From: Actinobacteria bacterium UBA7524 | GTDB taxonomy: Bacteria; Actinomycetota; Coriobacteriia; Anaerosomatales; UBA912 | Length of the DNA: 64,000 nt | NCBI GenBank assembly: GCA_002478275.1 | Contig: DLMY01000053.1 | Span: forward strand, 26,347 to 90,346 | Direction of reading: 5' to 3' | In this document: positions 1-64,000 of the stretch, piece by piece | Position numbering within the stretch: position 1 is the first letter of the stretch | Layout: each line of letters begins with the position of its first letter | Position numbers and translations under genes: made by a program | The notes under the pieces: generated by a model | Database searches by the model: none | What the model was told of the DNA's origin: nothing | The model's input: only the letters and a program-made list of their open reading frames with translations

Positions 1-1127
1 TCGACGATCTGCCCTATCCGCGCTGGAAGATGCAGTTGATGGAGAAGGAGCAGCGCCTCTCACCCGAGAACTGGAGCGACTCCGCTCTCCTCGGCGCACT
101 TGAGGCATTGCGCTCGGGCATCACCACCGTCGCCGACATCAGCGAGAGCGGGGCTTCGGCAGCGGCAGTGGTCGCATCCGGGCTCAGGGCCGTGGTCTAC
201 CGCGAGGTCTCCACGATGGACAAGGCCCGCATCCCGACCGTGATGTCGCAGGCCGCGGAGGACATCGACGCGTGGACCTCCTCGGCGGACAGCGATCTCG
301 TGCAGGTCGGCATCGCGCCGCATGCGCCGTACAGTTGCCATCCTGACCTGTTCAGGAGCGTGGCGGAGTATGCCATCGAGCACGCGCTCCCGGTCACGAC
401 GCACCTGGCCGGATCGAAAGAGGAGTACCAGTTCGTCAAGTACGGAAGCTCCGCTCTGGCCGTCGACTACAGAGAGATGGAGCCTGACAGGGTCCCTTGG
501 CTGCCTACCGGCGTGAGCCCGGTGACGTACGTGGCTCAGTGGGGCCTGTTCGACGTGGAGAACATGCTCGCGGTGCACTGCACACAGGTCGACGAGGCCG
601 ACATCGACATCCTGGCATCGAACGACGTGTCGGTCGCCTATTGCCCTCGCTGCAACGCCAAGCTCGGGATGGGTGTGATGCCCCTTCGTCGGATGCTCCA
701 TGCGGGAGTGCGCATCGGCATCGGTACGGACTCACCAGCCTCGAACAACACGATGGATGTGTTCGACGAGATGCGCATAGGGCTGCTGATCCAGCGAGCC
801 ATCGACGCCAACGAGCAGTTCCACAACGCGCGCAAGTTCGTGAAGCTCGGTACGCTCGACGCGGCGCGCGCACTGCGGATGGACCACGCGGTCGGTTCGC
901 TGGAGCCGGGCAAGCAGGCGGACGTGATCGCCGTGGACCTGTCGCACAGCCACCAGCTTCCCACGCTCAACCCGTACAGCACGCTCGTTCACGCCGCTAA
1001 CCAGGACAACGTCGTGTTCACGATGATCGGCGGCAAGGTGCTCTACGAGAACGGGACATGGCCCACCCTCGACGTCGAGCGCATCAAGGCACGTGCCGAG
1101 GAGATGCGACCGATGCTGCGAGGCTGA
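1..1127 (+). CDS. amidohydrolase of the chlorohydrolase/MtaD (MTA/SAH or aminofutalosine deaminase-like) family; 5' end lies outside the window
   Basis: The frame is open back to base 3. Motifs SGITTVAD, HAPYSC, HLAGS and GTDSPASNN are typical of the ATZ/TRZ-MtaD family. The N-terminal HxH metal motif is missing, so the start is upstream of the window. Confidence 0.75.
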   Translation, partial: DDLPYPRWKMQLMEKEQRLSPENWSDSALLGALEALRSGITTVADISESGASAAAVVASGLRAVVYREVSTMDKARIPTVMSQAAEDIDAWTSSADSDLVQVGIAPHAPYSCHPDLFRSVAEYAIEHALPVTTHLAGSKEEYQFVKYGSSALAVDYREMEPDRVPWLPTGVSPVTYVAQWGLFDVENMLAVHCTQVDEADIDILASNDVSVAYCPRCNAKLGMGVMPLRRMLHAGVRIGIGTDSPASNNTMDVFDEMRIGLLIQRAIDANEQFHNARKFVKLGTLDAARALRMDHAVGSLEPGKQADVIAVDLSHSHQLPTLNPYSTLVHAANQDNVVFTMIGGKVLYENGTWPTLDVERIKARAEEMRPMLRG

Positions 1128-1130
1128 ACG

Positions 1131-1613
1131 GTGAGAGAGCAGGGCGTTGTACGCGCGGTGCGGCCGGGTGAGGCTGACATCGACATGCTTCCGGAGCCTG
1201 GCGGCAAGTGCGCCGAGTGCGGCGCCTGCGCCCGTGCCGCAGGCGGTGCGATGCGGCTCGATGGCGTGTCCGACCCCATCGGCGTATCGGTGGGAGACCG
1301 GGTCGAAGTCGAGGTGCCCATCGAGGCGCGCAGACGCGCCCAGGCAGCTGTTTTCGCTGGTCCGGTCGCTGCGTTGCTCCTCGGCTACTTGGCTGGTTTC
1401 TTGCTTGGTAGGTGGCTTGGTGTGGACCAGGACATTCTCGGGGCTGTCGTTGCCCTGACCTGCGGAGTCGCTGCGTTGCTGGCTCTGCGTCAGGCGGGTG
1501 CCCCGGGCAGCGTCAGGGACCGATACCCCGTGCGTATCCGTGCTATAATCGCCGAGGCCATGAGGCCAGTCCACGGAGCCGGCGAACGGCCCGAGGACCT
1601 ATCGATCGACTGA
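1131..1613 (+). CDS. rseC: SoxR-reducing-system RseC/MucC family membrane protein
   Basis: GTG start. N-terminal G-V-V-R-A-V beta segment, a CxxCGAC cysteine cluster, GDRVEVEV, then two TM helices: the RseC-family layout. Confidence 0.65.
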   Translation: MREQGVVRAVRPGEADIDMLPEPGGKCAECGACARAAGGAMRLDGVSDPIGVSVGDRVEVEVPIEARRRAQAAVFAGPVAALLLGYLAGFLLGRWLGVDQDILGAVVALTCGVAALLALRQAGAPGSVRDRYPVRIRAIIAEAMRPVHGAGERPEDLSID

Positions 1614-1627
1614 GGAGGACACCGAAC

Positions 1628-2050
1628 GTGAGCGACCAGGATTTCTTCTTCGACGAGGACGAGACGGTCGAAGAAGCGCCGCCCGCCAAGGGCGAAAGCA
1701 AGAGAAGCTCAACTTCCGCCGGTAAGAGCGCGGCGCGCGCTTCCGCACCGGCTGCCGCTGCCGGGACCCAGACCGTGAGCATGACGGTCGCTGCGCTCAT
1801 CGGCGTGGTCACACTGTTGCTGGGCGTGATCATCGGCATCTTCATCCCCGCAGGGGGCACATCGAATCTGCCCGCACCCACCAATAACGGGACGCAGAGC
1901 ATGCCGGCTCCCGAGCTCTCCCCCGAGGCTCTTGAGTCGGGCGAGCTTCCGCCGGGTCATCCTCCGCTCGACAGCATGGGCGGCGGTACCGAGGCGCCCG
2001 AGGGCATGCCGCCGGTTGACGAGTCGGCCGAACCTACCGCCACTGAGTAA
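1628..2050 (+). CDS. hypothetical single-pass membrane protein (acidic N-terminus, Pro-rich C-terminus)
   Basis: GTG at 1628 preceded by GAGGAGGA. One clear TM segment (MTVAALIGVVTLLLGVIIGIFI). The upstream part of the 1412 ORF overlaps rseC in another frame. Confidence 0.45.
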   Translation: MSDQDFFFDEDETVEEAPPAKGESKRSSTSAGKSAARASAPAAAAGTQTVSMTVAALIGVVTLLLGVIIGIFIPAGGTSNLPAPTNNGTQSMPAPELSPEALESGELPPGHPPLDSMGGGTEAPEGMPPVDESAEPTATE

Positions 2051-2132
2051 CGGATATCGAATGAGATCCGGCGCGGGTCCGGGCCGATGCGTCCGGGCCC
2101 GCGTCTGATGTCTGTCTCCGAGGAGGAGAGAC

Positions 2133-2795
2133 GTGGCCATCAACAAGAGGAACGCTTCGCCCATGATGAGGATCGGTATCGCCGCAGTGGCGTTGATACT
2201 GGTCATGGCGTTGATGCCGGGCGTATTCGCACTGTTCTCGCCGCGACCCACGCAGGATTCCCCGACCACCGGCCAGGGACAGCTCGAGCAGATCGCGGCT
2301 CAGTACGGGCCCAGGATAGCGGCGCTGGATGGCATGCTGGAGAGTCAGCCCACCAGCTACACGGTGCTGATGCAGGTCGGGCATACGTACTTCGACTGGG
2401 GTGCGGAGATCCAGCAGGCAGGTCTGGGCGCGTCGGGCGAGGACAGGCCGATGTGGCTTGCGGCCGCCTCGTTCTACGACCGCGCCCTTGAGTTGGATGC
2501 CAGCATTCCCCCGGACCTCGTGGACGCCGCGATCGCTCACTTCTACTCCGGCAACACGACAAAGGCGATCGAGTTGGGCGAGGCCGCGGTCGCCGTGGAT
2601 CCCGAGTTCGCACCCGCTCACTACAATCTCGGCGTCTTCTACCGTTCTGTCGGCCGTCAGGTCGAGGCGATAGCTGCGTACGAGAAGGCCATCGAACTCG
2701 ATCCTGAAGGCCAGGTCACCAACGTCGAGCAGGCGCGTCTGGCGCTGCTTGATATGGCTGCCGAGACCGGTACCGAGGGCACCACGACGCCATAA
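2133..2795 (+). CDS. membrane-anchored TPR-repeat protein
   Basis: N-terminal TM helix followed by TPR-like repeats (AxxxYxxALELDP appears twice). Confidence 0.6.
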   Translation: MAINKRNASPMMRIGIAAVALILVMALMPGVFALFSPRPTQDSPTTGQGQLEQIAAQYGPRIAALDGMLESQPTSYTVLMQVGHTYFDWGAEIQQAGLGASGEDRPMWLAAASFYDRALELDASIPPDLVDAAIAHFYSGNTTKAIELGEAAVAVDPEFAPAHYNLGVFYRSVGRQVEAIAAYEKAIELDPEGQVTNVEQARLALLDMAAETGTEGTTTP

Positions 2796-2821
2796 CAGGT
2801 ATCTTCGCGACATCACGGCCC

Positions 2822-2843
2822 CCGCGCGCACTGCGTGTGCGGG
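2822..2843. terminator. hairpin between convergent genes (candidate bidirectional terminator)
   Basis: CCGCGCGCAC-TGC-GTGTGCGGG imperfect stem of about 7 bp, followed by CTTTC. It lies between the stop codons of the TPR gene and the minus-strand STAS gene. Confidence 0.35.
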
Positions 2844-2854
2844 CTTTCGACGTG

Positions 2855-3199
2855 CTAGTGCTCCCCCAGCACCGCGAACGCCTCATCTACCGAAGAAGCG
2901 GTCGAGAACACGCCGTTCAGGCGTGTGAGCGACAAGATGTTGTCCACCGTCTCGTTGGTCACGAGTACGAGGCGCCCACCCTGAGCGCCATACTCTTTCG
3001 AGAGACTGAGCAACAGCCCCAGACCGGAGCTGTCCAGGTACTCGAGTCTGGACAGGTCGACGACCGTGGCCGGCGGTGTGGACTTGAGTATTCGGTCGAT
3101 GTTCATCCGAAACGATGCACACTCACCGTAGTCGAGGTCTCCGGTGAGTGTCAGCAGCCAGTGAGACTTCTCTTGTTCCAGGTCGATGGTCAATGCCAT
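2855..3199 (-). CDS. STAS-domain anti-sigma-factor antagonist (SpoIIAA/RsbV-like)
   Basis: 114 aa with the LEYLDSSGLGLL phosphorylatable-serine motif and STAS length and architecture. Confidence 0.8.
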   Translation of the reverse strand: MALTIDLEQEKSHWLLTLTGDLDYGECASFRMNIDRILKSTPPATVVDLSRLEYLDSSGLGLLLSLSKEYGAQGGRLVLVTNETVDNILSLTRLNGVFSTASSVDEAFAVLGEH

Positions 3200-3341
3200 G
3201 GGTGGATTCCTTTCTTAGCTGATTCAAAGCTGTTGTACCCATTTCCATGATTCGGGCATCGTCTCACCCACCAAATCGGCTGCTGTTGTACAATCTGCGA
3301 AGTCACGCTAAATCCGGCTACCGGGAATGAGAGCGCGCCAC

Positions 3342-3677
3342 ATGGAACTCGACATCAACTCTGTGCGAACCGGCGATTACTGCGTCATGACGCTCGCGGG
3401 GGAGGTCGACGTCTACACTGCGCCTCGTCTCAAGAGCGCGCTCGTGGAGCTGATCGAGCAGGGCTGCGTCAACGTCCTGGTCGATCTCGAAAACGTGGGA
3501 TTCATCGATAGCTCAGGCCTGGGAGTCCTGGTGGGAGGGTTGCGGAGGGCCAAGGAGAAGTCCGGGGCCATCCGTCTCGTATGCACCAGGGACAGCATCC
3601 TCAAGATCTTCAGGATCACGGGACTGGACAAGGTGTTCCCGATCTTCGAGTCGGTCGACGAGGCGCGCGAGTTCTGA
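3342..3677 (+). CDS. STAS-domain anti-sigma-factor antagonist (second, divergent paralog)
   Basis: VGFIDSSGLGVLVG motif. MELDIN... fits the usual SpoIIAA N-terminus. An alternative ATG start at 3327 cannot be excluded. Confidence 0.8.
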   Translation: MELDINSVRTGDYCVMTLAGEVDVYTAPRLKSALVELIEQGCVNVLVDLENVGFIDSSGLGVLVGGLRRAKEKSGAIRLVCTRDSILKIFRITGLDKVFPIFESVDEAREF

Positions 3678-3717
3678 GACGCTACCCGGCGTTCCGGCGA
3701 TCTAACGGGAGTCACGT

Positions 3718-4005
3718 GTGTTCGGCATAAGCGGCACCGAGCTGTTCATCATCGTTCTGTTCGCCCTGTTCATCTTCGGTCCGGACAAGCTTCCGGAGAT
3801 GGGCAGGACGGTCGGGCGCTTCATGCGCGAGTTCAAGCGTGCCCAGGAGAGCATGGAGGCAGTGATCCGCGCCGAGATGTACGCCCAGGAGCGCGAGAAG
3901 CAGAAGGAAGAGGCTGCTTCGATCCCTGCCGCCGGCGAGACTGCCACAGCGGCTCTGGATGACGATGATGACGACGAAGACGATGATGAGGAGGAAGAGG
4001 ACTGA
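3718..4005 (+). CDS. tatA: twin-arginine translocase TatA/E family protein with a poly-acidic C-terminal tail
   Basis: FGISGTELFIIVLFALFIFGPDKLPEMGRTVGR is the TatA TM plus amphipathic-helix signature. The tail reads DDDDDDEDDDEEEED. Confidence 0.85.
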   Translation: MFGISGTELFIIVLFALFIFGPDKLPEMGRTVGRFMREFKRAQESMEAVIRAEMYAQEREKQKEEAASIPAAGETATAALDDDDDDEDDDEEEED

Positions 4006-4030
4006 GGCGTGACGCCTCCCTCCGGCACCC

Positions 4031-4783
4031 ATGCCCATCTCACCCAGACGCATGCCGTTCCTGGCACATCTAGACGAGCTGCGTCGCCGGCTCGCCGTCA
4101 TCGTCATGGTGATCTTCGTCGGCTCGCTGGGGCTCTACGCGTGGTCCGATCAGCTCTACAACATCTTCATGTCGCCGATCCTCCCCATATTCGGGGACAT
4201 CCCGCTCGTCACTCTCAACCCGTTCGAGACGTTCACGCTGCGCTTCAGGGTCGCGTTCTACGCGACGTTGGTGCTTGGCTCGCCCATCATCATCTGGCAG
4301 ATACTCGCGTTCTTCCTGCCTGCGCTCAAGCCACGTGAACAGCGCTGGGTCATGCCCACTTTCGCCGCGATGGTCGTGCTGTTCGGTCTCGGGGTATGGT
4401 TCTGTCACGCGGTCGTCTTGCATACCGCGTTCCAGTGGATGGCGGATCAGGCGTGGGAGTCGGTGGCGATCATGCCGAACGCGTCGACGTACTTCCAAGG
4501 AGCGGTGCTTCTCGTCCTGGGCTTCGGGTTGGGCTTCCAGTTACCCGTCGTCGTGTTCTACCTGGTGATCTTCAACATCATCCCGTATGCGAAGCTGCGG
4601 GCGAATTGGCGCATCGCATATATCGCGCTGCTCGTCGTGGCATCGGTCGCGACCCCGGACTGGTCGCCGGTCACGATGGGGCTGATGTTCGTTGCCCTGC
4701 TCGCTCTCTACGAGCTCAGTCTCGGGCTAGCGCGCGTCTTGCTCGCCAGGCGCATAGCTTACGAGAAGAGCCTCGAGGACTAG
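4031..4783 (+). CDS. tatC: twin-arginine translocase subunit TatC
   Basis: MPFLAHLDELRRRL N-terminus, six predicted TM segments, and position adjacent to tatA. Confidence 0.9.
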   Translation: MPISPRRMPFLAHLDELRRRLAVIVMVIFVGSLGLYAWSDQLYNIFMSPILPIFGDIPLVTLNPFETFTLRFRVAFYATLVLGSPIIIWQILAFFLPALKPREQRWVMPTFAAMVVLFGLGVWFCHAVVLHTAFQWMADQAWESVAIMPNASTYFQGAVLLVLGFGLGFQLPVVVFYLVIFNIIPYAKLRANWRIAYIALLVVASVATPDWSPVTMGLMFVALLALYELSLGLARVLLARRIAYEKSLED

Positions 4784-4798
4784 GGAAGGGCATAGCGC

Positions 4799-5194
4799 GT
4801 GCACGAGATGGGGATCGTCAGCGGCATACTCGATGCCTCCATCGGAGCCGCTGAGCGCTCCGGAGCGATCAGGATCACCGAGGTCTCGGTGACGATCGGC
4901 GAGCTTACCGAGATCGTCGACGATGCTTTGCACTTCGCATTCGATGCTCTGACCCCCGGCACACTGGCTGAAGGCGCAACGCTCACCGTCACCCGCGTCG
5001 GCGCACGCTCTCGCTGCGGGGACTGTGGCACCGAGTACGAACACGGCCGCTTCGACGTGTCGTGTCCCGCATGCGGCGGGTATGCGGTCCAGCTGCTGCA
5101 GGGAAGGGAGCTTTCGATCGACGGCGTCGAGATCGACCTGCCCGAGGACGGGACCGACCCGATCGCCCAGACGTCGGACGCGAGTCAGGAGTGA
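4799..5194 (+). CDS. hypA: hydrogenase/urease nickel-incorporation protein HypA
   Basis: (M)HE N-terminal Ni motif and two CxxC zinc motifs (CGDCG ... CPACG). Confidence 0.85.
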   Translation: MHEMGIVSGILDASIGAAERSGAIRITEVSVTIGELTEIVDDALHFAFDALTPGTLAEGATLTVTRVGARSRCGDCGTEYEHGRFDVSCPACGGYAVQLLQGRELSIDGVEIDLPEDGTDPIAQTSDASQE

Positions 5195-5204
5195 CGAGCA
5201 CGCG

Positions 5205-5861
5205 ATGAGACTCGACATCAACAAGCCCATCCTCGACCGGAACGACACTCTTGCCGAGGAGAACCGCCGCCTGCTCGACGAACACGGTGTGTTCGTCCTC
5301 GATCTGATGGCCAGTCCTGGCGCGGGCAAGACCTCGACGATCCTGGCGACGATCGCGGCGCTGCGGGAACGCTACGCCATCGCGGTCATAGAGGGCGACA
5401 TCGCCAGTCGCGTGGACGCGGACAAGATATCGGCCCACGGCATCCCCGCCGTTCAGATCAACACCGGTGGCGCGTGCCATCTTGAGGCCGACATGATACG
5501 GCGTGCGCTCGATACCCTCGACCTGGACACGCTCGACCTCATCATCGTGGAGAACGTCGGCAACCTCGTGTGCCCTACGGAGTTCTACCTGGGCGAGAAC
5601 GCGAAGGTGATGATCCTCTCCGTACCCGAAGGCCATGACAAGCCGCTCAAATATCCGGGGATCTTCCAGATCGCCGAGGCGGTCGTTCTCAACAAGTACG
5701 ACACCCTGCCTGTGTTCGACTTCGACGAGGACGAGTTCCGCAGGGTGGTGCACTCGCTCAATCCGTCCGCCCCGGTCTTCGCGCTTTCGGCCACAAAGGG
5801 CGATGGCGTGTCGGATTGGGCAGGATGGCTGTCAGCACGCATCGAGTCCACACGTTCGTGA
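5205..5861 (+). CDS. hypB: hydrogenase nickel-incorporation GTPase HypB
   Basis: P-loop SPGAGKTS, the ENVGNLVCP metal-binding/switch motif and NKYD. ATG at 5205 lies within the longer 5025 ORF. Confidence 0.9.
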   Translation: MRLDINKPILDRNDTLAEENRRLLDEHGVFVLDLMASPGAGKTSTILATIAALRERYAIAVIEGDIASRVDADKISAHGIPAVQINTGGACHLEADMIRRALDTLDLDTLDLIIVENVGNLVCPTEFYLGENAKVMILSVPEGHDKPLKYPGIFQIAEAVVLNKYDTLPVFDFDEDEFRRVVHSLNPSAPVFALSATKGDGVSDWAGWLSARIESTRS

Positions 5862-5874
5862 CCAAGGAGGAACC

Positions 5875-6426
5875 GTGGAGCGTGAACAGGCCCTTGAGTT
5901 GGTCAGGGAGCGTATAGACAATCGCAATCTGGTGAACCATTGTGTCGCCGCCGAGATCATCATGGAGGCGCTTGCGAGGCACTTCGACCTCGATGAGCCG
6001 GACGTGCGCCGATGGGGACTGGCGGGGCTGCTACACGACCTCGACTACGCCGAGACGGCCGAGGACTTCGACAGGCACGGCCTCGTCACTGCCGAGGAGC
6101 TCTCCGGACGCGTGGATGATGAGATCGTACACGCGATCCTTGCGCATGCGGACAAAGCCGAACGTGAGTCTCCGATGGATATCGCGCTGTACGCCGCAGA
6201 CCCCGCCACGGGGTTCATCGTGGCCGCAGCGCTCGTGCGGCCGGACAAGTCGCTGTCGGGCGTGGAGGTCACGTCACTGCTCAAGCGCTGGAAGGAAAAG
6301 GCGTTCGCACGCGGTGCGAATCGCGAGCAGATGGCCGCCTGCGAGCAACTCGGTCTGTCCCGTGAGCAGTTCCTGGGCATCGCGCTCAAGGCGATGCAGG
6401 AGAGGTCGGAGGAGCTCGGTCTCTGA
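5875..6426 (+). CDS. HD-domain metal-dependent phosphohydrolase
   Basis: GTG at 5875 after GGAGGAA. H...LLHDLDY HD motif. About 183 aa. Confidence 0.7.
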   Translation: MEREQALELVRERIDNRNLVNHCVAAEIIMEALARHFDLDEPDVRRWGLAGLLHDLDYAETAEDFDRHGLVTAEELSGRVDDEIVHAILAHADKAERESPMDIALYAADPATGFIVAAALVRPDKSLSGVEVTSLLKRWKEKAFARGANREQMAACEQLGLSREQFLGIALKAMQERSEELGL

Positions 6427-6507
6427 CTGCGTCACGCGCGAGTAGCCATCAGTCCAGCGCGAAGGCCGGATCGCCCGGCTGTCGACAGGTGACTGCTGCG
6501 CGGGGGC

Positions 6508-6537
6508 TTGACGGAGCAGTATATACTCGCCTAGATG
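6508..6537 (+). promoter_or_regulatory. candidate sigma-70-type promoter upstream of topA
   Basis: TTGACG (6508-6513), then 17-18 nt, then CTAGAT/TAGATG in an AT-richer island (gtatatact). Confidence 0.3.
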
Positions 6538-6562
6538 CTTTTCGCCCCTCAGGCAAAGACAG

Positions 6563-8962
6563 GTGCGCATGAGACTGATCGTCTCCGAGAAGAACATCGC
6601 CGCGCGCAAGCTGGCGGAGATACTCGCGGTGGGAAAGCCCACCGCCGACAAGGTGTACGCGACGCCCGTGTACCGCTTCCGCCGTGATGGCGAGGACTGG
6701 GTCAGCATCGGCCTCAAAGGCCATATCATGGGCATCGACTTTCCCGAGAGCTTCTCGAAGTGGCGTCTCGAGGACCTCTCAGAGATGGTTGCGTCCCCAC
6801 TCGTCGAGGAACCCGCTGAGAAAGGTATCATCCGCGCTCTTGAGAACCTTGCCAGGAAGGCCGACCACGTCGTGATCGCGACCGACTATGACCGCGAGGG
6901 CGAGCTCATCGGCGCCGACGCGCGCGGAGTGGTGCTCGGGGCCAACCCCGGCCTGCCGGTTCAGCGGGTCCGCTACTCCGCCATCACGCGAGATGAGATC
7001 GAGCGGGCGTTCGCACAGATCGGCCCGCTGGACGATGACCTCGCCGCAGCAGGTGCATCGCGCCGCGACATCGACCTGATCTGGGGCGCTGTCATGACGC
7101 GCTACCTGACCATCACCTCCAACAAGGCCGCCCGCCGCGCGTGGGGCGACGTGCTTTCTGCGGGTCGCGTGCAGACACCCACGCTCAAGCTCATCGTGGA
7201 CCGCGAGCGAGAGCGCGAGGCGTTCGTGCCCGAGGACTACTGGGTCGTCAAGGCCCTCTTCGCCGCCGAAGGCGAGGAGTTCTCAGGGGTGCACAAGACC
7301 GACAGGTTCTCCTCGGCACAAGAAGCGCAGCGCGTGCTCGATGCGGTGGCAGGACAGGACACCGCGAAGGTCGCGGAGCTCGACAAGACCAAGCGCACGG
7401 TCAAGCCGCCGGCGCCGTTCAACACGACCTCGCTCATGGCCGCCGCGGCGGCTGAGGGACTATCGCCTGCGCGCACCATGCGTATCGCTGAGTCGCTGTA
7501 CATGGACGGACTGATCAGCTACCCGCGCGTGGACAACACCGTGTACCCACCGAGCCTCGATCTGGCCGGGTTGCTCAAGACGCTCGACGCGGTCCCGGCG
7601 TACCACGAGTACGTCGCGAAGTTGCGCGCCAAGGGGCCGCTCACGCCCACGCGCGGTCAGAAGGAGACGACCGACCACCCGCCGATCCATCCGACCGGCG
7701 CGGCGGACCCCGAGAAGCTCAAGCCCGAGGCGTACAAGCTCTATAACCTCGTCGCCAGGCGCTTCATGGCGACGCTGTCCGACCCCGCGGTCCTTGAGAG
7801 CACGAAGGTCGTGCTCGAGGTCGCCGGGGAGCCGTTCATCGCGCGCGGCGACGTGGTGGTCGTACCGGGTTTCCGTGCGATCTACCCGTACGGCATGAAG
7901 AAGGAAGAGCAGCTGCCCGGTTTGGAGAAGGGCGGTTCGTGCGCTTTCCTCGGCGCCGATTCGGAGGCCAAGCAGACGCAGCCACCCGCGCGTTACTCGC
8001 AGGGCAAGCTGATCCAGGAGATGGAGAAGCGGGGCCTGGGGACCAAGGCGACGCGCCACGACATCATCCAGACGCTGTACGACCGCAAGTACATCACCGG
8101 CGACCCGGCGGAGCCCACCCACAAGGGACGCTCGGTCATCGACGCGCTGGTGTTGCGTGCTGAGCGGATCACCAACCCCGAGATGACCGCAGAGCTCGAT
8201 CGCGAGATGGATGACATCGCCAATGCGAGGAGTACGCGCGAGCAGGTGGTGGGACACTCCCGCGAGCTGCTGGCAGAGGTCATGGCGGTGCTGCTGGAAA
8301 GCGTGCCCGAGGTCGGGGAGGCGCTCAAGTCCGCCGCCGACGAGGACGCCAAGGTCGGCACATGCCCTCAGTCCGGCCACGATCTGCTGATCAAGTATTC
8401 GCCCAAGAACAGGGCGTACTTCGTTGGGTGTATGGGGTACCCGGATTGCGGTGTCACTTACCCGCTGCCCAAGAACGCCCGCTTCGCCGCCGTCGAGGAG
8501 ATGTGCGAGACGTGCGGTTCACCCCAGGTCAAGGTGATGCAGTTCAAGCGGCCCGTGCGAGTGATGTGTCTTGCGCCGGATTGCCCGACCAAGAAGGGTC
8601 CCGAGATCGAGGTGGGCCGCTGCTCTCAGTGCGGCGGCGCGTTGCGGGTGAACTACTCGCAGGTGGGCAGCAGGTACGTGCGTTGCGAGAACTACGACGC
8701 GAAGGAGCATGCGGTCTCGTACCCGCTTCCTCAGGCGGGTGAGCTCGAGGCAACGGATGAGACGTGCGAACCGTGCGGTGCCCCCAAAGTCATCGTTCAC
8801 ACCAAGAAGGGCCCCTGGAAGATCTGCATCGACCCGGAGTGCCCCGCGCGGGAACAGAAGAGCGCTACGCGCGGCAAGAAGGCGGGCGGGGCCAAGGGAG
8901 CGGGAGCGAGGAAAGCCGGCTCCGCGAAGCGGAAGGCACCGGTGCGACGCAAGAAATCCTAG
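6563..8962 (+). CDS. topA: DNA topoisomerase I (type IA) with C-terminal zinc-ribbon repeats and a Lys-rich tail
   Basis: TOPRIM N-terminus (LIVSEKNIAARKLA, TDYDREGE), active-site region SYPRVDN, and four C-terminal Cys-ribbon units. Confidence 0.92.
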   Translation: MRMRLIVSEKNIAARKLAEILAVGKPTADKVYATPVYRFRRDGEDWVSIGLKGHIMGIDFPESFSKWRLEDLSEMVASPLVEEPAEKGIIRALENLARKADHVVIATDYDREGELIGADARGVVLGANPGLPVQRVRYSAITRDEIERAFAQIGPLDDDLAAAGASRRDIDLIWGAVMTRYLTITSNKAARRAWGDVLSAGRVQTPTLKLIVDREREREAFVPEDYWVVKALFAAEGEEFSGVHKTDRFSSAQEAQRVLDAVAGQDTAKVAELDKTKRTVKPPAPFNTTSLMAAAAAEGLSPARTMRIAESLYMDGLISYPRVDNTVYPPSLDLAGLLKTLDAVPAYHEYVAKLRAKGPLTPTRGQKETTDHPPIHPTGAADPEKLKPEAYKLYNLVARRFMATLSDPAVLESTKVVLEVAGEPFIARGDVVVVPGFRAIYPYGMKKEEQLPGLEKGGSCAFLGADSEAKQTQPPARYSQGKLIQEMEKRGLGTKATRHDIIQTLYDRKYITGDPAEPTHKGRSVIDALVLRAERITNPEMTAELDREMDDIANARSTREQVVGHSRELLAEVMAVLLESVPEVGEALKSAADEDAKVGTCPQSGHDLLIKYSPKNRAYFVGCMGYPDCGVTYPLPKNARFAAVEEMCETCGSPQVKVMQFKRPVRVMCLAPDCPTKKGPEIEVGRCSQCGGALRVNYSQVGSRYVRCENYDAKEHAVSYPLPQAGELEATDETCEPCGAPKVIVHTKKGPWKICIDPECPAREQKSATRGKKAGGAKGAGARKAGSAKRKAPVRRKKS

Positions 8963-9027
8963 TTCCGGCGGATGCGCCTGCCGGGCAAGGGGCACATACA
9001 CTGTGACCCCTGCCTTACGGAGGAACC

Positions 9028-9714
9028 GTGAAGATCGCAGTCGTTCAGCACCGTATCCGCGCCACCCTGTCCGAGGACGCCGATGCCCTGGTCGGTTCCG
9101 TTCTCGATGCATGCGCGGCCGGTGCTCGCGTGGTGGTCTGTCCGTGGATCCCCTCGATCGTCCACGCGCAAGAGGACGTGCGCGCGGATGTGCTTCAGAG
9201 GCTCGCCGCGTGCGAGGAGGGCACGACGTTGCTTGCGGCGTTCCGGGCGCCGGCGCAGGCCGCCAGCGTCAGGGTCAAGCAGACGCCACTGGGTCCCACC
9301 GCGTTGATGCTGGGCGACGAGTGCCTCATCGCAGGTTCCTATGCAGCCGCGGAGGAGGCGGGTGCGCTGGCCTGGATCTGGCGGCCCCTCTCCGAAAGCG
9401 ACCTTCAGGCCGAAGCGGTTCTGGAGCGGGCCATCGAGGCCAGCGCCTCGTACGTGGGACTGGTCATGATCGCCGAGTCCACCGGCGCGGAGCCCGGTGA
9501 AGTGGGGCATGGCGGCAGCGCGGTCCTGTACCTGGGAGACGTGGCTGCCGAGGCGGCCGGATCGGACGAGATCGTGTACGCGGAGATCGACGTGCCGGTC
9601 GATCTGCCCGAGATAAGGGAGCCGCTCTCATCGCTGTCGCCGATACTCGAGCAGCGCATCGCGGTACATGAAGGCCGCAAGGCGCAGGTCGGCTACCTGG
9701 CCGACATGTCCTAG
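9028..9714 (+). CDS. carbon-nitrogen hydrolase (nitrilase-superfamily)-like protein, possibly non-catalytic
   Basis: MKIAVVQ start, GARVVVCPW where family members have ...FPE, and a later GDEC segment. GTG start after GGAGGAA. Confidence 0.45.
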   Translation: MKIAVVQHRIRATLSEDADALVGSVLDACAAGARVVVCPWIPSIVHAQEDVRADVLQRLAACEEGTTLLAAFRAPAQAASVRVKQTPLGPTALMLGDECLIAGSYAAAEEAGALAWIWRPLSESDLQAEAVLERAIEASASYVGLVMIAESTGAEPGEVGHGGSAVLYLGDVAAEAAGSDEIVYAEIDVPVDLPEIREPLSSLSPILEQRIAVHEGRKAQVGYLADMS

Positions 9715-9823
9715 CCCTTCCGCGTGATAGAATCCTTCCAGCGTGTTTCCGCGACGGCCCTTGCCTGGGGCCGTCGGTCGTGTAGGGGGGCGTACCTGCG
9801 CCCGGACGGAGGGATCGATCGCG

Positions 9824-10759
9824 ATGCCGTTCCCGAAAGTGACAGTGGTCGGTGCGGGCCAGGTCGGTGCGACCGCCGCACATCTCATGCTGCTCAAGGA
9901 GCTCGCCGACGTGGTCTTGATGGACGTCGCCGAAGGGCTCCCGCAAGGTAAAGCACTCGACATGATGCACAGCCGTTCCGTCGAGCGGTTCGGACCGTCG
10001 GTCATCGGCACGAACGACTATGCCGATACGGCCGGCTCGGACATCATCGTCGTGACGGCCGGGCTGCCGCGCAAGCCCGGGATGACGCGCGATGACCTGC
10101 TGGCCGCGAACGCCTCGATCGTGCGTACGGTGGTCGAGCAGGCGATGCCCCACTCACCCGACGCCCTGCTCATGATGGTCACGAACCCCCTCGACGTCAT
10201 GGTCTACCTCGCCTACAAGACGAGCGGGCTTCCCGCACAGCGCGTGTTCGGGATGGGTGGCGTGCTTGACTCCGCCCGCTTCGCGTATGCCATCGCAGAG
10301 CGCATGGGCGTCCCCATCGGCGAGATCGAGGCGCTTGCTTGTGGTGCGCACGGTGATGCGATGGTCCCACTGCCGGCACACACGCTCGTGGGCGGACGCC
10401 CTCTCACCGAACTGCTCGACGCCGCAGACGTCGAAACCCTCGTGCAGCGCACGATCTTCGGCGGTGCCGAGGTCGTGACACTCCTCAAGAGCGGCAGCGC
10501 GTTCTACGCTCCCGCTGCCAGCATCGTGCGCATGGTCCAGGCGCTGCTGACCGACGAGCCGGCAGCCTTGCCCACATGCGCATACCTGGATGGCCACTAC
10601 GGCATCTCCGATGTCTACATGTCCGTTCCGGCGCTCCTCGGCAGGGAAGGTGTGCGGGACATCCCCGAGCTACCTCTGTCTGCCGAGGAGACCTCGGCGC
10701 TGCAGGCGTCCGCTGCGACTGTGGCAGAGACGCTGCGCGCGCTCGGGTTGCGGGAGTGA
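9824..10759 (+). CDS. mdh: malate dehydrogenase (LDH-like family)
   Basis: KVTVVGAGQVG Rossmann motif. GLPRKPGMTRDDL has the Arg that specifies oxaloacetate. ATG at 9824 lies within the longer ORF. Confidence 0.88.
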   Translation: MPFPKVTVVGAGQVGATAAHLMLLKELADVVLMDVAEGLPQGKALDMMHSRSVERFGPSVIGTNDYADTAGSDIIVVTAGLPRKPGMTRDDLLAANASIVRTVVEQAMPHSPDALLMMVTNPLDVMVYLAYKTSGLPAQRVFGMGGVLDSARFAYAIAERMGVPIGEIEALACGAHGDAMVPLPAHTLVGGRPLTELLDAADVETLVQRTIFGGAEVVTLLKSGSAFYAPAASIVRMVQALLTDEPAALPTCAYLDGHYGISDVYMSVPALLGREGVRDIPELPLSAEETSALQASAATVAETLRALGLRE

Positions 10760-10763
10760 TCGC

Positions 10764-11603
10764 GTGCTCGACACCGGCCGCATAGCCGAGGCGGTCCGCG
10801 GTGCGATCGTGCGCGCGGCGAGCGAACTTCGCCCGGACGTACACGCGGCGTTGCGGCAGGCCCACGCTACAGAGCGTTCGCCGCGTGGTCGCGGCGTGAT
10901 CGAGCAGCTGTTGCAGAACGCCGACATCGCCGCTGCAGATAGCGTGCCGTTGTGCCAGGACACGGGCACCGTCTGGGTGTGGGTCGAGATCGGAGCGCAG
11001 GAGTGCCTCCGTGAGCCGCTCCAGGCGCCGATCGACCAGGCGGTCTCGTCGGCGTACCGCGAGGCGGGGCTGCGCATGAGTGTGGCGCGAGATGCGCTGT
11101 TCGACCGCTCCAACACCGGCGACAACACCCCTGCGTTCCTGGATGTCACGATGCGCCCGGGTACGGGTGCGACGGTGCACGTGATGCTCAAGGGCGGGGG
11201 ATCGGACAACGCGTCGCAGGTCGTCATGGTTCCGCCAGGAGCAGGGGAACAGGGTGTGCGCGAGGTGGTCATGCGCGCGGTCGAACTCAACGCCCCCAAC
11301 GCGTGTCCGCCGTTGGTGGTGGGGGTGGGCGTGGGCTCGACCTTCGACAAGGTGGGCGTGCTGTCCAAGCGTGCGCTGCTGCGCCGTATCGGCACGTCGG
11401 CCGCAAGCCCGGCCCACGCGGCGTTCGAGCGTTCGCTGCTCGCCGACATCAACGCCGTCGGGATCGGACCAGGCGGGATGGGAGGCGACACGACGGCGCT
11501 CGCCGTTCATGTGGCAACGGCCCCCTGCCACATCGCGTCGTTGCCGGTCGCAGTGAACGTCGGTTGCTGTGCGATCAGGTCGGTGAGCGTGGATGTCGCC
11601 TGA
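10764..11603 (+). CDS. class I (Fe-S) fumarate hydratase / tartrate dehydratase, alpha (N-terminal domain) subunit
   Basis: PLCQDTGT motif, KGGGSDN, and a length of about 280 aa. GTG at 10764 is 2 nt after the mdh stop. Confidence 0.85.
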   Translation: MLDTGRIAEAVRGAIVRAASELRPDVHAALRQAHATERSPRGRGVIEQLLQNADIAAADSVPLCQDTGTVWVWVEIGAQECLREPLQAPIDQAVSSAYREAGLRMSVARDALFDRSNTGDNTPAFLDVTMRPGTGATVHVMLKGGGSDNASQVVMVPPGAGEQGVREVVMRAVELNAPNACPPLVVGVGVGSTFDKVGVLSKRALLRRIGTSAASPAHAAFERSLLADINAVGIGPGGMGGDTTALAVHVATAPCHIASLPVAVNVGCCAIRSVSVDVA

Positions 11604-13065
11604 TACGGTCGACGGCACCACCTTCCAGGCGCACGAGGCGGCCGAACTCACGCGGGGAGGGTATCGCCGCCTGATCGCGAACGGGCGCTTCAGGCGCTTG
11701 TGGCTCAGCCAGTTCGTGAGCGGCATCGGCGATTGGCTTGTGATCGGCTTTCTGATGCCGCTCGTCACGACGCTTTCGGGAGGATCGGCGTTCGCGGTCG
11801 CCGGTATCCTGATCGCCAAGATCATCCCGGCACTGGTGTTCTCCTCGGTCATAGGCGTGTTCGTCGACCGCTTCGACCGGCGTCGCACCATGATCGCCGC
11901 CGATCTCGTGCGAGCCGTGCTGACGCTCGGACTCTTCTTCACCAACAGCCTGATGGTCATCTATGCGGTCGTGTTGCTGATGGAGCTCGCGTCGCTGTTC
12001 TTCTTCCCGGCGAAGAACGCGCTGATCCCGTATCTTGTCGCCGAGGAGGACGTCACCGCCGCCAACGCGATGTCGTACACGACCCAGCAGGCGAGCATGC
12101 TCGTGGGTCTGGCAGCGTCCGGCGCGATCCTGGCCGGCTTCGAGGCGGTCGTGCGCATGGTGCTCGCGGCCGATCTGCCGATCGTGACCAGCCTGGCGGG
12201 GACCTTCGCCCCCGCGTTGCTCGGACCGCGCGCGGGGGTCTTCGTCAACACGCTCACGTTCCTCGTGTCGGCCGCGGCGATCTGGGGCATACGCATCGCC
12301 GCCCGTGCGTCGCATGAAGGATCGAGACTCGACATCTCCCTGGTGGGCAGCGACGTACTCGAGTCTTTGCGCTTCCTGCGCGACCATGGCGAGCTCAGAG
12401 GGTTCATGGTCACTATCGGCATGGCCATCCTCGGCGGAGGCACGATCATCCCCGTGGGGCTGATACACGTGCAGCAGAACCTGAGCGGGGGCGGTGTGCC
12501 GATCTTCGAGGAGATCGAATTCCTGCATCGTCTCAGCGCCGCGCCGCAGACCTTCATGCTCGTGTTGCTTGCGGTCGGGATGCTTGCCGGGGCGCTGGCG
12601 GTGCCGCGTCTCGCGCACGGGATGTCGCTGCAGCTGCTGTTCTTAGGGGGTGTCGCCGGCTTCGGGCTCGCGATGCTGGGCTTCGCGAGCGTGTCGAGCT
12701 ACCTGTTGGCGAGTCTCTTCGCCGCGGCCGCGGGGTTGTGCATCGCCACCGTCACTGTGGCGGGCAACACCTACGTCATCCACACCGTCGCCGATGAGAT
12801 CCGGGGCCGCGTGTTCACCGCACTCGAATCACTCATCCGCATCTCGTTACTGCTCTCGATGATCGTCATGGCGCCGTTGGGCGACTTCGCCGCCGGCATC
12901 TTGAAGCGCTTCGTCGAGTCGCGCGACATGGCGCCGGCCGACCTGGTGGTCACCGGGTCGCAGATCGCGCTGCAGCTCGCTGCGCTGGTGGTGCTTGCGG
13001 CAGCGGTGTACGCTTTCAGGACGCTGAATTGGCGCCGCTGCAAAGAGGAGGGCGTACATGTCTGA
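11593..13065 (+). CDS. MFS transporter (MFS_3/EntS-like exporter type)
   Basis: FRRLWLSQFVSGIGDWL N-terminal signature and about 12 TM segments. It overlaps both neighbours. Confidence 0.8.
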   Translation: MSPDTVDGTTFQAHEAAELTRGGYRRLIANGRFRRLWLSQFVSGIGDWLVIGFLMPLVTTLSGGSAFAVAGILIAKIIPALVFSSVIGVFVDRFDRRRTMIAADLVRAVLTLGLFFTNSLMVIYAVVLLMELASLFFFPAKNALIPYLVAEEDVTAANAMSYTTQQASMLVGLAASGAILAGFEAVVRMVLAADLPIVTSLAGTFAPALLGPRAGVFVNTLTFLVSAAAIWGIRIAARASHEGSRLDISLVGSDVLESLRFLRDHGELRGFMVTIGMAILGGGTIIPVGLIHVQQNLSGGGVPIFEEIEFLHRLSAAPQTFMLVLLAVGMLAGALAVPRLAHGMSLQLLFLGGVAGFGLAMLGFASVSSYLLASLFAAAAGLCIATVTVAGNTYVIHTVADEIRGRVFTALESLIRISLLLSMIVMAPLGDFAAGILKRFVESRDMAPADLVVTGSQIALQLAALVVLAAAVYAFRTLNWRRCKEEGVHV

Positions 13066-13651
13066 ACCGGTCATCCTCACGCTGCCGGTAGCACGGCAAG
13101 GCCTTCTGGCGCTCAAGGCCGGTGACGAAGTACTCCTCTCGGGCCCTGTCTATACCGCGCGCGACGCCACGCACGAGCGCCTGCTCGCGGAGACGAACGA
13201 GTCCGGCGGCAAGCTGCCTTACGGCCTCGAAGGCCAGACGCTCTTCTACGCGGGTCCCACTCCGCCTGCCGCCGGACGCCCGGCCGGTTCGGTCGGACCC
13301 ACGACCGCCAAGCGCATGGACCGCTACACCCCCGCGCTTCTCAAGGCCGGGATCGTGGCTACGATCGGCAAAGGTACACGTGCCGAGGAGATCGTTCGGG
13401 CTTGCCGCACCCACGGAGCCGTCTACTTCGCCGCTGTGGGCGGTTCGGCCGCGTTCCTGGCCACCAGGGTCGTGGCCGCCGAGCCGGTCGCTTATGAGGA
13501 CCTGGGGACCGAGGCCCTGGTGCGTCTGACGCTTCGCGACTTCCCGGTCGTGGTCGCGATCGACGCGACCGGCGATGCGTTTCTCGACCACGCAGCTTCG
13601 GACTGGCGCATGATGTCGGGCGGCGCCTCTTCGCGCGCAGGTGCGAGATGA
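13058..13651 (+). CDS. class I fumarate hydratase / tartrate dehydratase, beta (C-terminal domain) subunit
   Basis: LKAGDEVLLSGPVYTARDATH, GPTTAKRMD and IGKG motifs of the Fe-S hydro-lyase beta domain. Confidence 0.85.
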   Translation: MSEPVILTLPVARQGLLALKAGDEVLLSGPVYTARDATHERLLAETNESGGKLPYGLEGQTLFYAGPTPPAAGRPAGSVGPTTAKRMDRYTPALLKAGIVATIGKGTRAEEIVRACRTHGAVYFAAVGGSAAFLATRVVAAEPVAYEDLGTEALVRLTLRDFPVVVAIDATGDAFLDHAASDWRMMSGGASSRAGAR

Positions 13652-14301
13652 GCGCGCGCGGCCTGTTCATCACCTTCGAAGGTGGCGAGGGCTGCGGTAA
13701 GTCCACGCAGCTCCGGCTGCTTGCCGATGTACTCGAGCGAGCCGGGCTGGCAGTCGAGTCCCTCAGAGAGCCGGGCGGCACGAGGCTGGGCGAGATCGTG
13801 CGAGGGGCGCTTCTCGACCCAGATCACATCGAACTCGACGCGAGGGCCGAGCTGCTTCTGTACGAGGCATCGCGAGCGCAGCTGGTCTCCGAGCGCATCA
13901 GGCCGACGATGGTGACGGGCGACGCCGTACTCTGTGACCGCTTCACCGATTCGACGATCGCGTATCAGGGCTACGGGCGCGGGTTGCCGCTCGACGAGAT
14001 AGCATCGCTTAACGACACCGCGACCGGCGGCCTGGTCCCTGACCTCACGCTCCTGCTCGATATCGAGCCGACGCTGGGTCTGGCACGGGCGACCGGTGGT
14101 GGCGCCGACCGCCTCGAGGCCGAAGACCACTCGTTCCACGACCGTGTCCGCCAGGGCTTCCTCATGCTCGCCGCCGACGAGCCGCAGCGTTTCGCGGTCA
14201 TCGATGCGAGCCGAACCGTCGACGAGGTCCATGCGGCAGTGCTCTACGCGGTCAAGCGTGTCCCGGTGCTCGCCGTGTTGTTGCGGGAGGGCGAGCGGTG
14301 A
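13648..14301 (+). CDS. tmk: thymidylate kinase
   Basis: FITFEGGEGCGKSTQ P-loop, LREPGGT and DRF motifs. ATGA overlap with the upstream gene. Confidence 0.92.
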   Translation: MSARGLFITFEGGEGCGKSTQLRLLADVLERAGLAVESLREPGGTRLGEIVRGALLDPDHIELDARAELLLYEASRAQLVSERIRPTMVTGDAVLCDRFTDSTIAYQGYGRGLPLDEIASLNDTATGGLVPDLTLLLDIEPTLGLARATGGGADRLEAEDHSFHDRVRQGFLMLAADEPQRFAVIDASRTVDEVHAAVLYAVKRVPVLAVLLREGER

Positions 14302-15428
14302 CCCGCACCTGCGCGTGGGACGAGCTGATCGGCCAGACCAGAGCGGTCACGCATCTCCGTGCGGCAGTGGAGACCGGCAGCGTGGCGCATGCGTACCTGT
14401 TCGTGGGCCCTCCCGGCGCGGGGAAGAAGCGTGCAGCCAAAGCGCTTGCCTGCGCTCTCATATGCGACGATGGAGGATGTGGCTCGTGCCGCACCTGCTA
14501 CAGGATCAAGCGAGGACTCCATCCGGACGTGAGGATCTACGAGCCCGAGGGCGCGGCCAGCTACCTGCTCGACGAGCAGATCCGCCCGCTCATCCACGAC
14601 GTGCACTTAAGGCCCAACGAGGCCGATGTGAAGGTCTACGTCCTCGCGCAGGCCGACCTGATGCGAGACGCGCAGGCCAACGCGTTCCTCAAGACACTTG
14701 AAGAGCCTCCGCCTAACGTGGTCATGGTGCTGCTCGCCCCGGCGTACGACTCGGTGCTGCCCACTGTGGCCTCGCGCTGCCAGATCGTGCGCTTCACCTC
14801 GGTCCCCCCGCAGACCGCCGAGCGCCTCCTGGCCGAGCGTACCGGCGCCGCGCCTGCTGAAGCCCGCGCGGCCCTCGCCGCGACCGGTGGTGTGCTCTCC
14901 AACGCCGTCGAGTTCCTTGAGTCCTCGGGCCGCAGAGAGGCCCGCAGCCGCATGCTCGCCATCCTCAAGGACCTGACCGCTTACGACGCTCACGATGTCC
15001 TGCAAGCCGCCCGTGAACTGCTCGTCCTGGTCAAGGCTCCACTCGAGGAGCTCAAAGCCATACACGCCGAGGAGATCCGGGACCGCGACGAGTTCGTCGG
15101 CAAGGTCCCGGGCAAGGCGATGGAGGACCGGCACAAGCGACAGCTCACGGCGCGTGAGCGGGAGGGCATCACCGAGGTCCTGAGCATCGCGGAGAGTTGG
15201 CTGAGGGATTGCTTGGCCCTGTCCCAGGGTCTTGATGGTATGGTGGTCAACGGCGACGTCAAGGATGCCATGTACGAAGTGGCCGGCGTCATCACCCCTT
15301 CAGCCGCCATACGGGCGCTGGATGCCGTTCGCGAGGCCCGGCGGCGCATTTCGTATAATGTGAGTCCCCAGCTGGCCGTTGAGGCCATGCTATTCGATAT
15401 CCAGGAGGTACTTCTGTGCCCACGGTAG
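14298..15428 (+). CDS. holB: DNA polymerase III delta-prime subunit
   Basis: HAYLFVGPPGAGK, a Cys cluster (CxxxxCGSCRTC), NAFLKTLEEPP and SRCQ motifs. Confidence 0.88.
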   Translation: MTRTCAWDELIGQTRAVTHLRAAVETGSVAHAYLFVGPPGAGKKRAAKALACALICDDGGCGSCRTCYRIKRGLHPDVRIYEPEGAASYLLDEQIRPLIHDVHLRPNEADVKVYVLAQADLMRDAQANAFLKTLEEPPPNVVMVLLAPAYDSVLPTVASRCQIVRFTSVPPQTAERLLAERTGAAPAEARAALAATGGVLSNAVEFLESSGRREARSRMLAILKDLTAYDAHDVLQAARELLVLVKAPLEELKAIHAEEIRDRDEFVGKVPGKAMEDRHKRQLTAREREGITEVLSIAESWLRDCLALSQGLDGMVVNGDVKDAMYEVAGVITPSAAIRALDAVREARRRISYNVSPQLAVEAMLFDIQEVLLCPR

Positions 15429-16657
15429 TGGGAGTCAAACTCCGCACGGTCCCGAAGGTGCTGTGGTTCGACCCGGGCGAGCACGATCCCGCAGTCAACG
15501 ACATCGTCGTCGTCGAGACCGAGCGTGGCACCGAGATGGGCATCGTGGCTGAAGCCAGCCACGAGGTCGAGGCATCGCGTCTTTCCTCGGCGCTCAAGCC
15601 GGTCGTCCGCATGGCAGACGAGGAGGACCTGGCCAGAGCCGACGAACTCGTGGAGAAGGAAGCTGTCGCGCTCAAGACCTTCCGCGAGGCCGTCAAGAAG
15701 CATGGCCTGGACATGAAGCCGATCGATGCCGAGTACCTGTTCAGCGGCGATAAGCTCATCTTCTACTTCTCCGCCGAGGAACGCGTGGACTTTCGCGAGC
15801 TCGTGCGTGAGCTGGCGTCCGAGTTCAAGACGCGGATCGATATGAGGCAGATCGGCGTGCGCGATGAAGCGCGGATGATCGGCGGGCTGGGGCATTGCGG
15901 TGAGCAGCTTTGCTGCGTGCGTTTCGCGGGAGACTTCCAGCCGGTCTCGATCCGTATGGCCAAAGAGCAAGACCTGCCTCTGAACCCCTTGAAAATCAGC
16001 GGGCTGTGCGGCAGACTCATGTGCTGTCTGCGCTACGAGTTCGATGCGTACAAGGACTTCAAGTCCAGGGCACCCAAGCGTGGAGCGCTCGTGCAGACGC
16101 CGATCGGCGAGGGCAAGGTCGCCGATCTGAACACTCCCCGGGAGACGGTCACGGTGCGCGTGCCACAGGCCGGTTCGATGACGGTGCCGCTCTCGGCGAT
16201 GGAGTGCTGTTCGGACAAGGGATGTCCTTGCGTGATCAAGCGCGAGGCGCTCGAACAGGCGGGCGTGAGCCTTCCGGTCGTGATAGCTGCGGCGCTCGAC
16301 AGAGAAGGCGGCGCTCCCGAGCGCTCCGGCAAGAGAGGTGATGCCGGAAGCTCGGGTAGGAGGAGCGGCGCCGAGCGCGCCGGGCGACCCAAGCCCGAGG
16401 GTGCGGCGAGTGCCGGTGACGAGCAGCAGAAGCAGGCTGGTCCGTCCAAGAGGAGTCGCCGCTCCAAGGGCGGCAAGTCCAAGGGTGCGCAGGGTGCGCA
16501 GGGTGCGCAGGACAAGAGGTCCGGCTCACCGGGTGACGCCGGAAGTGCTGGCGGGCCGGCAGATGCGGCGAAGGCGAAGTCGTCAGGACGTCGCAGGCGC
16601 CGGCGCAGGCCGGGCGGAGGCTCGTCCGGTGCGGGATCGGGTTCGGGCTCCAGTTAA
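15416..16657 (+). CDS. ricT: PSP1-domain protein RicT/YaaT-like with a long Gly/Ser/Arg-rich tail
   Basis: VVGVKLR...WFDPG start and the PSP1 C-terminal Cys motifs (CGEQLCC, CGRLMCCLRYE). It follows holB, as in Firmicutes and Actinobacteria. Confidence 0.85.
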   Translation: MPTVVGVKLRTVPKVLWFDPGEHDPAVNDIVVVETERGTEMGIVAEASHEVEASRLSSALKPVVRMADEEDLARADELVEKEAVALKTFREAVKKHGLDMKPIDAEYLFSGDKLIFYFSAEERVDFRELVRELASEFKTRIDMRQIGVRDEARMIGGLGHCGEQLCCVRFAGDFQPVSIRMAKEQDLPLNPLKISGLCGRLMCCLRYEFDAYKDFKSRAPKRGALVQTPIGEGKVADLNTPRETVTVRVPQAGSMTVPLSAMECCSDKGCPCVIKREALEQAGVSLPVVIAAALDREGGAPERSGKRGDAGSSGRRSGAERAGRPKPEGAASAGDEQQKQAGPSKRSRRSKGGKSKGAQGAQGAQDKRSGSPGDAGSAGGPADAAKAKSSGRRRRRRRPGGGSSGAGSGSGSS

Positions 16658-16686
16658 GGAGCGCCCGGGCAGATGACATTTGATAG

Positions 16687-16762
16687 GCCGACGTAGCTCA
16701 GCTGGTAGAGCAACGCACTCGTAATGCGTAGGTCAGGGGTTCGAGTCCCCTCGTCGGCTCCA
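16687..16762 (+). tRNA. tRNA-Thr: tRNA-Thr (anticodon CGT), CCA encoded
   Basis: Cloverleaf folded by hand: acceptor GCCGACG/CGTCGGC, D arm GCTC/GAGC, anticodon stem ACGCA/TGCGT with loop CTCGTAA, T arm AGGGG-TTCGAGT-CCCCT, discriminator T, then CCA. Confidence 0.9.
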
Positions 16763-16792
16763 TGCATTGACCTGCGGAAACGCAGTTAAGAG

Positions 16793-16821
16793 AGGCCCGC
16801 CGGGATGCTCCTGGCGGGCCT
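16793..16821. terminator. bidirectional intrinsic-terminator-like hairpin between tRNA-Thr and the convergent MCP gene
   Basis: AGGCCCGCC-(11 nt loop)-GGCGGGCCT is a 9-bp GC-rich stem, followed by TTGTGCCTTT. Confidence 0.55.
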
Positions 16822-16835
16822 TGTGCCTTTCGTGC

Positions 16836-18857
16836 TTACGTGCGAAACGCGCTGAGGGAATGCTCCAGCTCGGTACTGTGGCTCACTATTCCTTCGACCG
16901 AGGACTCGACCTGGCGCGCGGCGGATGCCGTGTCCGATGCAGCCGCCGTTACCTGTTGCATCGCCTGCACCACCTGTTCGGCGGCGGCGCGCTGTTCGTC
17001 GGCTGCAGCCGCGATCTCTCGAGCTGCCGCGGCGGTCGCCGCCATCTTGTCGACGATACCCGCGAACGCCTCCTCGCTCCGCTGTCCGCGCTCGGTGGCG
17101 TCGGCGACCTCTCGGCTCTGCCGCTCGGCTGCGGTCACGAGTGACGTGGAACCGTCGTGGATGGTATGCAGCAGCGATTCGATGCTGGAGGTCGAATCGG
17201 TGACCGACTCGGCCAGTGTTCTGATCTCTGTCGCCACGACCGCGAACCCGGCGCCTGCCTCACCTGCACGCGCCGCCTCGATCGCCGCGTTGAGTGCGAG
17301 GATCTTGGTCTGAGCGGCGATCGAGTCGATGATGCCGAGCACGTTGGTGATGTTGGTGGCGCTGTCGGCCAGCTGTTCTGCGGCCATTCTCGTCTTCTCG
17401 CTGTCGGCCGAGACGCGCCCGATACCTTCGATCGTCGACTCCAGCGTGCTCTCGCCCTCCTGCGCGGATTCGAGCGCGTCATCGGCCAGGTGCAACACGC
17501 GGTCGGCCGCGTCGGCTACTGCGCGATACGTCGCCGCCATCTCCTCTAGGGTGGCCGTCGTCTGGCTCACGGCCGACGCCTGCCTGCCGGAACCCTCCGA
17601 CTGCGTGCGCGCGGCGGCGCGGATGTCGTCCGATGAGGAACGGACCTCCTCGGCGGCCTGCTTAGCTCTGCCTATGACCGCTGCCAGGGTGCTTGTCATC
17701 GAGTTGAACGCCTCGCCGACGGTAACGGTCTCGCGTGTGCCGGTGGTCGGGACCTCGACGGTCAGGTCGCCACCGGTGATCGCAACCGCCGACTGGCCGA
17801 TCGCGGCAAGGGGGGAGGACACTCTGCGCGCGATGAACGAACCCGCGAAGAACGCCGCCGCCAAGCCGAAGATCGCCGCGCTGCCGAACTTGAGCACGAA
17901 CGCCCGGGAGGCAGCCGCGTACGGTGCCAGAGGCAGGCCGACGAAGAGCATCCCGATGGTCTCGCCGTCGGGGTCCTCGATCGGGTCATAGGCGGTCATC
18001 ATGTCCTGCCCGACGACGACGGCTTCGCCGCGATAGGGCTCCTCGGCATCTATCGTCGTTTCCCGGACCCGGTCCATGACGACCGTCCCGTAGGCCTTCG
18101 TCCCCTCTGCGGTGGTCACCGTCGTCGAGATGCGGACCTCGTGCTGGAAGATGGTCGCCGCTCCGTCGCTGCGCGACACGATGCGGTCGACGAGTGTGGA
18201 GGTCATGTTCACGGGCTCGACACCCATGAGAGCGCCCAGGACGACACCGTCGCTGTTCTTCACCGGCACGGTAGCGACAGAGCTCAGCGCTCCGTCGAGT
18301 TCCGGATGGATGACGGTTCCTCCGTCGGTGGGCTTGACCTCGATCGATGCCGCATCGATGAATCCGACTGCGACGAGTTCCTCGTTGGGGACGATGTCGA
18401 AGGTGATCACCGGGTCGTCTCCGAGTGCGCGCTGGACCGGACCGTAGTCGGCTCGCGCGATTGGCGAGGAGCCATGGCTGCCGGCCAGGGCCGTGGCGGA
18501 CCCGTTGTAGGCGAGCACGTACGTGTCCGTCGACTCTGCCACCGCTTGCGACAGTATCGCCTCGATCGCAGCCGTGTCCCTGCTGGCGAAGGCGTCTATC
18601 AACGCGCGGTCGGTCGCGATGGCTGTCAGTTCACGGGAGAGCGCCTCTTGGCTGGCGTTGACGACGTCGTGCGCCACCCTGATCCGGTCCTCGATCGTGC
18701 GAGCCGCCTCTTCATCCATCTGCGAGTTGAAGAGCGTGGTCGCGATGTAGCCTGCGATGAGCATGGGTACTATCGCGACCAGCAAGAACGCTATGGTCAA
18801 CCGGGCGAACAGCGTGGCTCTCGCGCCGAAGACCTTCGAAAGATCGATCCTAACCAT
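16836..18857 (-). CDS. methyl-accepting chemotaxis protein (extracellular Cache-like sensor, HAMP, MA signalling domain)
   Basis: The C-terminal highly conserved MCP hairpin region ([37 protein letters not shown]), a HAMP segment, two TM helices and a large periplasmic domain. The start is taken at MVRIDL (18857); the ORF is open to 18920. Confidence 0.88.
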
Positions 18858-19135
18858 GATTGCCCCCAAAACGTGCCGGCGGTCCGGGTTAGAAGTATGC
18901 ATCGGCAAACATTCTCGCACACATGAGTCGATACGAAATCATCATGCCGAGAAGCGCAGATTAGGAAAGATGTATACACTTTCGGTCGCGGGTTCGAAAA
19001 CCGCGCGATTCGTGTTGAAGCGTCACGCCAGGCTGTGATACGTTCACGGCAGGTTGCGGCCCTGAAACGGCGCCGCCGCCTCTGGCCGGGTGAGCACCCG
19101 GACCGACGACTGTCCTGGAGTATGAGAGGAGCGCG

Positions 19136-19453
19136 GTGAGCGTGGTGCCGGGGGGCCGTGCCGGAGGCCGTTACGCGGGTGACCGGAACGGTCCAGTGCA
19201 GGAACCACGCGCGTCAGCGCAGGACCGGCCGCCCGGACCCGAGGTGATTCCGGGCTCTCTCCTCGGCCCCTCTCTCATCGTCGCAGCCCTGGCCTTCATC
19301 ACCGTCCTCGTGAGCACGTTCTTCCTGTTCCTCTGGTCTTCAGCGTTCGACTCCGCCGGTGCGATCGGCGTGGCGTGGCTGCTGTTGTCTTGCGGGTCTC
19401 CCGTCGTCGGACTGGCATATGCTATGAGAGAGGGTGCCCTCACGTGGCGCTAG
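19136..19453 (+). CDS. small 2-TM membrane protein at the NuoA position of the complex-I-like operon (no NuoA motifs recognised)
   Basis: GTG after GAGAGGAG. Two hydrophobic helices. The stop lies 2 nt before the NuoB-like start. Confidence 0.45.
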   Translation: MSVVPGGRAGGRYAGDRNGPVQEPRASAQDRPPGPEVIPGSLLGPSLIVAALAFITVLVSTFFLFLWSSAFDSAGAIGVAWLLLSCGSPVVGLAYAMREGALTWR

Positions 19454-19455
19454 GC

Positions 19456-19917
19456 GTGCGGTCCTATGCGGCGCGCGTTCTAGGTGTCGTGCGCGCCCGA
19501 TCGCTTCGCTGCATCGTGAGCGGTCAGGTCGTCTGCTGTGCGGGTGGTTCGAACTGCGCGGATGTGGTCCGCGAGGCGGGTGTATGCGGGAGCGACACGT
19601 CCGAGTGCAGGACGGGGCTGGCTGACGTACTCGTCGTGACCGGCACCGTAACGGGCAAGACGGGCTCTTCGTTGCAGGAGTCATACGATGAGATGCGGGA
19701 ACCACGGTGGGTCGTGGCTGTGGGGGACTGCGCATGCACAGGCGGGCCGTTCCGTGAGTACCGGGGCGTGGTGCCGGGCACGAGGGAAGTACTCCCTGTG
19801 GACGAGAGTATCCTGGGATGTCCGCCCAGCGTCGAAAGGGTTCAGCAAGCCTTTGAGAGCCTTCGGGCGTCGGCGCGTGCGGATCACAGCTCGCGTCCGG
19901 ACGGAGCGACGCCTTGA
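19456..19917 (+). CDS. NuoB / NiFe-hydrogenase-small-subunit-like protein (Oxidored_q6 family), divergent
   Basis: VVCC... , ADVLVVTGTVT, EPRWVVAVGDCACTGGPF and PVDESILGCPP motifs. The start is uncertain: GTG 19456 is preferred and GTG 19516 is possible. Confidence 0.75.
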   Translation: MRSYAARVLGVVRARSLRCIVSGQVVCCAGGSNCADVVREAGVCGSDTSECRTGLADVLVVTGTVTGKTGSSLQESYDEMREPRWVVAVGDCACTGGPFREYRGVVPGTREVLPVDESILGCPPSVERVQQAFESLRASARADHSSRPDGATP

Positions 19918-21611
19918 GGCTCGATGTGAAGACCCTTGCCGAGGAGCTCGAGCAGGAAGGCGTCCCTCACGCCATCGAGGGAGATGCGCTTCAGGCGCAC
20001 CTGACGGTCGAGCCCGAGGACCTCGCCGGCGCCGCAGAGGTGCTGGCCCGGTCGGAGCACGTGGCGGCTCTCAGTGACTTCTTCGCCAGCGACACAGGCG
20101 ACGGCGTGGAGTTGACGTACCGGCTGCGGCTCTCCGATCTCGCGTCTGACGTCTTGCTTCGCTGTGCCATGTCGTACAGCACGCCTCTTGAGTCGCTGTG
20201 GACGGCTTTTCCCGCGGTGCTGATGTGCGAGCGCGAGGTGGCGGAGTTGTTCGGATTGAGACTGTCAGAGCATCCCAATCCGGTGCGGCTGCTCACCATG
20301 GCCGGGGCTGAGCCCATGATGCGGCACTCCGTCGCGCTGAGACATGAGGACGACTACGCAGCCGGCGAGGAGCCCTGGCAGACCGAGACTGACGCAGCGA
20401 CGCCCGGTGTCGCGTCACGGGCCGGGCGCCGTGGCGTCTCGCTTGAGGGTAAGCGGAGTGAGCGTCCCCACCGTGCGGCACCGATCGGGCTCACGCACGT
20501 CCCGGCCGGCGCCGGCACGGGACACTCCAGACGAGGACTCATCCGTCTTGCTCCGAGGTTCGATCCGGGTAGCGACGCTCCGGGGTTGACGCTTCGAGTC
20601 GTCGGCGAGAGCGTCCTGGCGGCCGAGGCCGACATGGGCTTCGCCCACCGGGGGATCGAGAGACTCTCCCAGGAGCGTCACCTTATGGAGCTGGGCGGGT
20701 TGCTGGCTCGTTTGGACCGTTCGGCTTCGGTCCACGCGCAACATGCTGCGGCGTTGGCGATCGAGCGCACCGTGCACGTCGAGGCCTCACCCAAAGGCGC
20801 ATGGCTGCGCTGTCTGTATGCCGAGCTGGCCAGGGTCGCGGGCCACCTCGGATGGCTTCAGGGATTCGTGAGCGACGCCGGTCTTCGTTCGCTGTCGGAG
20901 AGGGCGGCCAGGAACCGACAGGCGTTCCTCGGCATCGGTGAGCAGCTTGCCGGTGATGCCGGTGCCGGGTATGTGCTGCCAGGGGGAGTGTCCGCGGACA
21001 TGCCAGCCGCGCTGGACTCCAGTATCACGGAGCTTTGCGATGCGTTCGAACCGGACCTGGAGAGAATCGGGAGGAAGGTGCTGGGCAGCGGGCTGCTCAG
21101 GCGCAGACTGCACGGGCTGGCTGCGTTCGGCGCGCAGACTGCACGTGCGCTGGCTGTGACCGGTCCGAGCCTGAGAGCCTGCGGCATGGTCTGTGACGTA
21201 CGCCGGGACATGCCGTACGACGCATACGCCGAACTTGAGTTCGAGGTGCCGATCGGTAGCGTCGGTGATGCATGGGACCGGATGTCGGTGCGGATCGAGG
21301 AGATGCGGCAGTCGGTCGCTATGATTCGCCAGCTTGTTGCCGGACTACCCGAGGGCGCGTGCCGTACTCAAGCCGACAGCCCCTGGCGCGCGAGTCCGGG
21401 TGAGGCGTACGCGGCGGTCGAATCGGGCCGGGGAGAGCTCGGGGTCCACCTGGTCACCACGGGCGCTCGGAAGCCGCAGCGAGTCCGACTCAGGACACCC
21501 TCGCTGTTCGCCTGCCAACTCGCCGAGGAGATCCTGCCGGGGACGGAGCTCTCTGACGTGTTCCTCGTTCTCGGCAGTCTCGACATCGGCCTCGGGGAGG
21601 CTGAACGGTGA
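19914..21611 (+). CDS. fused NuoC-NuoD-like subunit (49-kDa / large-subunit homolog) without NiFe ligands
   Basis: The N-terminal 30-kDa-type domain and the C-terminal GFAHRGIERL, GPSLRACGM.CDVRRDMPYDAY, GDAWDR..VRIEEM and GSLDIGLGEAER match NuoD signatures. TTG start overlaps the NuoB-like stop (TTGA). Confidence 0.8.
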   Translation: MRLDVKTLAEELEQEGVPHAIEGDALQAHLTVEPEDLAGAAEVLARSEHVAALSDFFASDTGDGVELTYRLRLSDLASDVLLRCAMSYSTPLESLWTAFPAVLMCEREVAELFGLRLSEHPNPVRLLTMAGAEPMMRHSVALRHEDDYAAGEEPWQTETDAATPGVASRAGRRGVSLEGKRSERPHRAAPIGLTHVPAGAGTGHSRRGLIRLAPRFDPGSDAPGLTLRVVGESVLAAEADMGFAHRGIERLSQERHLMELGGLLARLDRSASVHAQHAAALAIERTVHVEASPKGAWLRCLYAELARVAGHLGWLQGFVSDAGLRSLSERAARNRQAFLGIGEQLAGDAGAGYVLPGGVSADMPAALDSSITELCDAFEPDLERIGRKVLGSGLLRRRLHGLAAFGAQTARALAVTGPSLRACGMVCDVRRDMPYDAYAELEFEVPIGSVGDAWDRMSVRIEEMRQSVAMIRQLVAGLPEGACRTQADSPWRASPGEAYAAVESGRGELGVHLVTTGARKPQRVRLRTPSLFACQLAEEILPGTELSDVFLVLGSLDIGLGEAER

Positions 21612-22612
21612 GCGCCGCGATCGCCTCCGCGATATCTCGGGCCTTCTTGACCGTCGCCGTGCTCGCGGCCAACGCGTTCCTGATGGCTTCGCTCTCCCGG
21701 GTTTCCTCACGGGCGGACCGGGCGGGGTACGGGCGGGTCAGGTTCGAGCCGCTGCGGCCTGTCTGGGAAGGCATCCGGCTGGCGGGCAAGGAGCAGGGAG
21801 CTCCTTGGGGCATCGTGCGAGGAGTGGGAGCCGTGCCGGTGCTCGCCGCGCTGTTTCTGGTGCTTGTCGCCTTCGGAGTGGTGCCGTACTCGGCCACCCT
21901 CCGGGTCGTGCGAACGGACACTGCGGTCATCTACCTGCTCGGAGTCTTGGTGATGTCCGTGTTGTGGCCGTTCCTTGCGGGATGGGCGAACGGGGATAGC
22001 CTGGCGATCGTGACGGGAATGCGCATCACCGCTCGCAGGACCATGTTCGTATCCGCGCTGGTCCTCTCGGTCGTTCCCGTGGTCATGTATGCCGGCGGCT
22101 TCGACTCGACGGTCATAGTGTCCGCTCAGTCGGGCGTGTGGCTTCGCGTCGTCCCTCGCTGGTTCGCCACGTTCCCGATGTTCTGGCCCTCGTTGGCGGT
22201 CTTCACATCAGCGTCGGCGGTCGCGTACGGGGCGTCGCCGAATGGGGCGTTCGAGCGCTCTGTCGGTCTTGGAGACGAGTCTTCACTCGCGCCCACTCCG
22301 CTCCTTTGTGGAGTGCAGCGCCTTGTGGAGCATGCGTACCTCTTCATAGTGTCGGCACTGACCGTCATCCTGTTCTTCGGTGGCTGGACGGTGCCCAGAG
22401 TCTCCCTTGCGGGTGTCGCGCCTCTGGTCTTCCTGGTCAAGGTCTACGCATGGGCGACGGTGGTGATGTGGGTGCGCAGGAGGTTGCCTGCTCTGCGCCA
22501 GAGTGACCTGATGGCGTTGGGATGGAGATGGCTCGTCCCGTTGTCGTTCGTCTGGATAGTGGTGTGCGCCCTTCTGACGGGATTGTTCGACCTGGGTCAG
22601 GGGGTGAGCTGA
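21608..22612 (+). CDS. NuoH-like membrane subunit, divergent
   Basis: About 8 TM segments. GWANGDSLAIVTGMR (compare GWASNSKYALLGGLR) and WVRRRLPALRQSDLMALGWRWLVPLS (compare W.RAT.PR.R.DQLM..WK.LLPL). GTGA overlap with the upstream gene. Confidence 0.7.
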   Translation: MSAAIASAISRAFLTVAVLAANAFLMASLSRVSSRADRAGYGRVRFEPLRPVWEGIRLAGKEQGAPWGIVRGVGAVPVLAALFLVLVAFGVVPYSATLRVVRTDTAVIYLLGVLVMSVLWPFLAGWANGDSLAIVTGMRITARRTMFVSALVLSVVPVVMYAGGFDSTVIVSAQSGVWLRVVPRWFATFPMFWPSLAVFTSASAVAYGASPNGAFERSVGLGDESSLAPTPLLCGVQRLVEHAYLFIVSALTVILFFGGWTVPRVSLAGVAPLVFLVKVYAWATVVMWVRRRLPALRQSDLMALGWRWLVPLSFVWIVVCALLTGLFDLGQGVS

Positions 22613-22613
22613 C

Positions 22614-23114
22614 GTGTACGCTTCGGACCTCGCCTTCGCCGTCCTTGCACTCGCAGCACTTGGCGGTGCGGCCGGGGTGTTGCTTTCGAGGAGCACGGTG
22701 CATGCCGTGCTGTGGTCGTTGGAGTCGAGTGTGGCTGTAGCGGGTCTCTACGTGTTGCTGTCAGCGGAATTCCTCGCACTCGCCGTGGTGATTCTCTGGG
22801 GAGGTGCCGCCAGTCTGGCGTTGTTGGTCACCATCGCCGTGACAGCACGACACGGTGAGCCGGTGTCGCGTCCGCGCGAGGGGTCGTTGAGAGCAGCCGT
22901 ACTCGCGGTCGCGTTCGCGGCCCTTATGCTCGCGAGGATCGCGGGAGCGGATCTGGCCACCGCCGAAACGGCAGTGGCACCCCGTATGCGCGACCTCGGG
23001 GAGGCCCTGTTCGCGGAACCGGCGCTGATGGCCGCTTCAGGAGCTCTGTCCCTGATGCTTCTGCTCGTCATGATCGCGGGAGTCTGGTGGTCACGGGGAG
23101 GCGATGGGCGATGA
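22614..23114 (+). CDS. NuoJ-like membrane subunit
   Basis: RSTVHAVLWSL...AGLYVLLSAEFLALAVVILWGGA parallels RN.IH.AL.L...AG.YV.L.A.FL...QVIVYAGA of NuoJ/Nqo10. Confidence 0.65.
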   Translation: MYASDLAFAVLALAALGGAAGVLLSRSTVHAVLWSLESSVAVAGLYVLLSAEFLALAVVILWGGAASLALLVTIAVTARHGEPVSRPREGSLRAAVLAVAFAALMLARIAGADLATAETAVAPRMRDLGEALFAEPALMAASGALSLMLLLVMIAGVWWSRGGDGR

Positions 23115-23431
23115 GTGTGGGACCGGGCGCCTTTCTCGCGTTGGCTGCGGTGCTTTTCGCAGCTGGCCTCTATGGAGCGGTGGCCAGACGAGGACCTCTT
23201 GCGGTGTTGATGTCTCTTCAGATGATGGCGATCGCGGTGAATCTGAACATCGTGACCTTCACGCGGTTTGTCACACCGGCAGAGCAGGCCGGGAAGCTGC
23301 TGCCCGTGTTCTCCCTGACTGTCGCGGTGTTGCATCTCGGCCTGGGCGTGGCGCTCGTCTCAGGAGCCAGTCGACGTGCACGTTCTGTTCAGCGCGGGTC
23401 TGCCGGGCCTGCCGGGGCGGGTGAGCGATGA
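23111..23431 (+). CDS. NuoK-like membrane subunit with both canonical membrane glutamates substituted
   Basis: Aligned by eye to E. coli NuoK (RRN.LFMLIGLEIMINA / AAAEASIGLAL). Here the equivalents read RRGPLAVLMSLQMMAIA / VAVLHLGLGVAL. ATGA overlap. Confidence 0.65.
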   Translation: MSVGPGAFLALAAVLFAAGLYGAVARRGPLAVLMSLQMMAIAVNLNIVTFTRFVTPAEQAGKLLPVFSLTVAVLHLGLGVALVSGASRRARSVQRGSAGPAGAGER

Positions 23432-24861
23432 TGGGCGGCTTCACACAGTTCGTGCCCGAGGCGGCATTGCTCGTGCCTGTTCCCGTGGCGCTACTGCTGG
23501 GGTCACGCTTGCGCGAACGCTGGATCGCATGGCTGGCGATGATATCGTGCGGCGTCGCCGGTGTCAGCGCATGGTACGCGCCCACCATGCTGGACCAGGC
23601 GTCGGCGGTCACGACGACGCTCGATACCACGGCAGGCGCGGCACGGCTGGCCATCTGCGTACTCGCCGCATTGTGGCTCGCGTGGGTCGCGGCGCGCGGG
23701 GCAGGCGCGGAGCGGTCCGGAGAAGCGGTCGGGCTGGCGCTGCTCAGTACCCTCGGGGGCCTGCTTCTTGCGAGCGCCACGGACCTGGTCGTGGCCTTCG
23801 TGGCGATGGAGTTGACGGTTCTGCCCGCCTATGTGCTCCTCGGCTATTCGCGTCACGACGTCCCGGTCCTAAAAGGCGTGCTCAAGCAGATGACCCGTTC
23901 CGCGTTGGCCTCGATGATCGCCCTGTACGGCATATCGTTTCTCTACGGGTTGACGGGGGCCACATCGTTCGAGGGTATCGCCACATCGTTGCCGGAGGCC
24001 GGCCCGCTGGGTGCGACGGGGGCGATTCTGGCGGTCGGCGGACTTCTGGCACGCTTGACGTTGCTGTACCGGTGCGCATCGGCCCGTTCCGGGGTGGCCG
24101 GGTCATCCGTGTTCACAGCGTTCGTGGCGAGCGTTCCGGCATTCTCCATGAGCGTGTTCCTCGCGCAGTTCTTGTCGCAGGCACTCACGGTACGCTCGCT
24201 CCAGACGATACTCGTCGCGGGCGCCGTGTTCTGCCTGGCCGTCGGGCTGTACGTGATCGTGCGGGAGCAAGAGCCAAGAGAGTTGCTCGCCGGAGCGGGT
24301 ACAGTGCACATAGGGTTTCTCATGGCTGGCCTGGCTGTGCTGGTAGCGGCCTCACCCGGATCGTCCATCGACGCGGTTCCGGTGCAGGTGTCACAGCTGG
24401 CGGTGGTCGCGCCTCGGGTCGACGCGCTCGTCATCTACGCGTTCACCTACTCCATCGCCGCACTCGCGCTTGGGCTGCTTCTGGCGGGAACAGAAGGAGA
24501 GGGACCGCGGTACGGGCGTCGGCTCGCCATGCGCGCGGCTGCGGTGCTGCTGGCATCGCTTGCAGGTGTGCCTCCCCTGGCGGGCTTTGCAGGCAGATGG
24601 CTGTTGCTCAGATCCGTCCACGAGGCTGGTTTCGGCTGGCTCGTGGCCACAGGGGTCGCAGTAAGCATCGTCTCCGCTTGGTACGTCGTGCGAGCCGCCC
24701 TATCGCGCGCTGGCTCGGCCGAAGCACAGGCGACCGCCGAGGAGGAGCGCATCACCGGTAGCGGTCCGGGCGGATGGTTGTCGGAAGACCGCCTCTCGCT
24801 CTCCCTTGCGGTCTCTGCCGTACTCGTGGGTGGTGCGGTCCTCTGGGTCTTCTGGTTCTGA
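23428..24861 (+). CDS. single antiporter-like subunit (NuoN/NuoM/MrpD family, Proton_antipo_M), degenerate
   Basis: About 14 TM segments. The TM5-type AMELTVLPAYVLLGY motif is present. The TM7/8 region reads GGLLARLTLLYRCASARSG instead of ..K....PFH.W.PD. ATGA overlap with the NuoK-like gene. Confidence 0.65.
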   Translation: MMGGFTQFVPEAALLVPVPVALLLGSRLRERWIAWLAMISCGVAGVSAWYAPTMLDQASAVTTTLDTTAGAARLAICVLAALWLAWVAARGAGAERSGEAVGLALLSTLGGLLLASATDLVVAFVAMELTVLPAYVLLGYSRHDVPVLKGVLKQMTRSALASMIALYGISFLYGLTGATSFEGIATSLPEAGPLGATGAILAVGGLLARLTLLYRCASARSGVAGSSVFTAFVASVPAFSMSVFLAQFLSQALTVRSLQTILVAGAVFCLAVGLYVIVREQEPRELLAGAGTVHIGFLMAGLAVLVAASPGSSIDAVPVQVSQLAVVAPRVDALVIYAFTYSIAALALGLLLAGTEGEGPRYGRRLAMRAAAVLLASLAGVPPLAGFAGRWLLLRSVHEAGFGWLVATGVAVSIVSAWYVVRAALSRAGSAEAQATAEEERITGSGPGGWLSEDRLSLSLAVSAVLVGGAVLWVFWF

Positions 24862-24986
24862 GACGGGGGCGGGGGTGTCGTGCAGGACCGTCATAGCCGC
24901 AGCGCTTTGCAGGCGCGCTGACGGGTACACTAACTGACGTGTTCCCTAGGTCGACCCGAACCGCGTCCGATACGAGGAGTTGCAGG

Positions 24987-26243
24987 ATGTACGATTCCGA
25001 AGATCATCCGACGGACTACGTGACTGTCGAGGGGCCTTTGCCTGTTTGCGACTACACCGGCGAAGCGGCGGATGAACCCTGCGAGGAGCCGGCCACCGTC
25101 AAGCGTTGGTCGAGCGCTGCGGTCATCACCGCGTCGGCGTTGGGAGCACTTGCCGGTGGACTTCTGGTGGCGGCCGCCCTGACGTGGGTTTTCGGTGCAT
25201 GGCCAGGATCCAGGCCGTTCCAGCCGACCGGTCAGGGAGGCGCGAGCATCAGCCCCATCACCATCGAGCCTGGTGACGACATCAACGTCGCCGTGGCCGT
25301 GGCGGCCAAGGTCACCCCCAGCGTGGTGAACGTGAGGATCGAGCGACGCGTCCGGGACCCGTTCACAGGTGCGGTCGGTCTCGTCGAGGCAGGTAACGGC
25401 AGCGGGGTCATCATCCGTTCCGAGGGCTACGTCCTGACCAACTACCACGTAATCGAGAACGCAGACCGGATCGTCCTGACGGTGGGAGTCGAAGACGTCG
25501 ATGCCGATGTGGTGGGGGTCGACCCCTCCACCGACCTTGCGGTCCTGTCGATAGCAGGAGGGCCATATCCTGCGGCAGAGATCGGCTCCTCGGCGAATCT
25601 CGAAGTAGGGCAGTTCGTGCTCGCGGTCGGCAGCCCCTTCGGCCTGGAAAAGACCGTGACCTCGGGTATCGTCTCCGCTCTGCAACGCTCCAGTCTGGCG
25701 CAGGGCGGGCGCGACATCACGGCATACACCAATCTCATCCAGACCGACGCCGCCATAAATCCGGGCAACTCCGGCGGAGCACTCGTTGACGAACAGGGCC
25801 GACTGATCGGCATCAATACGCTTATCCAGTCCCCCTCGGGTACGGTCGGGGCGCCGCAATCCGCCGGGATCGGCTTCGCAATCCCCGTGGATTCGGCGAT
25901 CAACGTCGCGGAACAGCTTATCGAGACCGGGCGGGCCATTCACCCGTACATGGGCGTCTCGACGCTGACGATCGATCGCGCGACGGCTTCCCAGTTCGGG
26001 TTGCCGGTCTCACGAGGGGCACTGGTGCAGCTCGTCGAGCCCGATTCTCCCGCGGATGAGGCAGGCCTTCGCCGAGGAGACATCATCGTGCGGATCGATA
26101 ACCGCGACATCGGCGGGGTCGAGGACGTGTTCGCCTCGGTGAGGGCAGCCGAGGTCGGTGAGACCCTGGAGGTCACCATCGTGAGGGGCGATACCGAGCG
26201 AACGCTGGAAGTGACACTGGGCTCCGATGCGGAGCGACGGTAG
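24987..26243 (+). CDS. HtrA/DegP-family (S1C) serine protease with TM anchor and PDZ domain
   Basis: TNYHV (His), D..VL (Asp), GNSGGAL (Ser) and a C-terminal PDZ (GDIIVRIDN). ATG at 24987 after GAGGAG. Confidence 0.88.
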   Translation: MYDSEDHPTDYVTVEGPLPVCDYTGEAADEPCEEPATVKRWSSAAVITASALGALAGGLLVAAALTWVFGAWPGSRPFQPTGQGGASISPITIEPGDDINVAVAVAAKVTPSVVNVRIERRVRDPFTGAVGLVEAGNGSGVIIRSEGYVLTNYHVIENADRIVLTVGVEDVDADVVGVDPSTDLAVLSIAGGPYPAAEIGSSANLEVGQFVLAVGSPFGLEKTVTSGIVSALQRSSLAQGGRDITAYTNLIQTDAAINPGNSGGALVDEQGRLIGINTLIQSPSGTVGAPQSAGIGFAIPVDSAINVAEQLIETGRAIHPYMGVSTLTIDRATASQFGLPVSRGALVQLVEPDSPADEAGLRRGDIIVRIDNRDIGGVEDVFASVRAAEVGETLEVTIVRGDTERTLEVTLGSDAERR

Positions 26244-26707
26244 TGCACATCACGGTCATCGCCGTCGGAAAGCTCAAGGAGCGGCATTACGCACAGGCGT
26301 GTGCCGAGTACCTCAAGAGGCTCGGCCCCTATGCGAAGGTCGACATCGTCGAGGTGCCCGACCGCGATGTGACGCGGGATGAGACCCGAGCGCTCGCTGA
26401 GGAAGGGCGCGCGATCTTGAAGTCGATACCCGGACAAGCGCATGTCGTGGTTTTGGACCCGGCGGCCACACAGTGCACGAGCGAACAGTTCTCCGGTAAG
26501 CTCGACGAACTCGCGCTGCAGGGGTCGAGCGCTCTCACGTTCGTGGTCGGGGGGGCCGCGGGACTCTCAGGCGAAGTCCGTGCGCGAGCTGACGAGTCCC
26601 TGTCTCTCGGGCTCATGACCTATCCGCACCAGCTTGCCCGGGTCATGCTGCTCGAGCAGCTGTACCGTGCATTCCGTATCAGCAGGAAAGAACCCTATCA
26701 TCGCTGA
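26243..26707 (+). CDS. rlmH: 23S rRNA (pseudouridine1915-N3)-methyltransferase RlmH
   Basis: 154 aa SPOUT protein: ITVIAVGKLKE, FVVGGAAGL, and the C-terminal YRAFRI..KEPYH. Confidence 0.88.
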   Translation: MHITVIAVGKLKERHYAQACAEYLKRLGPYAKVDIVEVPDRDVTRDETRALAEEGRAILKSIPGQAHVVVLDPAATQCTSEQFSGKLDELALQGSSALTFVVGGAAGLSGEVRARADESLSLGLMTYPHQLARVMLLEQLYRAFRISRKEPYHR

Positions 26708-26762
26708 GCACCTTGTCCGCAGGGGCTCCAGGGTGCGGTATTGACGGTCCGTGGTCCAACTC

Positions 26763-26782
26763 ACGAATTCGTACGAATTCGT
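26763..26782. promoter_or_regulatory. 20-bp perfect palindrome ACGAATTCGTACGAATTCGT (two abutting 10-bp palindromes); candidate operator
   Basis: Read directly from the sequence. It is self-complementary over all 20 nt and AT-rich within a roughly 65% GC genome. It lies 130 bp upstream of the small Cys-rich ORF. Confidence 0.5.
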
Positions 26783-26912
26783 TACCCCCTGTCGTATGTG
26801 CTGGTCCATGCATTCCGCCGATACCACTGGTGTGTGCGCATCAACATGTCTTCCGCGTTGGGGCGCCGAGATGCCGCTCGGCAAACGCGAGAGGCCAGGG
26901 AGGTGCTGGTCG

Positions 26913-27149
26913 ATGCCGGAATGTGAATGCCTGCCCACATGCCCGTTCTTTGGCGATCGCATGGAGAACATGCCCGCCATGTCGAGGATCTTGAAGTTGC
27001 GTTACTGTCAGGGCGACAGCAGCGACTGCGCTCGACACATCGTCTATCTGGCCAAGGGCCGTGATTCTCGAGCGGTGCCGTCGGACCTGTATCCGAATCA
27101 ACTGGACGTCGCGCTGGCTCTGGCCGATCGCTGCAAGGCTATAGCGTAG
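26913..27149 (+). CDS. small Cys-rich protein (CxC..CPFF...YCxGD..DCARH), function unknown
   Basis: ATG at 26913 preceded by GGAGGTG. 78 aa. The pattern resembles a conserved small hypothetical family recalled from anaerobes. The longer 26751 ORF N-terminus looks non-coding. Confidence 0.5.
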   Translation: MPECECLPTCPFFGDRMENMPAMSRILKLRYCQGDSSDCARHIVYLAKGRDSRAVPSDLYPNQLDVALALADRCKAIA

Positions 27150-27245
27150 ACACGCTCCCGTTGTACCCGGGCGTTGCTGCTGCACGGCGGTGGAGGTATC
27201 CTTCATAATCCGTACCTGGGGACGGAAGTGAAGGAGACACTCCAC

Positions 27246-28955
27246 GTGATCGAGACCCTCAGTGCACTTGTCGTCGATGCCCTGCGGGCAGCGCGTGACT
27301 CCGAGGCGCTGGACCTGACGGAACTTCCACATCCGGACTTCGAGCGACCGCGTGATCCCTCCCATGGCGACTGGTCCACGAACGTGGCCATGCGTACGGC
27401 TAAGGCCGCCGGCATGCCGCCGCGCCAGCTGGCGGAGATAGTGGCGTCACGAATGGCCGGTCATCCGGACATCGAGGCGATCGAGGTCGCCGGCCCCGGC
27501 TTCCTGAACATCCGGCTCTCAGCCGCCGCTCTGCAGAGAGTGTTGCGTGAGGCGCGCGAGCAAGGTCCCCGTTTCGGCTCGAACGATGAGGGAAGCGGCC
27601 GCCGTGTTCAGGTGGAGTTCGTGTCAGCGAACCCCGTTGGCCCTATGCACGTGGGACATGGTCGATGGGCGGCTCTGGGTGACAGTATGGCCAGGGTGCT
27701 CGAACACGCTGGCTGGGTTGTACAGCGGGAGTTCTATGTCAACGACGCCGGGGTGCAGATGGACACGTTCGCCAAGTCCGTCGCTGCAAGGTACCTCGAG
27801 CTATGCGGACATGAAGTCGAGTTCGGAGAGGACTGGTATCAGGGCGCCTACATCACGGAGATCGCGCGGGAGATACTCGCATCCGAGGGCGAGTCCTGGG
27901 CCAACGCCGATCCGGCGAGCCGGGAGGCGCATTTCAGAGAGACCGCGTATCGCCAGGTACTCGATCACCTGAGCAGAGTCCTGCATGGGATGGGCGTCGA
28001 CTTCGACGTCTGGTTCTCGGAGCGCACGTTGCACCAGCGTGGTGGTGACGGGACGACCGCCGTCGAGAGGGCGATCCAGAGGTTGGACGAGGCCGGGCAC
28101 ATCTACGAGCTTGATGGCGCAGTGTGGTTCCGCTCCACCGAGTTCGGTGACGACAAGGACAGGGTCCTGAAGAAGGCCGACGGGGACTACACGTACTTCG
28201 CGGCGGACATCGCATATCACGCGGACAAGTTCGACAGGGGCTTCGATCGAGTCATAGACATCTGGGGAGCCGACCATCACGGTTATGTGAAACGAATGGA
28301 GGCCGCGGTCGCCGCCCTGGGCCATCCGGGCAAGCTGGACCTGGTGATCGGCCAGCTCGTGAACCTTTTTCGTGGCGGGGAAGTCGTACGCATGTCTAAG
28401 CGTACGGGAGAGATGGTCACGTTCGAAGACCTCCTGGAGGAAGTCGGGGTCGACGCCGCACGCTACTTCTTCCTGCGCCGGTCGACCGATCAGCCACTCG
28501 ACTTCGACATCGAGTTGGCGAAAGAGCAGAGCAGCGACAACCCTGTCTACTACGTGCAGTACGCCCACGCCCGTATATGCGCGGTACTGCGCAAGGGAGC
28601 AGGGGCGGAGACGGACGATACCGGGATCGACATCGAGGCGACCGCAGCCAGGATCGTTGACCCGGAAGCCCCCTTGCAGCTGTTGGTGGCACCGGCGGAA
28701 CTCGCACTCATGCGTAAACTCGCTGAGTTCGAAGAGGTTATCGAGATCGCCGCACGCCAGCTTGCACCATTCAAGTTGACGCGTTACGCAGAGGACCTGG
28801 CTGCGGCATTCCACCAGTTCTACACGGTCTGTCGAGTTGTCGATCCCGAGGAGCCCGAGCTTACCGCCGCACGGCTGTATGCGGTGGACGCGGCAAGGAT
28901 AGCGCTTGCCAACGTGCTCGGACTCATCGGGGTGAGCGCACCGGAACGCATGTGA
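27246..28955 (+). CDS. argS: arginine--tRNA ligase
   Basis: SANPVGPMHVGH (HIGH-type), the MSKRTG (KMSKS-type) motif, and the anticodon-binding DALR C-terminus. GTG at 27246 after AAGGAGA. Confidence 0.92.
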   Translation: MIETLSALVVDALRAARDSEALDLTELPHPDFERPRDPSHGDWSTNVAMRTAKAAGMPPRQLAEIVASRMAGHPDIEAIEVAGPGFLNIRLSAAALQRVLREAREQGPRFGSNDEGSGRRVQVEFVSANPVGPMHVGHGRWAALGDSMARVLEHAGWVVQREFYVNDAGVQMDTFAKSVAARYLELCGHEVEFGEDWYQGAYITEIAREILASEGESWANADPASREAHFRETAYRQVLDHLSRVLHGMGVDFDVWFSERTLHQRGGDGTTAVERAIQRLDEAGHIYELDGAVWFRSTEFGDDKDRVLKKADGDYTYFAADIAYHADKFDRGFDRVIDIWGADHHGYVKRMEAAVAALGHPGKLDLVIGQLVNLFRGGEVVRMSKRTGEMVTFEDLLEEVGVDAARYFFLRRSTDQPLDFDIELAKEQSSDNPVYYVQYAHARICAVLRKGAGAETDDTGIDIEATAARIVDPEAPLQLLVAPAELALMRKLAEFEEVIEIAARQLAPFKLTRYAEDLAAAFHQFYTVCRVVDPEEPELTAARLYAVDAARIALANVLGLIGVSAPERM

Positions 28956-28965
28956 CGAACTTGCC

Positions 28966-28992
28966 TGTGGACAATGTGGATACTGTGGAAAA
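28966..28992. repeat. three abutting 9-bp direct repeats TGTGGAcaa / TGTGGAtac / TGTGGAaaa (reverse complements of DnaA-box-like 9-mers)
   Basis: Read directly. TGTGGACAA is the reverse complement of TTGTCCACA (high-GC actinobacterial DnaA-box consensus). The other two each differ by 1 nt from TTATCCACA. Confidence 0.5.
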
Positions 28993-29054
28993 GCCCTGCT
29001 CAGATACCGTTTATCGCGCCAAATGCCCGTTCGACAAGTAGTGCGAAGAATCGC

Positions 29055-29082
29055 TTGCATTGTGCTCGCGATAGCCTAGTAT
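29055..29082 (+). promoter_or_regulatory. candidate sigma-70-type promoter (TTGCAT-16 nt-TAGTAT)
   Basis: The hexamers and their spacing were read directly. It lies in the AT-richer island upstream of the thioredoxin-like gene. Confidence 0.4.
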
Positions 29083-29273
29083 GTGGTGTGCGAGGTCGTT
29101 GGAGAATCCGGATGGGCCGCAGCCGCAAGGTGAAGGTTCGCTCGGAGGGCACAGCGGCCTCGCACCTTTGTGTCATCGTCGGATCGGCATCGTTCGCCGC
29201 AGATGACGGCGATTCAGGACTCACCCGGGTATCATCACGATAGGCCGCCGCGTCGTCCGTCGCAGGAGATGAC

Positions 29274-29717
29274 ATGAATGTTCGAGGCCTCAGAACCCGG
29301 GTGAGACGAGAGTCCTTGTTCGTGGCCCTCGTCATTCTGACGACAGCCTTGCTCGTCGGCTGCGCTCCATCGGGGTCAGGGTCCCGTGGGTCATCAGGCG
29401 CCGAACCAGGCGTCGCATGGCAGCCGCGGGAATCCGGCTTGCCGGCGTTCTACTACTTCGGTGATCCCGGTTGACCCGCGTGCGTCACGATGAAGCCTGT
29501 GGTCGACAGGCTGCGAGGCGAGTACGCGGGCACGGTCGAGTTCGTGGTCTTCGCCGAGCTGAGCAGCAGGCCGGACGCCAGCGATTTCGCGGTCAAGCAG
29601 CGAGTCTCGGTCATACCGACGATGGTCCTGGTTTCCGAGGACGGCACGGAACTCCAAAGGGTCATCGGCTCCTTGCCCGAGGCTGACTTGCGAGAACTGC
29701 TCGACGCCGTGCGATAG
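29274..29717 (+). CDS. thioredoxin-fold lipoprotein; candidate selenoprotein with in-frame TGA (29472-29474) giving a U-P-A-C redox motif
   Basis: ORFs 29274-29474 and 29490-29717 are in the same frame, separated only by a TGA. Lipobox LLVGC. Read-through gives FYYFGDPG-U-PACVTMKPVVDRL...VSVIPTMVL (thioredoxin CxxC position and cis-Pro). Confidence 0.6.
29475..29530 (+). promoter_or_regulatory. SECIS-like stem-loop immediately 3' of the in-frame TGA
   Basis: Outer helix CCCGCGT (29475-81) / ACGCGGG (29524-30). Apical helix AGCCTGT (29494-500) / ACAGGCT (29506-12) with loop GGTCG. Confidence 0.45.
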
Positions 29718-29871
29718 TCGCCGACGTCGCCCGGCGGCCACCGCTCCACACCTCCTGACCCGACGGGCCGTAGTCACGCCCGGGCGAGCGGATGGCATGT
29801 CGCGCTCGGGTACAATACGGTGATCGAGTGGGTCCCGGATGTGGACTCGAAGCCTTTCGGAGGGACGTAGG

Positions 29872-31158
29872 ATGCGCACGGTGAGAGTCGGTCTGATCGG
29901 TCTGGGAACCGTAGGTTCTGGCGTCGTGGATATCCTCGACAGGCACCGGGAGGATTTCGCACGGCGAGCAGGAGTGGACGTCGAGTTGGTCAGGTGCGCC
30001 GACCGCGATCCCGCGCGCGCCGAAGCACTCGGGCTGCCCGCCTCCGCATTCACCACTGACGCCACCGAGGTGATCGCAGACCCTGAGATCGATGTCGTCA
30101 TCGAACTCATCGGGGGTACCGGTGTCGCGCGCGAATTCGTCCTTGCGGCACTCGCAGCCGGGAAATCCGTGGTCACAGCGAACAAGGCGCTCATGGCCGC
30201 CCATGGCGAGGAGGTCATGGACGCTGCTGCCGCAAGCGGGGTGGATATCCTGTTCGAGGCCGCGGTCGGTGGGGGCATCCCCATCATCGGTCCGATGAAG
30301 CATTGCCTGGTCTCCAACGAGGTCGAGAGCGTCATGGGCATCGTCAACGGGACGACCAACTACATGCTCACCCGCATGGCCGAAGACGGCCTCGACTACG
30401 CTGACGCGCTGGCCGAGGCGCAGGCCAAAGGGTTCGCGGAGGCCGACCCCACCGCAGACGTCGACGGACTGGACGCCGCGGCGAAGATCGCGATCCTGGC
30501 CAGCATCGCTTTCAACTCCCGCGTGACGCTCGAGCAGGTGCCGGCGGAAGGCATCCGGTCTCTGAGTCCGGCCGACATCGAGTACGCGCGCGAAATGGGC
30601 TACGTCATCAAACTCCTTGCGATCGCCCGTCGTATCGACGGGGCGGTCGATATCCGCGTTCACCCGACCATGCTGCGTGCCTCTCACCCTCTCGCTGCGG
30701 TCAACGGCGTCTACAACGCGATCTACGTGGTGGGCGACTCGGTCGGGGAGACGATGTTCTTCGGTGAAGGGGCCGGCTCGCTGCCGGCGGCCAGTGCGGT
30801 CGTCGGCGACCTCATCGAGGTGGCGCGCCACATCGAACAGGGATGCCTGAACTTCGTCGGTTGCACGTGCACCGAGCATCTCGAGGTGCGCGACATCGCC
30901 GATCTCACCACGAGCTACTACGTGCGCATGCACGTCGCCGATGAACCCGGCGTTCTGGCCGCCGTCGCCGGCGTGTTCGGCTCTCATGGCGTTTCGATCG
31001 GCTCGGTCATCCAGAAGTCCGCCGACGAGACAGGCGCGGAGATCGTCTACGTCACCCATGAGGCATCCGAGCGGGCGGTGCGTGCGGCACTCGCCGAGGT
31101 CGAGCGACTCGCGGTCACGCGGGCGATGGGCACCGTCATCCGGGTCGAGGACCTGTAG
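29872..31158 (+). CDS. hom: homoserine dehydrogenase (with C-terminal ACT domain)
   Basis: VGLIGLGTVGSG Rossmann motif, the ANKAL and GGGIPII motifs, and a C-terminal ACT-like segment. Confidence 0.9.
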   Translation: MRTVRVGLIGLGTVGSGVVDILDRHREDFARRAGVDVELVRCADRDPARAEALGLPASAFTTDATEVIADPEIDVVIELIGGTGVAREFVLAALAAGKSVVTANKALMAAHGEEVMDAAAASGVDILFEAAVGGGIPIIGPMKHCLVSNEVESVMGIVNGTTNYMLTRMAEDGLDYADALAEAQAKGFAEADPTADVDGLDAAAKIAILASIAFNSRVTLEQVPAEGIRSLSPADIEYAREMGYVIKLLAIARRIDGAVDIRVHPTMLRASHPLAAVNGVYNAIYVVGDSVGETMFFGEGAGSLPAASAVVGDLIEVARHIEQGCLNFVGCTCTEHLEVRDIADLTTSYYVRMHVADEPGVLAAVAGVFGSHGVSIGSVIQKSADETGAEIVYVTHEASERAVRAALAEVERLAVTRAMGTVIRVEDL

Positions 31159-31162
31159 CATC

Positions 31163-32092
31163 ATGACGACGGTCGCCGTCCGGGTTCCGGCGAGCGCGGC
31201 CAATGTCGGGCCGGGCTACGACGCTTTCGGGCTCGCCCTCGGCATTCACAACAGGTTCCGGGCTTGTCCTGCCGAGGAGTGGCTTGTCGATGTCGCCGGC
31301 GAAGGGGAAGGCGACCTGGACACAGGCGCCGCCAATCAGGTCGCTTCTGCGATGGCGCAGGTGTTCGCGAGGATTCCGGGGGCTCCCCGTGCAGCGCACA
31401 TCGAGTGCGACAACAGGATCCCGCAGGGCAAGGGGCTCGGGTCGTCGGCCGCAGCGATCGTCGGCGGGCTTGTGTTGGGCGATGCGCTCTGTGGCGCAGG
31501 TCTCGACCGGCAGACCTTGTTCGAGATGGCAGTCGACATCGAAGGCCACCCCGACAACGTCGCCGCCGCACTGTTCGGCGGCTTCACGATCGGCTGGAGG
31601 CGTAGCGGCCGTGCCCGGGCCACATCACTGCCGATCGCCGGTGGGCTGGCGGCAGTGGTGGCGCTCACGCACGAACCGCTCTCCACGAGCCGTTCCCGTG
31701 ACCTGCTTCCGGAGTCGGTGCCGCATGCAGACGCAGCGTTCAACTCGGCCCGCGCAGGACTCCTCACATCGGGGCTCACTCTGGGCAGATCCGATCTGCT
31801 CGCCGAAGGACTGGCTGATTGCCTGCATGAGCGGTATCGTGCAAGCGCTATACCTGATATCGAAGAAGTGGTAGCGGTCCTCACAGATGCCGGTGCGATA
31901 GGGGCGGTCTTGTCAGGAGCCGGTCCCGCCGTGATCGGTCTGGTCGGCGGGGAAACCGATGACGAGGCGTATCGGAGGGCACAGGAGATCGCTCTGCGTG
32001 CCACCGGGCGCATCGCGGGCATGCCCGGTCGCCTGGGGCCGCTGGCGCTGAGGATCGATCAGGAGGGAACAGTCCTGGAAGGGGAGAGATGA
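31163..32092 (+). CDS. thrB: homoserine kinase
   Basis: VPASAANVGPGYDAFGLAL and the GHMP motif PQGKGLGSSAAA. Confidence 0.9.
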   Translation: MTTVAVRVPASAANVGPGYDAFGLALGIHNRFRACPAEEWLVDVAGEGEGDLDTGAANQVASAMAQVFARIPGAPRAAHIECDNRIPQGKGLGSSAAAIVGGLVLGDALCGAGLDRQTLFEMAVDIEGHPDNVAAALFGGFTIGWRRSGRARATSLPIAGGLAAVVALTHEPLSTSRSRDLLPESVPHADAAFNSARAGLLTSGLTLGRSDLLAEGLADCLHERYRASAIPDIEEVVAVLTDAGAIGAVLSGAGPAVIGLVGGETDDEAYRRAQEIALRATGRIAGMPGRLGPLALRIDQEGTVLEGER

Positions 32093-32697
32093 GCGAGCTT
32101 TCGAAGACCAAGCCTGTCTGGTACGTCGCAGCCGCTGCCGTGGTGTTGACGGCCGCGGTGTTGATATGGATGTTCGCCGGTGGCGGAGTCGACGTGCTGA
32201 AGGATGCCACTGGTACACAGACCTCCGCCGAGGAGACCGCAACGATCAGGCCTCCTGGTTCTCGTGGTCCCGTTGCGAGCCGCCCGCCGGGCTCGCCGGG
32301 GTCTGCTCCTGAAGAGAACATCGCGCCGCCAGAAGCCTCCAACAGCCCGGCGGCCACCGGCGAGAAGCTCATGATGCTCTCCAAGGCGCCCGAGCGGTCG
32401 TTGTGGACGCTCTCTGCTGACTCCTACGACGCAGGTGCCACGGCTTCGATCGGGTTCATGCCCTATGGCTTCGGACCGGGCGACTACGGCAAGAGCATCT
32501 CGGTCAAGATCACTTCTTCGACACCGGACCTGAGCGCGGGTGCACGCTTCCCGGACCTGCTCGGACGCAGCGTCGTCCTGATCCTGGATGACAACGACAT
32601 CGATACCGGCGGGGCCTATTCCGGCACTGTGGTCACACGAGCAGAGGGCGACAGACTCGTCCTGGTGCTCCAGAGCGTCGAGCCGCTCAGCGACTGA
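32089..32697 (+). CDS. hypothetical membrane-anchored exported protein
   Basis: ATGA overlap with thrB. N-terminal TM helix, a Pro/Ser-rich linker, and a beta-rich C-terminal domain. Confidence 0.45.
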   Translation: MSELSKTKPVWYVAAAAVVLTAAVLIWMFAGGGVDVLKDATGTQTSAEETATIRPPGSRGPVASRPPGSPGSAPEENIAPPEASNSPAATGEKLMMLSKAPERSLWTLSADSYDAGATASIGFMPYGFGPGDYGKSISVKITSSTPDLSAGARFPDLLGRSVVLILDDNDIDTGGAYSGTVVTRAEGDRLVLVLQSVEPLSD

Positions 32698-32800
32698 GTG
32701 CGGCCCTGACCCGCGGTTGACCTCAATACCCCAGGTCGGGGATGATACTGCTACCGCACCCGCCCGTCGTGTCGCGACGGCCTATCCGCGGAGGAACCCA

Positions 32801-33823
32801 GTGGACTATCAGGACCCAAGCAGCGGTCTCGGCACGACCCCGACCGGTGCACCCGCGATCGATCACCCCGTGACCGTTCCGCCGGCACCGCCCGCGCGTT
32901 CGAGCAGCGCCTGGAAGTGGTTCTGGGGTGTCATGGCTGTGTTGTTCCTTGCGATCATGGCGTGTTGCGGTCTCATGACAGTCGCTGCGATACCATCGCT
33001 GGACACGCCTTCGTTCGTCACCAGCGACAGCATCGCGCTCATCCATGTCGACGGCGTCATCGCGGGCACTGGCAGCGATTTCGACGGCGTCATCACCCCT
33101 GAAGCGATGCTGGACAAGCTCGACCGCGCGTTGAGCGACCCGGGTGTCAAGGCCATCCTGCTTCGGATCGATTCACCCGGCGGGACTGTCGCCGCGTCAC
33201 AGGAGATCGCGATCGAGGTCGCCAGGGCTGCCGAACGGAAGCCTGTCGTGGCCAGCATCGGCGACGTCGGCGCGAGCGGTGCGTACATGATCGCCTCGCA
33301 GTGTGACGAGATCGTGGCCGCGCCGACCTCGGCGGTCGGCAGCATCGGGGTGATCACCCAGATCCCCAACGTCGCGGGTCTTCTCGACAAGCTGGGTATC
33401 GAGTTCACAGTACTCACGGCCGGAGAGTACAAGGACGCAGGCAGCCCGTTCCGTTCGATGACTTCCACCGAGACGGCCATGATCCAGACCGAGGTGGATA
33501 TCGCCTACGACGAGTTCATCCGCATCGTCGCAGAAGGCAGGGAGCTGCCCGAAGCGGAGGTGCGTGAGATGGCAACCGGGTTCGCATGGTCAGCGCTCGT
33601 CGCCAAGGACATGGGCCTCGTCGACACGCTCGGCACGTTCAACGATGCGATCGATCGGGCGGCCGAACTCGGGGGAATCGACGGCGAACCGGGTATCGTC
33701 ACCTATGAGGACGACAGTTACGGTATGCTGCTGCGCTTCCTGCTGGGTGCGACCTCCCGCCTTGACCGGCTTGAAGCGATCACGAACGCGCTTATCGGAC
33801 CCGCACCCGCCGTTCCCAGGTAG
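32801..33823 (+). CDS. sppA: signal peptide peptidase SppA (S49 family, 36K type)
   Basis: ILLRIDSPGGTVAASQEI, GDVGASGAYMIA and SIGV motifs. GTG at 32801 after GGAGGAA. Confidence 0.85.
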   Translation: MDYQDPSSGLGTTPTGAPAIDHPVTVPPAPPARSSSAWKWFWGVMAVLFLAIMACCGLMTVAAIPSLDTPSFVTSDSIALIHVDGVIAGTGSDFDGVITPEAMLDKLDRALSDPGVKAILLRIDSPGGTVAASQEIAIEVARAAERKPVVASIGDVGASGAYMIASQCDEIVAAPTSAVGSIGVITQIPNVAGLLDKLGIEFTVLTAGEYKDAGSPFRSMTSTETAMIQTEVDIAYDEFIRIVAEGRELPEAEVREMATGFAWSALVAKDMGLVDTLGTFNDAIDRAAELGGIDGEPGIVTYEDDSYGMLLRFLLGATSRLDRLEAITNALIGPAPAVPR

Positions 33824-33843
33824 TCTGGATCTCCGGAGGACCG

Positions 33844-34689
33844 ATGCCCTCGCAAGACGTGATCCGCATCGCGCACATCTCCGACCTGCACTGCGGGTCG
33901 CGTTACCACATCCCTTCGCTGGCGACGCGCGTCATCGACGAGCTCAACGAGCTCGGACCCGAGATCGTGGTCGTGACAGGTGACCTGACCGACATGGGCT
34001 TCCGTCAGGAGTTCAAGCAGGCGCACAGGCTCCTGGAGCGCCTGGAGTGTCAGGAGCGGATGGTTCTCCTCGGCAATCATGATGCGCGTAACGTGGGGGA
34101 CGAGCATTTCGCGGAGTATTTCGGGGCTCGCAGCAAAGAGCTTCTCCACGGGTGCGTGCGTCTGGTCGGGATCGACTCGAGCGAGCCGGACCTCGACTCG
34201 GGCCGTGTGGGCCGGAACCGTTACCGCTGGATCGAGGAGCGCTTCAGCGAGCCCGACGAGTTCAAGGTCCTGGCGATGCATCACCACCTCGTGCCGGTGC
34301 CCGGAACCGGGCGCGAGCGCAACATCGTCTTCGACGCGGGCGACATGCTGCGCGTGCTCGCAGGTTGCGGGACCGATGTCGTGCTGTGCGGCCACAAGCA
34401 CGTTCCCAACGTCTGGCGTCTTGAAGACATGCTGATCGTGAACGCGGGCACCGCGTGTTCGCATCGCCTCCGTGGCCGCGTGCGGCCCTGCTACAACATC
34501 ATCGAGGTGATCGGCGGTTCGCGCGTACGCGTCCTGCTCAAGGAACCCTACGTCGATCCCGAGGTGGTGGCGGACTTCCACGAGGTTCATCGCCGCTACT
34601 GCAAGTGGCGTCCCGACAGCGAGCCGGACACGATGGAAGAGACCGGTTACGAGCCCGCACGATCTTCCGCCAAGGAGACCGCATCATGA
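33844..34689 (+). CDS. calcineurin-like metallophosphoesterase
   Basis: ISDLHCG, VTGDLTD, GNHD, HHHL and CGHKH motifs. Confidence 0.85.
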   Translation: MPSQDVIRIAHISDLHCGSRYHIPSLATRVIDELNELGPEIVVVTGDLTDMGFRQEFKQAHRLLERLECQERMVLLGNHDARNVGDEHFAEYFGARSKELLHGCVRLVGIDSSEPDLDSGRVGRNRYRWIEERFSEPDEFKVLAMHHHLVPVPGTGRERNIVFDAGDMLRVLAGCGTDVVLCGHKHVPNVWRLEDMLIVNAGTACSHRLRGRVRPCYNIIEVIGGSRVRVLLKEPYVDPEVVADFHEVHRRYCKWRPDSEPDTMEETGYEPARSSAKETAS

Positions 34690-36032
34690 CACGTGTCGTC
34701 GCGCTCATCGACGGGGAACACTACCCGCCGGTCGTCCGGTTCGCCCTTGCGAGCCTTTCGCATGAGTATCAGGTCGATGCCGCCGTGTTCATCGGAGGCA
34801 CCGAGAAGGTCGACCTCGAGCGCGGGCTCGATACCTACGGCGTGCCGGTCGTCACCGCCGGGACGCCCGAGCAGGCGATACGCGACGCGATCGAGCGCTA
34901 CGAGCCCAACGCGCTCGTGGACCTCTCCGACGAGCCGGTCGTCTCGAGTGCAGACCGCTTCAGGCTCGCAAGCGTCGCGCTGTCGCTTGGCGTGGACTAC
35001 CGGGGCGCCGACTTCTCTTTCACGCCGCCTCGTGCGCGCCTGACGACCGCCACCCCGGCGCTCGGGCTGATCGGTACCGGTAAGCGCGTGGGCAAGACCG
35101 CGATATCGGGTTACGTGGCGCGGGCGCTGACCGAGGCCGGGCGCGACATCTGTGTGCTCGCGATGGGACGCGGCGGGCCTGCGGAGCCCGAGCTCATCCA
35201 TGGCGAGAAGGTCAAGCTGACCACCGCCGACCTGCTCGAGCTGGCCCGTCAGGGCAAGCACGCGAGCAGCGACAACTACGAAGACGCGGTGATGAGCCGT
35301 GTGACCACCGTCGGCTGCCGCCGTTGTGGCGGCGGTATGGCTGGCGAGACCTTCTTCTCCAACGTACCCGAAGGCGCCCGCCTGGCCGATTCTCTGGGCA
35401 AGGAGCTCGTGATACTCGAGGGCTCCGGCGCTGCGATCCCTCCCGCACATGCCGACGCGAACATCCTGGTGATCGGCGCGGGCAGGGGTGTGAGCTACGT
35501 GCGCGACTACTTCGGCCCGTACCGCCTGGGACTCGCCGATCTCGTCATCATCGCAACCGCCGAGGAACCCGTCGCCTCTCCTGCAGACGTAGCGGAGATC
35601 CGCCGGGCGGTCGACGAGCTGGCGCCCGGCATGCCGTGTATCGCCACCACGTTCCGGCCGTGTCCGGTCGAGCCGGTGGAGGGCAGGAGGGTGTTCTTCG
35701 CCACCACCGCTCCGGCCGAGGTGCTTCCGAAACTCGCACAGCACCTTGAGGAAGCGTACCGCTGCACGGTAGTGGGCACGAGTCCGCACCTCTCGAACCG
35801 CGCCAGGCTGCGCGAGGACATGGCGGCGGCTCATGGCGAGTACGACCTGCTTCTGACCGAGCTCAAAGCGGCTGCCATCGACGTTGTGGCTCAGGTGGGT
35901 GACGAGACAGGGATTCCCACGGTCATGTGCGACAACGTCCCCATCCCGCTCGATGCCGGAGTCGATCTTTCCTCGGCGGTCGTGGAAGCGGCCGGGAAAG
36001 CGATCGAACGCGGCATGGCAAGGAGAACCTGA
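34686..36032 (+). CDS. cpgS: cyclic 2,3-diphosphoglycerate synthetase-like P-loop protein
   Basis: The N-terminal VALIDGEHYPPV motif, P-loop GTGKRVGKTA and a length of about 448 aa match my recollection of the archaeal CPGS family. ATGA overlap with the upstream gene. Confidence 0.6.
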   Translation: MTRVVALIDGEHYPPVVRFALASLSHEYQVDAAVFIGGTEKVDLERGLDTYGVPVVTAGTPEQAIRDAIERYEPNALVDLSDEPVVSSADRFRLASVALSLGVDYRGADFSFTPPRARLTTATPALGLIGTGKRVGKTAISGYVARALTEAGRDICVLAMGRGGPAEPELIHGEKVKLTTADLLELARQGKHASSDNYEDAVMSRVTTVGCRRCGGGMAGETFFSNVPEGARLADSLGKELVILEGSGAAIPPAHADANILVIGAGRGVSYVRDYFGPYRLGLADLVIIATAEEPVASPADVAEIRRAVDELAPGMPCIATTFRPCPVEPVEGRRVFFATTAPAEVLPKLAQHLEEAYRCTVVGTSPHLSNRARLREDMAAAHGEYDLLLTELKAAAIDVVAQVGDETGIPTVMCDNVPIPLDAGVDLSSAVVEAAGKAIERGMARRT

Positions 36033-36033
36033 A

Positions 36034-36963
36034 TTGAGCTCCGAGATCCCCAGGCAGATCATCATCTCCGACAAGCGGCACGGGCTCCCGTTCTCTAAAG
36101 GGTTGCTGGCGCAGTCGTTCATGGCCACCGGTCTGGGGCCGGGGCGGGCGTACGAGATCGCCGCAGCCATCCAGAACGACCTTCGAGAGGCCGAGGAGTA
36201 CTCGATCACCGTGAAGCGTCTTCGCACGCTGGCCAAGGAGTACCTCGAGCGGATAGCGGGCGAGCAGTACGCGGTCCGCTACGAGCGGCTGCACGAGGTC
36301 TCGAAGCTCGACAAACCGCTCATCGTCATGCTCGGCGGGACGACGGGGGTCGGCAAGTCGACGATCGCTACGGAAGTGGCTCACCGGTTGGGTATCACGA
36401 GAATCGTTTCCACGGATTCCATTCGGGAGGTCATGCGTGGTATCTTTAGCAAAGACCTCATGCCCGCGATCTACGAAAGTGCGTTCAACGCATGGCGAGG
36501 TCTCCGAGTCCCGGTGCCGCACGGCGCAAACCCTGTGATCGTCGGATTCCGCGAGCAGACGGCTGTCGTGACCACAGGTGTGCAGGCGCTGATCGACCGC
36601 TCGGTACTCGAGGGGGACAGCCTGGTCCTCGAAGGCATCCACCTCGTGCCCGGATATATCGAACCGCGGCAGTTCAAGAATGCGCGGGTCGTGCAGCTTG
36701 TCATCACCGTGGATGACGAAGACGCTCATCGGAGCCACTTCTATATCCGAGAGGTCCAGACCGACGGCATGCGCCCGTTCGAGCGTTACCGGTCGAACTT
36801 CGGCAACATCCGCCTGCTCGGTCATTACATAGAGGACCTGGCCCGCGAACACGGGACCCCCGTGCTCACGAGCCATCAGCTGGACCTGACCGTGTCAGAC
36901 GTACTCGAGCACATAGTGGACGCGGCCATGCAAGAGGACATGGATACAGGCTGCGAGGCCTGA
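36034..36963 (+). CDS. 2-phosphoglycerate kinase-like protein (ATP-cone-like N-terminus plus P-loop kinase)
   Basis: TTG start 8 nt after AGGAGA. GLPFSKGLLAQS, LGGTTGVGKSTIATEVAHRLGI..IVSTDSIREVMR and LEGIHLVPG are typical of COG2074 2PGK. Confidence 0.6.
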   Translation: MSSEIPRQIIISDKRHGLPFSKGLLAQSFMATGLGPGRAYEIAAAIQNDLREAEEYSITVKRLRTLAKEYLERIAGEQYAVRYERLHEVSKLDKPLIVMLGGTTGVGKSTIATEVAHRLGITRIVSTDSIREVMRGIFSKDLMPAIYESAFNAWRGLRVPVPHGANPVIVGFREQTAVVTTGVQALIDRSVLEGDSLVLEGIHLVPGYIEPRQFKNARVVQLVITVDDEDAHRSHFYIREVQTDGMRPFERYRSNFGNIRLLGHYIEDLAREHGTPVLTSHQLDLTVSDVLEHIVDAAMQEDMDTGCEA

Positions 36964-36999
36964 ACCGAGTCCCGGGACGCAACAAGGAGGCAATCGCAG

Positions 37000-37662
37000 G
37001 TGAAGTTCTTTCTGGATACCGCCAACATCTCTGAGATCGAAGAGGCCGCCAGTTGGGGTGTGCTCTCGGGGGTCACGACGAACCCGACGCTGTACGCCCG
37101 GGAGGGCGGCAGACTCGCCGATTTCCACGACCACATAGTCAGGATCTGTGAGATCGTCGACGGACCCGTCTCGGCCGAGACGGTCTCGCTCAAGCGCGAC
37201 GAGATCGTTGCCGAGGGCGTCGAGCTGGCAGCGCTCCATCCCAACGTGGTCGTCAAGGTGCCCACCATGCCTGAGGGGCTCGCAGCGACCAAGGCGCTGT
37301 TCGAGAAGGGCATCAAGGTCAACATGACGCTGTGCTTCACGGTGCCCCAGGCGCTGCTCGCGGCCCGGTCGGGCGCGGCGTTCATCTCTCCGTTCATCGG
37401 GCGTTTCGATGACATCTCGGAAGATGGCTCCGAGCATCTGGCCAACGTGGTACATGCACTGGACAACTACGACTTCGGCCACAAGGTCGAGGTCATCGCG
37501 GCCTCGGTCCGGCACCCGGAACACGTGCTGCAGGCGGCGCTGATCGGCGCCGACATCGCCACGGTACCGATGGCGACCCTGGAGAAGTGCGTGAAGCACC
37601 CGCTGACCGACCGCGGACTCGAATCGTTCCTCGCCGACTGGGAGAAGGTCAAGAACTCATGA
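37000..37662 (+). CDS. tal: transaldolase (type 3B) / fructose-6-phosphate aldolase
   Basis: KFFLDTANISEI, VTTNPTL, the KVP (Schiff-base Lys) and SPFIGR motifs. 220 aa. Confidence 0.9.
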   Translation: MKFFLDTANISEIEEAASWGVLSGVTTNPTLYAREGGRLADFHDHIVRICEIVDGPVSAETVSLKRDEIVAEGVELAALHPNVVVKVPTMPEGLAATKALFEKGIKVNMTLCFTVPQALLAARSGAAFISPFIGRFDDISEDGSEHLANVVHALDNYDFGHKVEVIAASVRHPEHVLQAALIGADIATVPMATLEKCVKHPLTDRGLESFLADWEKVKNS

Positions 37663-39014
37663 GCGCAAGACCCCGCAAACGTGGACGCCGTGGTGGTGGC
37701 GGACAGCACGACGCACCACCCAAGCCTTCCGTCACCCGCCCCGATCTCGAGGCCAAGACGGTAGCCGAGCTCAAGGAGATGGCGACCGAGCTCGCCCTCG
37801 ACCTCAAGGTGCTGAAGAAGAAAGACGAGCTGATCGATGCGGTGCTCGAGGCCAAGGTCAAGGCCGAAGGCTTCATCGAGATCAGTGGCATCCTCGACAT
37901 ACTGCCGGAAGGCTATGGGTTCATCCGCACGAGCGGGTACCTGCCCGGCGACCGCGACGTCTACTGCTCGATGTCGCAGATCCGCAAGTTCGACCTGCGC
38001 CGGGGGGACAAGATCGTCGGCCAGGTGCGCCCGCCCAAAGACAACGAGAAGTACTCCGCTTTGCAGCGGGTCGACACCGTCAATGAGGTGACGATCGACC
38101 AGGCCCGCGGCCGCAAGCGGTTCGGCGACCTGACGCCGGTCTATCCGGACCAGCGTCTGCGCCTGGAGCACGGCGCCGACCACATCACCGCACGGGTCAT
38201 GGATCTCGTGGCTCCGATCGGCAAGGGCCAGCGCGGTCTGATCGTCTCCCCGCCGAGAGCGGGCAAGACCACCGTCCTGAAGGACATCGCCGCGTCCATC
38301 ACGGCGAACGACCCGGACGTCTACCTCATGTGCCTGCTCGTCGACGAGCGTCCCGAGGAAGTCACAGACATGGAGCGTTCGATCCATGGGGAAGTGGTCT
38401 CCTCGACGTTCGACATGCCCAGCGAGAACCACATCGCGGTGGCCGAGCTCGTGATGGAGCGTGCCAAGCGCCTGGTGGAGACCGGCTACGACGTGGTCAT
38501 CCTGCTCGACTCGATCACGCGTCTCGCCAGGGCGTACAACCTTGCCACTCCCGCATCCGGCCGCATCCTTTCCGGCGGCGTGGACTCCACGGCGCTGTAC
38601 CCGCCCAAGAAGTTCTTCGGTGCCGCGCGAAACATCGAGAACGGCGGTTCGCTCACCATCCTTGCGACTGCTCTGGTCGAGACCGGCTCGAAGATGGACG
38701 AGGTCATCTTCGAGGAGTTCAAGGGCACCGGCAACATGGAGCTGCGCCTGGATCGTTCGCTCGCGGATCGCCGCATCTTCCCGGCCATCGACGTCATCAC
38801 CTCCGGTACGCGCAAAGAGGAGCTGCTGCTCGAACCGGTCGAGGCGCCGTTCGTGTGGGGCCTGCGTCGCATCCTTCACGGAGTGGACTCCGCGGAACGT
38901 GCGATGGACATGCTGATCAAGGGTCTCAAGCAGACCAGCAGTAACCAGGAGTTCCTCTCCAAGATGGCCAAGCGCGCAGAAGACAAGCGGCACACCAACG
39001 GGATCGACCTCTAG
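37659..39014 (+). CDS. rho: transcription termination factor Rho
   Basis: Arg/Gly-rich N-terminus, the RNA-binding GFIR segment, and Walker A PPRAGKT. ATGA overlap with tal. Confidence 0.93.
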   Translation: MSARPRKRGRRGGGGQHDAPPKPSVTRPDLEAKTVAELKEMATELALDLKVLKKKDELIDAVLEAKVKAEGFIEISGILDILPEGYGFIRTSGYLPGDRDVYCSMSQIRKFDLRRGDKIVGQVRPPKDNEKYSALQRVDTVNEVTIDQARGRKRFGDLTPVYPDQRLRLEHGADHITARVMDLVAPIGKGQRGLIVSPPRAGKTTVLKDIAASITANDPDVYLMCLLVDERPEEVTDMERSIHGEVVSSTFDMPSENHIAVAELVMERAKRLVETGYDVVILLDSITRLARAYNLATPASGRILSGGVDSTALYPPKKFFGAARNIENGGSLTILATALVETGSKMDEVIFEEFKGTGNMELRLDRSLADRRIFPAIDVITSGTRKEELLLEPVEAPFVWGLRRILHGVDSAERAMDMLIKGLKQTSSNQEFLSKMAKRAEDKRHTNGIDL

Positions 39015-39100
39015 TCGCGGTCCCGACCGCGTGCTATCCTACTGCGGCTGTCTGCGCTCGGTCGGAAACCGAGCGCGCGTGATGAAAGAGGTGACCGTTC

Positions 39101-39589
39101 GTGCGTCAGGGAATCCATCCCGACTACGTCGAGGCAAACGTGCACTGCTCGTGCGGTAACACGTTCAAGACCCGCTCGACCAAGTCGGACCTTCATATCG
39201 AGTTGTGTTCCGCGTGCCACCCGTTCTACACGGGCAAGCAGAAGTTCGTCGACACCGGTGGTCGTGTGCAGCGCTTCTCCGACAAGTTCGGCAACGCCGC
39301 GACCAGCGTGCTCGAGCGCGAGGCCGCCGAGCGCGAGGCGCGCCAGAAGGCCGCTGAAGAAGCCGCCGAGGAGACTCGCAAGGCCCGCGAGGCCAAGGAG
39401 TCCGAGCGCGCAGCTCGCGCCGCCAAGTTCGAGACCAAGGCGGCCGTGGAGTCGGGCGAGGCGAAGGCGGATGTCGTCGAGGTACCGGCCGAGGAGGCCG
39501 CTGTCGAGGACGCCGCCGTCGAGGACGCCCCCGAAGCGGCAGAGGCGCCCGGGACCGAGGCCGTAGCCGAGGAGACCACGGAAGCGTAG
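39101..39589 (+). CDS. rpmE: 50S ribosomal protein L31 (Zn-ribbon type) with a C-terminal Ala/Glu-rich extension of about 90 aa
   Basis: GIHPDY...CSCG...[21 protein letters not shown] is canonical L31. The remaining 90 aa are low-complexity. Confidence 0.9.
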
Positions 39590-39632
39590 TCAGGCGCCTC
39601 TCCAGGACCGGACGCGCATCATTGGTATCATT

Positions 39633-39661
39633 GAGGAGGCGGGCTTGCTCGCCTCCTTTTC
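39633..39661 (+). terminator. intrinsic terminator after rpmE
   Basis: GGAGGCG-(8 nt loop)-CGCCTCC stem, directly followed by TTTTCG. Confidence 0.7.
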
Positions 39662-39713
39662 GTATCGCACAGCGGGCCCGCACGGCCCGGGAACCGGAAG
39701 GTCGCCTCGCGAC

Positions 39714-40397
39714 ATGGACGTACGCCTCCTGTCCCACACGCCCGAACCCGAGCGCGCCGTCGCCGTGGCCGCGCGCCTGTGCTATGCGCCGGTCGGCGCC
39801 GCAGAGCTCATGGACGCGATGGAGGCCGAGGCGGTCACCCGCATCCTCAAGACCATCATGACCTCGGGGCACCTCTCCGCCCTCGAGCACGCGAGCTACA
39901 CGTTCGCCATCGACGGCGTATCGCGCGCGCTCACCCATCAGCTCGTACGGCATCGCCTCGCGAGCTACAACCAGCAGTCGCAGCGCTACGTCTCTTATGC
40001 CGAGGAACCCTCGTTCATCGTGCCGCCCGAGGTGGAAGGCGACGAGCGGCGGCGTCAGGTGTTCCTCGGCGCGTGTGATGATGCGTTCCGTTCGTATCGC
40101 GAGCTGATCGAGGCCGGAGTGGCGGCCGAGGACGCGCGCTACCTGCTGCCCAACGCGATGGAGACCAAGATCGTCGTGACGATGAACGTGCGCGAGTTGC
40201 TGCACTTCTTCGAGCTGCGGTGCTGCAAGAGGGCGCAGTGGGAGATACGCGAGCTGGCACTGCGCATGCTTGGACTGGCCGAACCGACGGCGCCGTACAT
40301 CTTCATGGACGCGGGAGCATCGTGCCGACGCGGACCGTGCCGCGAGGGTAAGATGACGTGCGGCGACCCCTATCCGAAGGCACCCAAACGTGACTGA
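39714..40397 (+). CDS. thyX: FAD-dependent thymidylate synthase ThyX
   Basis: RHRLASYNQQSQRY ThyX signature and AQWEIR. ATG at 39714, downstream of the rpmE terminator. Confidence 0.9.
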   Translation: MDVRLLSHTPEPERAVAVAARLCYAPVGAAELMDAMEAEAVTRILKTIMTSGHLSALEHASYTFAIDGVSRALTHQLVRHRLASYNQQSQRYVSYAEEPSFIVPPEVEGDERRRQVFLGACDDAFRSYRELIEAGVAAEDARYLLPNAMETKIVVTMNVRELLHFFELRCCKRAQWEIRELALRMLGLAEPTAPYIFMDAGASCRRGPCREGKMTCGDPYPKAPKRD

Positions 40398-41511
40398 GAA
40401 CAAAGGTACCGATACACCAGCGCACTGCTGTGGACCCGAGATGGACTGCTGTGGAGTCGATACCGCCGAGCGCGAGCCCGAGGCGCACGACTGCGAGCCA
40501 CAGGGCGTGCAGTGCGGCGGAGTGCAGCATACGCACATCGGCGGGCAGGCCGTGCTCGAAGGCGTGATGATGCGCGGCAAGAAGAACTGGGCGGTGGCGG
40601 TCCGGGTCCCTGACGGCTCGATACATGTCGAGGACCACGACCTCAAGACCGCGGTCACCGAGCGCCCGTGGCTCGGCAAGCCGATCATCCGCGGGGTGTG
40701 GGGCTTCTACGAGACGATCGTGCTGGCGCTCAAGGCGTTCGAGATATCCGCGTCCCTTGCCGGCGAGACCGAAGAAGAGCAGCTTTCGGCGAAGGAGATC
40801 GCGTTCGCGATGTTCATGGGCGTCGGGCTGGCGGTGCTGCTCTTCATCATCCTGCCTGCGGTGGCGACGAACTTCATGGTCGGCCCTGCCACCGAAAGAC
40901 CGTTCCTGTGGAACGTCGTCGACGGTGTGCTGCGGCTCGTGGCGTTCTTCCTCTACATATGGGCGGTCAGCAGGATACGCGACATCCAGCGGGTGTTCGC
41001 CTATCACGGTGCCGAGCACAAGACCATCCACGCATTCGAGAACGGTCTGCCGCTCGAGGCACCGGTGATCCAGCGCTATTCCACCCAGCACGTGCGGTGC
41101 GGCACCTCGTTCCTGTTGATGGTGATGGTGATCGCGCTCTTCGTGTACTCGGTCGTGCCGGTCAAGTCGGTGGCGGGGCTGATCGGCGTGGAGGGGCGTG
41201 TCCCGGAGCTGCTCGTGGCGATCGCGATCCGCCTGCTGTTCCTGCCGCTCATCGCGGGACTCGCCTACGAGGTCATCAAATGGGCGGGCAAGTCGCCGGA
41301 GAAGCCGCTCATCCGCGTGCTGCTCTGGCCCGGTCTGCAGCTTCAGCGCATGACGACGCGCGAGCCCGACGAGGACATGATCGAGGTCGCCGTCGCCGCG
41401 ATGCGGCGAGTGGTCGACCGCGAAGCCGGGGTCGTGGCCGAGCCGGCGACGGACGCTGCGGTGGAGCCGGAGGCCACGGTGGAGCACGCGCCAGACGTCG
41501 CGGTAAGCTGA
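40390..41511 (+). CDS. DUF1385-family membrane protein (the family commonly found upstream of prfA/prmC)
   Basis: GGQAVLEGVMMRG and YHGAEHK motifs plus TM segments. GTGA overlap with thyX. Confidence 0.75.
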   Translation: MTENKGTDTPAHCCGPEMDCCGVDTAEREPEAHDCEPQGVQCGGVQHTHIGGQAVLEGVMMRGKKNWAVAVRVPDGSIHVEDHDLKTAVTERPWLGKPIIRGVWGFYETIVLALKAFEISASLAGETEEEQLSAKEIAFAMFMGVGLAVLLFIILPAVATNFMVGPATERPFLWNVVDGVLRLVAFFLYIWAVSRIRDIQRVFAYHGAEHKTIHAFENGLPLEAPVIQRYSTQHVRCGTSFLLMVMVIALFVYSVVPVKSVAGLIGVEGRVPELLVAIAIRLLFLPLIAGLAYEVIKWAGKSPEKPLIRVLLWPGLQLQRMTTREPDEDMIEVAVAAMRRVVDREAGVVAEPATDAAVEPEATVEHAPDVAVS

Positions 41512-41518
41512 TCCCGAG

Positions 41519-41968
41519 ATGGGTGACGGCTTCCTCCAACGGCTCAAGCCCAGGGCGAGCGCACGGGTCCAGCTCGTGCTCGCAGGCACGCTGTGGTTCA
41601 TCGCTGCAGCAATCCTTGGTTCGCGAGGCGCACTGTGGCTTGCCGAGGAACCCGGTTGGTTGTGGATGGCTGCCGTCGCTCTGGTCGCCGGTCTCGTGAA
41701 GGCACGATACCTTCTCGGACCCGTCGCCAGACGCGCGGCGGCTCGCATCGTCGCGCGAGGCAGGGACCGGTGTGCGGGAGGCTTTCTGTCGTGGCAGTCA
41801 TGGCTGCTCGTGCTGGCGATGGTCGCCGGCGGCCATGCACTCCGTCTCACCGCGACGCCACGATGGGTCCTGGCGATGCTGTACGTGGCTGTCGCGACAG
41901 CGCTCCTCGTCGGCGGGAGTATCTACTGGCGAGGCGTCGCGGGTTCGAGCGGCCCCGCCGAGACGTAG
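41519..41968 (+). CDS. hypothetical 4-TM membrane protein
   Basis: The hydrophobic periodicity is consistent with coding. No family was recognised. Confidence 0.4.
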   Translation: MGDGFLQRLKPRASARVQLVLAGTLWFIAAAILGSRGALWLAEEPGWLWMAAVALVAGLVKARYLLGPVARRAAARIVARGRDRCAGGFLSWQSWLLVLAMVAGGHALRLTATPRWVLAMLYVAVATALLVGGSIYWRGVAGSSGPAET

Positions 41969-42127
41969 GGACCGAGGCGGTGCCCGCTGCCCCTGGACCC
42001 ATGAAGCGCGTCCCCGTCAGCCGTGGTACAGTACCTCCCTGGGCGCGTCGGTCCGCTACCCGTGGATCCTGGCCGACGCCCTCATCCGTGCCTACCGGTT
42101 CAGATATCGGAAAGACCTGGTTAAGTC

Positions 42128-43201
42128 ATGCGTGAGAAGCTCAAGCAGATACTCGACAGCTACAACGAATTGACCCAGCGCCTGGGTGATCCGGCCGTGC
42201 TCTCGGACCAGAAGGAGTATGCGAGGCTCGCCAAGGAGCACCGTTCGCGCATGCCGCTGGCGACCAAGGCCGAGGAGTACCTGGCGGCGTGCGATCGTCA
42301 CGACCAGGCCAAGGAGATGCTGAAGACGGAAAGCGATCCCGACATCAAGGAGATGGCTTCGGAGGAGATGCAGGAGATCGAGTCCCGGCTTCCGGAGATG
42401 GAAGACGAGCTCAAGATCATGCTTCTGCCCGGAGACCCGAACGATGACAAGGACATCATCGTCGAGATACGCAGCGGCGCCGGGGGCGACGAGGCTGCGA
42501 TCTTCGCCGGCGACCTGTACCGCATGTACCTGCGCTACGCCGAGACCCAGAAGTGGAAGACCGAGGAGATCGATGCCAGTGAGAGTGAGACTGGCGGCTA
42601 CAAGGAGGTCTCGTTCCGGGTGCGCGGCGACAAGGTCTATTCGAAGATGAAGTTCGAGTCCGGCGTGCATCGTGTACAGCGCGTACCTGTGACCGAATCG
42701 CAGGGACGTATCCACACGTCGACGGCGACCGTCGCGGTGCTGCCCGAGGCCGAGGACGTGGAGATACAGATCAACCCCAACGACCTGCGAATCGACGTCT
42801 ACCGCTCGAGCGGCCCCGGTGGTCAGTCCGTCAACACGACCGACTCCGCCGTGCGCATCACCCATCTGCCGACCGGTCTGGTGGTCCAGTCCCAGAACCA
42901 GAAGTCGCAACTTCAGAACCGCGAGGCCGCGATGCGTGTCTTGCGCGCACGCCTGTACGAGCAGGAGATCGAGCGCCAGCAGGCCGAGATGGGCGCCCAG
43001 CGCCGCAGTCAGATCGGCTCCGGTGACCGCTCCGAGAAGATCCGCACGTACAACTACCCCCAGGACCGCGTGACGGACCACCGTATCGGCCTGAGCATCC
43101 ACAACATCCCCGGCATCATGGCGGGCGACATCGACCAGCTCATCGACGCACTGGCCGCGGCGGACCGCGCCGAGCGTCTGGCGCAGGTCGCTGAAGCCTG
43201 A
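42128..43201 (+). CDS. prfA: peptide chain release factor 1
   Basis: The [14 protein letters not shown] motif and the PVTESQGR (PxT-type) tripeptide region. Confidence 0.95.
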
Positions 43202-43214
43202 GAGCCTGAGCCCC

Positions 43215-44105
43215 ATGGTCGCGTCCGAGCAGTCCTGGACCGTGAAGTCCGCGCTTGACTGGACCGTCTCCTACCTGGAGCGCAACGGCGTCGAGCATCC
43301 CCGACGTAGCGCACAGTGGTTGCTGTCTGCGGCCACTGGCTTGTCGCGCGTGGAACTGTACGTCCATCATGATCGGCCGCTGACTCAACAGGAGCGCGAC
43401 GTGTTGCGCGACGGCGTCAAACGCCGTGCCGCAGGCGAGCCGTTGCAGTACGTGACCGGGGAGATGCCGTTCCGTCATATCGTGGTGAAGGTCGTCCCGG
43501 GCGTGTTCATACCGCGCCCCGAGACCGAGACGCTGGTCGAGGAAGGACTGGAGTTTCTGCGAGCGCACGGCGGGGACGAGCCGCTGGTGGTCGACCTGTG
43601 CACCGGGTCCGGGTGTGTGGCGTGTTCTGTCGCCCACGAGTACTCCTCGGCACGTGTCCATGCCGTCGACGTATCGGATCTCGCGGTCGGGACCGCGCGG
43701 GAGAATGCGGAAAGGATCGCAGTCGGGGAAAGAGTCTCGGTCTGGGAAGGAGATCTGACCTCGCCGCTACCGGGTGCACTTCGCGGGAGGGTGGACGTCG
43801 TCCTCGCGAACCCGCCGTACATACCTAGTAGCGACATGGATGAGCTGCCCGAAGAGGTCGCCGGATTCGAGCCGCATCGTGCGCTCGATGGTGGCGCCGA
43901 TGGGCTGGACATCGCGCGGCGGATCATGCGCGAAGCGGCGATCCTGCTCCGGCCCGGCGGGCTGCTGGCCATGGAACTTGACGAACGGCGGGTCGAAGAT
44001 GCTGCCAAAGTCATGGAACAGTGGTATGAACAATGTAGAACGGTGCGGGATCTTGCGGGACGCCTCCGAGTGGCCACCGGACGGCTTCGCGAGAGTCCCG
44101 ACTAG
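43215..44105 (+). CDS. prmC: release-factor glutamine N5-methyltransferase PrmC
   Basis: DLCTGSG SAM motif and NPPY catalytic motif. It follows prfA. Confidence 0.9.
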   Translation: MVASEQSWTVKSALDWTVSYLERNGVEHPRRSAQWLLSAATGLSRVELYVHHDRPLTQQERDVLRDGVKRRAAGEPLQYVTGEMPFRHIVVKVVPGVFIPRPETETLVEEGLEFLRAHGGDEPLVVDLCTGSGCVACSVAHEYSSARVHAVDVSDLAVGTARENAERIAVGERVSVWEGDLTSPLPGALRGRVDVVLANPPYIPSSDMDELPEEVAGFEPHRALDGGADGLDIARRIMREAAILLRPGGLLAMELDERRVEDAAKVMEQWYEQCRTVRDLAGRLRVATGRLRESPD

Positions 44106-44134
44106 GGCAGGCCGACCGATCGGAGGCGGTTACC

Positions 44135-44779
44135 ATGAACAAGGTGTTTCGAATCGACCCGGAGAATCCTTCCGCGGAAGTAATCAATCTCGCCGCCACG
44201 GTGCTCAGGGACGGCGGGATTGTTGTTTTTCCGACGGAAACGGTCTACGGCATCGGCGCTTCCGCGCATTCGTGTTTCGGTCCTCATGAGATATTCGACA
44301 TCAAGGTACGGCCGCTGGACAAGCCTCTGCCCTGGCTTGTCGAAGACGACGACGCGCTGCTGGACAAGTACGGCGTCGACGTGCCGGACTACGCGCACAA
44401 TCTCGCGAAGGCGTTCTGGCCCGGTGCGCTGACGCTGGTCGTCAAGGCGTCGGACATCGTCGGCAAGGACTTCCGCGCCGACGACGGCACCGTCGGGCTG
44501 CGATCGCCGGACCATGAGGTCATCATGGAACTCATCACCGCTTCCGGCGGACCGATCATCGCAACGAGCGCCAACACCAGCGGTGTGGAGGCCCCCGACG
44601 ACTTCGCCAAGCTCGAGGAGCGGATCATAGCCGCCGCCGACGTGGTGCTCGATGGAGGAGAGACGCTGCATCGCCAGCACTCCACCGTCGTGGACTGCAC
44701 GGGTCCGGAGCCGGTGATCATTCGCGAAGGCGCCATCCCTGTCGACGCGATCATGGAAGCTGCGGCCGGCGGCGCGTAG
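44135..44779 (+). CDS. tsaC: L-threonylcarbamoyladenylate synthase (TsaC/YwlC/Sua5 family, short form)
   Basis: VFPTETVYGIGA, KVRPLDKPL and ATSANTSG motifs. Confidence 0.88.
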   Translation: MNKVFRIDPENPSAEVINLAATVLRDGGIVVFPTETVYGIGASAHSCFGPHEIFDIKVRPLDKPLPWLVEDDDALLDKYGVDVPDYAHNLAKAFWPGALTLVVKASDIVGKDFRADDGTVGLRSPDHEVIMELITASGGPIIATSANTSGVEAPDDFAKLEERIIAAADVVLDGGETLHRQHSTVVDCTGPEPVIIREGAIPVDAIMEAAAGGA

Positions 44780-44827
44780 CCGCAAAGCGCACCCACGCAC
44801 ACTGCACCACCTACTGCTACAATCGGC

Positions 44828-44857
44828 GGTGGCACCCGAGCGGGTGTCACCGCTTTC
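44828..44857 (+). terminator. terminator-like hairpin after tsaC
   Basis: GGTGGCACCC-GAGC-GGGTGTCACC is a 10-bp stem (one G-T pair) with a tetraloop, followed by GCTTTC. Confidence 0.45.
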
Positions 44858-44892
44858 GCGTCCGCGCCGTTTACTGGAGGTCCGAGCTATCG

Positions 44893-45372
44893 ATGCGGGT
44901 ATTCCTCGGCAGTGATCATGCAGGTTTCGCCATGAAAGAAGCGCTCAAGCCCTACTTCGAGCGCCGCGGTGTCGAGGTCACCGATGTGGGGACTTACAGC
45001 GAGGACGCTGTGGACTACCCCGACCTGGCGGTCAAGGTAGGCCGCGCGGTCGCATCGGGCGAGGCCGAGCGAGGCGTGCTCGTGTGCGGGTCGGGGATCG
45101 GTATGGCGGTCGCCGCCAACAAGGTGCCCGGGGTTCGTGCAGCGATGGTGACCGACCCGGAGCTTGCGACCATGATGCGCAAGCACAACGACGCGAACGT
45201 GGTGACGCTGGGAGGGCGCTACATACCCGTCGAGCTCGCCGAGGAGATCCTGGACGCGTTTCTCGACACCGCCTTCGAAGGTGGCCGTCATGCTGGGCGC
45301 GTCGACAAGATCACGGGTATCGAGAACGGCGCAGAGAACCTTGAGGACGAAGCGTATTCGCCGGACGAGTAG
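44893..45372 (+). CDS. rpiB: ribose-5-phosphate isomerase B
   Basis: GSDHAGF, CGSGIGM and RKHNDANV motifs. 159 aa. Confidence 0.92.
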   Translation: MRVFLGSDHAGFAMKEALKPYFERRGVEVTDVGTYSEDAVDYPDLAVKVGRAVASGEAERGVLVCGSGIGMAVAANKVPGVRAAMVTDPELATMMRKHNDANVVTLGGRYIPVELAEEILDAFLDTAFEGGRHAGRVDKITGIENGAENLEDEAYSPDE

Positions 45373-45456
45373 TTGCTCGGACGGTTCAGTCGCTCGAAGC
45401 ACGTCAGACGGATGCGGGCTCCAGGCCCGTCCAGATGAAGAAGGGACACACCCCGA

Positions 45457-47399
<1,943 letters not shown>

Positions 47400-47473
47400 C
47401 ACCCGGCTTCAGACACCGACCCGCTCAGTATCGCGCCCTGTCACACCGATACCCGCCGAGGAGGGAACGACGT

Positions 47474-47989
47474 ATGCCCCGCCCGTCATGGGACGAGTAC
47501 TTCATGAGCATCGCCGAGCAGGTGGCAGGTCGTTCGACCTGTCTGCGCCGCCATACCGGCGCGGTGCTCGTGAAAGACAAGCGCATCCTGGCAACGGGCT
47601 ACAACGGCACTCCTACGGGCCTTGCCCATTGCGAGCAGATTGGCTGCCTCAGAGAACAGCGCAACATCGCGAGCGGGGAGAAGCACGAGCTGTGCAGGGG
47701 CATCCATGCCGAGCAGAACGCGGTGATCCAGGCCGCACGGCACGGTACCGCCATCGACGGGGCGTCGGTCTACAGCACGCACCAGCCCTGTGTGCTGTGC
47801 GCCAAGATACTCATCAACGCCGGTGTCACGGACATCGTATTCCGGGATCCTTATCCCGACCCGCTTTCCGAAGAGCTGCTTTCCGAGGCGGGCATCGTAC
47901 CAAGAGCGCTGGACCGGCCACTCGCGCAGGGGTCGGCTGCCGGGGAGTCGCCGGTGGCAAGGACCGTTACCGATGAGGAGCATATGTGA
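47474..47989 (+). CDS. dCMP deaminase (ComEB-type cytidine/deoxycytidylate deaminase)
   Basis: HAEQNA and PCVLCAK zinc motifs. Confidence 0.88.
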
Positions 47990-49089
47990 GTGCCAGGCAC
48001 TACCTGTTCGTCATCGCCGTAGGAGCGTTCGTCACGCTTCTGCTCACCCCGCTCGTCCGCGCGTTGAGCGTGCGACTCGGGTTGGTAGACGAGCCCGGCG
48101 GCCGCAAGGTCCACACCGCGGCGATCTCCCGGCTCGGCGGGGTGGCGATATTCATCGGTTTCGCGGCGGCCATCGCGACAGAAGCGCTCGGGGAGCACTA
48201 CCTCGGTTGGGGCGGCACGCTCGCAGACGGCGGCCGTCAGATGTTGGGGGTGCTCGCAGGCCTTGCGCTCATCTTCGTGGTTGGTGTCATCGACGACATC
48301 GTGACGCTCAACCCCGGTGCGAAGCTGCTTGGCCAGCTCGCAGCCGCGGGCATAGCCATCTCGGCGGGAGTACGCATCGACTTCGTGGGCAACCCGTTCG
48401 GCGGCGGCCTGATCGCACTTGGTCTCCTCGGCATACCGGTCACGCTTGTCTATATCGTCGGGTTCACCAACATCATCAACCTGATCGACGGACTCGATGG
48501 TCTGGCGGCAGGGGTCACCTCGATCGCGGCCACGAGCTTCCTGCTGCTGGCGGCCGCGACGAACCGGCTCGACGCCGCCGCTCTGGCGGCCGCGCTCATA
48601 GGGGCGTGCCTGGGCTTCCTGCGATACAACTTCAATCCCGCGAGCATCTTCATGGGGGATTCGGGCGCGATGTTCCTGGGATTCGCGCTTGCAGGGATCT
48701 CGCTGCTTGGCGTGATGAAGTCCGCGGCGGCCATCACGTTGATGGTGCCGCTGTTGATCGTGGGCGTGCCGATCTTCGACACCGCCTCGGCCATCGTGCG
48801 GCGCCTGCGGCATAAGCGCCCGATCCAGGAGGCGGACAAGGGGCACATCCACCATCGCCTGCTGCATCGCGGGTTCGACCAGCGTCAGACGGTGCTGATC
48901 ATCTACGTGTGGTCCGGAGCGCTCGCCGTGGGGGGTTGGGCGATGCGATACGCACCGACCATCATCAAACTCGCCACGTTCGTCCTTCTCGCGGTGCTCT
49001 CCGGCGTGATGGCGTACTGGCTGGGCCTGTTCGAGGCGGCCCATCACCATGCCGAGGAACCCCGGGACGCCTCCAAAAAAGGCGTCTGA
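47986..49089 (+). CDS. glycosyltransferase family 4 polyprenyl-phosphate sugar-1-phosphate transferase (WecA/MraY family)
   Basis: IIGVIDDI-like [18 protein letters not shown] and [11 protein letters not shown] motifs with 10-11 TM segments. Confidence 0.85.
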
Positions 49090-49174
49090 GCTTTGGTTCT
49101 GTAGTTCGTGAATAAGAGTCGTTCAGTTGTGCTTGTGAGCGCTAATGCGTTGGTGTACGATTGGTGCGCTTTTC

Positions 49175-49220
49175 AAGACCCCCCGGTCTTTTGCGCGTCG
49201 AACGCGACGCGCATTTCTTT
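49175..49220 (+). terminator. two tandem terminator-like hairpins between the transferase gene and the atp operon
   Basis: AAGACC-CCCC-GGTCTT followed by TT (49175-49192). GCGCGTCG-AACG-CGACGCGC followed by ATTTCTTT (49193-49220). Confidence 0.4.
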
Positions 49221-49324
49221 GCGCGTGGCACGTCCCGCAGCCGGCGAGCTAGTCGGTTTCGGGCACGCGGTCAGGGGGGCGTTGTGTACGGGAGCCCCGG
49301 TTGGACCGGTAGCCACGGAGGGTC

Positions 49325-49672
49325 ATGGAGGAGTTCTTCACAGACGCTTTGAGTGCCGTCGCGCCTTTCGCGCGTCCCGTGTTCGCCGCACTCCTCGGTG
49401 CCGGTATCGGCGCCTTCGCTCTGCTCTCCACGCACGCGGGCGTGCGTTCGATGACCCCCGAACAGCCGACTTCCGGCGTGGTCCGCACGCTGCTCATGAT
49501 GGGGGTCGGCATGGGGGCAGCGCTTCTTGCCCTGGTTGCTTGTTTCGTGTGGGCGAAAGACATGTTGGTCTTCTTCGGTATCGCTTTGATCGTCGGCTTC
49601 ATCGTGCCGGCGGTCGTCGTGTTCGTACGTCTCTCCGATATGGTCGGGGCATCAAGTCAAGGAGGTCGGTAG
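49325..49672 (+). CDS. atpI: small membrane protein at the AtpI position (ATP synthase protein I-like)
   Basis: 115 aa with 3-4 TM helices, immediately upstream of atpB. Confidence 0.5.
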   Translation: MEEFFTDALSAVAPFARPVFAALLGAGIGAFALLSTHAGVRSMTPEQPTSGVVRTLLMMGVGMGAALLALVACFVWAKDMLVFFGIALIVGFIVPAVVVFVRLSDMVGASSQGGR

Positions 49673-49676
49673 GCGC

Positions 49677-50450
49677 GTGGACAAACTCGGCTACGAGGTA
49701 GAGAAGCTGCTTCATCACCTGGAGCCGGTGGGCCTGGACGGACACCATCTCGAGGGGACGTTCGCTCTCTCTAACTACACGTTTTACCTGGTGATCGCCC
49801 TGTTCCTGACGCTGTTGTTCTTCGTCTTCGCTGCTCGCAAGGCATCGCTGGTGCCGAAGGGTTTCGGCAACCTCGCCGAGACGGGCGTCGAGTTCGTGCG
49901 CAACAGCATCGTCTCGGACGTCATGGGGCCGGAGGGCCTGAAGTACCTGCCCTTCATGGTCACCGTCTTCTTCTTCGTGCTCTTCAACAACCTGCTCGGC
50001 CTGGTGCCCGGTGGTCTTCCCGGCACCGGCACAGTCGGCACGACCTTCACGTGGGGCCTGTTCGTCTTCCTCACCTACAACTTCATCGGGTTCCAGAAGA
50101 ACGGCATCGCGTACCTCAAGAGCTTCATCCCTTCGGGCACGCCGTGGTGGCTCCAGCCGCTCATCCTGTTGCTCGAGGTCGTCAGTCACCTGCTGCGTCC
50201 GTTCACGTTGGGAGTGCGTCTCTACGCCAACATGTACGCCGGCCACATCATCCTTGGCGTGTTCGTCATCTTCATCAAGATCGTGTTCGACCAGATCACC
50301 GCCGGTGGGCTTGTGGTCGCGTCACTGTCGTTCGTGATGCTCATCCTGATGTACGCTTTCGAGCTGTTCGTCGCGTTCATCCAGGCCTACGTATTCACGA
50401 TTCTGACTGCCGTCTACATCAGCGGTGCGCTGCACGCAGCTGATCACTAG
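49677..50450 (+). CDS. atpB: F0F1 ATP synthase subunit a
   Basis: LRPFTLGVRLYANMYAGH contains the essential Arg motif. About 6 TM segments. Confidence 0.92.
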   Translation: MDKLGYEVEKLLHHLEPVGLDGHHLEGTFALSNYTFYLVIALFLTLLFFVFAARKASLVPKGFGNLAETGVEFVRNSIVSDVMGPEGLKYLPFMVTVFFFVLFNNLLGLVPGGLPGTGTVGTTFTWGLFVFLTYNFIGFQKNGIAYLKSFIPSGTPWWLQPLILLLEVVSHLLRPFTLGVRLYANMYAGHIILGVFVIFIKIVFDQITAGGLVVASLSFVMLILMYAFELFVAFIQAYVFTILTAVYISGALHAADH

Positions 50451-50528
50451 GATCAAACGCCGCGACGCGGCGTTGAGTTGATACACCAGTTCGCACGTAA
50501 GGAAGTACCGTCTCTTAGAGGAGGAACA

Positions 50529-50753
50529 GTGGAAGGCTCTCTGAATGTTCTGGCTGCTGCTATCGCGTTCGGTGTCGGTGCCATCAGCCCCGCGCTTGCG
50601 GTAGGTAACGTCGCCGGTAAGGCGATCGAGGGCATGGCCCGCCAGCCCGAGATGGCAGGCAAGATCCAGACGACCATGTTCATCGGTATGGCGCTCGCCG
50701 AGGCCATCGCTCTGCTCGGTTTCGTTCTCGCCTTCGTTCTGCAGGCTGCCTAA
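50529..50753 (+). CDS. atpE: F0F1 ATP synthase subunit c
   Basis: GTG at 50529 after AGAGGAGGAA. 74-aa hairpin with ARQPE loop and the ion-binding Glu in MALAEAIAL. Confidence 0.9.
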   Translation: MEGSLNVLAAAIAFGVGAISPALAVGNVAGKAIEGMARQPEMAGKIQTTMFIGMALAEAIALLGFVLAFVLQAA

Positions 50754-50795
50754 TCGCTCTCGAAGACAGCCGTTGCGGCAGAAGGTAGGTGAGTC

Positions 50796-51296
50796 ATGGA
50801 AGCGATCACTCCTCTATTCCCAGAGGTACTGATATCGGGCGCTGCGTTCATCGTGCTGTTCGTGTTCATCTGGAAGTTCGCGCTTCCGCCGGTCACGAAG
50901 ATGCTCGATGAGCGGGCCGAGAAGATCCGCGAGTCGATCGAGAAGGCCGAGGAGACCCGTATCGAGGCCGAGCGTCTGCTGGAGGACTACAAACAGCAGA
51001 TGGCCGAGGCCCGTAACGAGGCGACAGAGGTCATCGAGCAGGGCCGCAGGGTCGCGGACTCGATGAAGAACGACATCGTCGCCAAGGCGAACGAAGAAGC
51101 GGCAGCCATCGTAGCGAAGGCCCGCGAGGCGATCGTCTCCGAGAAGCAGGCCGCGATGGCCGAGCTTCAGGCGTCGGTGGCCGACATCTCCGTGTCCGTC
51201 GCCGGTAAGCTGATCGGCGAGAAGCTTTCCGCCGATGATCACGCGAAACTGATCGAGCGGTATGTGGCGGAGGTGGGCAGCTTCAATGACAACTAG
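50796..51296 (+). CDS. atpF: F0F1 ATP synthase subunit b
   Basis: N-terminal TM helix plus a long charged coiled coil. Operon position. Confidence 0.88.
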   Translation: MEAITPLFPEVLISGAAFIVLFVFIWKFALPPVTKMLDERAEKIRESIEKAEETRIEAERLLEDYKQQMAEARNEATEVIEQGRRVADSMKNDIVAKANEEAAAIVAKAREAIVSEKQAAMAELQASVADISVSVAGKLIGEKLSADDHAKLIERYVAEVGSFNDN

Positions 51297-51844
51297 CGAG
51301 ATCACCGGGACCTACGCACGGGTCCTCTTCGACCTCGCCAGTGTCGCCGACGCTGTCGACGCCGCGGACGAAGGCCTGCGCAAGATCGTCGAGACGGTCA
51401 GAGGCAGCGTCGAGTTGCGTGATGCCCTGTCCGACTCGGCCATTCCCGGCGACAAGAAGCGCGAGATCCTGAGCGAGCTGTTCGCCGACGCGGTGTCGCC
51501 CGAAGCGGTCGCCGTTGCGACACTGGTCGTGGAGCGCGGGCTGGCCGGGTCTCTCGGCGAGTTGCTGAGCGGTTTCGGCGAGATCGCCGAGGCCGAGCGT
51601 GGCATCATCGCTGCCGAGGTGACCACGGCTGTTCCGCTTACCGACGCGACCCGCGCCTCGCTGGTCGACAAGCTTACAGCCGTCCTGGGAAGGCCCGTCA
51701 CGCTGCGCGAGCGCGTGGACGAGAGCATCCTGGGCGGTATCCGTATCAACGTAGCCGGCCGCGTCCTCGACGGGAGCATCGCCTCCCAGCTCGACTCGAT
51801 GCGTGCCGCGCTTTCGAACGCATCGCAGGGAGGTGAGGCTGACA

Positions 51845-51852
<8 letters not shown>
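51286..51852 (+). CDS. atpH: F0F1 ATP synthase subunit delta
   Basis: [13 protein letters not shown]-type N-terminus and GG.R...G..V.DGS at the C-terminus. Confidence 0.88.
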
Positions 51853-53410
<1,558 letters not shown>

Positions 53411-53419
53411 GGGCGGCAC

Positions 53420-55737
<2,318 letters not shown>

Positions 55738-55754
55738 CAAAGGAGCGCACCAGT

Positions 55755-56174
55755 ATGGAACGCACGCTTCTGTGCGAGATAGTGACACCCGAACGCATCG
55801 TGTACACGAGCGAGGTCAAGATGGTCATCGTCACGACCATCGACGGAGAGCTCGGCATCTTGCCGCTGCATGCTCCGCTCGTCAGCGCCCTCGTACCAGG
55901 TGAGGTCAGGGTTCGCTACGGCAACGATGAGGTCGAGTGGTTCGCGGTCTCTGGAGGCTACGTGCAGGTACACGAGGACAAGGTCATTATCCTCGCGGAC
56001 CAGGCAGCGGCAGCTTCGCAGATCGATGTCGATCGCGCTCGCAACGCGCTGGATCTCACCAAGCAGCGTCTCGAGGACCTTCCGAAGGAAGACAAGGCCG
56101 AGTACGACAGCTGCAAGGCGGACCTGAAGTGGTGCGAGCTGCAGGTGCAGATCGGCGGCAAGCAGCGCTCGTAG
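55755..56174 (+). CDS. atpC: F0F1 ATP synthase subunit epsilon
   Basis: VTPE..V....V..V.....GE.GILP.H.PL beta-sandwich N-terminus followed by a helical hairpin. Confidence 0.92.
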   Translation: MERTLLCEIVTPERIVYTSEVKMVIVTTIDGELGILPLHAPLVSALVPGEVRVRYGNDEVEWFAVSGGYVQVHEDKVIILADQAAAASQIDVDRARNALDLTKQRLEDLPKEDKAEYDSCKADLKWCELQVQIGGKQRS

Positions 56175-56210
56175 ACGCGCGTGGCGCATATGTGAACTCA
56201 AGGCGGCGGC

Positions 56211-56239
56211 TCCCAACAGGGGCCGTCGCTTCGTCGTAG
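56211..56239 (+). terminator. terminator-like hairpin after the atp operon
   Basis: GGCGGCGGCTCCC-AACA-GGGGCCGTCGC imperfect GC-rich stem, followed by TTCGTCG. Confidence 0.4.
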
Positions 56240-56307
56240 GCGGCAGGGGTCGAGTGGCCGGGCTCGCGGTGATATCATCCCTACGGTCAACGTCGAATGG
56301 AGGCACC

Positions 56308-56808
56308 GTGAAAGCACTGGTGGTCTACGAGTCTCTGTGGGGCAACACGGCAGCGATCGCCCGTGCTGTCGCGGAGGGTATCGGAGAAGGCGCGACCGCG
56401 CTGAGCACGGCGCAAGCGACTACCGAGGCGCTCCAGGGAGTCGATCTGATAGTCGCCGGGGCACCGATACTCGGGTTCGCGTTGCCGACCGAAAGCATGC
56501 GTGACTCGATCGAGAAGAACCCCGCCCACCAGGGCCATCCACCCGACCTCGCACATCCGTCCATGCGCACGTGGCTCGAGGGGCTCGGGCGTGGCGACTC
56601 CGGTATGGCGACGTTCGAGACCCGTATCTGGTGGTCGCCGGGCAGCTCGGCAAAGCGCATCGCCAAGACGCTGTCTGCGCTCGGGTATCGTCAGGTTGCG
56701 CCTCCGGAGCGCTTCATCGTGGAGGGCCAGTACGGCCCGCTCAAAGAGGGCGAGCTGGAACGGGCCCGGAAGTGGGGCACTGCGCTCGCGAAAACGGTGA
56801 CTATCTAG
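56308..56808 (+). CDS. flavodoxin-family protein
   Basis: GTG at 56308 after GGAGG. KALVVYESLWGNTAAIARAVAEG is a flavodoxin-like FMN-phosphate loop. Confidence 0.7.
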   Translation: MKALVVYESLWGNTAAIARAVAEGIGEGATALSTAQATTEALQGVDLIVAGAPILGFALPTESMRDSIEKNPAHQGHPPDLAHPSMRTWLEGLGRGDSGMATFETRIWWSPGSSAKRIAKTLSALGYRQVAPPERFIVEGQYGPLKEGELERARKWGTALAKTVTI

Positions 56809-56883
56809 GAGCATGGTCGACGTGCGAATATTGGGTGCGTACACCGTGACCGATTCGCGCCGTCAACCGATATCGGAGAGTCC

Positions 56884-57990
56884 ATGACCGTCGTCCGTAT
56901 GGAATCGCCAGGAGACACCGCAGGTATCCGCGTCGTCAACGAGCGTGCCTTCGGCCAGTCCGCCGAGGCGGACGTGGTCGACAGGCTCCGCCGCTCATGC
57001 GGAGATTACCTCTCCTTCGTTGCGGACGACTCCGGTATCGTCGGCCACATCCTCTTCACACCTGTGACCATCGCGCACAACGGCGGCACCGTCACCGGGA
57101 TGGGGCTTGCGCCGATGGCGGTTGTGCCAGAACGCCAGCGCCAGGGCATCGGCACGGCGCTCGTCGAACGAGGCCTCGCCGTCCTTCGTGAGCGCGGGTG
57201 TCCGTTCGTCGTCGTGCTCGGCCATCCCGAGTACTACCCGCGTTTCGGTTTCGAGCGTGCCTCCCTGTACCGCATCTCCAGCCAGTGGAACGATGTACCG
57301 GACGAAGCATTCATGGTCCGCGTCCTCGACCCTCATGCGATGTACGGCGTTTGGGGCATCGCGCGCTACCGCGGCGAATTCGAACCGATTGCGAGCGAAG
57401 AACCGCGTGAGGACGTCCCGGTCCTCGCGGAGTCGAAGCCGCGCGAGTTCGCACGCAAGCGGATTGAGACGAGCCGCTTGATCCTTCGTGCTCCTCGTAT
57501 CGAGGATGCCGAGGAGATATACAAGAGGTGGGCGAGCGATCCCGAGGTCACGCGCTATCTGTGCTGGCCGAGACACCGGTCGCTCGACACCACCAGGGAG
57601 TTCCTGCACTCCAGCGAAGAGGAATGGGAACGGTGGGGCGCGGGCTCGTACGTCATCGAGAACAAGGACAACGGAGGGCTCATCGGCAGTTGCGGTTTGC
57701 ACATGAAGGCTGCGGGCCGTGCCGAGACCGGGTACGTACTGGCGCGCCTGGCGTGGGGCAGAGGTTACGCCACCGAGGCCCTCAAGGCGGTTCTGGAAGA
57801 GGCTGGCCGCGCGGGGGTCTCGAGGATCTTCGCGATGTGCCATCCGGATAACACTGCTTCCGTGAACGTGCTTGAGAAGTGCGGCTTCAAGTTCAGCGGC
57901 AAGCTCTACCGTTTCGCCAAGTTCCCCAATCTGGGCATGCAGGAGAACTGCGACGTGCTCAACTACTCCGCAAAGCTGGACCGGCCATGA
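56884..57990 (+). CDS. tandem-GNAT N-acetyltransferase (YhbS-type domain fused to RimJ/RimL-type domain)
   Basis: First domain: RQRQGIGTALV...YYPRFGF. Second domain: LILRAP..EDAEE..., WGRGYATEA, and NTASVNVLEKCGF. Confidence 0.75.
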   Translation: MTVVRMESPGDTAGIRVVNERAFGQSAEADVVDRLRRSCGDYLSFVADDSGIVGHILFTPVTIAHNGGTVTGMGLAPMAVVPERQRQGIGTALVERGLAVLRERGCPFVVVLGHPEYYPRFGFERASLYRISSQWNDVPDEAFMVRVLDPHAMYGVWGIARYRGEFEPIASEEPREDVPVLAESKPREFARKRIETSRLILRAPRIEDAEEIYKRWASDPEVTRYLCWPRHRSLDTTREFLHSSEEEWERWGAGSYVIENKDNGGLIGSCGLHMKAAGRAETGYVLARLAWGRGYATEALKAVLEEAGRAGVSRIFAMCHPDNTASVNVLEKCGFKFSGKLYRFAKFPNLGMQENCDVLNYSAKLDRP

Positions 57991-59447
57991 TGCGCGTCCC
58001 CAGGTGCATGAGCACCCAGCACCCCGACAACGCTTCGGTGCCTTTCTTCGCGGCTTCGTCGGTACTTGCCGGTGAAGACGAGATCCGCGAGGCGTACTAC
58101 GCCTATTCGCACCTCGGCTGCGACGAACAGATGTGGGACGTCGAGGGCAAGGAGATCGACACCTACGTCGTCAAGAAGCTGCTGTCGTACTATCCCGAGT
58201 ACTTCCACGAGAACGTGCTCGGCGAGGACCTGCGACTGACGCTGCGGGTCCCCAATCCGACGGTGGAGACGGCCGAGGCCAAGATCCTGCTCGAAACGCT
58301 CGAGAGCATCCCACGCTCCTACGACGCCGCCAAGCTCTTCTACGGCCGGGATGTCGCACCGATCTTCGAGGTCATCTTGCCGATGACGACATCGGCGGCC
58401 GCAGTCGACCGCATCTATCGCTACTACGCCGACTACATCGTGGCGCGGCAGCACGCCTGCCTCAAGCAGGGCGACATCAGCATCGCCGAGTGGATCGGTG
58501 AGTTCCTGCCCGAGCGAATCGAGGTCATCCCGCTCTTCGAGGATGTCCCTACCATGCTCGACGCCGCCTCCATCGTGGAGGAGTACCTCTCCGACAAGGA
58601 CGTCACCGATCAGCGGGTGTTCCTTGCCCGCTCGGACACGGCGATGAACTACGGGCTCGTCTCGGCCGCGCTTGCCAACAAGATCGCGCTGGCCCGGCTC
58701 GACGAGTTCGCCAACCGCTCCGGCATCCGTATCCACCCGATCCTCGGCATGGGCTCGGCACCGTTCCGGGGTGGGCTCTCGCCGCTCACCGCCGAGAGGG
58801 TCGGCAAGGAGTATCCGAGCGTGGTCACGTTCTCCATCCAGTCCGCATTCAAGTTCGACTACCCCGTTGACCAGGTCAAAGCAGCGTGTGAGCATCTCAA
58901 GGCCCGCGAGATCGGCCCGGCCCGGCCCGTCGACGTCGAGCGTGCCGAGGAGATCATTGACCGCTTCAGCAGGGCCTATCGTCAGCGCGTAGTCGAGCTG
59001 GCACCACACATCAACCACATGGCGAAGCACGTCCCGTCGCGTCGAGCGAGGAAGCTTCACATCGGTCTGTTCGGTTATGCACGCGAGATGGGCGGTGTCG
59101 CCTTGCCGCGAGCGATCTCTTTCACCTGTTCCCTGTATTCGATGGGCTTGCCGCCTGAGGTCATCGCGTTCGACGCGTTGAACCCTGATGACTTGGAGTT
59201 CGTTCGCGACCTGTATCCGTCATTGCAGGCCAAGTGCTGCGATGCGTTGCGCTATACCGATCTCGACGGTCCCTTCATGACTCGCGAATTGCGCGACGCT
59301 CTCGAGCGTTCCGGTTTCATCGGCGAGGCGGACCAGGCTCACCTCGAGCTGGTGCATCGTATCCGCGACGGTATGGAGCGCGGTGATGCGGCCCAGATAG
59401 GCGATCTCGTGCTGCGAGCGGCGTTGCTGCGCAGGTTCCTCGGCTGA
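57987..59447 (+). CDS. ppcA: archaeal-type phosphoenolpyruvate carboxylase
   Basis: The N-terminal PRCMSTQHPDN signature and a length of about 486 aa fit the atPEPC (PpcA) family. ATGA overlap with the GNAT gene. Confidence 0.8.
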   Translation: MMRVPRCMSTQHPDNASVPFFAASSVLAGEDEIREAYYAYSHLGCDEQMWDVEGKEIDTYVVKKLLSYYPEYFHENVLGEDLRLTLRVPNPTVETAEAKILLETLESIPRSYDAAKLFYGRDVAPIFEVILPMTTSAAAVDRIYRYYADYIVARQHACLKQGDISIAEWIGEFLPERIEVIPLFEDVPTMLDAASIVEEYLSDKDVTDQRVFLARSDTAMNYGLVSAALANKIALARLDEFANRSGIRIHPILGMGSAPFRGGLSPLTAERVGKEYPSVVTFSIQSAFKFDYPVDQVKAACEHLKAREIGPARPVDVERAEEIIDRFSRAYRQRVVELAPHINHMAKHVPSRRARKLHIGLFGYAREMGGVALPRAISFTCSLYSMGLPPEVIAFDALNPDDLEFVRDLYPSLQAKCCDALRYTDLDGPFMTRELRDALERSGFIGEADQAHLELVHRIRDGMERGDAAQIGDLVLRAALLRRFLG

Positions 59448-59548
59448 GCGTCTGGTAGTGGCGCACTGACCGTTGTGCCCACTGTAGCGTAGGCATACAC
59501 TCTGCAAGGAGCTGCCATCCTGGCAGCGGTCTTCGAGGGGAGAGCCAC

Positions 59549-60961
59549 ATGAACCGCGCACGCCTCGTCCGACTGATGCTCATCTTCGTATTCTCCCTGG
59601 CTCTGTTACCCGTTGCGCCTGCGGCGGCATACGGCCCGGTGCTCTTCAGCGGCTCTGTACTGGACGCCGGCAGCGGTGACCCTTTGCCCTATGCCACCGT
59701 GCGCCTGTTCACGGGCGCGAACTTGATCGCGGAGACGACGACCGATCAGTGGGGCCGGTTCTCCTTCGATTACGATTCAATAAGTAGAGTCCCGTGGGAG
59801 CGCTTCTGGCAGATGGAGTGTTTCGCCCGGATCTCCCGCACCGGGTGGACCAGTGCGACCACGAAGACCAAGAGCATGAAGGACTGGGACTGGGATTGGG
59901 ACTCCGAGGGTCTCGTCTTCGGTACGTACGAACTCACCAGACAGCCCGGCGTCACACCGCTATCACCGATCTATGGAGAGAACCGCTTCGAGACCGCGAA
60001 GCGGATCTCCCAGGCGGCCTACCCTGACGGACTCGACCACAGCCCGGCTCACACGACGGTGGGTACGGTTGTCATAGCGAGCGGCACGAGTTGGGCGGAT
60101 GCGCTTCTGGCCGCCAGCGTCGCAGGAGTCGAGGATGCCCCGATCATCCTTGCTGGAGGCGGCTACGAGCCTTGGGGATATCCGTACTACGGCCCCTACC
60201 CGTGGGCCTACGATCCCATGAAGGAGATACGCCGCTTGTCACCCGATCGCGCGATCATCGTCGGTGGAGAGCGTGCGGTACCGCTTGACGCCGAGGTCAA
60301 CCTCAGGATCTGGCTCGGCGGCGACGACGTCGTCCGGTTGTGGGGCGATGACCGCTACGGGACCGCCCGGGCAGCGAGCACCTACGTGATGGAGAACCTC
60401 TCAGTCCCGACCACGACCGCGGTGGTGGCGACCGGCCTGAACTACGCCGACGTGCTGGCCGCATCGGCGATCATCTGGCACGAGAAGCTGCCGCTGTACC
60501 TGACGTCGGCTTCCGGTATCGATTCGCAGGCAGTGGACGAGATGGTCGGCGGGGGCATCACCGATGTAGTGATCGTGGGCGGGGAAGCTGCAGTACCCGC
60601 ATCTGTCGAGGCAAGCCTGGCCGCCACGTTCGGAGGCGCGCACGTGAGCCGCATCGGGGGCCGGGACCGTTACGCGACCTCGGCGCTCCTTGCGCAATGG
60701 GCGATAGACGAGTTCGGCATGGACTTCGAACACGTCGCGTTGGCGAGCGGTCAGAAGGCCACAGACGCCCTGGCTGGAGGTCCGCTGCAGGGCGGCTCGG
60801 GAAGCCTGCTACTGCTCACGCGCAGGGACGGGGTTCCGCCGGTCATCGCCGAGCTGTTGGCCGACAACGCTGCCGAGATCGAGGAGGTTCGCTTCCTCGG
60901 TGGTCCTCGTGCCGTGTACAAGTCGGTCTGGACGCAGGTGCGTGAGCTGATGGGCGACTGA
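59549..60961 (+). CDS. secreted protein: signal peptide, carboxypeptidase-regulatory-like beta domain, three cell-wall-binding repeat 2 (CWB2)-like modules
   Basis: Signal peptide ending PAAAYG. SGSVLDAGSGDPLPYATVRLF. Three repeats begin GENRFETAKRIS / GDDRYGTARAAS / GRDRYATSALLA, each followed by a G..(W/Y)ADAL/VLAA segment. Confidence 0.65.
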   Translation: MNRARLVRLMLIFVFSLALLPVAPAAAYGPVLFSGSVLDAGSGDPLPYATVRLFTGANLIAETTTDQWGRFSFDYDSISRVPWERFWQMECFARISRTGWTSATTKTKSMKDWDWDWDSEGLVFGTYELTRQPGVTPLSPIYGENRFETAKRISQAAYPDGLDHSPAHTTVGTVVIASGTSWADALLAASVAGVEDAPIILAGGGYEPWGYPYYGPYPWAYDPMKEIRRLSPDRAIIVGGERAVPLDAEVNLRIWLGGDDVVRLWGDDRYGTARAASTYVMENLSVPTTTAVVATGLNYADVLAASAIIWHEKLPLYLTSASGIDSQAVDEMVGGGITDVVIVGGEAAVPASVEASLAATFGGAHVSRIGGRDRYATSALLAQWAIDEFGMDFEHVALASGQKATDALAGGPLQGGSGSLLLLTRRDGVPPVIAELLADNAAEIEEVRFLGGPRAVYKSVWTQVRELMGD

Positions 60962-61072
60962 CGGGACGGTTACAGCACGTCTTGCCGCCTTGCCCGTACC
61001 CCATTCATCGGCTACCGTTTCGGTGTCGGTCGCGCGGTGTGCGCGGCGGCTATCCCGACACGTGAGGACCGC

Positions 61073-62347
61073 ATGCGCTCTATCATCGTTCGCGGCGGCA
61101 CGTCGCTTACAGGCGAAGTGCACGTCGAAGGCGCCAAGAACTCGGCGCTCAAACTCATGGCCGCGTCGATCCTTGCGAACGGCGCTACCCGCATAACCAA
61201 CGTCCCGGACATCAGCGACGTTCGGACGATGGCCGAGGTCGTCACGGGGCTCGGTGCCACGGTCGAGCGCACCGATCACGCTCTGACCATCGACACCACC
61301 GGCGTGACGTCGTTCGAGGCCCCGTACGAGATGGTGGCCAGGATGCGCGCGTCGATAGCGGTCCTGGGCCCGCTCATCGCGCGTCTCGGTCAGGCGAAGG
61401 TCGCCATGCCGGGAGGCTGCGCCATCGGCTCGCGCAAGATCGACATGCATATCCGCGGACTCGAAGCCCTGGGCGTCCATGTCGAGATAGGGCACGGCTA
61501 TATCCATGCCACCACGCCCGAAGGGCTCAAAGGTGCGCAGGTCATGCTCGACTTCCCGAGCGTGGGCGCGACCGAGAACCTGCTCATGGCTGCAGTGCTC
61601 GCCGAGGGCACGACCACCATCGACAACGCGGCGCGCGAACCCGAGATCGTCGATCTGGCGGGCTTCCTGTCTTCGATGGGGGCGCACATCGAGGGCGCCG
61701 GGAGTTCGACGATCACCGTCGAAGGCCGCTCGGAGCTCTCTCCCGTGGACGGCCACCGCGTGGTTGGCGACCGCATCGAGGCGGGCACGTTCCTGGTAGC
61801 CGGGGCGCTCGGCAAAGGGCCGGTCACCGTCAGGGGGTTCGACCCGCATCACCTCGAGATGCTGCTCGCCAAACTCGAGCAGGCCGGTTGCGCGATCGAG
61901 ACGCACCCGGACGGAGTCACGATCTCCCTCACACGCCGGCCTTCACCGGTCGATATCCAGACGCTTCCGCACCCGGGGTTCCCCACCGACATGCAGGCGC
62001 AGTTCATGGCTCTCATGGCCATCGCGGAAGGCGACTGCGTGATAACCGAGAACGTCTTCGAGAACCGCTACATGTTCGCCGAGGAACTCTTGCGCATGGG
62101 TGCTGACGTGCGCATCGAGAGCCATCATGCACTCGTCAAAGGAGTGGAGCGGCTCTCCGGCGCGCCGGTCCGTTCCCCGGACCTTCGGGGTGGGGCCGCG
62201 CTCGTGCTCGCCGCACTCGTCGCCGAGGGCACCTCTGAGATCCTCGACATACATCACATCGAGCGCGGGTACGAGCGCTTCGTCGACAAGCTGGCCGTGC
62301 TCGGCGCCGACATCAGCATCGCGGCCAGCGACGAGAGGGGAGTGTGA
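61073..62347 (+). CDS. murA: UDP-N-acetylglucosamine 1-carboxyvinyltransferase
   Basis: GAKNSALK, the catalytic-loop GGCAIGSRKID, and PGFPTDMQAQ. Confidence 0.95.
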   Translation: MRSIIVRGGTSLTGEVHVEGAKNSALKLMAASILANGATRITNVPDISDVRTMAEVVTGLGATVERTDHALTIDTTGVTSFEAPYEMVARMRASIAVLGPLIARLGQAKVAMPGGCAIGSRKIDMHIRGLEALGVHVEIGHGYIHATTPEGLKGAQVMLDFPSVGATENLLMAAVLAEGTTTIDNAAREPEIVDLAGFLSSMGAHIEGAGSSTITVEGRSELSPVDGHRVVGDRIEAGTFLVAGALGKGPVTVRGFDPHHLEMLLAKLEQAGCAIETHPDGVTISLTRRPSPVDIQTLPHPGFPTDMQAQFMALMAIAEGDCVITENVFENRYMFAEELLRMGADVRIESHHALVKGVERLSGAPVRSPDLRGGAALVLAALVAEGTSEILDIHHIERGYERFVDKLAVLGADISIAASDERGV

Positions 62348-62350
62348 CTC

Positions 62351-62773
62351 ATGCTCGACAAAGACGCCATCAAGGCGATCATCCCGCACAGGGAGCCGTT
62401 CTTGCTCGTCGACCGCGTCACCGACATGGTGCCGGGAGAGCGCGCCACCGGCTACCTCGACGTGACAGCCGACGCGTTCTGGGTGCCCGGTCATTTCCCG
62501 GACTATCCGGTCATGCCTGGCGTACTCATCGTCGAGGCACTCGCGCAGGTCGGCTCCGTCGCCATGCTCGCATTGCCGGAGAACGCGGGCAGGATCGGGT
62601 TCTTCGGCGGGATCGACAAGGTGCGTTTCAAGCGCCAGGTCGTGCCCGGGGACACGTTGCGAATGGAGTGCGTCATCACCAAGCGTCGCGGTCCGATCGG
62701 CTTCGGTGAGGCGCAGGCTTTCGTGGGCGATGAGCTTGCATGCGCGGGCGAGCTGATGTTTGCGATAAAATAG
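62351..62773 (+). CDS. fabZ: 3-hydroxyacyl-ACP dehydratase FabZ
   Basis: [26 protein letters not shown] and the hot-dog fold length. Confidence 0.93.
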
Positions 62774-62868
62774 GCGAGTTTCGGGCCTTTTCCGATATGC
62801 CGAGGAGACCCGGAACGCGAACGAGGGATCGCGGCGCCGTCCGGCGCCTGAGGAAGCGGAAGGAAACG

Positions 62869-64000
62869 ATGTCACTTCATAGTCGCTTGACCGACGGCAC
62901 GGCCGTGCTCGGAGTGGTCGGGCTCGGATACGTGGGGTTGCCTCTCGCTGTTGAGATGGCAAAGGCCGGCCACCGTGTCGTGGGCGTGGACGTGTCCGCC
63001 GAGAAAGCCGATCTCGTCAACCGCGGCGAGAGCTACATCCCTGATGTTCCGGCCTCCGAGTTCGCAGGACTCGTGGCTGGAGGTCTGATCGCCGCGACAA
63101 CCGATTTCGCTGCGGTCTCCGAGTGCGATGCGATCGCGGTGTGCGTCCCGACCCCGCTTGATGAGATGAAGCAGCCCGACACCTCATACATGGAGTCGGC
63201 GGCGCGTTCGATAGCCGAGCATCTGCACCCCGATGTCCTCGTGACGTTGGAGTCGACGACCTATCCGGGCACTACCGAGGAGGTCATCCAGCCGATACTC
63301 GAAGGCTCCGGCCTGAAGGTCGGCACCGACCTGTACCTCGCGTTCTCGCCCGAACGTGTCGACCCGGGCAACCCGGTGTACCAGACCCGCAACACGCCCA
63401 AGGTGGTCGGTGGCGTGACCAAGGAGTGCACGCGGCACGCTGTGGCGATGTATGAGCGCTTCATCGATACGGTGGTGCCTGTCTCAACGACACGTGCTGC
63501 CGAGATGACGAAGCTGCTCGAGAACACCTTCCGCGGGGTCAACATCGCGCTCGTCAACGAGCTGCTGCTGCTCAGCGACCGTATGGGTATCGATCTGTGG
63601 GAGGTCATCGACGCCGCCAAGACCAAGCCCTTCGGCTACATGGCGTTCTACCCGGGTCCCGGTCTGGGCGGTCACTGTATCCCGATCGACCCGCTGTACC
63701 TGTCGTGGAAGGCGCGGCAGTACGATTTCCGCACCGAGTTCATCGACCTGTCTGGGCGCATCAACGAGTCGATGCCGTACTATGTCATCGAGCGTCTCAT
63801 GCATGCGCTGAACCGCCACCGCAAACCGCTGGCAGGTTCGCGCATCCTCATGCTCGGTGTCGCATACAAGGCCGACATCGACGACATGCGTGAGTCTCCT
63901 GCGATCACCGTGGCCGAGCTGCTGCTGGAGCAGGAGGCGAAGCTTGTCTACCACGACCCGTTCGTCGAGAGCTTCTCGGTCGGAGCGGTCGAAGTCCCGC
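62869..64000 (+). CDS. nucleotide-sugar dehydrogenase (UDP-GlcNAc / UDP-ManNAc 6-dehydrogenase-like); 3' end outside the window
   Basis: Translated by hand from ATG 62869: MSLHSRLTDGTAVLGVVGLGYVGLPLAVEMAKAGHRVVGVDV...VCVPTPL...ESTTYPGTT...FSPERVDPGN. No stop codon before the window ends, so it is not in the ORF track. Confidence 0.85.
   Translation, partial: MSLHSRLTDGTAVLGVVGLGYVGLPLAVEMAKAGHRVVGVDVSAEKADLVNRGESYIPDVPASEFAGLVAGGLIAATTDFAAVSECDAIAVCVPTPLDEMKQPDTSYMESAARSIAEHLHPDVLVTLESTTYPGTTEEVIQPILEGSGLKVGTDLYLAFSPERVDPGNPVYQTRNTPKVVGGVTKECTRHAVAMYERFIDTVVPVSTTRAAEMTKLLENTFRGVNIALVNELLLLSDRMGIDLWEVIDAAKTKPFGYMAFYPGPGLGGHCIPIDPLYLSWKARQYDFRTEFIDLSGRINESMPYYVIERLMHALNRHRKPLAGSRILMLGVAYKADIDDMRESPAITVAELLLEQEAKLVYHDPFVESFSVGAVEVP

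What the first reader, a model, noticed from the sequence alone, without database searches (positions are those of the whole stretch)
19136..24861. Minimal, highly divergent complex-I-like operon: (small TM)-NuoB-NuoCD-NuoH-NuoJ-NuoK-NuoN only
Seven ORFs are packed with overlapping or abutting start/stop codons: a 2-nt gap at 19456, TTGA at 19914, GTGA at 21608, a 1-nt gap at 22614, and ATGA at 23111 and 23428. They follow the canonical nuo gene order but encode only homologs of B, fused C-D, H, J, K and one antiporter-like subunit, preceded by a 2-TM ORF in the NuoA position. The cluster lacks the NADH module (E/F/G), any NuoI/EchF-type 2x[4Fe-4S] ferredoxin subunit, and NuoL and NuoM. The relatives I know (Nuo14/13, the 11-subunit NDH-1/Fpo type, Ech/Hyc/Mbh/Mbx/Mbs group-4 hydrogenase-type complexes) all retain a NuoI-like subunit, and most have two or more antiporter-like subunits. 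The order B-CD-H-J-K-N looks like a canonical nuo operon with E, F, G, I, L and M deleted, not like an Ech/Mbh layout. The flanking genes (a chemoreceptor, htrA) offer no electron-input partner. Every subunit is far more divergent than the housekeeping genes around it, yet all frames are intact. This is a candidate for a new, stripped-down member of the complex I superfamily whose electron donor, acceptor and ion-pumping status are unknown.
Basis: partly seen in the sequence, partly recalled or inferred. Interest (0 to 1): 0.85.

Follow-up and report, generated by a model that had tools for sequence, protein, structure and literature searches.

The report
Degenerate, shrunken complex I operon
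This is a cut-down, fast-evolving leftover of the 11-gene complex-I-like (nuo) operon that close relatives carry at the same spot; it has lost three genes and nearly every catalytic residue, yet all its reading frames are kept open, and a similar 7-8-gene set occurs in a more distant related lineage.

Summary
Seven tightly coupled ORFs encode NuoA' (2 TM), NuoB, fused NuoCD, NuoH, NuoJ, NuoK and one NuoN-type subunit. No NuoE/F/G/I/L/M or 2x[4Fe-4S] motif occurs anywhere in the 64 kb.

It is not an old, separate branch of the superfamily. The organism is an uncultured Anaerosomatales-type Coriobacteriia bacterium. Relatives (ArgS 75-79% identical) carry canonical nuoA-B-C-D-H-I-J-K-L-M-N in exactly this slot, MCP(-)|nuo|htrA-rlmH-argS. 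The closest relative (ArgS 82%) has deleted the MCP gene and the whole operon.

The window's genes evolve about 4-10x faster than their canonical orthologs and keep only 40-61% of clade-invariant residues (flanking genes keep 90-99%). Lost:
- the quinone-site His and Tyr
- the NuoH and NuoA quinone-cavity loops
- both NuoK glutamates
- the NuoN TM7, TM8 and TM12 lysines

The four N2 cysteines remain.

It is not a neutral pseudogene: 0 stops against 10-29 expected, and about 29 indels all in frame.

Similar reduced sets exist in more distant relatives (L093, L097), probably by independent reduction. A comparable second locus was mentioned only in passing for Parvivirga.

Verdict: a catalytically dead but still translated reduction intermediate, a new variant of a known kind. 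A new function is not excluded.

The parts
16836..18920 (-). Methyl-accepting chemotaxis protein (Cache_3-Cache_2/HAMP/MCPsignal). A conserved upstream neighbour transcribed divergently from nuoA; context, not a subunit.
   Evidence: Pfam families on the identical contig L001. It is 51% identical over its full length to the MCP that sits in the same position and orientation next to canonical nuoA in L101.
18921..19135 (+). Divergent intergenic region between the MCP gene and nuoA'. Presumed promoter region; it contains a GAGAGGAG Shine-Dalgarno motif before the GTG at 19136.
   Evidence: Sequence read directly. The consensus scan found no sigma-70-type promoter here.
19136..19453 (+). nuoA' (105 aa), a truncated NuoA. 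TM1 is replaced by an Arg/Gly/Pro-rich N-terminus. The YECGxEP loop is degenerate. The TM2 FD(I/V)E motif is replaced by LVST (Asp and Glu lost). TM2, TM3 and the C-terminal EGAL(T)WR are kept.
   Evidence: PF00507, 30.7 bits, profile positions 44-99. Alignment with five canonical NuoA. In-frame tblastn alignment to L101 NuoA residues 33-118. Two hydrophobic segments against three or more in canonical NuoA.
19444..19917 (+). nuoB' (157 aa from GTG 19444, 153 aa from GTG 19456). All four cluster-N2 cysteines are kept (CC, GDCACTGG, GCPP). The N-terminus is shortened, the CCAIE glutamate is lost, and the loop before RQADV is rewritten with four extra cysteines.
   Evidence: PF01058, 67 bits. Residue alignment to M. 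smegmatis NuoB 8e9g_B. Clade alignment. Cysteine positions. Start-codon context.
19914..21611 (+). nuoCD' fusion (565 aa): C domain about residues 30-135, a Cys-free linker, D domain about 200-565. The quinone head-group ligands are replaced: Y. lipolytica H95 (by my numbering T. thermophilus H38) is S220, and Y144 (Y87) is R269. The beta1-beta2 loop GPQHPSTHG reads APRFDPGSD.
   Evidence: PF00329 plus PF00346. Best NCBIfam hit is NuoD NF004739, 269 bits against a cut-off of 360; no hydrogenase large-subunit family is hit. Alignment to 6gcs_C. Clade alignment in which all eight canonical sequences keep QHPSTHG and DRxDY.
21608..22612 (+). nuoH' (334 aa). The TM pattern is kept. The TM1-2 loop, the TM5-6 loop (QTPFDxSEAESEL..EYS) and the conserved YE glutamate are degenerate. 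It shares two 1-residue insertions and the C-terminal tail ..LFDLGxxVS only with the canonical NuoH of L013.
   Evidence: PF00146, 118 bits. PDB alignments. Clade alignment. Hydropathy.
22614..23114 (+). nuoJ' (166 aa), five hydrophobic segments. The TM3 motif reads AEF...ILWGGA, with Trp where the aligned P. denitrificans NuoJ (8qby_J, VVVYVGA) has Tyr.
   Evidence: PF00499, 57 bits. PDB alignment. Hydropathy.
23111..23431 (+). nuoK' (106 aa), three TM. Both conserved membrane glutamates are replaced: TM2 E to Q (LMSLQMM) and TM3 E to H (VAVLHLG).
   Evidence: PF00420, 47 bits. Alignment to NdhE 7wff_E. Clade alignment.
23428..24861 (+). nuoN' (477 aa), the only antiporter-like subunit, NuoN-type along its whole length. 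The TM5 Glu is kept. TM7 Lys is Arg and the PFHxWxPDxYEGAP motif is lost. TM8 Lys is Ala. TM12 Lys is Arg.
   Evidence: PF00361. TIGR01770 NuoN, positions 7-423 of the protein, 113 bits. Alignments to 6hum_B and 8qby_N. Best BLAST match is the NuoN of L010, not its L or M.
24939..26243 (+). htrA (trypsin-PDZ protease), 78 nt downstream of nuoN' with no strong terminator between. It is the conserved downstream neighbour of both canonical and reduced operons; context, possibly co-transcribed.
   Evidence: 72-77% identical to the htrA that follows canonical nuoN in L010 and follows PSP1 in L009. Terminator scan: one weak 5-pair terminator-like stem (24837-24849) overlapping the end of nuoN', terminator-like sites near shuffle expectation overall.

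Best explanation
The cluster is the positional ortholog of the 11-gene, NuoEFG-less nuoABCDHIJKLMN operon of Anaerosomatales-type Coriobacteriia, reduced in place.

Shown:
- In this lineage nuoI and nuoL-nuoM were removed cleanly, with start/stop coupling re-formed. nuoC and nuoD fused, and NuoA lost TM1.
- The remaining genes evolved several-fold faster than their orthologs and drifted toward GC-rich-codon amino acids.
- Nearly every residue the known mechanism needs was replaced: the quinone His and Tyr, the NuoH and NuoA cavity loops, the E-channel carboxylates in NuoA, NuoH and NuoK, and the NuoN lysines. The N2 cysteines remain.
- The reading frames are under selection, ribosome-binding motifs and transmembrane patterns are kept, and amino-acid replacement is only slightly more conservative than random.

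Inferred:
- The products can no longer form a ferredoxin- or NADH-to-quinone, proton-pumping enzyme. There is no electron wire to N2, no quinone site and no intact proton path.
- A small membrane subcomplex (H-A'-J-K-N' capped by B'-CD') is probably still made, but as a low-constraint remnant.
- Frame-breaking mutations are selected against, perhaps because they would be polar on the downstream htrA-rlmH or would yield toxic truncated membrane proteins.
- It is an intermediate on a route whose end point, complete deletion, is seen in the sister lineage.
For: Synteny:
- L101/L010 (ArgS 77%) reads MFS-FumC-Tmk-HolB-PSP1-..-MCP(-)-nuoABCDHIJKLMN-htrA-rlmH-argS.
- The same arrangement, in full or in part, is seen in L011, L013, L014, L016, L020, L023, L024, L032 and L056.
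- The window's MCP is the ortholog of the L101 MCP.
- L009 (ArgS 82%) goes from PSP1 and a tRNA-Thr straight to htrA.

Rate and constraint:
- Identity to the L010 orthologs is H 35%, J 43%, K 49%, N 35%, against 64-77% for the flanking genes.
- The window's terminal branch is 0.62-1.25 in the nuo trees and 0.10-0.13 in the HtrA and ArgS trees.
- Only 40-61% of clade-invariant columns are retained, against 90-99% in flanking genes and 75-100% in leave-one-out controls.
- Branch dN is 0.33-0.62 against 0.05-0.18 on canonical branches.
- Lys falls from 1.5% to 0.5% and Arg rises from 3.6% to 6.2%.

Lost residues. N2 cysteines kept.

Frame selection:
- 0 stops against 10-29 expected in neutral simulations (minimum 4).
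- About 29 internal indels relative to the ortholog, all in frame.
- Shine-Dalgarno-like motifs precede every gene and the TM segments are kept.

Vertical origin:
- Insertions and the C-terminal tail are shared with L013 NuoH.
- Diagnostic sites favour the near-relative group 12:5, against 8:18 for L093 plus L097 (p=0.014).
Against: - The same gene set (A-[B]-C-D-H-J-K-N, without I, L or M) occurs in at least one other lineage (L093, L097). One pair of such NuoD genes (L096 and L097) has an apparent dN/dS of 0.39, against 0.30 for a canonical pair. This fits a retained new function better than a transient stage.
- The clean excisions with restored translational coupling, and the conserved N2 cysteines, also hint at continued use.
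- dS is saturated (pS 0.5-0.7), so the branch ratios of 0.56-0.81 are rough.
- No expression data exist, and no close relative with the same reduced operon was found, so present-day selection on the protein sequence cannot be measured.
- The polarity and toxicity reasons for frame maintenance are untested ideas.
Confidence: 0.5

Rival explanations
1. Neofunctionalised minimal complex. The A-B-CD-H-J-K-N set is a stable, selected end state with a new role that needs neither NuoI, nor a quinone site, nor NuoL/M. Possible roles are a redox-independent ion-handling or scaffold complex, or an N2-only module with a new partner. It would have been reached convergently in several lineages.
For: - The same subunit set recurs at the same genomic slot in more distant lineages: L093 after PSP1, L097 before htrA.
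- The species order ((window, L009), L101), L093 has the states reduced, absent, canonical, reduced, which implies independent origins.
- Four diverged degenerate NuoD lineages exist: P0143, P0144, P0146 and P0299.
- L096 and L097 NuoD have dN/dS 0.39, against 0.30 for a canonical pair.
- Frames are kept and translational coupling was restored.
- The N2 cysteines are kept in the window and in L097.
- The same canonical-invariant columns are released in all three sets, about twice as often as chance predicts for NuoH (31 columns against about 15 expected by my own calculation from the counts).
Against: - No new conserved motif is shared by the reduced sets.
- They degenerate differently. Their indels in the NuoH loops differ. 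L093 lacks NuoB altogether. L093 and L097 keep the NuoN lysines that the window has lost.
- Replacements at formerly invariant sites are close to random (BLOSUM62 -0.68 against -0.94 +/- 0.10 under neutrality).
- Composition drifts with mutational bias.
- The sister lineage simply deleted the operon.
- No shared partner gene is present (MCP, DUF5648 and an FAD protein are the respective upstream genes).
Confidence: 0.3
2. An old, separate paralogous or horizontally moving family of reduced Nuo clusters. One example may be the second locus 'NuoACDHJKLM' reported next to a canonical operon in Parvivirga hydrogeniphila. Such a cluster would have replaced the canonical operon in this slot by recombination.
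For: - Neighbour-joining on concatenated H+J+K+N groups the window with L093 and L097 at 100% bootstrap.
- Identical derived states are shared: NuoD NYVRPGGV to GYVxPGGV and EVDR to E.ER, Tyr to Arg in the window and P0143, and NuoK TM2 Glu to Gln.
- Parvivirga has both kinds of locus (PMC9686372).
Against: - Both flanks, including the MCP|nuoA junction, are the same as in canonical relatives.
- NuoH shares insertions and its C-terminal tail with L013. NuoK is 54% identical to L016, against 44% and 36% to L093 and L097.
- Diagnostic sites favour the near-relative group.
- The long branches and the shared GC-driven composition shift can explain the NJ grouping.
- None of the indels is shared among the reduced sets.
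- Whether the Parvivirga locus is related at all was not tested.
Confidence: 0.1
3. One reading: an active, stripped-down complex-I-type oxidoreductase or ion pump with an unknown donor and acceptor.
For: The N2 ligands are intact. All core folds are recognisable. Frames are kept. The F1Fo ATP synthase is present, so membrane energetics matter to this organism.
Against: - There is no NuoI-type cluster carrier anywhere in the 64 kb.
- The quinone His and Tyr are replaced.
- The NuoH and NuoA cavity loops are degenerate.
- Both NuoK glutamates and three of four key NuoN residues are replaced.
- Constraint is strongly relaxed.
Confidence: 0.07
4. A neutrally decaying pseudogene array whose frames look intact only because stop codons are rare in GC-rich DNA.
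For: The window is 62-68% GC and long spurious ORFs are common. Divergence and loss of catalytic residues are very high.
Against: Neutral simulations at equilibrium GC 0.66-0.80 give 10-29 stops on average (never fewer than 4) for even a conservative neutral phase, and 0 are seen. About 29 indels are all in frame. Homology runs the full length of every gene in a single frame. Shine-Dalgarno motifs are retained.
Confidence: 0.03

Closest known systems
11-subunit, NuoEFG-less complex-I-like enzyme (Nuo11), as in Anaerosoma tenue and Parvivirga hydrogeniphila (nuoNMLKJIHDCBA, PMC9686372), Desulfitobacterium hafniense (PMC11238625), and the cyanobacterial/plastid NDH-1 and Fpo type (PMC3144371)
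   Same: Direct ancestor by synteny and sequence. Same gene order, and the same NuoA, B, C, D, H, J, K and N homologs, which are Nuo-type rather than hydrogenase-type. No NADH module. Same genomic slot between the MCP gene and htrA.
   Different: Lacks NuoI, NuoL and NuoM. C and D are fused (also seen in some canonical relatives, L020 and L056). NuoA lacks TM1. The quinone-site and proton-path residues are replaced. Evolution is 4-10x faster.
Reduced nuo clusters of related uncultured lineages found here (L093/L094: A-C-D-H-J-K-N; L097-L100: A-B-C-D-H-J-K-N), and possibly the second locus 'NuoACDHJKLM' of Parvivirga hydrogeniphila (PMC9686372)
   Same: Same subunit set without I, L or M. Degenerate NuoD quinone site (Tyr to Arg or His). 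NuoK TM2 glutamate lost. Same genomic slot (after PSP1, or before htrA). Same GC-driven composition shift.
   Different: Only 30-44% identical to the window's subunits, no closer than canonical ones. L093 has no NuoB. L093 and L097 keep most of the NuoN lysines and the NuoK TM3 glutamate. C and D are separate. Origin is probably independent. The Parvivirga locus is known to me only from the paper's text and was not compared.
[quoted passage not shown]
   Same: Small complex-I relatives with one or few antiporter-like subunits and, for Ehr, a catalytic subunit that has lost its metal ligands (Ehr as cited in PMC4758237).
   Different: Those belong to the group 4 hydrogenase branch. Here NuoD' matches NuoD models and not PF00374, the gene order is the nuo order, and separate NuoA, J and K are present. 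From my own knowledge, Ech retains the NuoI-like EchF.
Decay of plastid ndh genes in some plant lineages (PMC8621559)
   Same: Lineage-specific dispensability of an 11-subunit NDH-1-type complex, with partial and complete gene loss in related lineages.
   Different: As far as I know, plastid ndh decay proceeds through frameshifted pseudogenes. Here every remaining frame is intact and coupled. I did not read that paper beyond its abstract line.
Mrp cation/proton antiporter (PMC7419157)
   Same: A redox-independent membrane complex built from NuoL/M/N-like and NuoK-like subunits, and so a conceivable model for a redox-free role.
   Different: No MrpB, E, F or G. NuoH, B, C and D are present. In the window the antiporter-like subunit has lost its key lysines.

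Membership tests
Nuo11 / NDH-1-type complex I-like enzyme (11 core subunits) | All eleven core subunits A, B, C, D, H, I, J, K, L, M and N are encoded | tested here: not met
   NuoI, NuoL and NuoM are absent from the operon and from the 64-kb window. There is no ferredoxin-type Cys motif in any frame, no tblastn remnant, and Pfam on the other genes finds none. The rest of the genome was not visible.
Nuo11 / NDH-1-type complex I-like enzyme (11 core subunits) | Descent from the nuo lineage: subunits match Nuo rather than hydrogenase or Mrp models, and the gene order is the nuo order | tested here: met
   The best NCBIfam hits are NuoA, B, D, H, J, K and N models. The cluster is the syntenic ortholog of canonical operons.
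Nuo11 / NDH-1-type complex I-like enzyme (11 core subunits) | Quinone-site ligands in NuoD (T. thermophilus H38 and Y87; Y. lipolytica H95 and Y144) | tested here: not met
   These positions are S220 and R269 in the alignment to 6gcs_C. All eight canonical clade sequences keep QHPSTHG and DRxDY.
Nuo11 / NDH-1-type complex I-like enzyme (11 core subunits) | Four cysteine ligands of cluster N2 in NuoB | tested here: met
   CC, GDCACTGG and GCPP align with the N2 ligands of 8e9g_B and of the clade sequences. Actual cluster binding cannot be tested here.
Nuo11 / NDH-1-type complex I-like enzyme (11 core subunits) | Conserved protonatable chain: NuoK TM2 and TM3 Glu; NuoN TM5 Glu and TM7, TM8 and TM12 Lys; NuoA TM2 Asp and Glu; NuoH loop carboxylates | tested here: not met
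   NuoK has Q and H. NuoN has E, R, A and R, and the PFHxWxPDxYEG motif is lost. NuoA FDIE reads LVST. The NuoH YE glutamate and most of SEAESEL are lost.
Group 4 [NiFe]-hydrogenase / Ehr-type complexes | Large subunit of the hydrogenase lineage (PF00374, or NiFe-ligand motifs or their vestiges), a NuoI/EchF-like subunit, and an ech/hyc/mbh gene layout | tested here: not met
   There is no PF00374 hit. NuoD models score 200-270 bits. The hydrogenase-type homologs (P0017-P0021) are the weakest hits in the database search. There is no NuoI-like gene.
Mrp antiporter | The MrpA-G subunit set | tested here: not met
   Only weak sub-threshold MrpC and MrpD similarities appear beneath the NuoK and NuoN hits. 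No other Mrp genes are in the window.
Neutral pseudogene array | Stops and frameshifts accumulate at the neutral rate | tested here: not met
   0 stops against a mean of 10-29 expected. About 29 indels, all in frame.
Reduced Nuo (A-[B]-C-D-H-J-K-N) clusters of Anaerosomatales relatives (defined here) | Same gene set without I, L or M, at the PSP1...htrA slot, with a degenerate NuoD quinone site | tested here: met
   The window, L093 and L097 share these features. Common descent of the reduced state is doubtful.

The most novel reading that the evidence does not exclude
Complex-I-derived operons in Anaerosomatales-type Coriobacteriia have repeatedly converged on a stable 7-8-subunit assembly: H-A-J-K-N with a C-D cap, with or without NuoB and its N2 cluster. 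This assembly has abandoned NuoI, the quinone site and the distal antiporters, and does a new job without the canonical electron wire. That would make it a previously unrecognised functional class of complex I relative, of which this window holds the most derived example.
Probability: 0.3. Interest if true: 0.8.

Novelty: new variant of a known kind. Interest (0 to 1): 0.55.

Why it matters
Complex I relatives are usually sorted into 14-, 12- and 11-subunit enzymes or 'absent' (PMC3144371). This locus, its canonical orthologs, a sister lineage with a clean deletion and independently reduced clusters together give a rare view of how such a machine is dismantled. The electron wire (NuoI) and the distal pump modules (NuoL, NuoM) go first, and catalytic residues then erode in every remaining subunit, while the reading frames stay open.

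If the remnant has a function, it defines a minimal core of complex I that assembles and works without the canonical electron wire. If it has none, it is a clear case of open reading frames being maintained without enzyme function.

It is also a warning for annotation. These genes would be named 'NADH-quinone oxidoreductase subunits' and counted as a respiratory complex in metabolic reconstructions of these subsurface Coriobacteriia.

Tried and rejected
1. The genome-contig scan with NuoCD found only about 30% identical relatives (an Actinomycetota MAG and Thermococcus) and not the source genome, so it gave no context.
2. The word-indexed and the exhaustive protein searches with NuoCD found no close relative of the degenerate protein apart from itself. 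No within-lineage dN/dS was therefore possible. L001 is 100% identical to the window. L097-L100 are identical to each other, and L093 and L094 differ by 2 nt.
3. Nei-Gojobori dN/dS: synonymous sites are saturated (pS 0.5-0.7), so I use the ratios only comparatively.
4. A tandem-paralog idea (reduced plus canonical operon side by side between PSP1 and htrA) was rejected. L101 shows PSP1-..-MCP-canonical nuo-htrA with nothing in between.
5. An L/N chimera as the origin of the single antiporter gene was rejected. NuoN' matches NuoN models and the L010 NuoN along its whole length.
6. A ferredoxin domain hidden in the C-D linker or elsewhere was rejected. The linker has no cysteines, and no CxxCxxCxxxC motif exists in any frame.
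7. The NJ tree joining all the reduced operons is treated as long-branch and compositional attraction, given.
8. The four extra cysteines in NuoB' as a new cluster site were not pursued. Cysteine gain is general in the reduced proteins (NuoD 0 to 6-12).
9. The promoter and terminator scan gave nothing useful.
10. Structure prediction was not run. With an alignment dominated by canonical homologs it would return the canonical fold regardless.

Full report
**1. What is in the sequence**

ORF listing and reading of the DNA confirm seven same-strand ORFs from 19136 to 24861.

Pfam assigns them, each above its gathering score, to NuoA (C-terminal two thirds only), NuoB, NuoC+NuoD (fused), NuoH, NuoJ, NuoK and a NuoL/M/N-type antiporter subunit. 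NCBIfam places every one under Nuo models, with NuoN specifically for the last. All score far below the equivalog cut-offs.

Nothing else in the window belongs to the family:
- No CxxCxxCxxxC ferredoxin motif occurs in any of the six frames.
- tblastn with relatives' NuoI, NuoL and NuoM finds no remnant.
- Pfam on 40 further genes shows housekeeping genes and an intact F1Fo ATP synthase, but no nuo, ech, mbh or mrp gene.

GC1/GC2/GC3 of the ORFs is typical of the window's coding genes. Each gene is preceded by a purine-rich Shine-Dalgarno-like motif, and the hydrophobic segments lie where they do in a canonical ortholog.

**2. Whose genome, and what relatives have at this place**

The ArgS 2.3 kb downstream has many 72-82% identical relatives. 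Those that carry a name are labelled Coriobacteriia, Anaerosomatales or Actinomycetota MAGs. NuoCD, by contrast, has no relative above 42% identity among 5.8 billion proteins or in an exhaustive HMMER search of 1.84 billion cluster representatives.

Context look-ups and a metagenome scan anchored on htrA settle the origin:
- Relatives with ArgS 75-79% identical carry a canonical nuoA-B-C-D(or CD)-H-I-J-K-L-M-N directly upstream of htrA-rlmH-argS. These are L010, L011, L013 and L016. L014 (no argS in the fetched stretch) and the more distant L020, L023, L024, L032 and L056 have the same operon, and short contigs show nuoN before htrA.
- The full neighbourhood on the L010 contig (L101) is MFS-FumC-Tmk-HolB-PSP1-..-MCP(-)-nuoA...N-htrA-rlmH-argS. 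This is the window's neighbourhood gene for gene, including the divergently oriented Cache/HAMP chemoreceptor, which is 51% identical over its full length.
- The closest relative of all (L009, ArgS 82%, HolB 81%) goes from PSP1 and a 96%-identical tRNA-Thr straight to htrA. It has neither the chemoreceptor nor any nuo gene.

The window's cluster is therefore the positional ortholog of an 11-gene operon. The lack of NuoEFG is ancestral to the order, as the description of its first isolates also states (PMC9686372). What is specific to this lineage:
- loss of nuoI, nuoL and nuoM
- fusion of C and D, which also occurs in some canonical relatives
- loss of NuoA TM1

**3. How far it has degenerated**

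Identity to the syntenic orthologs of L010 is H 35%, J 43%, K 49% and N 35%. The flanking HtrA, RlmH and ArgS are 72%, 64% and 77% identical, and canonical NuoH sequences are 47-81% identical among themselves.

In HtrA and ArgS trees the window sits beside L009 and L013 on an ordinary branch (0.10-0.13). In the nuo trees its terminal branch is 0.62-1.25.

At columns invariant in all canonical clade members the window keeps only 40-61% of residues (A 40, B 51, D 61, H 44, J 61, K 61, N 58). It keeps 90-99% in the flanking genes. Each canonical member tested the same way keeps 75-100%.

Three-taxon Nei-Gojobori estimates put branch dN at 0.33-0.62, against 0.05-0.18 for canonical branches. dS is saturated, so the apparent ratios of 0.56-0.81 are upper-side estimates.

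Composition has drifted toward GC-rich-codon amino acids: Ala, Arg, Gly and Ser are up, and Lys, Asn, Ile, Met, Phe and Tyr are down.

The residues lost are the ones the enzyme mechanism relies on:

| Subunit | Canonical feature | In the window |
|---|---|---|
| NuoD | quinone His in GPQHPSTHG | APRFDPGSD (His replaced by Ser220) |
| NuoD | quinone Tyr in DRxDY | LDR (Tyr replaced by Arg269) |
| NuoH | TM1-2 loop, TM5-6 loop (QTPFDxSEAESEL..EYS), YE glutamate | degenerate |
| NuoA | TM1, YECGxEP loop, FDIE | absent or replaced |
| NuoK | two membrane glutamates | Gln and His |
| NuoN | TM5 Glu | kept |
| NuoN | TM7 Lys | Arg |
| NuoN | TM8 Lys | Ala |
| NuoN | TM12 Lys | Arg |
| NuoN | PFHxWxPDxYEGAP motif | lost |
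| NuoB | four cluster-N2 cysteines | kept |

With no NuoI there is no known electron path to N2. With no His/Tyr site and a rewritten cavity there is no canonical acceptor site. The proton path is broken in every membrane subunit. That the complex cannot work as a redox-driven pump is an inference from established structure-function knowledge of complex I. It was not measured.

**4. It is nevertheless not a neutral pseudogene**

I started from the canonical L101 genes and let them mutate neutrally at equilibrium GC 0.66-0.80.
- Down to the observed identity, simulations give 17-29 in-frame stops on average, and never fewer than 9.
- A conservative neutral phase, down to only 70% or 55% identity, still gives 10-23 stops, with a minimum of 4.
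- The window has none.

About 29 internal indels separate the window's proteins from their orthologs, and all are in frame. Homology runs the full length of every gene in one frame.

Replacements at formerly invariant sites are only slightly more conservative than neutral expectation. Mean BLOSUM62 is -0.68 against -0.94 +/- 0.10, and hydrophobic-to-hydrophobic replacement is 0.55 against 0.44 +/- 0.05.

The pattern is strong selection against frame disruption and weak selection on the sequence itself.

**5. Other reduced clusters**

The nearest database relatives of the D domain include short NuoD-like proteins that also have broken quinone sites: P0143, P0144, P0146 and P0299. Their contigs show the same reduced gene set:
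- L093/L094: FumC-Tmk-HolB-PSP1-DUF5648-[A-C-D-H-J-K-N], with no NuoB at all.
- L097-L100: PemK-FAD protein-[A-B-C-D-H-J-K-N]-htrA.

These keep more of the machinery, namely the NuoN TM5 Glu, TM7 Lys and TM12 Lys and the NuoK TM3 Glu. They share loss of the quinone Tyr and of the NuoK TM2 Glu.

A neighbour-joining tree groups the window with them at 100% bootstrap. I regard that as an artefact, for these reasons:
- The window's NuoH shares two single-residue insertions and its C-terminal tail only with L013.
- Its NuoK is closest to L016.
- Sites that discriminate the two canonical subgroups favour the near-relative group 12:5 for the window, against 8:18 for L093 plus L097 (Fisher p=0.014).
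- None of the loop deletions is shared.
- All reduced sets show the same GC-driven compositional shift.
- The species order by HolB is ((window, L009) 81%, L101 70-75%), L093 56%, with the states reduced, absent, canonical, reduced.

The better-supported reading is at least two independent reductions to the same subunit set.

The paper on the first Anaerosomatales isolates mentions, without analysis, a second locus 'NuoACDHJKLM' in Parvivirga hydrogeniphila beside a canonical operon. Whether it is of this kind was not tested. Surveys of complex I types list only 14-, 12- and 11-subunit forms (PMC3144371). I found no description of this reduced class.

**6. Interpretation**

Best explanation (confidence about 0.5): a reduction intermediate formed in place. 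It is catalytically dead as a quinone reductase and proton pump. It is probably still translated and may still assemble as a small membrane subcomplex. It is kept open by selection against frame-breaking mutations, possibly because these would be polar on htrA-rlmH or would produce harmful truncated membrane proteins. Both reasons are untested.

Main rival (about 0.3): the reduced set is a selected end state with a new function that does not use the canonical electron wire. Its recurrence, the restored coupling, the retained N2 ligands and the canonical-like dN/dS of one reduced pair speak for it. The near-random replacements, the lineage-specific patterns of degeneration and the sister deletion speak against it.

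Other readings:
- Replacement by an old paralogous or transferred family: about 0.1.
- An active stripped-down enzyme: about 0.07.
- A neutral pseudogene: about 0.03.

**7. Verdict**

This is a new variant of a known kind, of moderate interest. It would matter more if the reduced assemblies prove functional.

Noticed in passing
window 16687-16762: A tRNA-Thr(CGT) lies just after the PSP1 gene and is 96% identical to the same tRNA in relative L009. In L009 it is followed by an AT-rich stretch and then htrA, so the deletion of the MCP gene plus nuo in that lineage begins right after this tRNA. This may point to a mobile-element-mediated event.
   Followed up: partly
window 28955-29839: Relatives L009-L012 have a 453-aa Orn/DAP decarboxylase (lysA-like) gene directly after argS. 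The window has only about 880 bp with a 75-aa ORF before homoserine dehydrogenase, so this gene appears to be missing at this position.
   Followed up: no
window 19456-19917 (NuoB' residues 19, 34, 44, 51): Four extra cysteines lie in the rewritten loop around the N2 CC motif, where canonical NuoB has none. Cysteine gain is general in the reduced proteins (NuoD has 0 Cys in L101, against 8 in the window's fused NuoCD', 12 in L097 and 6 in L093), so this is probably drift. A new metal site is not excluded.
   Followed up: partly
window 21608-24861; L093; L097: The membrane subunits of all the reduced operons show the same compositional drift relative to canonical orthologs (Lys 1.5% to 0.4-0.8%, Arg 3.6% to 5.9-6.8%, Ile and Met halved). 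This probably inflates their similarity to each other in distance trees.
   Followed up: yes
L093 6915-11846; L097 1189-7962: The reduced cluster in L093 has no nuoB (nuoA is followed directly by nuoC), so that complex would have no Fe-S cluster at all. In L097 a 381-aa FAD-binding, geranylgeranyl-reductase-like gene sits 87 nt upstream of nuoA on the same strand.
   Followed up: partly
window 49325-55737: An F1Fo ATP synthase gene cluster is present (a, b, delta, alpha, gamma and beta subunits confirmed by Pfam). It lies about 25 kb downstream of the nuo remnant. A comparable proximity (about 26 locus-tag numbers apart) holds for Anaerosoma tenue (PMC9686372).
   Followed up: partly
window 34455-36963: Two long ORFs (34455-36032 and 35884-36963) have no Pfam hit. 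Relatives have a CpgS_N-domain gene and an unannotated gene at the corresponding place. Strand and frame choice here is uncertain because of the high GC content.
   Followed up: no
window 3718-5861: TatA and TatC genes are followed by a CobW/HypB/UreG-type GTPase gene. This could be a hydrogenase or metallocentre maturation factor, and so relevant to which redox enzymes the organism still has.
   Followed up: no

Follow-up and report, generated by a model that had tools for sequence, protein, structure and literature searches.

A NuoB-like subunit that carries the cysteines of a cluster N2-type site, in an operon that encodes no NuoI-type electron wire, raises the question of what such a cluster could be for. 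The gene lies in a 64,000-nucleotide stretch of the MAG Actinobacteria bacterium UBA7524, the whole of which is here called the window. An initial annotation of the gene had proposed that a redox-active cluster is preserved, and that it is either reduced directly by a soluble carrier, ferredoxin or flavodoxin, or has a role other than electron transfer. Our analysis favours, with modest confidence, a redundant, stripped, non-catalytic and still translated remnant of a respiratory operon, in which the Fe-S site would probably be structural.

Operon anatomy and descent

The NuoB-like gene belongs to seven coupled genes, A'-B-CD-H-J-K-N, that together span positions 19136-24861 of the forward strand (Table 1). 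SD sites stand ahead of all seven, MCP and PSP1 genes lie upstream of the cluster, and htrA, encoding an HtrA protease, follows 77 nt after nuoN. For the NuoB-like frame, GTG 19444 is the start chosen by the gene caller and GTG 19456 that of the initial annotation. The nuoA-like remnant, whose GTG start is preceded by the SD sequence GAGAGGAG, is without TM1, the YECG loop and the FDIE motif. As the initial annotation had stated for the NuoI, NuoG and NuoF wire, the upstream Fe-S chain is absent, with no nuoI, nuoE, nuoF or nuoG in the cluster: nuoJ starts so close behind the nuoH stop that nuoI is missing at this junction, and since nuoN begins in an ATGA overlap with nuoK, nuoL and nuoM are missing there. 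Both deletions are exact at gene borders. A tblastn search with the proteins of a genome of the same order, 'Coriobacteriaceae bacterium EMTCatB1' (GAV31630-31; our G022), found no remnants of nuoI, nuoL or nuoM in the window, and matched each remaining window gene in one frame only. The hydrophilic frame at 23104 was considered as a gene and rejected as spurious in favour of nuoK from ATG 23111. A scan for promoters and terminators gave nothing usable.

Table 1. Coordinates in the window of the seven genes and of the cysteine features of the NuoB-like protein
Feature	Position	Strand	Remarks
nuoA-like remnant	19136..19453	+	PF00507 30.7 bits; alignable only over TM2-TM3 and C-terminal GLAYAxxEGALxWR
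nuoB-like gene	19444..19917	+	157 aa from GTG 19444; alternative starts 19456, 19375
Cys-rich remodelled segment	19510..19608	+	lineage-specific Cys23/38/48/55 and shifted Cys32; from alignment and scan statistic
Tandem Cys31-Cys32 codons (VVCCAGG)	19534..19539	+	one residue off canonical CC register
Cys96 codon (GDCA)	19729..19731	+	aligned with third N2 ligand
Cys126 codon (GCPP)	19819..19821	+	aligned with fourth N2 ligand
Fused nuoC-nuoD	19914..21611	+	gene caller's start 19926; C-terminal half 66-76% identical to relatives
nuoH-like	21608..22612	+	PF00146 118 bits; TM1-2 loop and TM5-6 loop motif replaced
nuoJ-like	22614..23114	+	begins 1 nt past nuoH stop
nuoK-like	23111..23431	+	ATG 23111, frame of 23087 ORF; both membrane Glu replaced
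nuoN orthologue, single antiporter-like subunit	23428..24861	+	ATGA overlap with nuoK

Each of the order's 12 syntenic loci has the arrangement A-B-C/D-H, a gap of ~0.5 kb, J-K, a gap of ~3.6 kb and then N, beside PSP1 and often an MCP gene; in EMTCatB1 the two gaps are filled by a 159-aa NuoI with 2x[4Fe-4S] (H-J) and by NuoL and NuoM (K-N). Because the NuoD of EMTCatB1 groups with that of Parvivirga hydrogeniphila (MCL4079293), the order to which this uncultured bacterium belongs is Anaerosomatales/OPB41 (Coriobacteriia). Isolates of the Anaerosomatales carry nuoNMLKJIHDCBA without nuoEFG, and the complex is presumably ferredoxin-driven (Khomyakova et al. 2022, PMC9686372). With this type-1 nuoABCDHIJKLMN operon (P. 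hydrogeniphila MCL4079286-96) the window cluster shares its position, its gene order and the absence of NuoE, NuoF and NuoG, and the window NuoD falls inside the type-1 clade, nesting with genomes of the same family (SH-aLRT 96). The window cluster differs in the loss of nuoI, nuoL, nuoM and TM1 of NuoA, so that of the eleven core subunits (A, B, C, D, H, I, J, K, L, M, N) three, I, L and M, are absent and A is truncated. It differs further in the fusion of nuoC and nuoD, in the shift of the CC pair of NuoB by one residue, in four extra cysteines, and in the NuoD end branch, which at 2.69 changes per site is about 15 times as long as the median of 0.18. Fast evolution of the whole MAG is ruled out as the cause by a control tree, in which the end branch of the adjacent PSP1 gene is unexceptional (0.2, with a median of 0.59). 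By synteny and phylogeny, the window cluster is a lineage-specific derivative of the nuoA-N 11-gene operon.

Searches with NuoB and NuoCD found no second member of this degenerate lineage in about 15 billion proteins, and an exhaustive phmmer search of representatives of those ~15 billion found no closer relative of the window NuoB, the next match having 40% identity. A 561-aa fused CD protein (P0157), recovered in k-mer searches of NuoB and NuoCD, was rejected as a second member since it is canonical, with HPSTHG and GDY, and a NuoCD scan of genome contigs gave only matches of at most 31% identity. With other divergent NuoB-like proteins the outcome was similar: a metagenome scan with one of them (P0013) returned ordinary NuoBs only, and for another (P0009) no close relative was found in 401 genomes of the phylum and 146 of the order.

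Fold and cysteine ligands of the NuoB-like protein

The protein matches PF01058 (Oxidored_q6) with 67.3 bits, above the gathering score of 27, over profile positions 36-126 only, and falls below both NCBIfam cut-offs for NuoB (NF005012, 88.6 against 116; TIGR01957, 84 against 142.7). Its C-terminal half is about 50% identical to type-1 Anaerosomatales orthologues, and among solved structures it is closest to the subunit B chains of complex I. An AlphaFold2 model, made with an alignment of 47 sequences as input, has a mean pLDDT of 85.5 (69-84 over the N-terminal 60 residues and 94-97 over the rest), and Foldseek aligns this model with complex I subunit B chains at E ~1e-12 and TM 0.6-0.72. The model therefore predicts a flavodoxin-like NuoB/PSST fold. 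Such a fold would be common to the window protein and NuoB/Nqo6/PSST of respiratory complex I (PDB 4hea_6, 8e9g_B, 7awt_B), which also share with it the GxCA and GCPP ligands in matching register and the presence of a tandem CC; the window protein differs from them in its scores below the NCBIfam cut-offs, in the +1 position of its CC pair and in having no NuoI partner. The hydrogenase subunits MbhJ and HycG match its C-terminal half only, with 34-37 bits.

Nine cysteines are present, namely C23, C31 and C32 (VVCCAGG), C38 (SNC), C48 (GVCG), C55 (SEC), C96 and C98 (GDCAC) and C126 (GCPP). All four N2-type ligands had been described as kept, and alignment bears this out for the third and fourth, whose columns are occupied by C96 and C126 in every alignment made, that with the 12 same-order orthologues included. 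Among 47 NuoB-like sequences the C126 column is invariant and the C96 column at least 90% conserved, and by the phmmer match to T. thermophilus 2fug_6, C96 corresponds to C111 and C126 to C140, the N2 ligands of Nqo6 being C45/C46/C111/C140. The tandem pair appears to be displaced. Where the 12 orthologues have SLW..FG-x-A-C-C-A-I-E-G, the window has SLRCIVSG-Q-V-V-C-C-A-G-G, which puts the pair at +1 relative to both flanks (SL..G upstream and ADV downstream, at equal total length); in an ungapped alignment Val stands in the first ligand column, and an extra Cys in the 'A' column of CCA. A compensated frameshift hiding a canonical N-terminal motif was considered and rejected, as both alternative frames are interrupted by stops and show no similarity. 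The segment from CC to ADVLVVTG, initially described as short, is of ordinary length, with 27 residues between CC and ADV against 28 in relatives. Its sequence is wholly replaced, and the Glu of CCxxE, RFD and SPRQ, quinone-chamber elements that are found in NuoB/Nqo6/PSST and are invariant in the 12 orthologues, are gone.

As NuoB retains 57% of its invariant columns, keeping three cysteines in register has a probability of ~0.19; it is not remarkable, and alone is no evidence of function. The cysteines that were gained are a separate matter. Three extras had been counted after the CC pair; the N-terminal extras are in fact four (C23, C38, C48 and C55), and with the shifted C32 they amount to five gains within 33 residues, for which a scan statistic gives P=0.0006, given 13 such gains across 1,760 residues in all. 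The clustering of four to five gained cysteines beside the CC pair is non-random. NuoD has also gained a CxxxC (C423/C427) where relatives have ASGVGF. Stray cysteines in the CC-adjacent region occur in other divergent NuoB-like proteins as well. Divergent singletons of this kind, from metagenomes and from the exhaustive search, keep CC, GxCA and GCPP without CCxxE, RFD or SPRQ, and this retention of ligands without chamber motifs suggests that the cluster is the last feature that the NuoB fold gives up, and is a structural cofactor. Judged from its sequence, the predicted [4Fe-4S] site of the window protein (Cys31/32, Cys96 and Cys126) is more likely to be such a structural cofactor than a working redox centre.

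Quinone site, proton path and electron input

Residues of the quinone site and proton path that are invariant in 8-12 type-1 relatives are replaced in the window. The beta1-beta2 loop of NuoD, GPQHPSTHGVLR in relatives, is APRFDPGSDAPG in the window, with both His gone and His38 (Thermus numbering) replaced by Ser; further on, GDY has become LDR, with Arg for Tyr87. Arg84, Asp86, Asp139 and the His of ELxRxxxH are retained, and of these Arg84, Asp86 and the His lie next to N2, with roles known from Nqo4/49-kDa mutagenesis. Together, His38, Tyr87 and Asp139 of NuoD are a signature of quinone reactivity (PMC4758237). In NuoH the acidic TM5-6 loop (QTPFDxSEAESEL..EYS) and also the TM1-2 loop are replaced, in NuoK the two membrane Glu are lost in the changes of SLELM to SLQMM and of SAAEIG to AVLHLG, and in NuoJ the Glu of PFE is lost; the set of E-channel carboxylates (the NuoH loop, both NuoK Glu, the NuoA Asp/Glu and the NuoJ Glu) is no longer found in the window. 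NuoN has kept its TM5 Glu, and has lost three of four channel residues, with the TM7 Lys replaced by Arg and PFHxWxPD deleted, the TM8 Lys replaced by Ala and the TM12 Lys by Arg. With NuoI missing and these losses in NuoD, NuoH, NuoA, NuoK, NuoJ and NuoN, the wire for electron input has been taken apart, and so have the acceptor site and the proton path. The product of the operon would most likely be a membrane stub that neither pumps nor reduces quinone.

The direct reduction by ferredoxin or flavodoxin that had been proposed fares poorly in this setting, since the residue losses in NuoD, NuoH, NuoA, NuoK and NuoN leave a quinone reductase or pump driven by these carriers unsupported. We regard it as highly improbable that the stub works as a minimal enzyme, with soluble ferredoxin or flavodoxin reducing the N2-type cluster directly and electrons passing on to an acceptor in the membrane, whether or not the single antiporter-like subunit pumps ions. 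Four Cys are on hand for a cluster, the B-D surface above it would be exposed without NuoI, and the layout with one antiporter-like subunit resembles the architecture of Ech and Mbh. The 11-subunit complexes of the order, without NuoEFG, are moreover thought to use ferredoxin (PMC9686372). Against this stand the replacement by Ser and Arg of His38 and Tyr87, two residues of the quinone signature (PMC4758237), and the loss of the NuoH acidic loop, the NuoA loop, both NuoK Glu, the NuoJ Glu and three NuoN Lys. A search of the 83%-complete MAG for a UbiA/MenA-type prenyltransferase came up empty, although the gene is present in 38 of 40 relatives. To our knowledge, electrons enter all solved relatives, Fd-NDH-1L (6l7o) among them, via a NuoI-type subunit, which also counts against such an enzyme. 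A cluster-binding site is plausible from the cysteines, but the redox activity claimed for it sits badly with an electron-acceptor side that has been lost in NuoD, NuoH, NuoA, NuoK and NuoN. The second role that had been allowed for, one outside electron transfer, is the better fit, with the cluster as a structural element of a module that has been remodelled or is decaying.

Cyanobacterial and chloroplast NDH-1 (PDB 6l7o, 6hum), a ferredoxin:plastoquinone oxidoreductase, is also without NuoEFG and takes its electrons from ferredoxin, and its NdhK matches the window protein; unlike in the window, its quinone site and its three or more antiporter-like subunits are intact. In NDH-1, ferredoxin docks at NdhI/NdhS, and electrons pass via the NdhI clusters to N2. 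Group 4 [NiFe] hydrogenases (Ech, Mbh, Hyc) and Ehr share with the window a core of NuoH-like, NuoB-like and NuoD-like subunits joined by one antiporter-like subunit. NiFe Cys motifs are absent from the window NuoD, which reads RLDRSASVH at the L1 position and SLDIGLGEAER at the C-terminus, and its large subunit is like that of Ehr in being without NiFe cysteines and without quinone residues. Ehr are Ni-free relatives of group 4 hydrogenases, at least as Marreiros et al. 2013 are cited in PMC4758237. Ech, Mbh, Hyc and Ehr all have a NuoI/EchF-type 2x[4Fe-4S] subunit, unlike the window, where the 1-nt gap between nuoH and nuoJ holds no ferredoxin subunit of the EchF/HycF/MbhN type, and the window keeps NuoA, NuoJ and NuoK, unlike group 4 hydrogenases. 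The NuoD tree gives recent descent from a bona fide Nuo11 operon and not from the hydrogenase branch. Its place in that tree, inside the Anaerosomatales Nuo11 clade, speaks against a separate Ni-free group-4-like lineage.

Redundancy, coding state and competing readings

The genome has a second, intact nuo A-N set on contig C3, with canonical motifs in NuoB, NuoD (HPSTHG, DY) and NuoH. Its NuoI-type domain, the only one in the genome, occurs in fusion with a GltD-like NAD(P)H flavoprotein, and no stand-alone NuoI was found elsewhere in the genome; Fer4 ORFs on contigs C10, C35 and C41 were considered as NuoI and rejected, being PorD-like, NIL-Fer4 and a small ferredoxin respectively. The only NuoF-like gene, on contig C45, adjoins a hydrogenase small-subunit-like gene. 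Several genomes of the order carry one nuo type only, and as such either type can be dispensable.

Pfam scores in the window and in EMTCatB1 are, respectively, 31 and 129 bits for A, 67 and 103 for B, 199 and 314 for D, 118 and 348 for H, 57 and 126 for J, and none and 93 for K. Of the order-invariant columns, defined over 8-12 orthologues (12 for NuoB), 57% are kept in B, 59% in D, 38% in H, 56% in K, 50% in J and 41% in A. The seven genes of the cluster contain neither in-frame stops, of which the other forward frames have 1-19, nor frameshifts; their GC3 is 0.66-0.81, and their GC1/2/3 pattern resembles that of neighbouring genes. In a neutral simulation that took a relative's nuoD to 44% identity, with 0.42 substitutions per site, 377 codons acquired 5.7 stops, and 1 of 100 runs had none; extrapolated to the ~1,900 codons of the cluster, ~30 stops would be expected even without indels, and none is seen. 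Conservation per 30-aa block ranges from 6 to 76%, with the C-terminal halves of NuoB and NuoD, NuoK, and residues 90-180 of NuoN as the best-kept blocks; in NuoD the losses occur in clusters (runs test P<0.0002), and changed sites retain their hydropathy (r 0.26-0.41, 2-5 sd above shuffles). The substitutions themselves are rather radical, with a mean BLOSUM62 at differing columns of -0.1 to -0.7, and the negative mean indicates that protein-level constraint is weak. From this pattern we take the seven genes to be still maintained as coding, translated genes.

It is therefore improbable that the operon is simply dead, a row of functionless pseudogenes in which the Cys pattern is meaningless and the frames are open through high GC, recent inactivation or anti-polarity selection for htrA-rlmH. 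Such an outcome would fit the loss of 41-62% of invariant residues, the negative BLOSUM62 mean at changed sites, the occurrence of long spurious ORFs in the genome, the outright loss of either nuo type in some genomes of the order and the position of htrA 77 nt past nuoN. What speaks against a dead operon is the complete lack of the expected stops and of frameshifts, together with the intact coding GC1/2/3 pattern, the kept SD sites, the hydropathy kept at changed sites, and a strongly patchy conservation with blocks of 66-76%. There is a real if minor chance that the module has instead been neofunctionalised, with C23, C38, C48 and C55 of NuoB, and possibly C423 and C427 of NuoD, forming a second Fe-S or metal centre. 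Such a centre would replace the NuoI wire or make a new active or sensing site, in a redox or signalling role unrelated to quinone reduction. The non-random gain of five cysteines in 33 residues (P=0.0006), the new CxxxC of NuoD, the border-exact deletions together with the survival of ORFs, SD sites and couplings, the retention of N2-adjacent Arg84, Asp86 and the His of ELxRxxxH in NuoD, and a rewriting that looks coordinated, affecting exactly those elements that line one cavity, would all be in agreement with this. On the other hand, the protein is a singleton in ~15 billion, which means that its new cysteines are untried by evolution, the model is least confident in the Cys segment (pLDDT 69-84), the substitutions overall look relaxed and not directed, and other divergent NuoB-like proteins have stray cysteines here too. 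Very doubtful is a mini complex I, NuoI-less and with one antiporter, whose second four-Cys centre (C23/C38/C48/C55, perhaps with the NuoD CxxxC) would lie in the former quinone chamber or NuoI interface, be reduced by a soluble carrier, and serve a new substrate or act as a membrane redox sensor.

The reading that we prefer, a redundant and stripped remnant with a probably structural Fe-S site, has difficulties of its own. The kept ORFs, SD sites and couplings and the border-exact deletions argue that the product does something, a purely structural leftover is without obvious benefit, and the new Cys cluster of NuoB with the CxxxC of NuoD suggest a gained metal site and not passive retention. 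The rather radical substitutions, moreover, fit weak constraint on the proteins, so that selection against polarity on the downstream htrA could account for part of the openness of the frames. In the lineage of the MAG, nuoI and nuoL-nuoM have been cut out at exact gene borders, and the first helix of nuoA has been lost. The lining of the quinone chamber has been overwritten in the helix and loop after CC in NuoB, the beta1-beta2 loop and Tyr87 of NuoD, the TM5-6 loop of NuoH and the NuoA loop, and the charges of the proton path in NuoK (two Glu), NuoN (three Lys) and NuoJ (Glu). The B-D core around the N2 site is the best-kept part. If the remnant reading is correct, its cluster would be a structural cofactor of the NuoB fold and not the end of a wire, and the intact C3 nuo cluster would do the real work, making the window copy dispensable.

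The weight of the finding is limited by its occurrence in a single MAG lineage. For annotation, the risk is that PGAP-style names such as 'NADH-quinone oxidoreductase subunit B/D/H' credit the MAG with a second working complex I, which it almost certainly does not have. If expressed, the stub would be a natural experiment in the disassembly of complex I, in which the parts that stay together are A'-B-CD-H-J-K-N, and the features that appear to be selected after the loss of input, quinone chemistry and pumping are the B-D core and the cluster ligands. It would as such bear on the minimal assembly unit of the complex, on a structural role of N2, and on the decay or recruitment of redundant respiratory operons.

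NuoB, NuoCD and nuoK of the window

In the databases, the proteins closest to the window NuoB (P0008, P0009, P0011, P0013, P0030, P0069 and P0144) are short, divergent, singleton NuoB-like proteins of metagenomic origin, which retain the N2-ligand motifs CC, GxCA and GCPP and lack the quinone-chamber elements CCxxE, RFD and SPRQ. Decay or remodelling of NuoB copies may be a recurrent phenomenon. P0009 most resembles the type-1 NuoB of the Anaerosomatales (47%), and was not found among 146 genomes of that order. In the NuoD part of the window NuoCD a new CxxxC motif is present (ACGMVC), at a site that reads ASG(V/I)xF in all relatives.

Two ORFs overlap at the window nuoK (23104-23424 and 23087-23431). 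The ATG ORF at 23104, which looks longer, was rejected as a hydrophilic, out-of-frame artefact; the true nuoK lies in the frame of the 23087 ORF, with an ATG start at 23111.

Quinone synthesis

A UbiA/MenA-family prenyltransferase (PF01040) was not found in the whole genome, an 83%-complete MAG, and is found in 38 of 40 relatives, including all 29 of high quality. Its absence may reflect either loss of quinone synthesis or an assembly gap.

Other complex I-like genes of the genome

Contig C3 carries a second, intact nuo cluster, in which a 565-residue gene between nuoH and nuoJ joins a GltD/NfnB-like module (Fer4_20 and Pyr_redox_2) to a NuoI-type 2x[4Fe-4S] domain, making an NAD(P)H input module part of NuoI. 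NuoK of this cluster has Gly at the second Glu position. On contig C45, a NuoF-like gene (176 bits to PF01512) has a small-subunit-like gene of family PF01058 in its vicinity, and together these probably encode a soluble [NiFe] hydrogenase linked to NAD. The same contig also holds a second pair of NuoB-like and NuoD-like genes. Contig C53 carries four successive antiporter-like genes (NuoL/M/N- or MrpA/D-type) in tandem.

Coordinates of features in the window and elsewhere in the genome (G000; L005, locus of the C3 fusion ORF)
Feature	Position	Strand	Remark
New CxxxC	window 21180-21194		NuoCD residues 423-427
Second nuo cluster	G000:C3:78084-89043	minus	
Fusion ORF	L005:1426-3123	minus	
NuoF-like/PF01058 region and second NuoB/NuoD-like pair	G000:C45:25934-28803 and C45:2048-3363		
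Antiporter-like run	G000:C53:12500-18500

What the first reader, a model, noticed from the sequence alone, without database searches (positions are those of the whole stretch)
29274..29717. Candidate selenocysteine-containing thioredoxin-fold lipoprotein (U-P-A-C) with a SECIS-like hairpin
ORF 29274-29474 encodes a lipoprotein signal with lipobox LLVGC and ends ...AFYYFGDPG-TGA. ORF 29490-29717 is in the same reading frame. Reading through the single TGA gives FYYFGDPG-U-PAC-VTMKPVVDRLRGEYAGTVEFVVF...VSVIPTMVLVSEDG..., a complete thioredoxin fold. The TGA falls exactly at the first Cys of the CxxC motif, and the cis-Pro (IPT) lies at the right distance. Directly after the TGA the mRNA can form an outer helix (29475-81 with 29524-30) and a 7-bp apical helix (29494-500 / 29506-12) with loop GGUCG, 27-31 nt after the UGA. 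This resembles bacterial SECIS geometry and the G/U-containing apical loop of E. coli fdhF. Annotated naively, this locus gives two meaningless fragments. Sec/Cys thioredoxin-like proteins are known in anaerobes, so the idea is plausible but needs the Sec machinery.
Basis: partly seen in the sequence, partly recalled or inferred. Interest (0 to 1): 0.7.

Follow-up and report, generated by a model that had tools for sequence, protein, structure and literature searches.

The report
Selenocysteine thioredoxin-like lipoprotein gene
One gene (29274-29717) encodes a membrane-anchored, thioredoxin-like redox protein whose active-site residue is almost certainly selenocysteine, read from an in-frame UGA with the help of a hairpin just downstream. 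Gene callers split it in two, but it is an ordinary kind of bacterial selenoprotein.

Summary
The selenoprotein interpretation is strongly supported by comparative evidence.

- **Fold:** Reading through TGA 29472-29474 joins a lipoprotein signal to a complete thioredoxin fold. It has a U-P-A-C motif and a cis-Pro.
- **Not an assembly error:** Two other assemblies carry identical DNA.
- **The TGA is conserved:** It sits at this exact codon in 41 of 43 loci from named genomes (Coriobacteriia and Chloroflexota MAGs). The other two have TGC (Cys). It is also present in L003, in five more divergent homologs, and in 32 metagenome contigs.
- **Hairpin:** The apical hairpin 29494-29512 (loop GGUCG, 26 nt after the UGA, -11.6 kcal/mol) meets the published bacterial SECIS model. 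Three of its pairs show compensatory changes. Its six codons show no synonymous variation in 37 homologs that share only 34-59% protein identity with the window's protein.
- **Supporting context:** One distant homolog lies between a Sec peroxiredoxin gene and a Sec formate-dehydrogenase-like gene.
- **Gap:** No selA, selB, selD or tRNA-Sec is in the window or in the flanks held, so the Sec machinery of this genome is untested.
- **Classification:** No curated NCBIfam model claims the family. It is a new member of the well-known class of Trx-fold UxxC selenoproteins.

The parts
29264..29268 (+). Shine-Dalgarno-like AGGAG, 5 nt before the ATG at 29274
   Evidence: Read directly. No comparable motif precedes the internal ATG at 29490.
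29274..29717 (+). One coding sequence of 147 codons, including one UGA (Sec), with stop TAG at 29715-29717. It encodes a selenocysteine-containing thioredoxin-like lipoprotein.
   Evidence: Homologs have the same layout.
29274..29363 (+). Lipoprotein signal peptide: a positively charged n-region (RGLRTRVRRE), a hydrophobic core, and the lipobox L-V-G-C with Cys30 at 29361-29363.
   Evidence: Sequence. Homologs carry either a lipobox (L003, L022, L047, L049, L050; a possible SSCG in L051) or a membrane anchor at the same place. No dedicated signal-peptide predictor was run.
29472..29474 (+). In-frame UGA, read as selenocysteine (residue 67). It occupies the first position of the U-P-A-C redox motif (29472-29483).
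   Evidence: TGA at this codon in L003, in 41 of 43 genome loci (TGC in L043 and L045), in 5 of 5 divergent homologs, and in 32 metagenome contigs.
29494..29512 (+). SECIS apical hairpin: a 7-bp helix (29494-29500 / 29506-29512) and loop GGUCG (29501-29505). It lies inside the codons for K-P-V-V-D-R-L.
   Evidence: -11.6 kcal/mol, z = -4.8; 96.8% of cells paired, 3 pairs with compensatory change, G31 and U32 invariant; no synonymous variation across 37 sequences.
29475..29530 (+). Lower helix of the extended stem (29475-29483 with 29522-29530), present in this window
   Evidence: It is only partly conserved in relatives: central pairs form in about 30-50% of sequences.
29616..29618 (+). Codon for Pro115, the cis-proline of the thioredoxin fold (V-I-P-T)
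   Evidence: It aligns with the conserved IPT/VPA of solved thioredoxins. Pro is invariant in the 33-sequence alignment.

Best explanation
**What it is.** 29274-29717 is a single gene for a 146-residue selenoprotein.

**How the UGA is read (inferred).** During translation, the hairpin 29494-29512 acts as a bacterial SECIS element. Its GGUCG loop lies 26 nt past the UGA. The element recruits SelB·GTP·Sec-tRNA(Sec), so UGA 29472-29474 is read as selenocysteine instead of terminating. This step is inferred from comparative evidence and was not observed.

**Where the protein goes (inferred from sequence).** The N-terminal signal with lipobox LVGC directs export and lipidation at Cys30. This tethers a thioredoxin-fold domain to the outer face of the cytoplasmic membrane.

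**What it does (inferred by analogy).** Its U67-P-A-C70 centre, with Sec at the position of the attacking Cys, cycles between selenolate/thiol and selenenylsulfide. It would reduce or isomerise disulfides, or related oxidised sulfur species, in extracytoplasmic substrates. This is inferred by analogy with thioredoxin, ResA, TlpA and the DsbD gamma domain. The substrate and the electron donor are unknown.

**RNA constraint on the protein.** Because the SECIS lies inside the coding region, it fixes the codons for the peptide K-P-V-V-D-R-L.
For: **1. The fold spans the stop.** Pfam Thioredoxin_2 covers residues 53-143 and exceeds its gathering score. Solved thioredoxins align at E down to 5e-9.

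**2. The TGA is real.** The sequence is identical in two other assemblies.

**3. An exhaustive protein search shows systematic truncation.** It returned dozens of roughly 75-aa gene calls that all begin at the Met five codons past the TGA, a sign that gene callers cut a whole family at the same place.

**4. The UGA codon in relatives.** It is TGA in 41 of 43 loci from named Coriobacteriia, Actinomycetota and Chloroflexota MAGs, and TGC (Cys) in two. It is TGA in L003 (59% identical) and in L047-L051, which were found without the peptide pattern. It is TGA in the 32 family hits of the metagenome scan. Sequence is conserved on both sides of the codon.

**5. Cys homologs exist.** Full-length relatives carry CGPC, CMPC or CPGC at this site (P0018, P0024, P0044, P0052).

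**6. The published bSECIS model is met.**
- Loop of 5 nt (model: 3-9).
- Stem of 7 bp (model: 4-16).
- G in the first loop position, followed by G and U.
- 26 nt spacing from the UGA (model: 16-37).
- MFE -11.6 kcal/mol (model: at most -7.5).

**7. Covariation.** Three of the seven pairs show compensatory changes and 96.8% of cells are paired, against 18-43% when the partner is slid by 1-3 columns.

**8. Frozen synonymous sites.** Codons AAG CCT GTG GTC GAC AGG are identical in 37 sequences whose proteins are 34-59% identical to the window's. Conserved Pro, Leu and Gly codons just outside the helix each use four different codons.

**9. TGA is an ordinary stop here.** 37 of the 69 ORFs in the window that passed the GC3 filter end in TGA, so the code is not reassigned.

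**10. A homolog sits among textbook selenoprotein genes.** In L050 the homologous TGA gene lies between a peroxiredoxin gene with FTPV-U and a formate-dehydrogenase-like gene with HQARI-U-H.
Against: - The Sec trait of this particular organism is therefore unverified.
- No Rfam family matches the hairpin.
- The invariant loop G-U is also the first two bases of a conserved Val codon, so RNA and protein constraints cannot be fully separated there.
- The genome census used the peptide MKPVVDRL, which the SECIS itself encodes. That census is therefore biased towards Sec forms.
- Function, substrate and redox partner are inferred only. No conserved neighbour such as ccdA/dsbD was seen.
Confidence: 0.9

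Rival explanations
1. The UGA is recoded, but not as selenocysteine. For example, Cys could be delivered by a tRNA-Sec-like tRNA(Cys) through SelB and the same hairpin, or a near-cognate tRNA (Trp or Cys) could read through the weak UGA-C context.
For: Nothing in the data identifies the inserted residue. No Sec-synthesis gene was seen. Natural UGA-to-Cys recoding by SelB-dependent tRNAs has been described; I recall this from the literature and did not check it here. Most family members have C after the UGA. I recall, also unchecked, that this is a leaky termination context.
Against: A conserved hairpin that fits the SelB-type SECIS model, and a Sec/Cys pattern across two phyla, are what true selenoproteins show. 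In L050 the neighbours are classic Sec enzymes. If Cys were wanted, a TGC codon would be simpler, as in L043 and L045.
Confidence: 0.05
2. It is a pseudogene: a thioredoxin-like lipoprotein gene inactivated by a nonsense mutation at the active-site Cys codon.
For: A single in-frame stop splits the fold. The Sec machinery was not seen in the window.
Against: The same TGA at the same codon occurs in more than 75 independent homologs from two phyla, with both halves under purifying selection. GC3 of 0.85 is kept downstream. The downstream hairpin is conserved, with covariation.
Confidence: 0.02
3. There are two separate genes: a 66-residue lipopeptide (29274-29474) and a 75-residue protein starting at ATG 29490. 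This is how public gene callers annotate the locus.
For: Both ORFs are called separately in every public assembly examined.
Against: The thioredoxin domain match runs across the stop. The 75-residue piece lacks strand beta-1 and the redox motif. No Shine-Dalgarno precedes 29490. In some homologs the internal Met is absent, yet the frame and the TGA are kept: L047 has U-PAC-VKT-LPVV and L051 has ...KRLAPIV.
Confidence: 0.02

Closest known systems
Thiol:disulfide interchange protein selenoprotein family (Pfam PF13098 Thioredoxin_2, motif UxxC, representative WP_011366075.1), listed as 'predicted with high confidence' in the 2026 inventory of prokaryotic selenoproteins (PMC13188914)
   Same: The best Pfam family is the same (PF13098). 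The UxxC motif with Sec at the first position is the same. Both are Trx-fold thiol oxidoreductase types.
   Different: The family described here is found in Coriobacteriia/Actinomycetota and Chloroflexota MAGs. It is always exported or membrane-anchored, by a lipobox, a TM segment, or a rhodanese-plus-TM fusion.
Sec-containing thioredoxin (Trx, PF00085, UxxC; shown experimentally for the representative WP_010956703.1, ref. 84 of PMC13188914)
   Same: Thioredoxin fold, U at the attacking position of the CxxC motif, cis-Pro, and a conserved Met after the motif.
   Different: It scores 32 bits against the 96.8-bit cut-off of the thioredoxin equivalog TIGR01068, so it is not a canonical TrxA. The motif is UPAC/UPSC rather than a CGPC type. 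It is an extracytoplasmic lipoprotein rather than a soluble protein without a signal peptide.
Bacterial SECIS consensus (bSECISearch model; E. coli fdhF/fdnG type)
   Same: A hairpin immediately 3' of the UGA inside the coding region, a small apical loop starting with G-G-U, 26 nt spacing, and a stable upper stem. All model criteria are met. From memory, the fdhF loop also contains GGUC.
   Different: The sequence of the element is almost invariant across a whole class: 23 nt are identical in 37 loci. The review states that bSECIS elements of different genes usually bear no resemblance to one another. No bulged U was identified. SelB binding is untested.
Extracytoplasmic Trx-like reductases of Gram-positive bacteria and the DsbD C-terminal domain (ResA, StoA, TlpA, DsbD-gamma; selenoprotein TsoB)
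   Same: A membrane-tethered Trx domain outside the cytoplasm. There are weak local NCBIfam matches to the Trx-like C-terminal part of the DsbD and TsoB models, and to parts of the StoA and ResA models.
   Different: All scores are far below the cut-offs, for example TsoB at 39.8 against 805. No CcdA/DsbD or cytochrome c maturation gene was seen next to it.

Membership tests
Bacterial selenoprotein gene (SelB/bSECIS-dependent UGA recoding) | In-frame UGA that aligns with Cys in homologs (a Sec/Cys pair) | tested here: met
   TGC at the same codon in L043 and L045. CGPC, CMPC or CPGC in full-length homologs P0018, P0024, P0044 and P0052.
Bacterial selenoprotein gene (SelB/bSECIS-dependent UGA recoding) | Protein conservation on both sides of the UGA, and the UGA conserved in orthologs of different species | tested here: met
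   41 of 43 genome loci, 5 of 5 divergent homologs, L003, and 32 metagenome contigs.
Bacterial selenoprotein gene (SelB/bSECIS-dependent UGA recoding) | Downstream hairpin that fits the bSECIS model: loop 3-9 nt with G in its first two positions, stem 4-16 bp, 16-37 nt from the UGA, MFE at most -7.5 kcal/mol | tested here: met
   Loop GGUCG (5 nt), 7-bp stem, 26 nt spacing, -11.6 kcal/mol. Criteria quoted from PMC13188914. Covariation and frozen synonymous sites.
Bacterial selenoprotein gene (SelB/bSECIS-dependent UGA recoding) | tRNA-Sec, SelA, SelB and SelD encoded in the same genome | not testable with these tools
The rest of the genome is not available, and the species is not in the genome collection.
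Bacterial selenoprotein gene (SelB/bSECIS-dependent UGA recoding) | Selenium actually incorporated at the UGA position | not testable with these tools
   This needs 75Se labelling or mass spectrometry.
Thioredoxin-fold thiol:disulfide oxidoreductase (Pfam PF13098 / PF00085) | Domain score above Pfam's gathering threshold | tested here: met
   With Cys in place of the stop: Thioredoxin_2 36.2 bits (cut-off 27) and Thioredoxin 26.6 bits (cut-off 23.5).
Thioredoxin-fold thiol:disulfide oxidoreductase (Pfam PF13098 / PF00085) | CxxC-type motif after strand beta-1, and a cis-Pro loop at the right distance | tested here: met
   U67-P-A-C70 and I114-P115-T116 align with WCGPC and I-P-T of solved thioredoxins.
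Thioredoxin-fold thiol:disulfide oxidoreductase (Pfam PF13098 / PF00085) | Three-dimensional thioredoxin fold | not tested
   The search on the remote machine turned the read-through sequence away as not an exact window translation. Structure prediction states the same restriction and was not tried.
Canonical thioredoxin TrxA (NCBIfam TIGR01068 equivalog) | Score at or above the curated cut-off of 96.8 bits | tested here: not met
   32 bits. Relatives score 36-58 bits.
Curated Trx-like selenoprotein families of NCBIfam (SaoT NF040730, TsoB NF045694, HUIPC NF047660, VPGUxxT NF041383, PDO_seleno_TRX TIGR02187) | Score at or above the model's curated cut-off | tested here: not met
   The window protein has no hit at E up to 0.1. 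Relatives give only local hits far below the cut-offs: TsoB 39.8 against 805, SaoT 19-22 against 65, TIGR02187 16-24 against 185.
'Thiol:disulfide interchange protein' selenoprotein family (PF13098, UxxC) | Pfam family PF13098 and a UxxC motif | tested here: met
   and the table in PMC13188914.
'Thiol:disulfide interchange protein' selenoprotein family (PF13098, UxxC) | Orthology with the representative WP_011366075.1 | not testable with these tools
   The sequence cannot be fetched by accession, and no supplement is held for the database paper.
Bacterial lipoprotein | Positively charged n-region, hydrophobic core, and lipobox [LVI][ASTVI][GAS]C | tested here: met
   MNVRGLRTRVRRE-SLFVALVILTTAL-LVGC, read by eye only. 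Lipoboxes at the same place in L003, L022, L047, L049 and L050, with a possible SSCG in L051.

The most novel reading that the evidence does not exclude
This may be a distinct, so far uncatalogued clade of exported Sec-thioredoxins, found in anaerobic Coriobacteriia-like Actinomycetota and in Anaerolineae. The domain occurs as a lipoprotein, as a TM-anchored protein, or fused to an extracytoplasmic rhodanese domain. Its SECIS is so constrained that it dictates an invariant peptide (M)KPVVDRL. If so, the 20-mer AAGCCUGUGGUCGACAGGCU would be a lineage-wide SelB recognition sequence and a near-specific DNA tag for the family. The rhodanese fusions would point to extracytoplasmic sulfane-sulfur or selenium chemistry rather than plain disulfide reduction.
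Probability: 0.3. Interest if true: 0.55.

Novelty: new member of a known kind. Interest (0 to 1): 0.45.

Why it matters
**Annotation.** Every public gene call I looked at splits this gene into two fragments: an N-terminal piece without a recognised function, or one called only 'Rhodanese', plus a truncated thioredoxin of about 75 aa. The same error recurs in more than 80 loci from Coriobacteriia and Chloroflexota MAGs and from metagenomes. A simple rule would repair them: a TGA 21 nt upstream of AAGCCTGTGGTCGACAGGCT, or of its covarying variants.

**Biology.**
- It implies that this organism uses selenocysteine.
- It adds an exported, membrane-tethered Sec oxidoreductase to a Gram-positive lineage.
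- It gives a clear natural example of an RNA element fixing synonymous codons, and thereby a peptide motif, over long evolutionary distances.

**Limits.** It does not change what is known about how Sec is decoded. Trx-fold UxxC proteins are the commonest kind of predicted bacterial selenoprotein.

Tried and rejected
- **Word-index protein search with the read-through protein.** No hit.
- **Genome scan with the single protein.** No relative was found, so the species is not in the genome collection.
- **33-sequence alignment for locus finding.** It was too diverse and was replaced by a 13-sequence alignment. That search relied on the single peptide MKPVVDRL, which biases the census towards Sec forms.
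- **Rfam, at gathering and permissive thresholds.** Nothing relevant.
- **Promoter and terminator scan of 28900-29900.** Nothing found.
- **Scan of the window for other TGA-interrupted genes.** It returned four sites. The two on the + strand (36961, 62345) are ordinary stops followed by the next gene in the same frame. The two on the - strand were not followed up. The scan's GC3 filter also missed this gene itself.
- **Synteny of argS/hom with the fetched loci.** Only L047 shares hom. The gene's context is not conserved.
- **Clustering of neighbouring ORFs.** Dominated by spurious high-GC ORFs and therefore uninformative. It was replaced by the Pfam-annotated neighbourhoods, which show no conserved redox partner.
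- **Search for Sec machinery.** I used a SelD probe written from memory, plus SelA/SelB/SelD motif scans, over about 836 kb. No hit.
- **Check of the fused NuoCD (19914-21611) as a Sec-type group 4 hydrogenase subunit.** It has no Cys or Sec motifs, so this idea was rejected.
- **Literature search for Sec use in Coriobacteriia.** Nothing specific.

Full report
**1. The observation**

- An AGGAG at 29264-29268 lies 5 nt before ATG 29274.
- The ORF encodes MNVRGLRTRVRRESLFVALVILTTALLVGC..., with a positively charged n-region, a hydrophobic core and the lipobox LVGC. A Gly/Ser-rich linker follows, then ...LPAFYYFGDPG. The ORF stops at TGA 29472-29474.
- The frame continues as PACVTMKPVVDRLRGEYAGTVEFVVF...VSVIPTMVLVSEDG...LLDAVR, ending at TAG 29715-29717.
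- With Cys in place of the stop, the 147-residue product passes Pfam's gathering scores for Thioredoxin_2 (36.2 against 27; residues 53-143, across the stop) and for Thioredoxin (26.6 against 23.5).
- It aligns to solved thioredoxins at E 5e-9 to 4e-7. U-P-A-C falls on WCGPC and I-P-T falls on the cis-Pro loop.
- Third-position GC is 0.85 after the TGA. It is 0.68 before it, in the signal peptide and linker.

The hairpin is also real.
- 29472-29535 folds at -33.4 kcal/mol (z = -3.5).
- The apical hairpin 29493-29513 alone folds at -11.6 kcal/mol (z = -4.8; 0 of 200 shuffles as stable).
- The 63 nt before the TGA are unremarkable (z = +0.4).

**2. Not an error, not a pseudogene**

The same 561 nt, TGA included, are identical in contigs assembled from two other sequencing runs.

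An exhaustive HMMER search with the 80 residues after the TGA found 119 relatives. The closest short ones are mostly gene calls of about 75 aa that begin at the Met five codons after the TGA. That pattern is what systematic truncation at a recoded stop looks like.

Reading the DNA confirmed this.
- L003 (59% identical) has a lipoprotein signal, then ...RFYYFGSST-TGA-PACVEMKPVVDRL.
- A scan of one genome per species returned 43 loci, nearly all MAGs of Coriobacteriia or Actinomycetota (including Anaerosomatales) and of Chloroflexota/Anaerolineae. Of these, 41 have TGA at exactly this codon and two (L043, L045) have TGC.
- That scan relied on the peptide MKPVVDRL, which the hairpin itself encodes, so it favours Sec forms. 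I therefore also looked up five more divergent truncated calls (MEPVVDGL, MVPVVNGI, MEPIVDEV, MAPIVKEL, KTLPVVNGV). All five have TGA at the same site. Four have a clear lipobox (L047-L050) and L051 has a possible one.
- A metagenome scan for the 20-mer AAGCCTGTGGTCGACAGGCT gave 33 contigs. Of these, 32 belong to this family and have TGA 21 nt upstream. One (L083) is an unrelated gene that happens to encode PKPVVDRL.
- Full-length Cys homologs exist with CGPC, CMPC or CPGC.
- TGA is an ordinary stop in this window: 37 of the 69 ORFs that passed the GC3 filter end in it.

**3. The RNA element**

The 2026 review of prokaryotic selenoproteomes gives the bSECIS model as follows:
- an apical loop of 3-9 nt with a G in its first two positions, mostly G followed by G or U;
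- an upper stem of 4-16 bp;
- 16-37 nt between the UGA and the loop;
- MFE at most -7.5 kcal/mol.

Here the loop is GGUCG (5 nt), the stem is 7 bp, the spacing is 26 nt and the MFE is -11.6 kcal/mol. All criteria are met.

I aligned 50 sequences (63 nt from the UGA codon, gap-free).
- The helix, columns 23-29 with 35-41, is paired in 96.8% of cells, against 18-43% when the 3' partner is slid by 1-3 columns.
- Three pairs show compensatory changes: G-C to A-U, U-A or C-G; U-A to C-G or G-C; G-C to A-U.
- No shuffle out of 500 reached the observed covariation score.
- Loop positions G31 and U32 are invariant.

The strongest signal is at synonymous sites. In the 37 Coriobacteriia-type sequences (34-59% protein identity to the window's protein), codons 8-13 are AAG CCT GTG GTC GAC AGG without a single synonymous change. 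This includes codons I would expect to be rare in a 65% GC genome (CCT, AGG); codon usage was not measured. In contrast, the conserved Pro at codon 2, the Leu at codon 14 (the first codon whose third base is unpaired) and the Gly at codon 20 each use four codons. Selection therefore acts on the RNA, and the peptide K-P-V-V-D-R-L is in large part its imprint.

The lower helix present in the window (29475-29483 with 29522-29530) is only partly kept in relatives. Rfam has no matching model.

**4. Context and family anatomy**

The window is a housekeeping stretch of a 65% GC chromosome. Its genes include:
- tatA/tatC, hypA/hypB, topA and mdh;
- class I fumarase subunits, tmk and holB;
- a nuo-like operon, htrA, rlmH and argS;
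- this gene, then hom and thrB;
- rho, rpmE, thyX, prfA, prmC, glyA and upp;
- further ORFs at 49677-56174 that look like an ATP synthase operon by length and order (not scanned), then an archaeal-type PEP carboxylase and murA/aroA-like genes.

The gene order, and the nearest homologs of this protein, point to an anaerobic member of the Actinomycetota close to Coriobacteriia. The species itself is not in the genome collection.

The gene stands alone between argS and hom. Only L047 shares that neighbourhood. In other genomes the gene sits next to unrelated genes, sometimes a nuo operon, and no CcdA/DsbD-type partner is adjacent.

Every family member has an export or anchoring device in front of the Trx domain:
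- a lipobox (window, L003, L022, L047, L049, L050; possibly L051);
- an N-terminal cytoplasmic domain plus a TM segment (L004, L005, L006, L018);
- a TM segment plus a rhodanese domain (most Coriobacteriia loci);
- two TM segments (Chloroflexota).

The domain therefore works outside the cytoplasm.

**5. Sec machinery**

This is what a small sample of each genome would be expected to give, so it tests nothing.

Indirect support comes from L050. There the homologous TGA gene lies between a peroxiredoxin gene reading ...DFTPV-U-IAEL and a Tat-signal molybdopterin oxidoreductase reading ...EHQARI-U-HSPTV. These are the hallmark Sec motifs of Prx and formate dehydrogenase.

**6. Mechanism**

- *Shown:* one reading frame, the fold across the stop, the conserved UGA, the Sec/Cys pairs, and a conserved and covarying hairpin at the right distance.
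- *Inferred:* SelB·GTP·Sec-tRNA(Sec) binds the GGUCG hairpin and inserts Sec at residue 67. The protein is exported, lipidated at Cys30 and tethered to the outer face of the membrane. U67 and C70 form a selenenylsulfide redox couple that reduces or exchanges disulfides in extracytoplasmic targets, with Sec at the position of the attacking Cys.
- *Unknown:* the substrates and the electron donor. The rhodanese fusions in relatives hint at sulfane-sulfur chemistry.
- Termination at the UGA would give a 66-residue lipopeptide as a by-product when selenium is scarce. This too is inference.

**7. Comparison with known families and novelty**

Trx-fold UxxC proteins are the commonest type of predicted bacterial selenoprotein. 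[quoted passage not shown]

The window protein, and four architectural variants of the family, reach no curated NCBIfam cut-off.
- The thioredoxin equivalog scores 32-58 bits against a cut-off of 96.8.
- There are only local matches to the Trx-like C-terminal part of the TsoB and DsbD models.
- SaoT and TIGR02187 are far below threshold.

So it is not a canonical TrxA, and it is not a member of any curated selenoprotein model. It fits the broad PF13098 UxxC class. Orthology with that class's representative could not be tested. I rate it a new member of a known kind.

**8. Verdict**

I put confidence that this is a real selenoprotein gene at about 0.9. The remaining doubt is the untested Sec machinery and the identity of the inserted residue. 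Interest is moderate. The value lies in an annotation fix that applies to many MAGs and in an unusually frozen, codon-embedded SECIS. It does not reveal a new kind of system.

Noticed in passing
L050:770-3101: Three consecutive TGA-interrupted genes lie on one contig (GCA_040961535.1). They are a peroxiredoxin (...DFTPV-U-IAEL, split by callers into 770-1024 and 1073-1363), the Trx-like homolog (TGA at 1483), and a Tat-signal molybdopterin oxidoreductase (...HQARI-U-HSPTV, split into 1746-2318 and 2367-3101). This is a small selenoprotein gene cluster.
   Followed up: partly
L089:209-1027 (protein P0029): A close full-length relative has Ser (TCA, one base away from TGA) at the Sec position, giving S-Q-S-C. 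Its hairpin carries a central C·A mismatch. It looks like a lineage that replaced Sec by Ser rather than Cys. Relatives P0020 and P0031 have lost both redox residues. This rests on a single 1.8-kb contig, so a sequencing variant is not excluded.
   Followed up: partly
L007-L038 (for example L009:9494-10240): In most Coriobacteriia loci the Sec-Trx domain is fused behind a TM segment and a rhodanese domain. The rhodanese active-site loop reads YC(A/T/Q)(T/S)G(A/S/E)RS, mostly YCxTGARS. Gene callers annotate the front half as a separate 159-aa 'Rhodanese' protein. A Cys version of this fusion exists (P0044, CPGC).
   Followed up: partly
L007-L038, 0.5-8 kb downstream of the gene: A tRNA-Ala(UGC) gene follows the rhodanese-type Sec-Trx gene in most Coriobacteriia loci. 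This is conserved synteny, even though the protein-coding neighbours seen in the annotated examples are unrelated.
   Followed up: no
window:10590-13651: The class I fumarate hydratase alpha-type gene (10590-11603, Pfam Fumerase) and beta-type gene (13058-13651, Fumerase_C) are separated by a 490-aa MFS transporter gene (11593-13065). The transporter overlaps both by a few bases.
   Followed up: no
window:19136-24861: This is a nuo-like operon with a fused NuoC-NuoD (19914-21611; no hydrogenase Cys motifs). Only one antiporter-like subunit was seen (23428-24861), and no NuoE/F/G was found in the window. Subunits A, B and H are assigned from ORF size and position only.
   Followed up: partly
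window:34455-36963: Two long, partly overlapping + strand ORFs (525 aa and 359 aa) have good third-position GC but no Pfam match at E up to 1e-5.
   Followed up: no
L083:3795-3814: This is the only metagenome hit to the 20-nt hairpin sequence that lies outside the family. It is an unrelated ORF encoding ...AAVPKPVVDRLAADL, with TTT where the TGA would be. It shows that the 20-mer is a nearly specific, but not perfectly specific, tag for the family.
   Followed up: yes
window:4799-5861: hypA and hypB (hydrogenase nickel-insertion genes) lie next to tatA/tatC, but no hydrogenase structural gene is in the window.
   Followed up: no

What the first reader, a model, noticed from the sequence alone, without database searches (positions are those of the whole stretch)
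33844..36963. Bacterial operon resembling the archaeal cyclic 2,3-diphosphoglycerate (cDPG) thermoprotectant pathway, coupled to a metallophosphoesterase
Three coupled genes (ATGA overlap at 34686; a 1-nt gap and TTG start at 36034) encode a calcineurin-like metallophosphoesterase, a 448-aa P-loop protein, and a P-loop kinase. The P-loop protein has an N-terminus (VALIDGEHYPPV) and a GTGKRVGKT motif that match my memory of cyclic 2,3-diphosphoglycerate synthetase. The kinase has the hallmarks of 2-phosphoglycerate kinase (GLPFSKG..., GGTTGVGKST, VSTDSIREVMR). To my knowledge 2PGK plus cDPGS have been characterised biochemically only in (hyper)thermophilic methanogens such as Methanothermus, Methanopyrus and Methanothermobacter, where cDPG is a thermostabilising solute and phosphate/energy store. 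Finding both genes as an operon in a high-GC bacterium suggests horizontal acquisition and bacterial cDPG synthesis. The co-transcribed phosphoesterase is a candidate for the genetically unassigned cDPG hydrolase. Other archaeal-flavoured enzymes in the window (atPEPC, two-subunit fumarase) fit the theme.
Basis: partly seen in the sequence, partly recalled or inferred. Interest (0 to 1): 0.7.

Follow-up and report, generated by a model that had tools for sequence, protein, structure and literature searches.

The report
Bacterial cDPG operon with candidate hydrolase
An uncultured Coriobacteriia-type bacterium carries, fused into one tightly coupled gene trio, the two enzymes that archaea use to make the phosphate-rich solute cyclic 2,3-diphosphoglycerate plus a metal-dependent phosphoesterase that travels with them in several phyla and is the best available candidate for the never-identified enzyme that breaks the solute down.

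Summary
Three + strand genes are translationally coupled: a metallophosphoesterase (MPE, 33844-34689), a cDPG synthetase homologue (34686-36032, ATGA overlap) and a 2-phosphoglycerate-kinase-family protein (36034-36963, TTG start after a 1-nt gap).

The 448-aa protein is 47% identical over its full length to the crystallised Methanothermus fervidus cDPGS (E 1e-129). It keeps all 11 mappable substrate, Mg and ATP ligand residues. The kinase matches the 2PGK model end to end (E 2e-92) but scores just below NCBI's curated cut-off.

The trio sits in housekeeping synteny at native GC. It is conserved in 74 of 79 evaluable related Coriobacteriia/Actinomycetota genomes, so it is old there, not a recent import from methanogens.

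A specific MPE homologue lies beside cDPGS in 37 of 47 evaluable non-Methanobacteriales metagenome loci. These include a different gene order (cDPGS-2PGK-CBS-double MPE) in Cloacimonadota-like bacteria and Thermococcales. It is never found beside cDPGS in Methanobacteriales.

Databases already name these bacterial genes. No paper found reports bacterial cDPG or links an MPE to it. Best reading: a cDPG make-and-break module, with the hydrolase role inferred and not shown.

The parts
33835..33839 (+). Shine-Dalgarno-like GGAGG upstream of the MPE start
   Evidence: Read directly from the sequence; it lies 5 nt before the ATG at 33844.
33844..34689 (+). Calcineurin-like metallophosphoesterase (281 aa); candidate cDPG or 2,3-DPG hydrolase. 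Soluble, with a disordered C-terminal tail (residues 247-281).
   Evidence: Pfam Metallophos scores 68 bits against a cut-off of 21.5. The closest solved relatives are Rv0805 and GpdQ, by sequence (E 1e-10) and by fold (TM 0.66-0.73, about 20% identity). The metal-ligand motifs D14/H16, D47, N78-H79, H146-148 and H184/H186 are invariant in 107 homologues. So are the family-specific R82, GRER (156-159), G166-D167 and R210. A homologue lies next to cDPGS in 74 of 79 evaluable genome loci and in 37 of 47 evaluable non-Methanobacteriales metagenome loci.
34672..34677 (+). Shine-Dalgarno-like AAGGAG inside the end of the MPE gene, serving the cDPGS start
   Evidence: Read from the sequence. The ATGA start/stop overlap is at 34686-34689. 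The same 4-nt overlap occurs in 50 of 66 related loci.
34686..36032 (+). Cyclic 2,3-diphosphoglycerate synthetase homologue (448 aa; CpgS)
   Evidence: E 1.1e-129 to M. fervidus cDPGS (8ORK/8ORU), aligning residues 3-441, and 2.8e-111 to 9SXB. Identity is 47%. E40, K41, K133, R134, K137, T138, D196, E293, T341, E392 and K394 match the ligand residues of the crystal complex (PMC10690619). The precomputed Pfam family is PF27272 CpgS_N.
36020..36025 (+). Shine-Dalgarno-like AAGGAG inside the end of the cDPGS gene, serving the TTG start of the kinase
   Evidence: Read from the sequence. The cDPGS stop is at 36030-36032, followed by one base, then the TTG at 36034.
36034..36963 (+). 2-phosphoglycerate-kinase-family P-loop kinase (309 aa, TTG start)
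   Evidence: NCBIfam NF003259 '2-phosphoglycerate kinase' gives E 2.1e-92 and 309.8 bits against a cut-off of 343, aligning residues 7-301 to model positions 4-295 of 306. The cDPGS-linked kinases of other bacteria score 295-313, and those of Thermococcales 401-407. A homologue lies directly downstream of cDPGS in every related genome locus that reaches that far.

Best explanation
The three genes form a cDPG 'make-and-break' module in an anaerobic Coriobacteriia-type actinobacterium.

Proposed steps:
1. The kinase phosphorylates 2-phosphoglycerate to 2,3-diphosphoglycerate. This is inferred from family membership and from its invariable coupling to cDPGS.
2. The cDPGS homologue uses ATP to close 2,3-DPG into the cyclic pyrophosphate cDPG. 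This is inferred from 47% identity to the crystallised enzyme and an intact active site.
3. The upstream binuclear metallophosphoesterase returns the compound to metabolism. Most likely it hydrolyses the cyclic phosphoanhydride (cDPG to 2,3-DPG). Alternatively it dephosphorylates 2,3-DPG. This is inferred only from conserved gene linkage and from the chemistry of the superfamily.

Synthesis and breakdown encoded together resembles the ppk-ppx logic of polyphosphate. This argues for a turned-over phosphate, energy or carbon reserve and anionic solute, not a static thermoprotectant.

The module is ancient in this lineage and sits in core synteny (sppA | MPE-cpgS-2pgk | tal-rho).

My probabilities:
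- The locus confers cDPG synthesis: about 0.8.
- The MPE acts in cDPG/2,3-DPG metabolism: about 0.7.
- The MPE is specifically the ring-opening cDPG hydrolase: about 0.4.
For: cDPGS:
- Full-length match to the solved enzyme.
- All 11 mappable ligand residues are conserved.

Kinase:
- Collinear 2PGK-model match at E 2e-92.
- It scores like the other cDPGS-linked bacterial kinases.

Coupling:
- An ATGA overlap and a 1-nt gap in the window.
- The overlap is conserved in 56 of 66 loci and the cDPGS/2PGK junction in 67 of 67.

Synteny:
- MPE-cDPGS-2PGK-TAL occurs in 74 of 79 evaluable species-level genomes.
- It also occurs in much more divergent contigs: L085, with cDPGS 49% identical, and L087, 44%.

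Independent architecture:
- cDPGS-2PGK-CBS-double MPE occurs in a Cloacimonadota MAG (L086) and in related loci L089-L092 and L126 of unassigned taxonomy.
- The window MPE is 33% identical (E 2e-41) to the first domain of the double MPE.
- The same order occurs in Thermococcales (L133).
- In P. yayanosii the pair is separated from cDPGS/2PGK only by a cas gene cluster (PMC4890121).

Survey:
- 37 of 47 evaluable non-Methanobacteriales cDPGS loci have the MPE within 3 kb.

MPE family:
- It conserves four arginines beyond the metal ligands.

Precedent (from my own knowledge):
- Metallophosphoesterases such as LpxH/LpxG, ApaH and ADPRibase-Mn cleave P1,P2-diesterified pyrophosphates.

Literature:
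- A cDPG hydrolase activity exists in M. thermautotrophicus with no gene cited (Roberts 2005, PMC1224877).
- No paper found links an MPE to cDPGS.
Against: - No biochemical data exist for any bacterial member.
- The kinase scores below NCBI's curated equivalog cut-off (309.8 against 343).
- The 2PGK superfamily includes enzymes with other substrates, such as mevalonate-3-phosphate 5-kinase.
- Five related genomes keep cDPGS-2PGK but have cleanly lost the MPE, so it is dispensable.
- The double-MPE homologue of Desulfurobacterium lies next to an ABC transporter with no cDPGS within 6 kb, so the family is not exclusive to cDPGS loci.
- Methanobacteriales, the classical cDPG producers, have no MPE or 2PGK near cDPGS (0 of 25 loci, 14 of them fully evaluable).
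- Their described hydrolase is membrane-bound, whereas this MPE is soluble.
- The nearest characterised structural relatives (GpdQ, Rv0805) are phosphodiesterases, only about 20% identical. Substrate cannot be read from homology.
- Whether the conserved arginines line the active site was not determined.
Confidence: 0.6

Rival explanations
1. The synthesis genes are genuine, but the MPE is a 2,3-DPG phosphatase (2,3-DPG to 2-PG or 3-PG plus phosphate), or a broader phosphoglycerate-ester phosphatase, and not the cDPG ring-opening hydrolase. Ring opening would then be done by the reversible synthetase or by another enzyme.
For: - The same linkage data apply as for the main explanation.
- Purple acid phosphatases, which are monoesterases, are among the structural neighbours.
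- GpdQ-type enzymes are promiscuous (my own knowledge).
- M. fervidus cDPGS is reported to be reversible (PMC1224877).
Against: - In five loci the MPE stays with cDPGS when no 2PGK is nearby (L120, L154-156, L158). This ties it to the cyclase step more than to 2,3-DPG supply.
- The top sequence and fold relatives are diesterases.
Confidence: 0.25
2. The MPE is functionally unrelated to cDPG, for example a class III cyclic-nucleotide phosphodiesterase or a general phosphodiesterase. It would sit there only through inherited gene order.
For: - Best PDB sequence hits are Rv0805/Icc.
- JGI names some double-MPE homologues 'CpdA'.
- Five relatives lost the MPE without losing cDPGS-2PGK.
- A homologue in Desulfurobacterium is not next to cDPGS.
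Against: - Linkage recurs in a different gene order and in unrelated phyla and a different domain.
- Translational coupling is conserved in 56 of 66 loci.
- The CpdA equivalog model scores 31 bits against a cut-off of 225.
- The MPE is as conserved as cDPGS itself across divergent loci: 47-57% identity where cDPGS is 36-55%.
Confidence: 0.12
3. The two P-loop enzymes act on other substrates. The synthetase homologue might be an arginine-synthetase-like (ArcE) paralogue or make another cyclic pyrophosphate, so no cDPG is made.
For: - ArcE (TK2200) is a distant homologue of cDPGS and is widespread in bacteria (PMC11032458).
- The local Pfam and NCBIfam copies returned no family for the 448-aa protein.
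- The kinase is below the curated cut-off.
Against: - 47% full-length identity to the biochemically and structurally characterised cDPGS, with every 2,3-DPG, Mg and ATP ligand conserved. ArcE similarity is described as 'low'.
- The partner kinase belongs to the 2PGK family.
- In other lineages cDPGS is fused in operons with phosphoglycerate mutases (L084, L085). This fits a phosphoglycerate substrate.
Confidence: 0.08
4. One reading: a recent horizontal import from thermophilic methanogens, serving as a thermoprotectant.
For: - The patchy distribution across Bacteria and Archaea implies transfer at some time.
- An amino-acid-composition estimate gives an optimal growth temperature near 53 C for the window's proteins (formula from memory, rough).
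- One cultured member of the order grows up to 77 C (PMC9686372).
Against: - GC is flat across the locus.
- The flanks are housekeeping genes.
- The same insertion site is used in 79 genomes and in contigs with only 44-49% cDPGS identity.
- The Coriobacteriia clade is monophyletic (100% bootstrap) and roughly equidistant (39-49% identity) from all other lineages. It is not nested in Methanobacteriales.
- Relatives come from soil, peat, groundwater and sediment MAGs, and Anaerosoma tenue is mesophilic.
Confidence: 0.08

Closest known systems
Cyclic 2,3-diphosphoglycerate synthetase of Methanothermus fervidus (PDB 8ORK/8ORU; De Rose et al. 2023, PMC10690619) and the Thermococcales enzyme 9SXB
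   Same: - Full-length collinear homology, including the unique N-terminal domain.
- The Walker A motif GTGKRVGKT.
- All mapped 2,3-DPG, Mg and ATP ligand residues.
- Similar length (448 against 460 aa).
   Different: - Only 47% identical.
- High-GC bacterial host.
- Arg-rich instead of Lys-rich composition.
- Translationally coupled on both sides to an MPE and a 2PGK. In Methanothermobacter the gene stands apart from both.
2-phosphoglycerate kinase (COG2074; NCBIfam NF003259; M. fervidus enzyme, Lehmacher & Hensel 1994 as cited in PMC4890121)
   Same: - End-to-end match to the family model.
- The P-loop GGTTGVGKST.
- An N-terminal roughly 90-residue regulatory-type domain, recognised as ATP-cone in the Thermococcus homologue.
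   Different: - Scores 309.8, below the 343-bit equivalog cut-off, as do all bacterial cDPGS-linked homologues tested.
- ATP-cone is not detected by Pfam in the window protein.
GpdQ glycerophosphodiesterase (Enterobacter aerogenes) and Rv0805/CpdA class III cyclic-nucleotide phosphodiesterases
   Same: - The same binuclear metallophosphoesterase fold with a C-terminal beta cap (TM 0.66-0.73).
- The same metal-ligand motifs.
   Different: - About 20% identity.
- The CpdA model scores far below its cut-off.
- It has its own invariant GRER loop and extra arginines.
- Its genomic partner is cDPGS, not glycerophosphodiester or cAMP genes.
Membrane-bound cDPG hydrolase activity of Methanothermobacter thermautotrophicus (van Alebeek 1994; Sastry 1992; cited in PMC1224877)
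   Same: It is the reaction proposed here (cDPG to 2,3-DPG). The activity has no gene assigned in the literature I could search.
   Different: - That activity is membrane-bound and inhibited by K+ and phosphate.
- The window MPE has no membrane segment.
- No homologue lies near cDPGS in Methanobacteriales. This would be an analogous enzyme, not necessarily an orthologous one.
Arginine synthetase ArcE (TK2200; Michimori et al. 2024, PMC11032458)
   Same: A distantly related P-loop synthetase family, ADP-forming, and widespread in bacteria.
   Different: - It is described as having only low similarity to cDPGS.
- The window protein is far closer to cDPGS and is partnered with a 2PGK, not with arcB/arcC.
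ppk-ppx type storage operons (polyphosphate kinase with exopolyphosphatase)
   Same: The logic of encoding the synthesis and hydrolysis of a phosphoanhydride reserve in one operon.
   Different: The proteins and the compound are unrelated. The analogy is functional only.

Membership tests
cDPG synthetase (CpgS; Pfam PF27272 CpgS_N) | Full-length homology to the characterised enzyme, including the unique roughly 127-aa N-terminal domain | tested here: met
   phmmer E 1.1e-129, aligning residues 3-441 to 6-454 of 8ORK. Precomputed PF27272 is assigned to the window protein. The local Pfam and NCBIfam copies lack a model.
cDPG synthetase (CpgS; Pfam PF27272 CpgS_N) | Walker A motif GxxGxGK[T/S] and the ligand residues of the ADP/Mg/2,3-DPG complex (E45, K46, K145, R146, K149, T150, D208, E305, T353, E404, K406) | tested here: met
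   All 11 are identical in the pairwise alignment, using the residue list from PMC10690619. The paper's 'P335' is F335 in the deposited sequence, and F323 in the window.
cDPG synthetase (CpgS; Pfam PF27272 CpgS_N) | Separation from the paralogous arginine synthetase (ArcE) family | not tested
   No ArcE sequence was available to compare. The evidence is indirect: 47% identity to cDPGS against the 'low' similarity reported for ArcE, and a 2PGK partner.
cDPG synthetase (CpgS; Pfam PF27272 CpgS_N) | Catalysis of 2,3-DPG + ATP to cDPG + ADP + Pi | not testable with these tools
   Needs an enzyme assay.
2-phosphoglycerate kinase (NCBIfam NF003259 / COG2074) | End-to-end homology to the family model, with a P-loop | tested here: met
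   E 2.1e-92, residues 7-301 to model positions 4-295 of 306; GGTTGVGKST is present.
2-phosphoglycerate kinase (NCBIfam NF003259 / COG2074) | Score at or above NCBI's curated equivalog cut-off (343 bits) | tested here: not met
   309.8 bits. Other bacterial cDPGS-linked kinases score 294.5-312.8, and Thermococcales 401-407.
2-phosphoglycerate kinase (NCBIfam NF003259 / COG2074) | Functional pairing with cDPGS | tested here: met
   It lies directly downstream of cDPGS in all related genome loci that extend far enough, with the junction at -11 to +1 nt in 67 of 67. The same pairing occurs in Thermococcales.
Calcineurin-like metallophosphoesterase (Pfam PF00149) | Pfam gathering score and the five metal-ligand motifs | tested here: met
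   68 bits against 21.5. D14/H16, G46-D47, G77-N78-H79, H146-148 and G183-H184-x-H186 are invariant in 107 homologues.
Class III cyclic-nucleotide phosphodiesterase (CpdA/Rv0805; NF008359) | Score at or above the curated equivalog cut-off | tested here: not met
   31 bits against 225. About 20% identity to Rv0805 in the fold alignment.
cDPG hydrolase (activity described in M. thermautotrophicus; no sequence family) | Membrane association | tested here: not met
   By my inspection of the translation there is no long hydrophobic segment, and the longest helix in the model is 14 residues. No TM or signal-peptide predictor was run. The archaeal activity is membrane-bound (PMC1224877).
cDPG hydrolase (activity described in M. 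thermautotrophicus; no sequence family) | Hydrolysis of cDPG to 2,3-DPG | not testable with these tools
   Only gene-neighbourhood evidence is available.

The most novel reading that the evidence does not exclude
This MPE subfamily, in its single-domain and tandem-domain forms, is the missing cDPG hydrolase. If so, cDPG is not a curiosity of hot methanogens. It would be a widespread, actively cycled phosphoanhydride reserve (phosphate, energy and carbon) in anaerobic Actinomycetota, Cloacimonadota-like bacteria and Thermococcales. Nucleotide-sensing modules would switch it: the stand-alone CBS protein in the second gene order, and the ATP-cone-like N-terminus of the kinase.
Probability: 0.35. 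Interest if true: 0.75.

Novelty: new variant of a known kind. Interest (0 to 1): 0.6.

Why it matters
Papers as recent as 2023-2025 still describe cDPG as confined to hyperthermophilic methanogens. Its degradation enzyme has had no gene since the activity was described in the early 1990s.

This locus and its relatives show that the synthetic pair is a stable, core-genome feature of a large clade of subsurface and sediment Actinomycetota and of other bacteria.

They also single out one conserved, soluble, easily expressed metallophosphoesterase family as a testable candidate for the breakdown step. cDPG can now be made enzymatically (PMC12136491), and two members of the order are in culture. 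Both the bacterial occurrence and the hydrolase assignment can therefore be tested directly.

A confirmed hydrolase would also matter for biotechnological cDPG production, since host degradation could then be controlled.

Tried and rejected
- **No family for the 448-aa protein.** The local Pfam and NCBIfam copies returned nothing. This is a library-date gap, not evidence against cDPGS. The PDB sequence search resolved it.
- **Promoter and terminator scan.** It was uninformative: one promoter-like site, at chance level, and no terminators.
- **Wasted literature searches.** Two were lost because 'cpgS' matched 'CpGs'. Two early searches failed on the comma in the compound name.
- **Tree.** The NJ tree does not resolve deep nodes (support below 40%), so I draw no conclusion on the direction of transfer.
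- **Methanobacteriales orthologue of the MPE elsewhere in the genome.** Only about 8 kb either side of cDPGS was checked.
- **ArcE.** No direct comparison was possible because no sequence was at hand.
- **Structure prediction.** It placed the MPE in the GpdQ/Rv0805 fold group but gave no substrate information.
- **Cultured isolates.** I could not check whether Anaerosoma or Parvivirga carry the operon. Only MAGs labelled Anaerosomatales were seen (L017, L055).
- **Fumarase.** The beta subunit was not found.

Full report
**1.

On the + strand, a 281-aa ORF runs from 33844 to 34689. Its TGA (34687-34689) overlaps the ATG (34686-34688) of a 448-aa ORF ending at 36032. One base later, a TTG at 36034 opens a 309-aa ORF ending at 36963.

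Each start has a GGAGG or AAGGAG element 5-9 nt upstream.

GC content is flat across the region: 0.65-0.67 against a window range of 0.62-0.68.

**2. What the three proteins are**

The middle protein found no family in the local Pfam and NCBIfam copies. It does match the solved cDPG synthetase of Methanothermus fervidus at E 1.1e-129 over residues 3-441, and a second solved cDPGS (9SXB) at 2.8e-111. 9SXB proved to be a Thermococcales-type enzyme.

The crystal-structure paper lists the residues that hold 2,3-DPG, Mg2+ and ADP (PMC10690619). In a pairwise alignment (47% identity), all 11 mappable residues are identical in the window protein. The collection's precomputed annotation is Pfam PF27272, CpgS_N.

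The downstream protein matches NCBIfam's '2-phosphoglycerate kinase' model from end to end (E 2.1e-92). It scores 309.8 bits against a curated cut-off of 343. Kinases linked to cDPGS in other bacteria score 295-313, and those of Thermococcales 401-407. It is therefore a clear family member but fails the curated equivalog threshold.

The upstream protein is a calcineurin-like metallophosphoesterase (Pfam 68 bits) with all metal-ligand motifs. Its nearest solved relatives, by sequence and by predicted fold, are Rv0805 and the glycerophosphodiesterase GpdQ, at about 20% identity and TM 0.66-0.73. The CpdA equivalog model scores far below its cut-off.

**3. Context and age**

The neighbours, all on the + strand, are hom, thrB, a 202-aa unknown, sppA, then the trio, then tal/fsa, rho, rpmE, thyX and DUF1385. 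No terminator-like sites lie in 32000-39200.

A scan of one genome per species returned 80 loci. All are Coriobacteriia or Actinomycetota MAGs, some labelled Anaerosomatales, with cDPGS 58-81% identical.
- The MPE lies directly upstream of cDPGS in 74 of 79 evaluable loci.
- 2PGK and tal lie downstream in every locus that reaches that far.
- Five loci have sppA abutting cDPGS, a clean loss of the MPE.
- The 4-nt or 1-nt MPE/cDPGS overlap recurs in 56 of 66 measured loci.
- The cDPGS/2PGK junction is within -11 to +1 nt in 67 of 67.

Two far more divergent contigs have the same order and flanks: L085 (cDPGS 49% identical) and L087 (44%). The module is therefore old and vertically kept in this lineage. 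It is not an island.

**4. Distribution and phylogeny**

The family is modest in size, with about 213 clusters at 50% identity below E 1e-30. It is scattered across:
- Methanobacteriales, including mesophilic Methanobacterium and Methanobrevibacter
- Thermococcales
- Asgard archaea
- Candidatus Bipolaricaulota
- Cloacimonadota
- several Actinomycetota lineages

NCBI and JGI already name the bacterial proteins '(cyclic) 2,3-diphosphoglycerate synthetase'.

A bootstrapped NJ tree gives 100% support to the Coriobacteriia clade and to Methanobacteriales. Support is below 40% for every deep node. The window protein is 39-49% identical to all other lineages. Transfer between domains must have occurred at some time, but neither its direction nor a methanogen donor can be inferred.

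**5. The phosphoesterase link, which is the main new point**

I conditioned on cDPGS and surveyed 80 metagenome loci chosen to be diverse.
- All 25 Methanobacteriales-type loci lack both an MPE homologue and a 2PGK within the flanks. A Methanothermobacter genome locus shows the same.
- Of the 55 other loci, 37 have a homologue of the window MPE within 3 kb, 10 evaluable loci have none, and 8 are too short to judge.
- Thirty of the 37 have the window's order, MPE-cDPGS(-2PGK-tal).
- The other seven have the MPE downstream. Six of them (L089-L092, L126, L133) show a second order, cDPGS-2PGK-CBS-double MPE. In L122 the MPE lies downstream on the opposite strand with no CBS gene.

The second order also occurs in a Cloacimonadota MAG (L086). 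There the tandem MPE's first domain is 33% identical to the window MPE at E 2e-41. It also occurs in L133, which is Thermococcales, because its double MPE is 87% identical to that of Thermococcus sp. EP1.

In Pyrococcus yayanosii the CBS-double MPE pair sits just beyond a cas1-cas2-cas4-cas3 block. A published study places that block next to the cDPG genes PYCH_14390-400 (PMC4890121).

Across 107 homologues, the metal ligands are invariant. So are R82, a GRER loop (156-159), G166-D167 and R210. Most of these also hold in 44 double-MPE proteins.

There are counter-examples. Five Coriobacteriia lost the MPE. T. paralvinellae has cDPGS-2PGK next to a mannosylglycerate-synthase-like gene, with no adjacent MPE. 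Bipolaricaulota pair cDPGS with iPGM instead. A Desulfurobacterium double MPE follows an ABC transporter with no cDPGS nearby.

**6. Mechanism**

Shown:
- homology
- intact active-site residues
- conserved coupling and linkage

Inferred:
- 2-PG is phosphorylated to 2,3-DPG by the kinase.
- 2,3-DPG is cyclised with ATP to cDPG by the synthetase.
- The MPE hydrolyses either the cyclic phosphoanhydride or a phosphate of 2,3-DPG.

Metallophosphoesterases are known to cleave diesterified pyrophosphates (LpxH/LpxG, ApaH, ADPRibase-Mn; from my own knowledge).

The literature records a cDPG hydrolase activity in M. thermautotrophicus. It is membrane-bound and inhibited by K+ and phosphate, and no gene is given (PMC1224877). 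The window MPE is soluble and absent from Methanobacteriales neighbourhoods. It would therefore be an analogous enzyme.

Encoding synthesis and breakdown together suggests a regulated reserve, not a static thermoprotectant. So do the CBS protein of the second gene order and the ATP-cone recognised in the Thermococcus kinase.

Habitat data point the same way. Relatives come from soil, peat, groundwater and sediment MAGs. The two cultured members of the order span 14-42 C and 25-77 C (PMC9686372). A crude composition-based estimate for the window's proteins is about 53 C (formula recalled from Zeldovich et al. 2007, large error). Thermophily of this particular organism is therefore not excluded.

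**7. Known or new**

No paper in the searchable library reports cDPG or its genes in bacteria. None links a metallophosphoesterase to cDPGS. The paper describing the cultured relatives does not mention diphosphoglycerate.

Recent papers state that cDPG is exclusive to hyperthermophilic methanogens (PMC10690619; PMC12136491). On the other hand, automated annotation already names the bacterial genes.

One paralogous family must be kept in mind: arginine synthetase ArcE (PMC11032458). I could not compare it directly. The window protein's closeness to true cDPGS and its 2PGK partner argue strongly against that assignment.

**8. Verdict**

The gene identities and the hydrolase idea are supported. 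The 'recent archaeal import / thermoprotectant' framing is not.

The synthetic pair is a new member of a known kind. The conserved three-gene module with a dedicated MPE is a new variant that makes the unassigned degradation step testable.

Noticed in passing
L086 4260-10232; L089-L092, L126, L133: A second conserved gene order, cDPGS-2PGK-CBS-tandem double metallophosphoesterase (about 500 aa), occurs in a Cloacimonadota MAG (L086), in related metagenome contigs of unassigned taxonomy, and in Thermococcales. L086 also has a 5'-nucleotidase-type MPE upstream of cDPGS.
   Followed up: partly
L171 880-7512 (Pyrococcus yayanosii CP002779.1): A cas1-cas2-cas4-cas3 block lies immediately upstream of the CBS-double MPE pair. 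A published study places the cDPGS/2PGK genes just beyond the cas block. The cas genes may therefore have been inserted into a former cDPGS-2PGK-CBS-MPE cluster.
   Followed up: partly
L084 2120-8908 and L172 2175-7452: The same type of ABC transporter occurs in two places. It has an SBP_bac_1/11 binding protein, a fused permease of about 560-573 aa, and an ATPase with TOBE_2. In a Bipolaricaulota contig it precedes cDPGS-iPGM. In Desulfurobacterium atlanticum it precedes the double MPE. It may take up a phosphorylated compound related to this pathway.
   Followed up: no
L169 5467-9171 (MAG labelled Thermococcus paralvinellae): cDPGS-2PGK lies directly after a mannosylglycerate-synthase-like glycosyltransferase (PF21969). 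Two compatible-solute pathways are therefore side by side. Pfam recognises the kinase's N-terminus there as an ATP-cone.
   Followed up: no
L003, L005, L006, L007, L029: Five close relatives (69-78% cDPGS identity) have sppA abutting cDPGS with no MPE gene. This is a clean lineage-specific loss of the phosphoesterase with cDPGS-2PGK retained.
   Followed up: partly
   Followed up: yes
window 9743-11603 (+): Malate/lactate dehydrogenase (9743-10759) is followed by a class I fumarate hydratase alpha-type ORF (Pfam Fumerase, E 2e-89; the match starts near 10788). No separate beta subunit (Fumerase_C) was found in the ORFs scanned. The next ORF (11593-13065) is an MFS transporter.
   Followed up: partly
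window 19914-24861 (+): There is a fused NuoC-NuoD-like protein, a NuoH-like protein and an antiporter-like subunit. This suggests a membrane-bound energy-converting hydrogenase or complex-I-like module. A CobW/HypB/UreG-type GTPase lies at 5025-5861.
   Followed up: no
window 1-64000: Nearly every confirmed gene is on the + strand; the chemoreceptor at 16836-18920 is the exception. Cumulative GC skew rises steadily, as expected for a leading-strand housekeeping region. An F-type ATP synthase cluster lies at about 49.3-56.2 kb.
   Followed up: no
window 32089-32697 (+): A 202-aa ORF between thrB and sppA has no Pfam family and a hydrophobic N-terminus. The longest sppA ORF (from 32588) overlaps it, so the true sppA start is probably further downstream.
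   Followed up: no
window, 41 confirmed or long ORFs: The IVYWREL amino-acid fraction is 0.414, giving a rough optimal growth temperature estimate of about 53 C. The high GC content may inflate it. The window cDPGS is Arg-rich (7.6% R, 2.2% K), whereas the M. fervidus enzyme is Lys-rich (9.1% K).
   Followed up: partly
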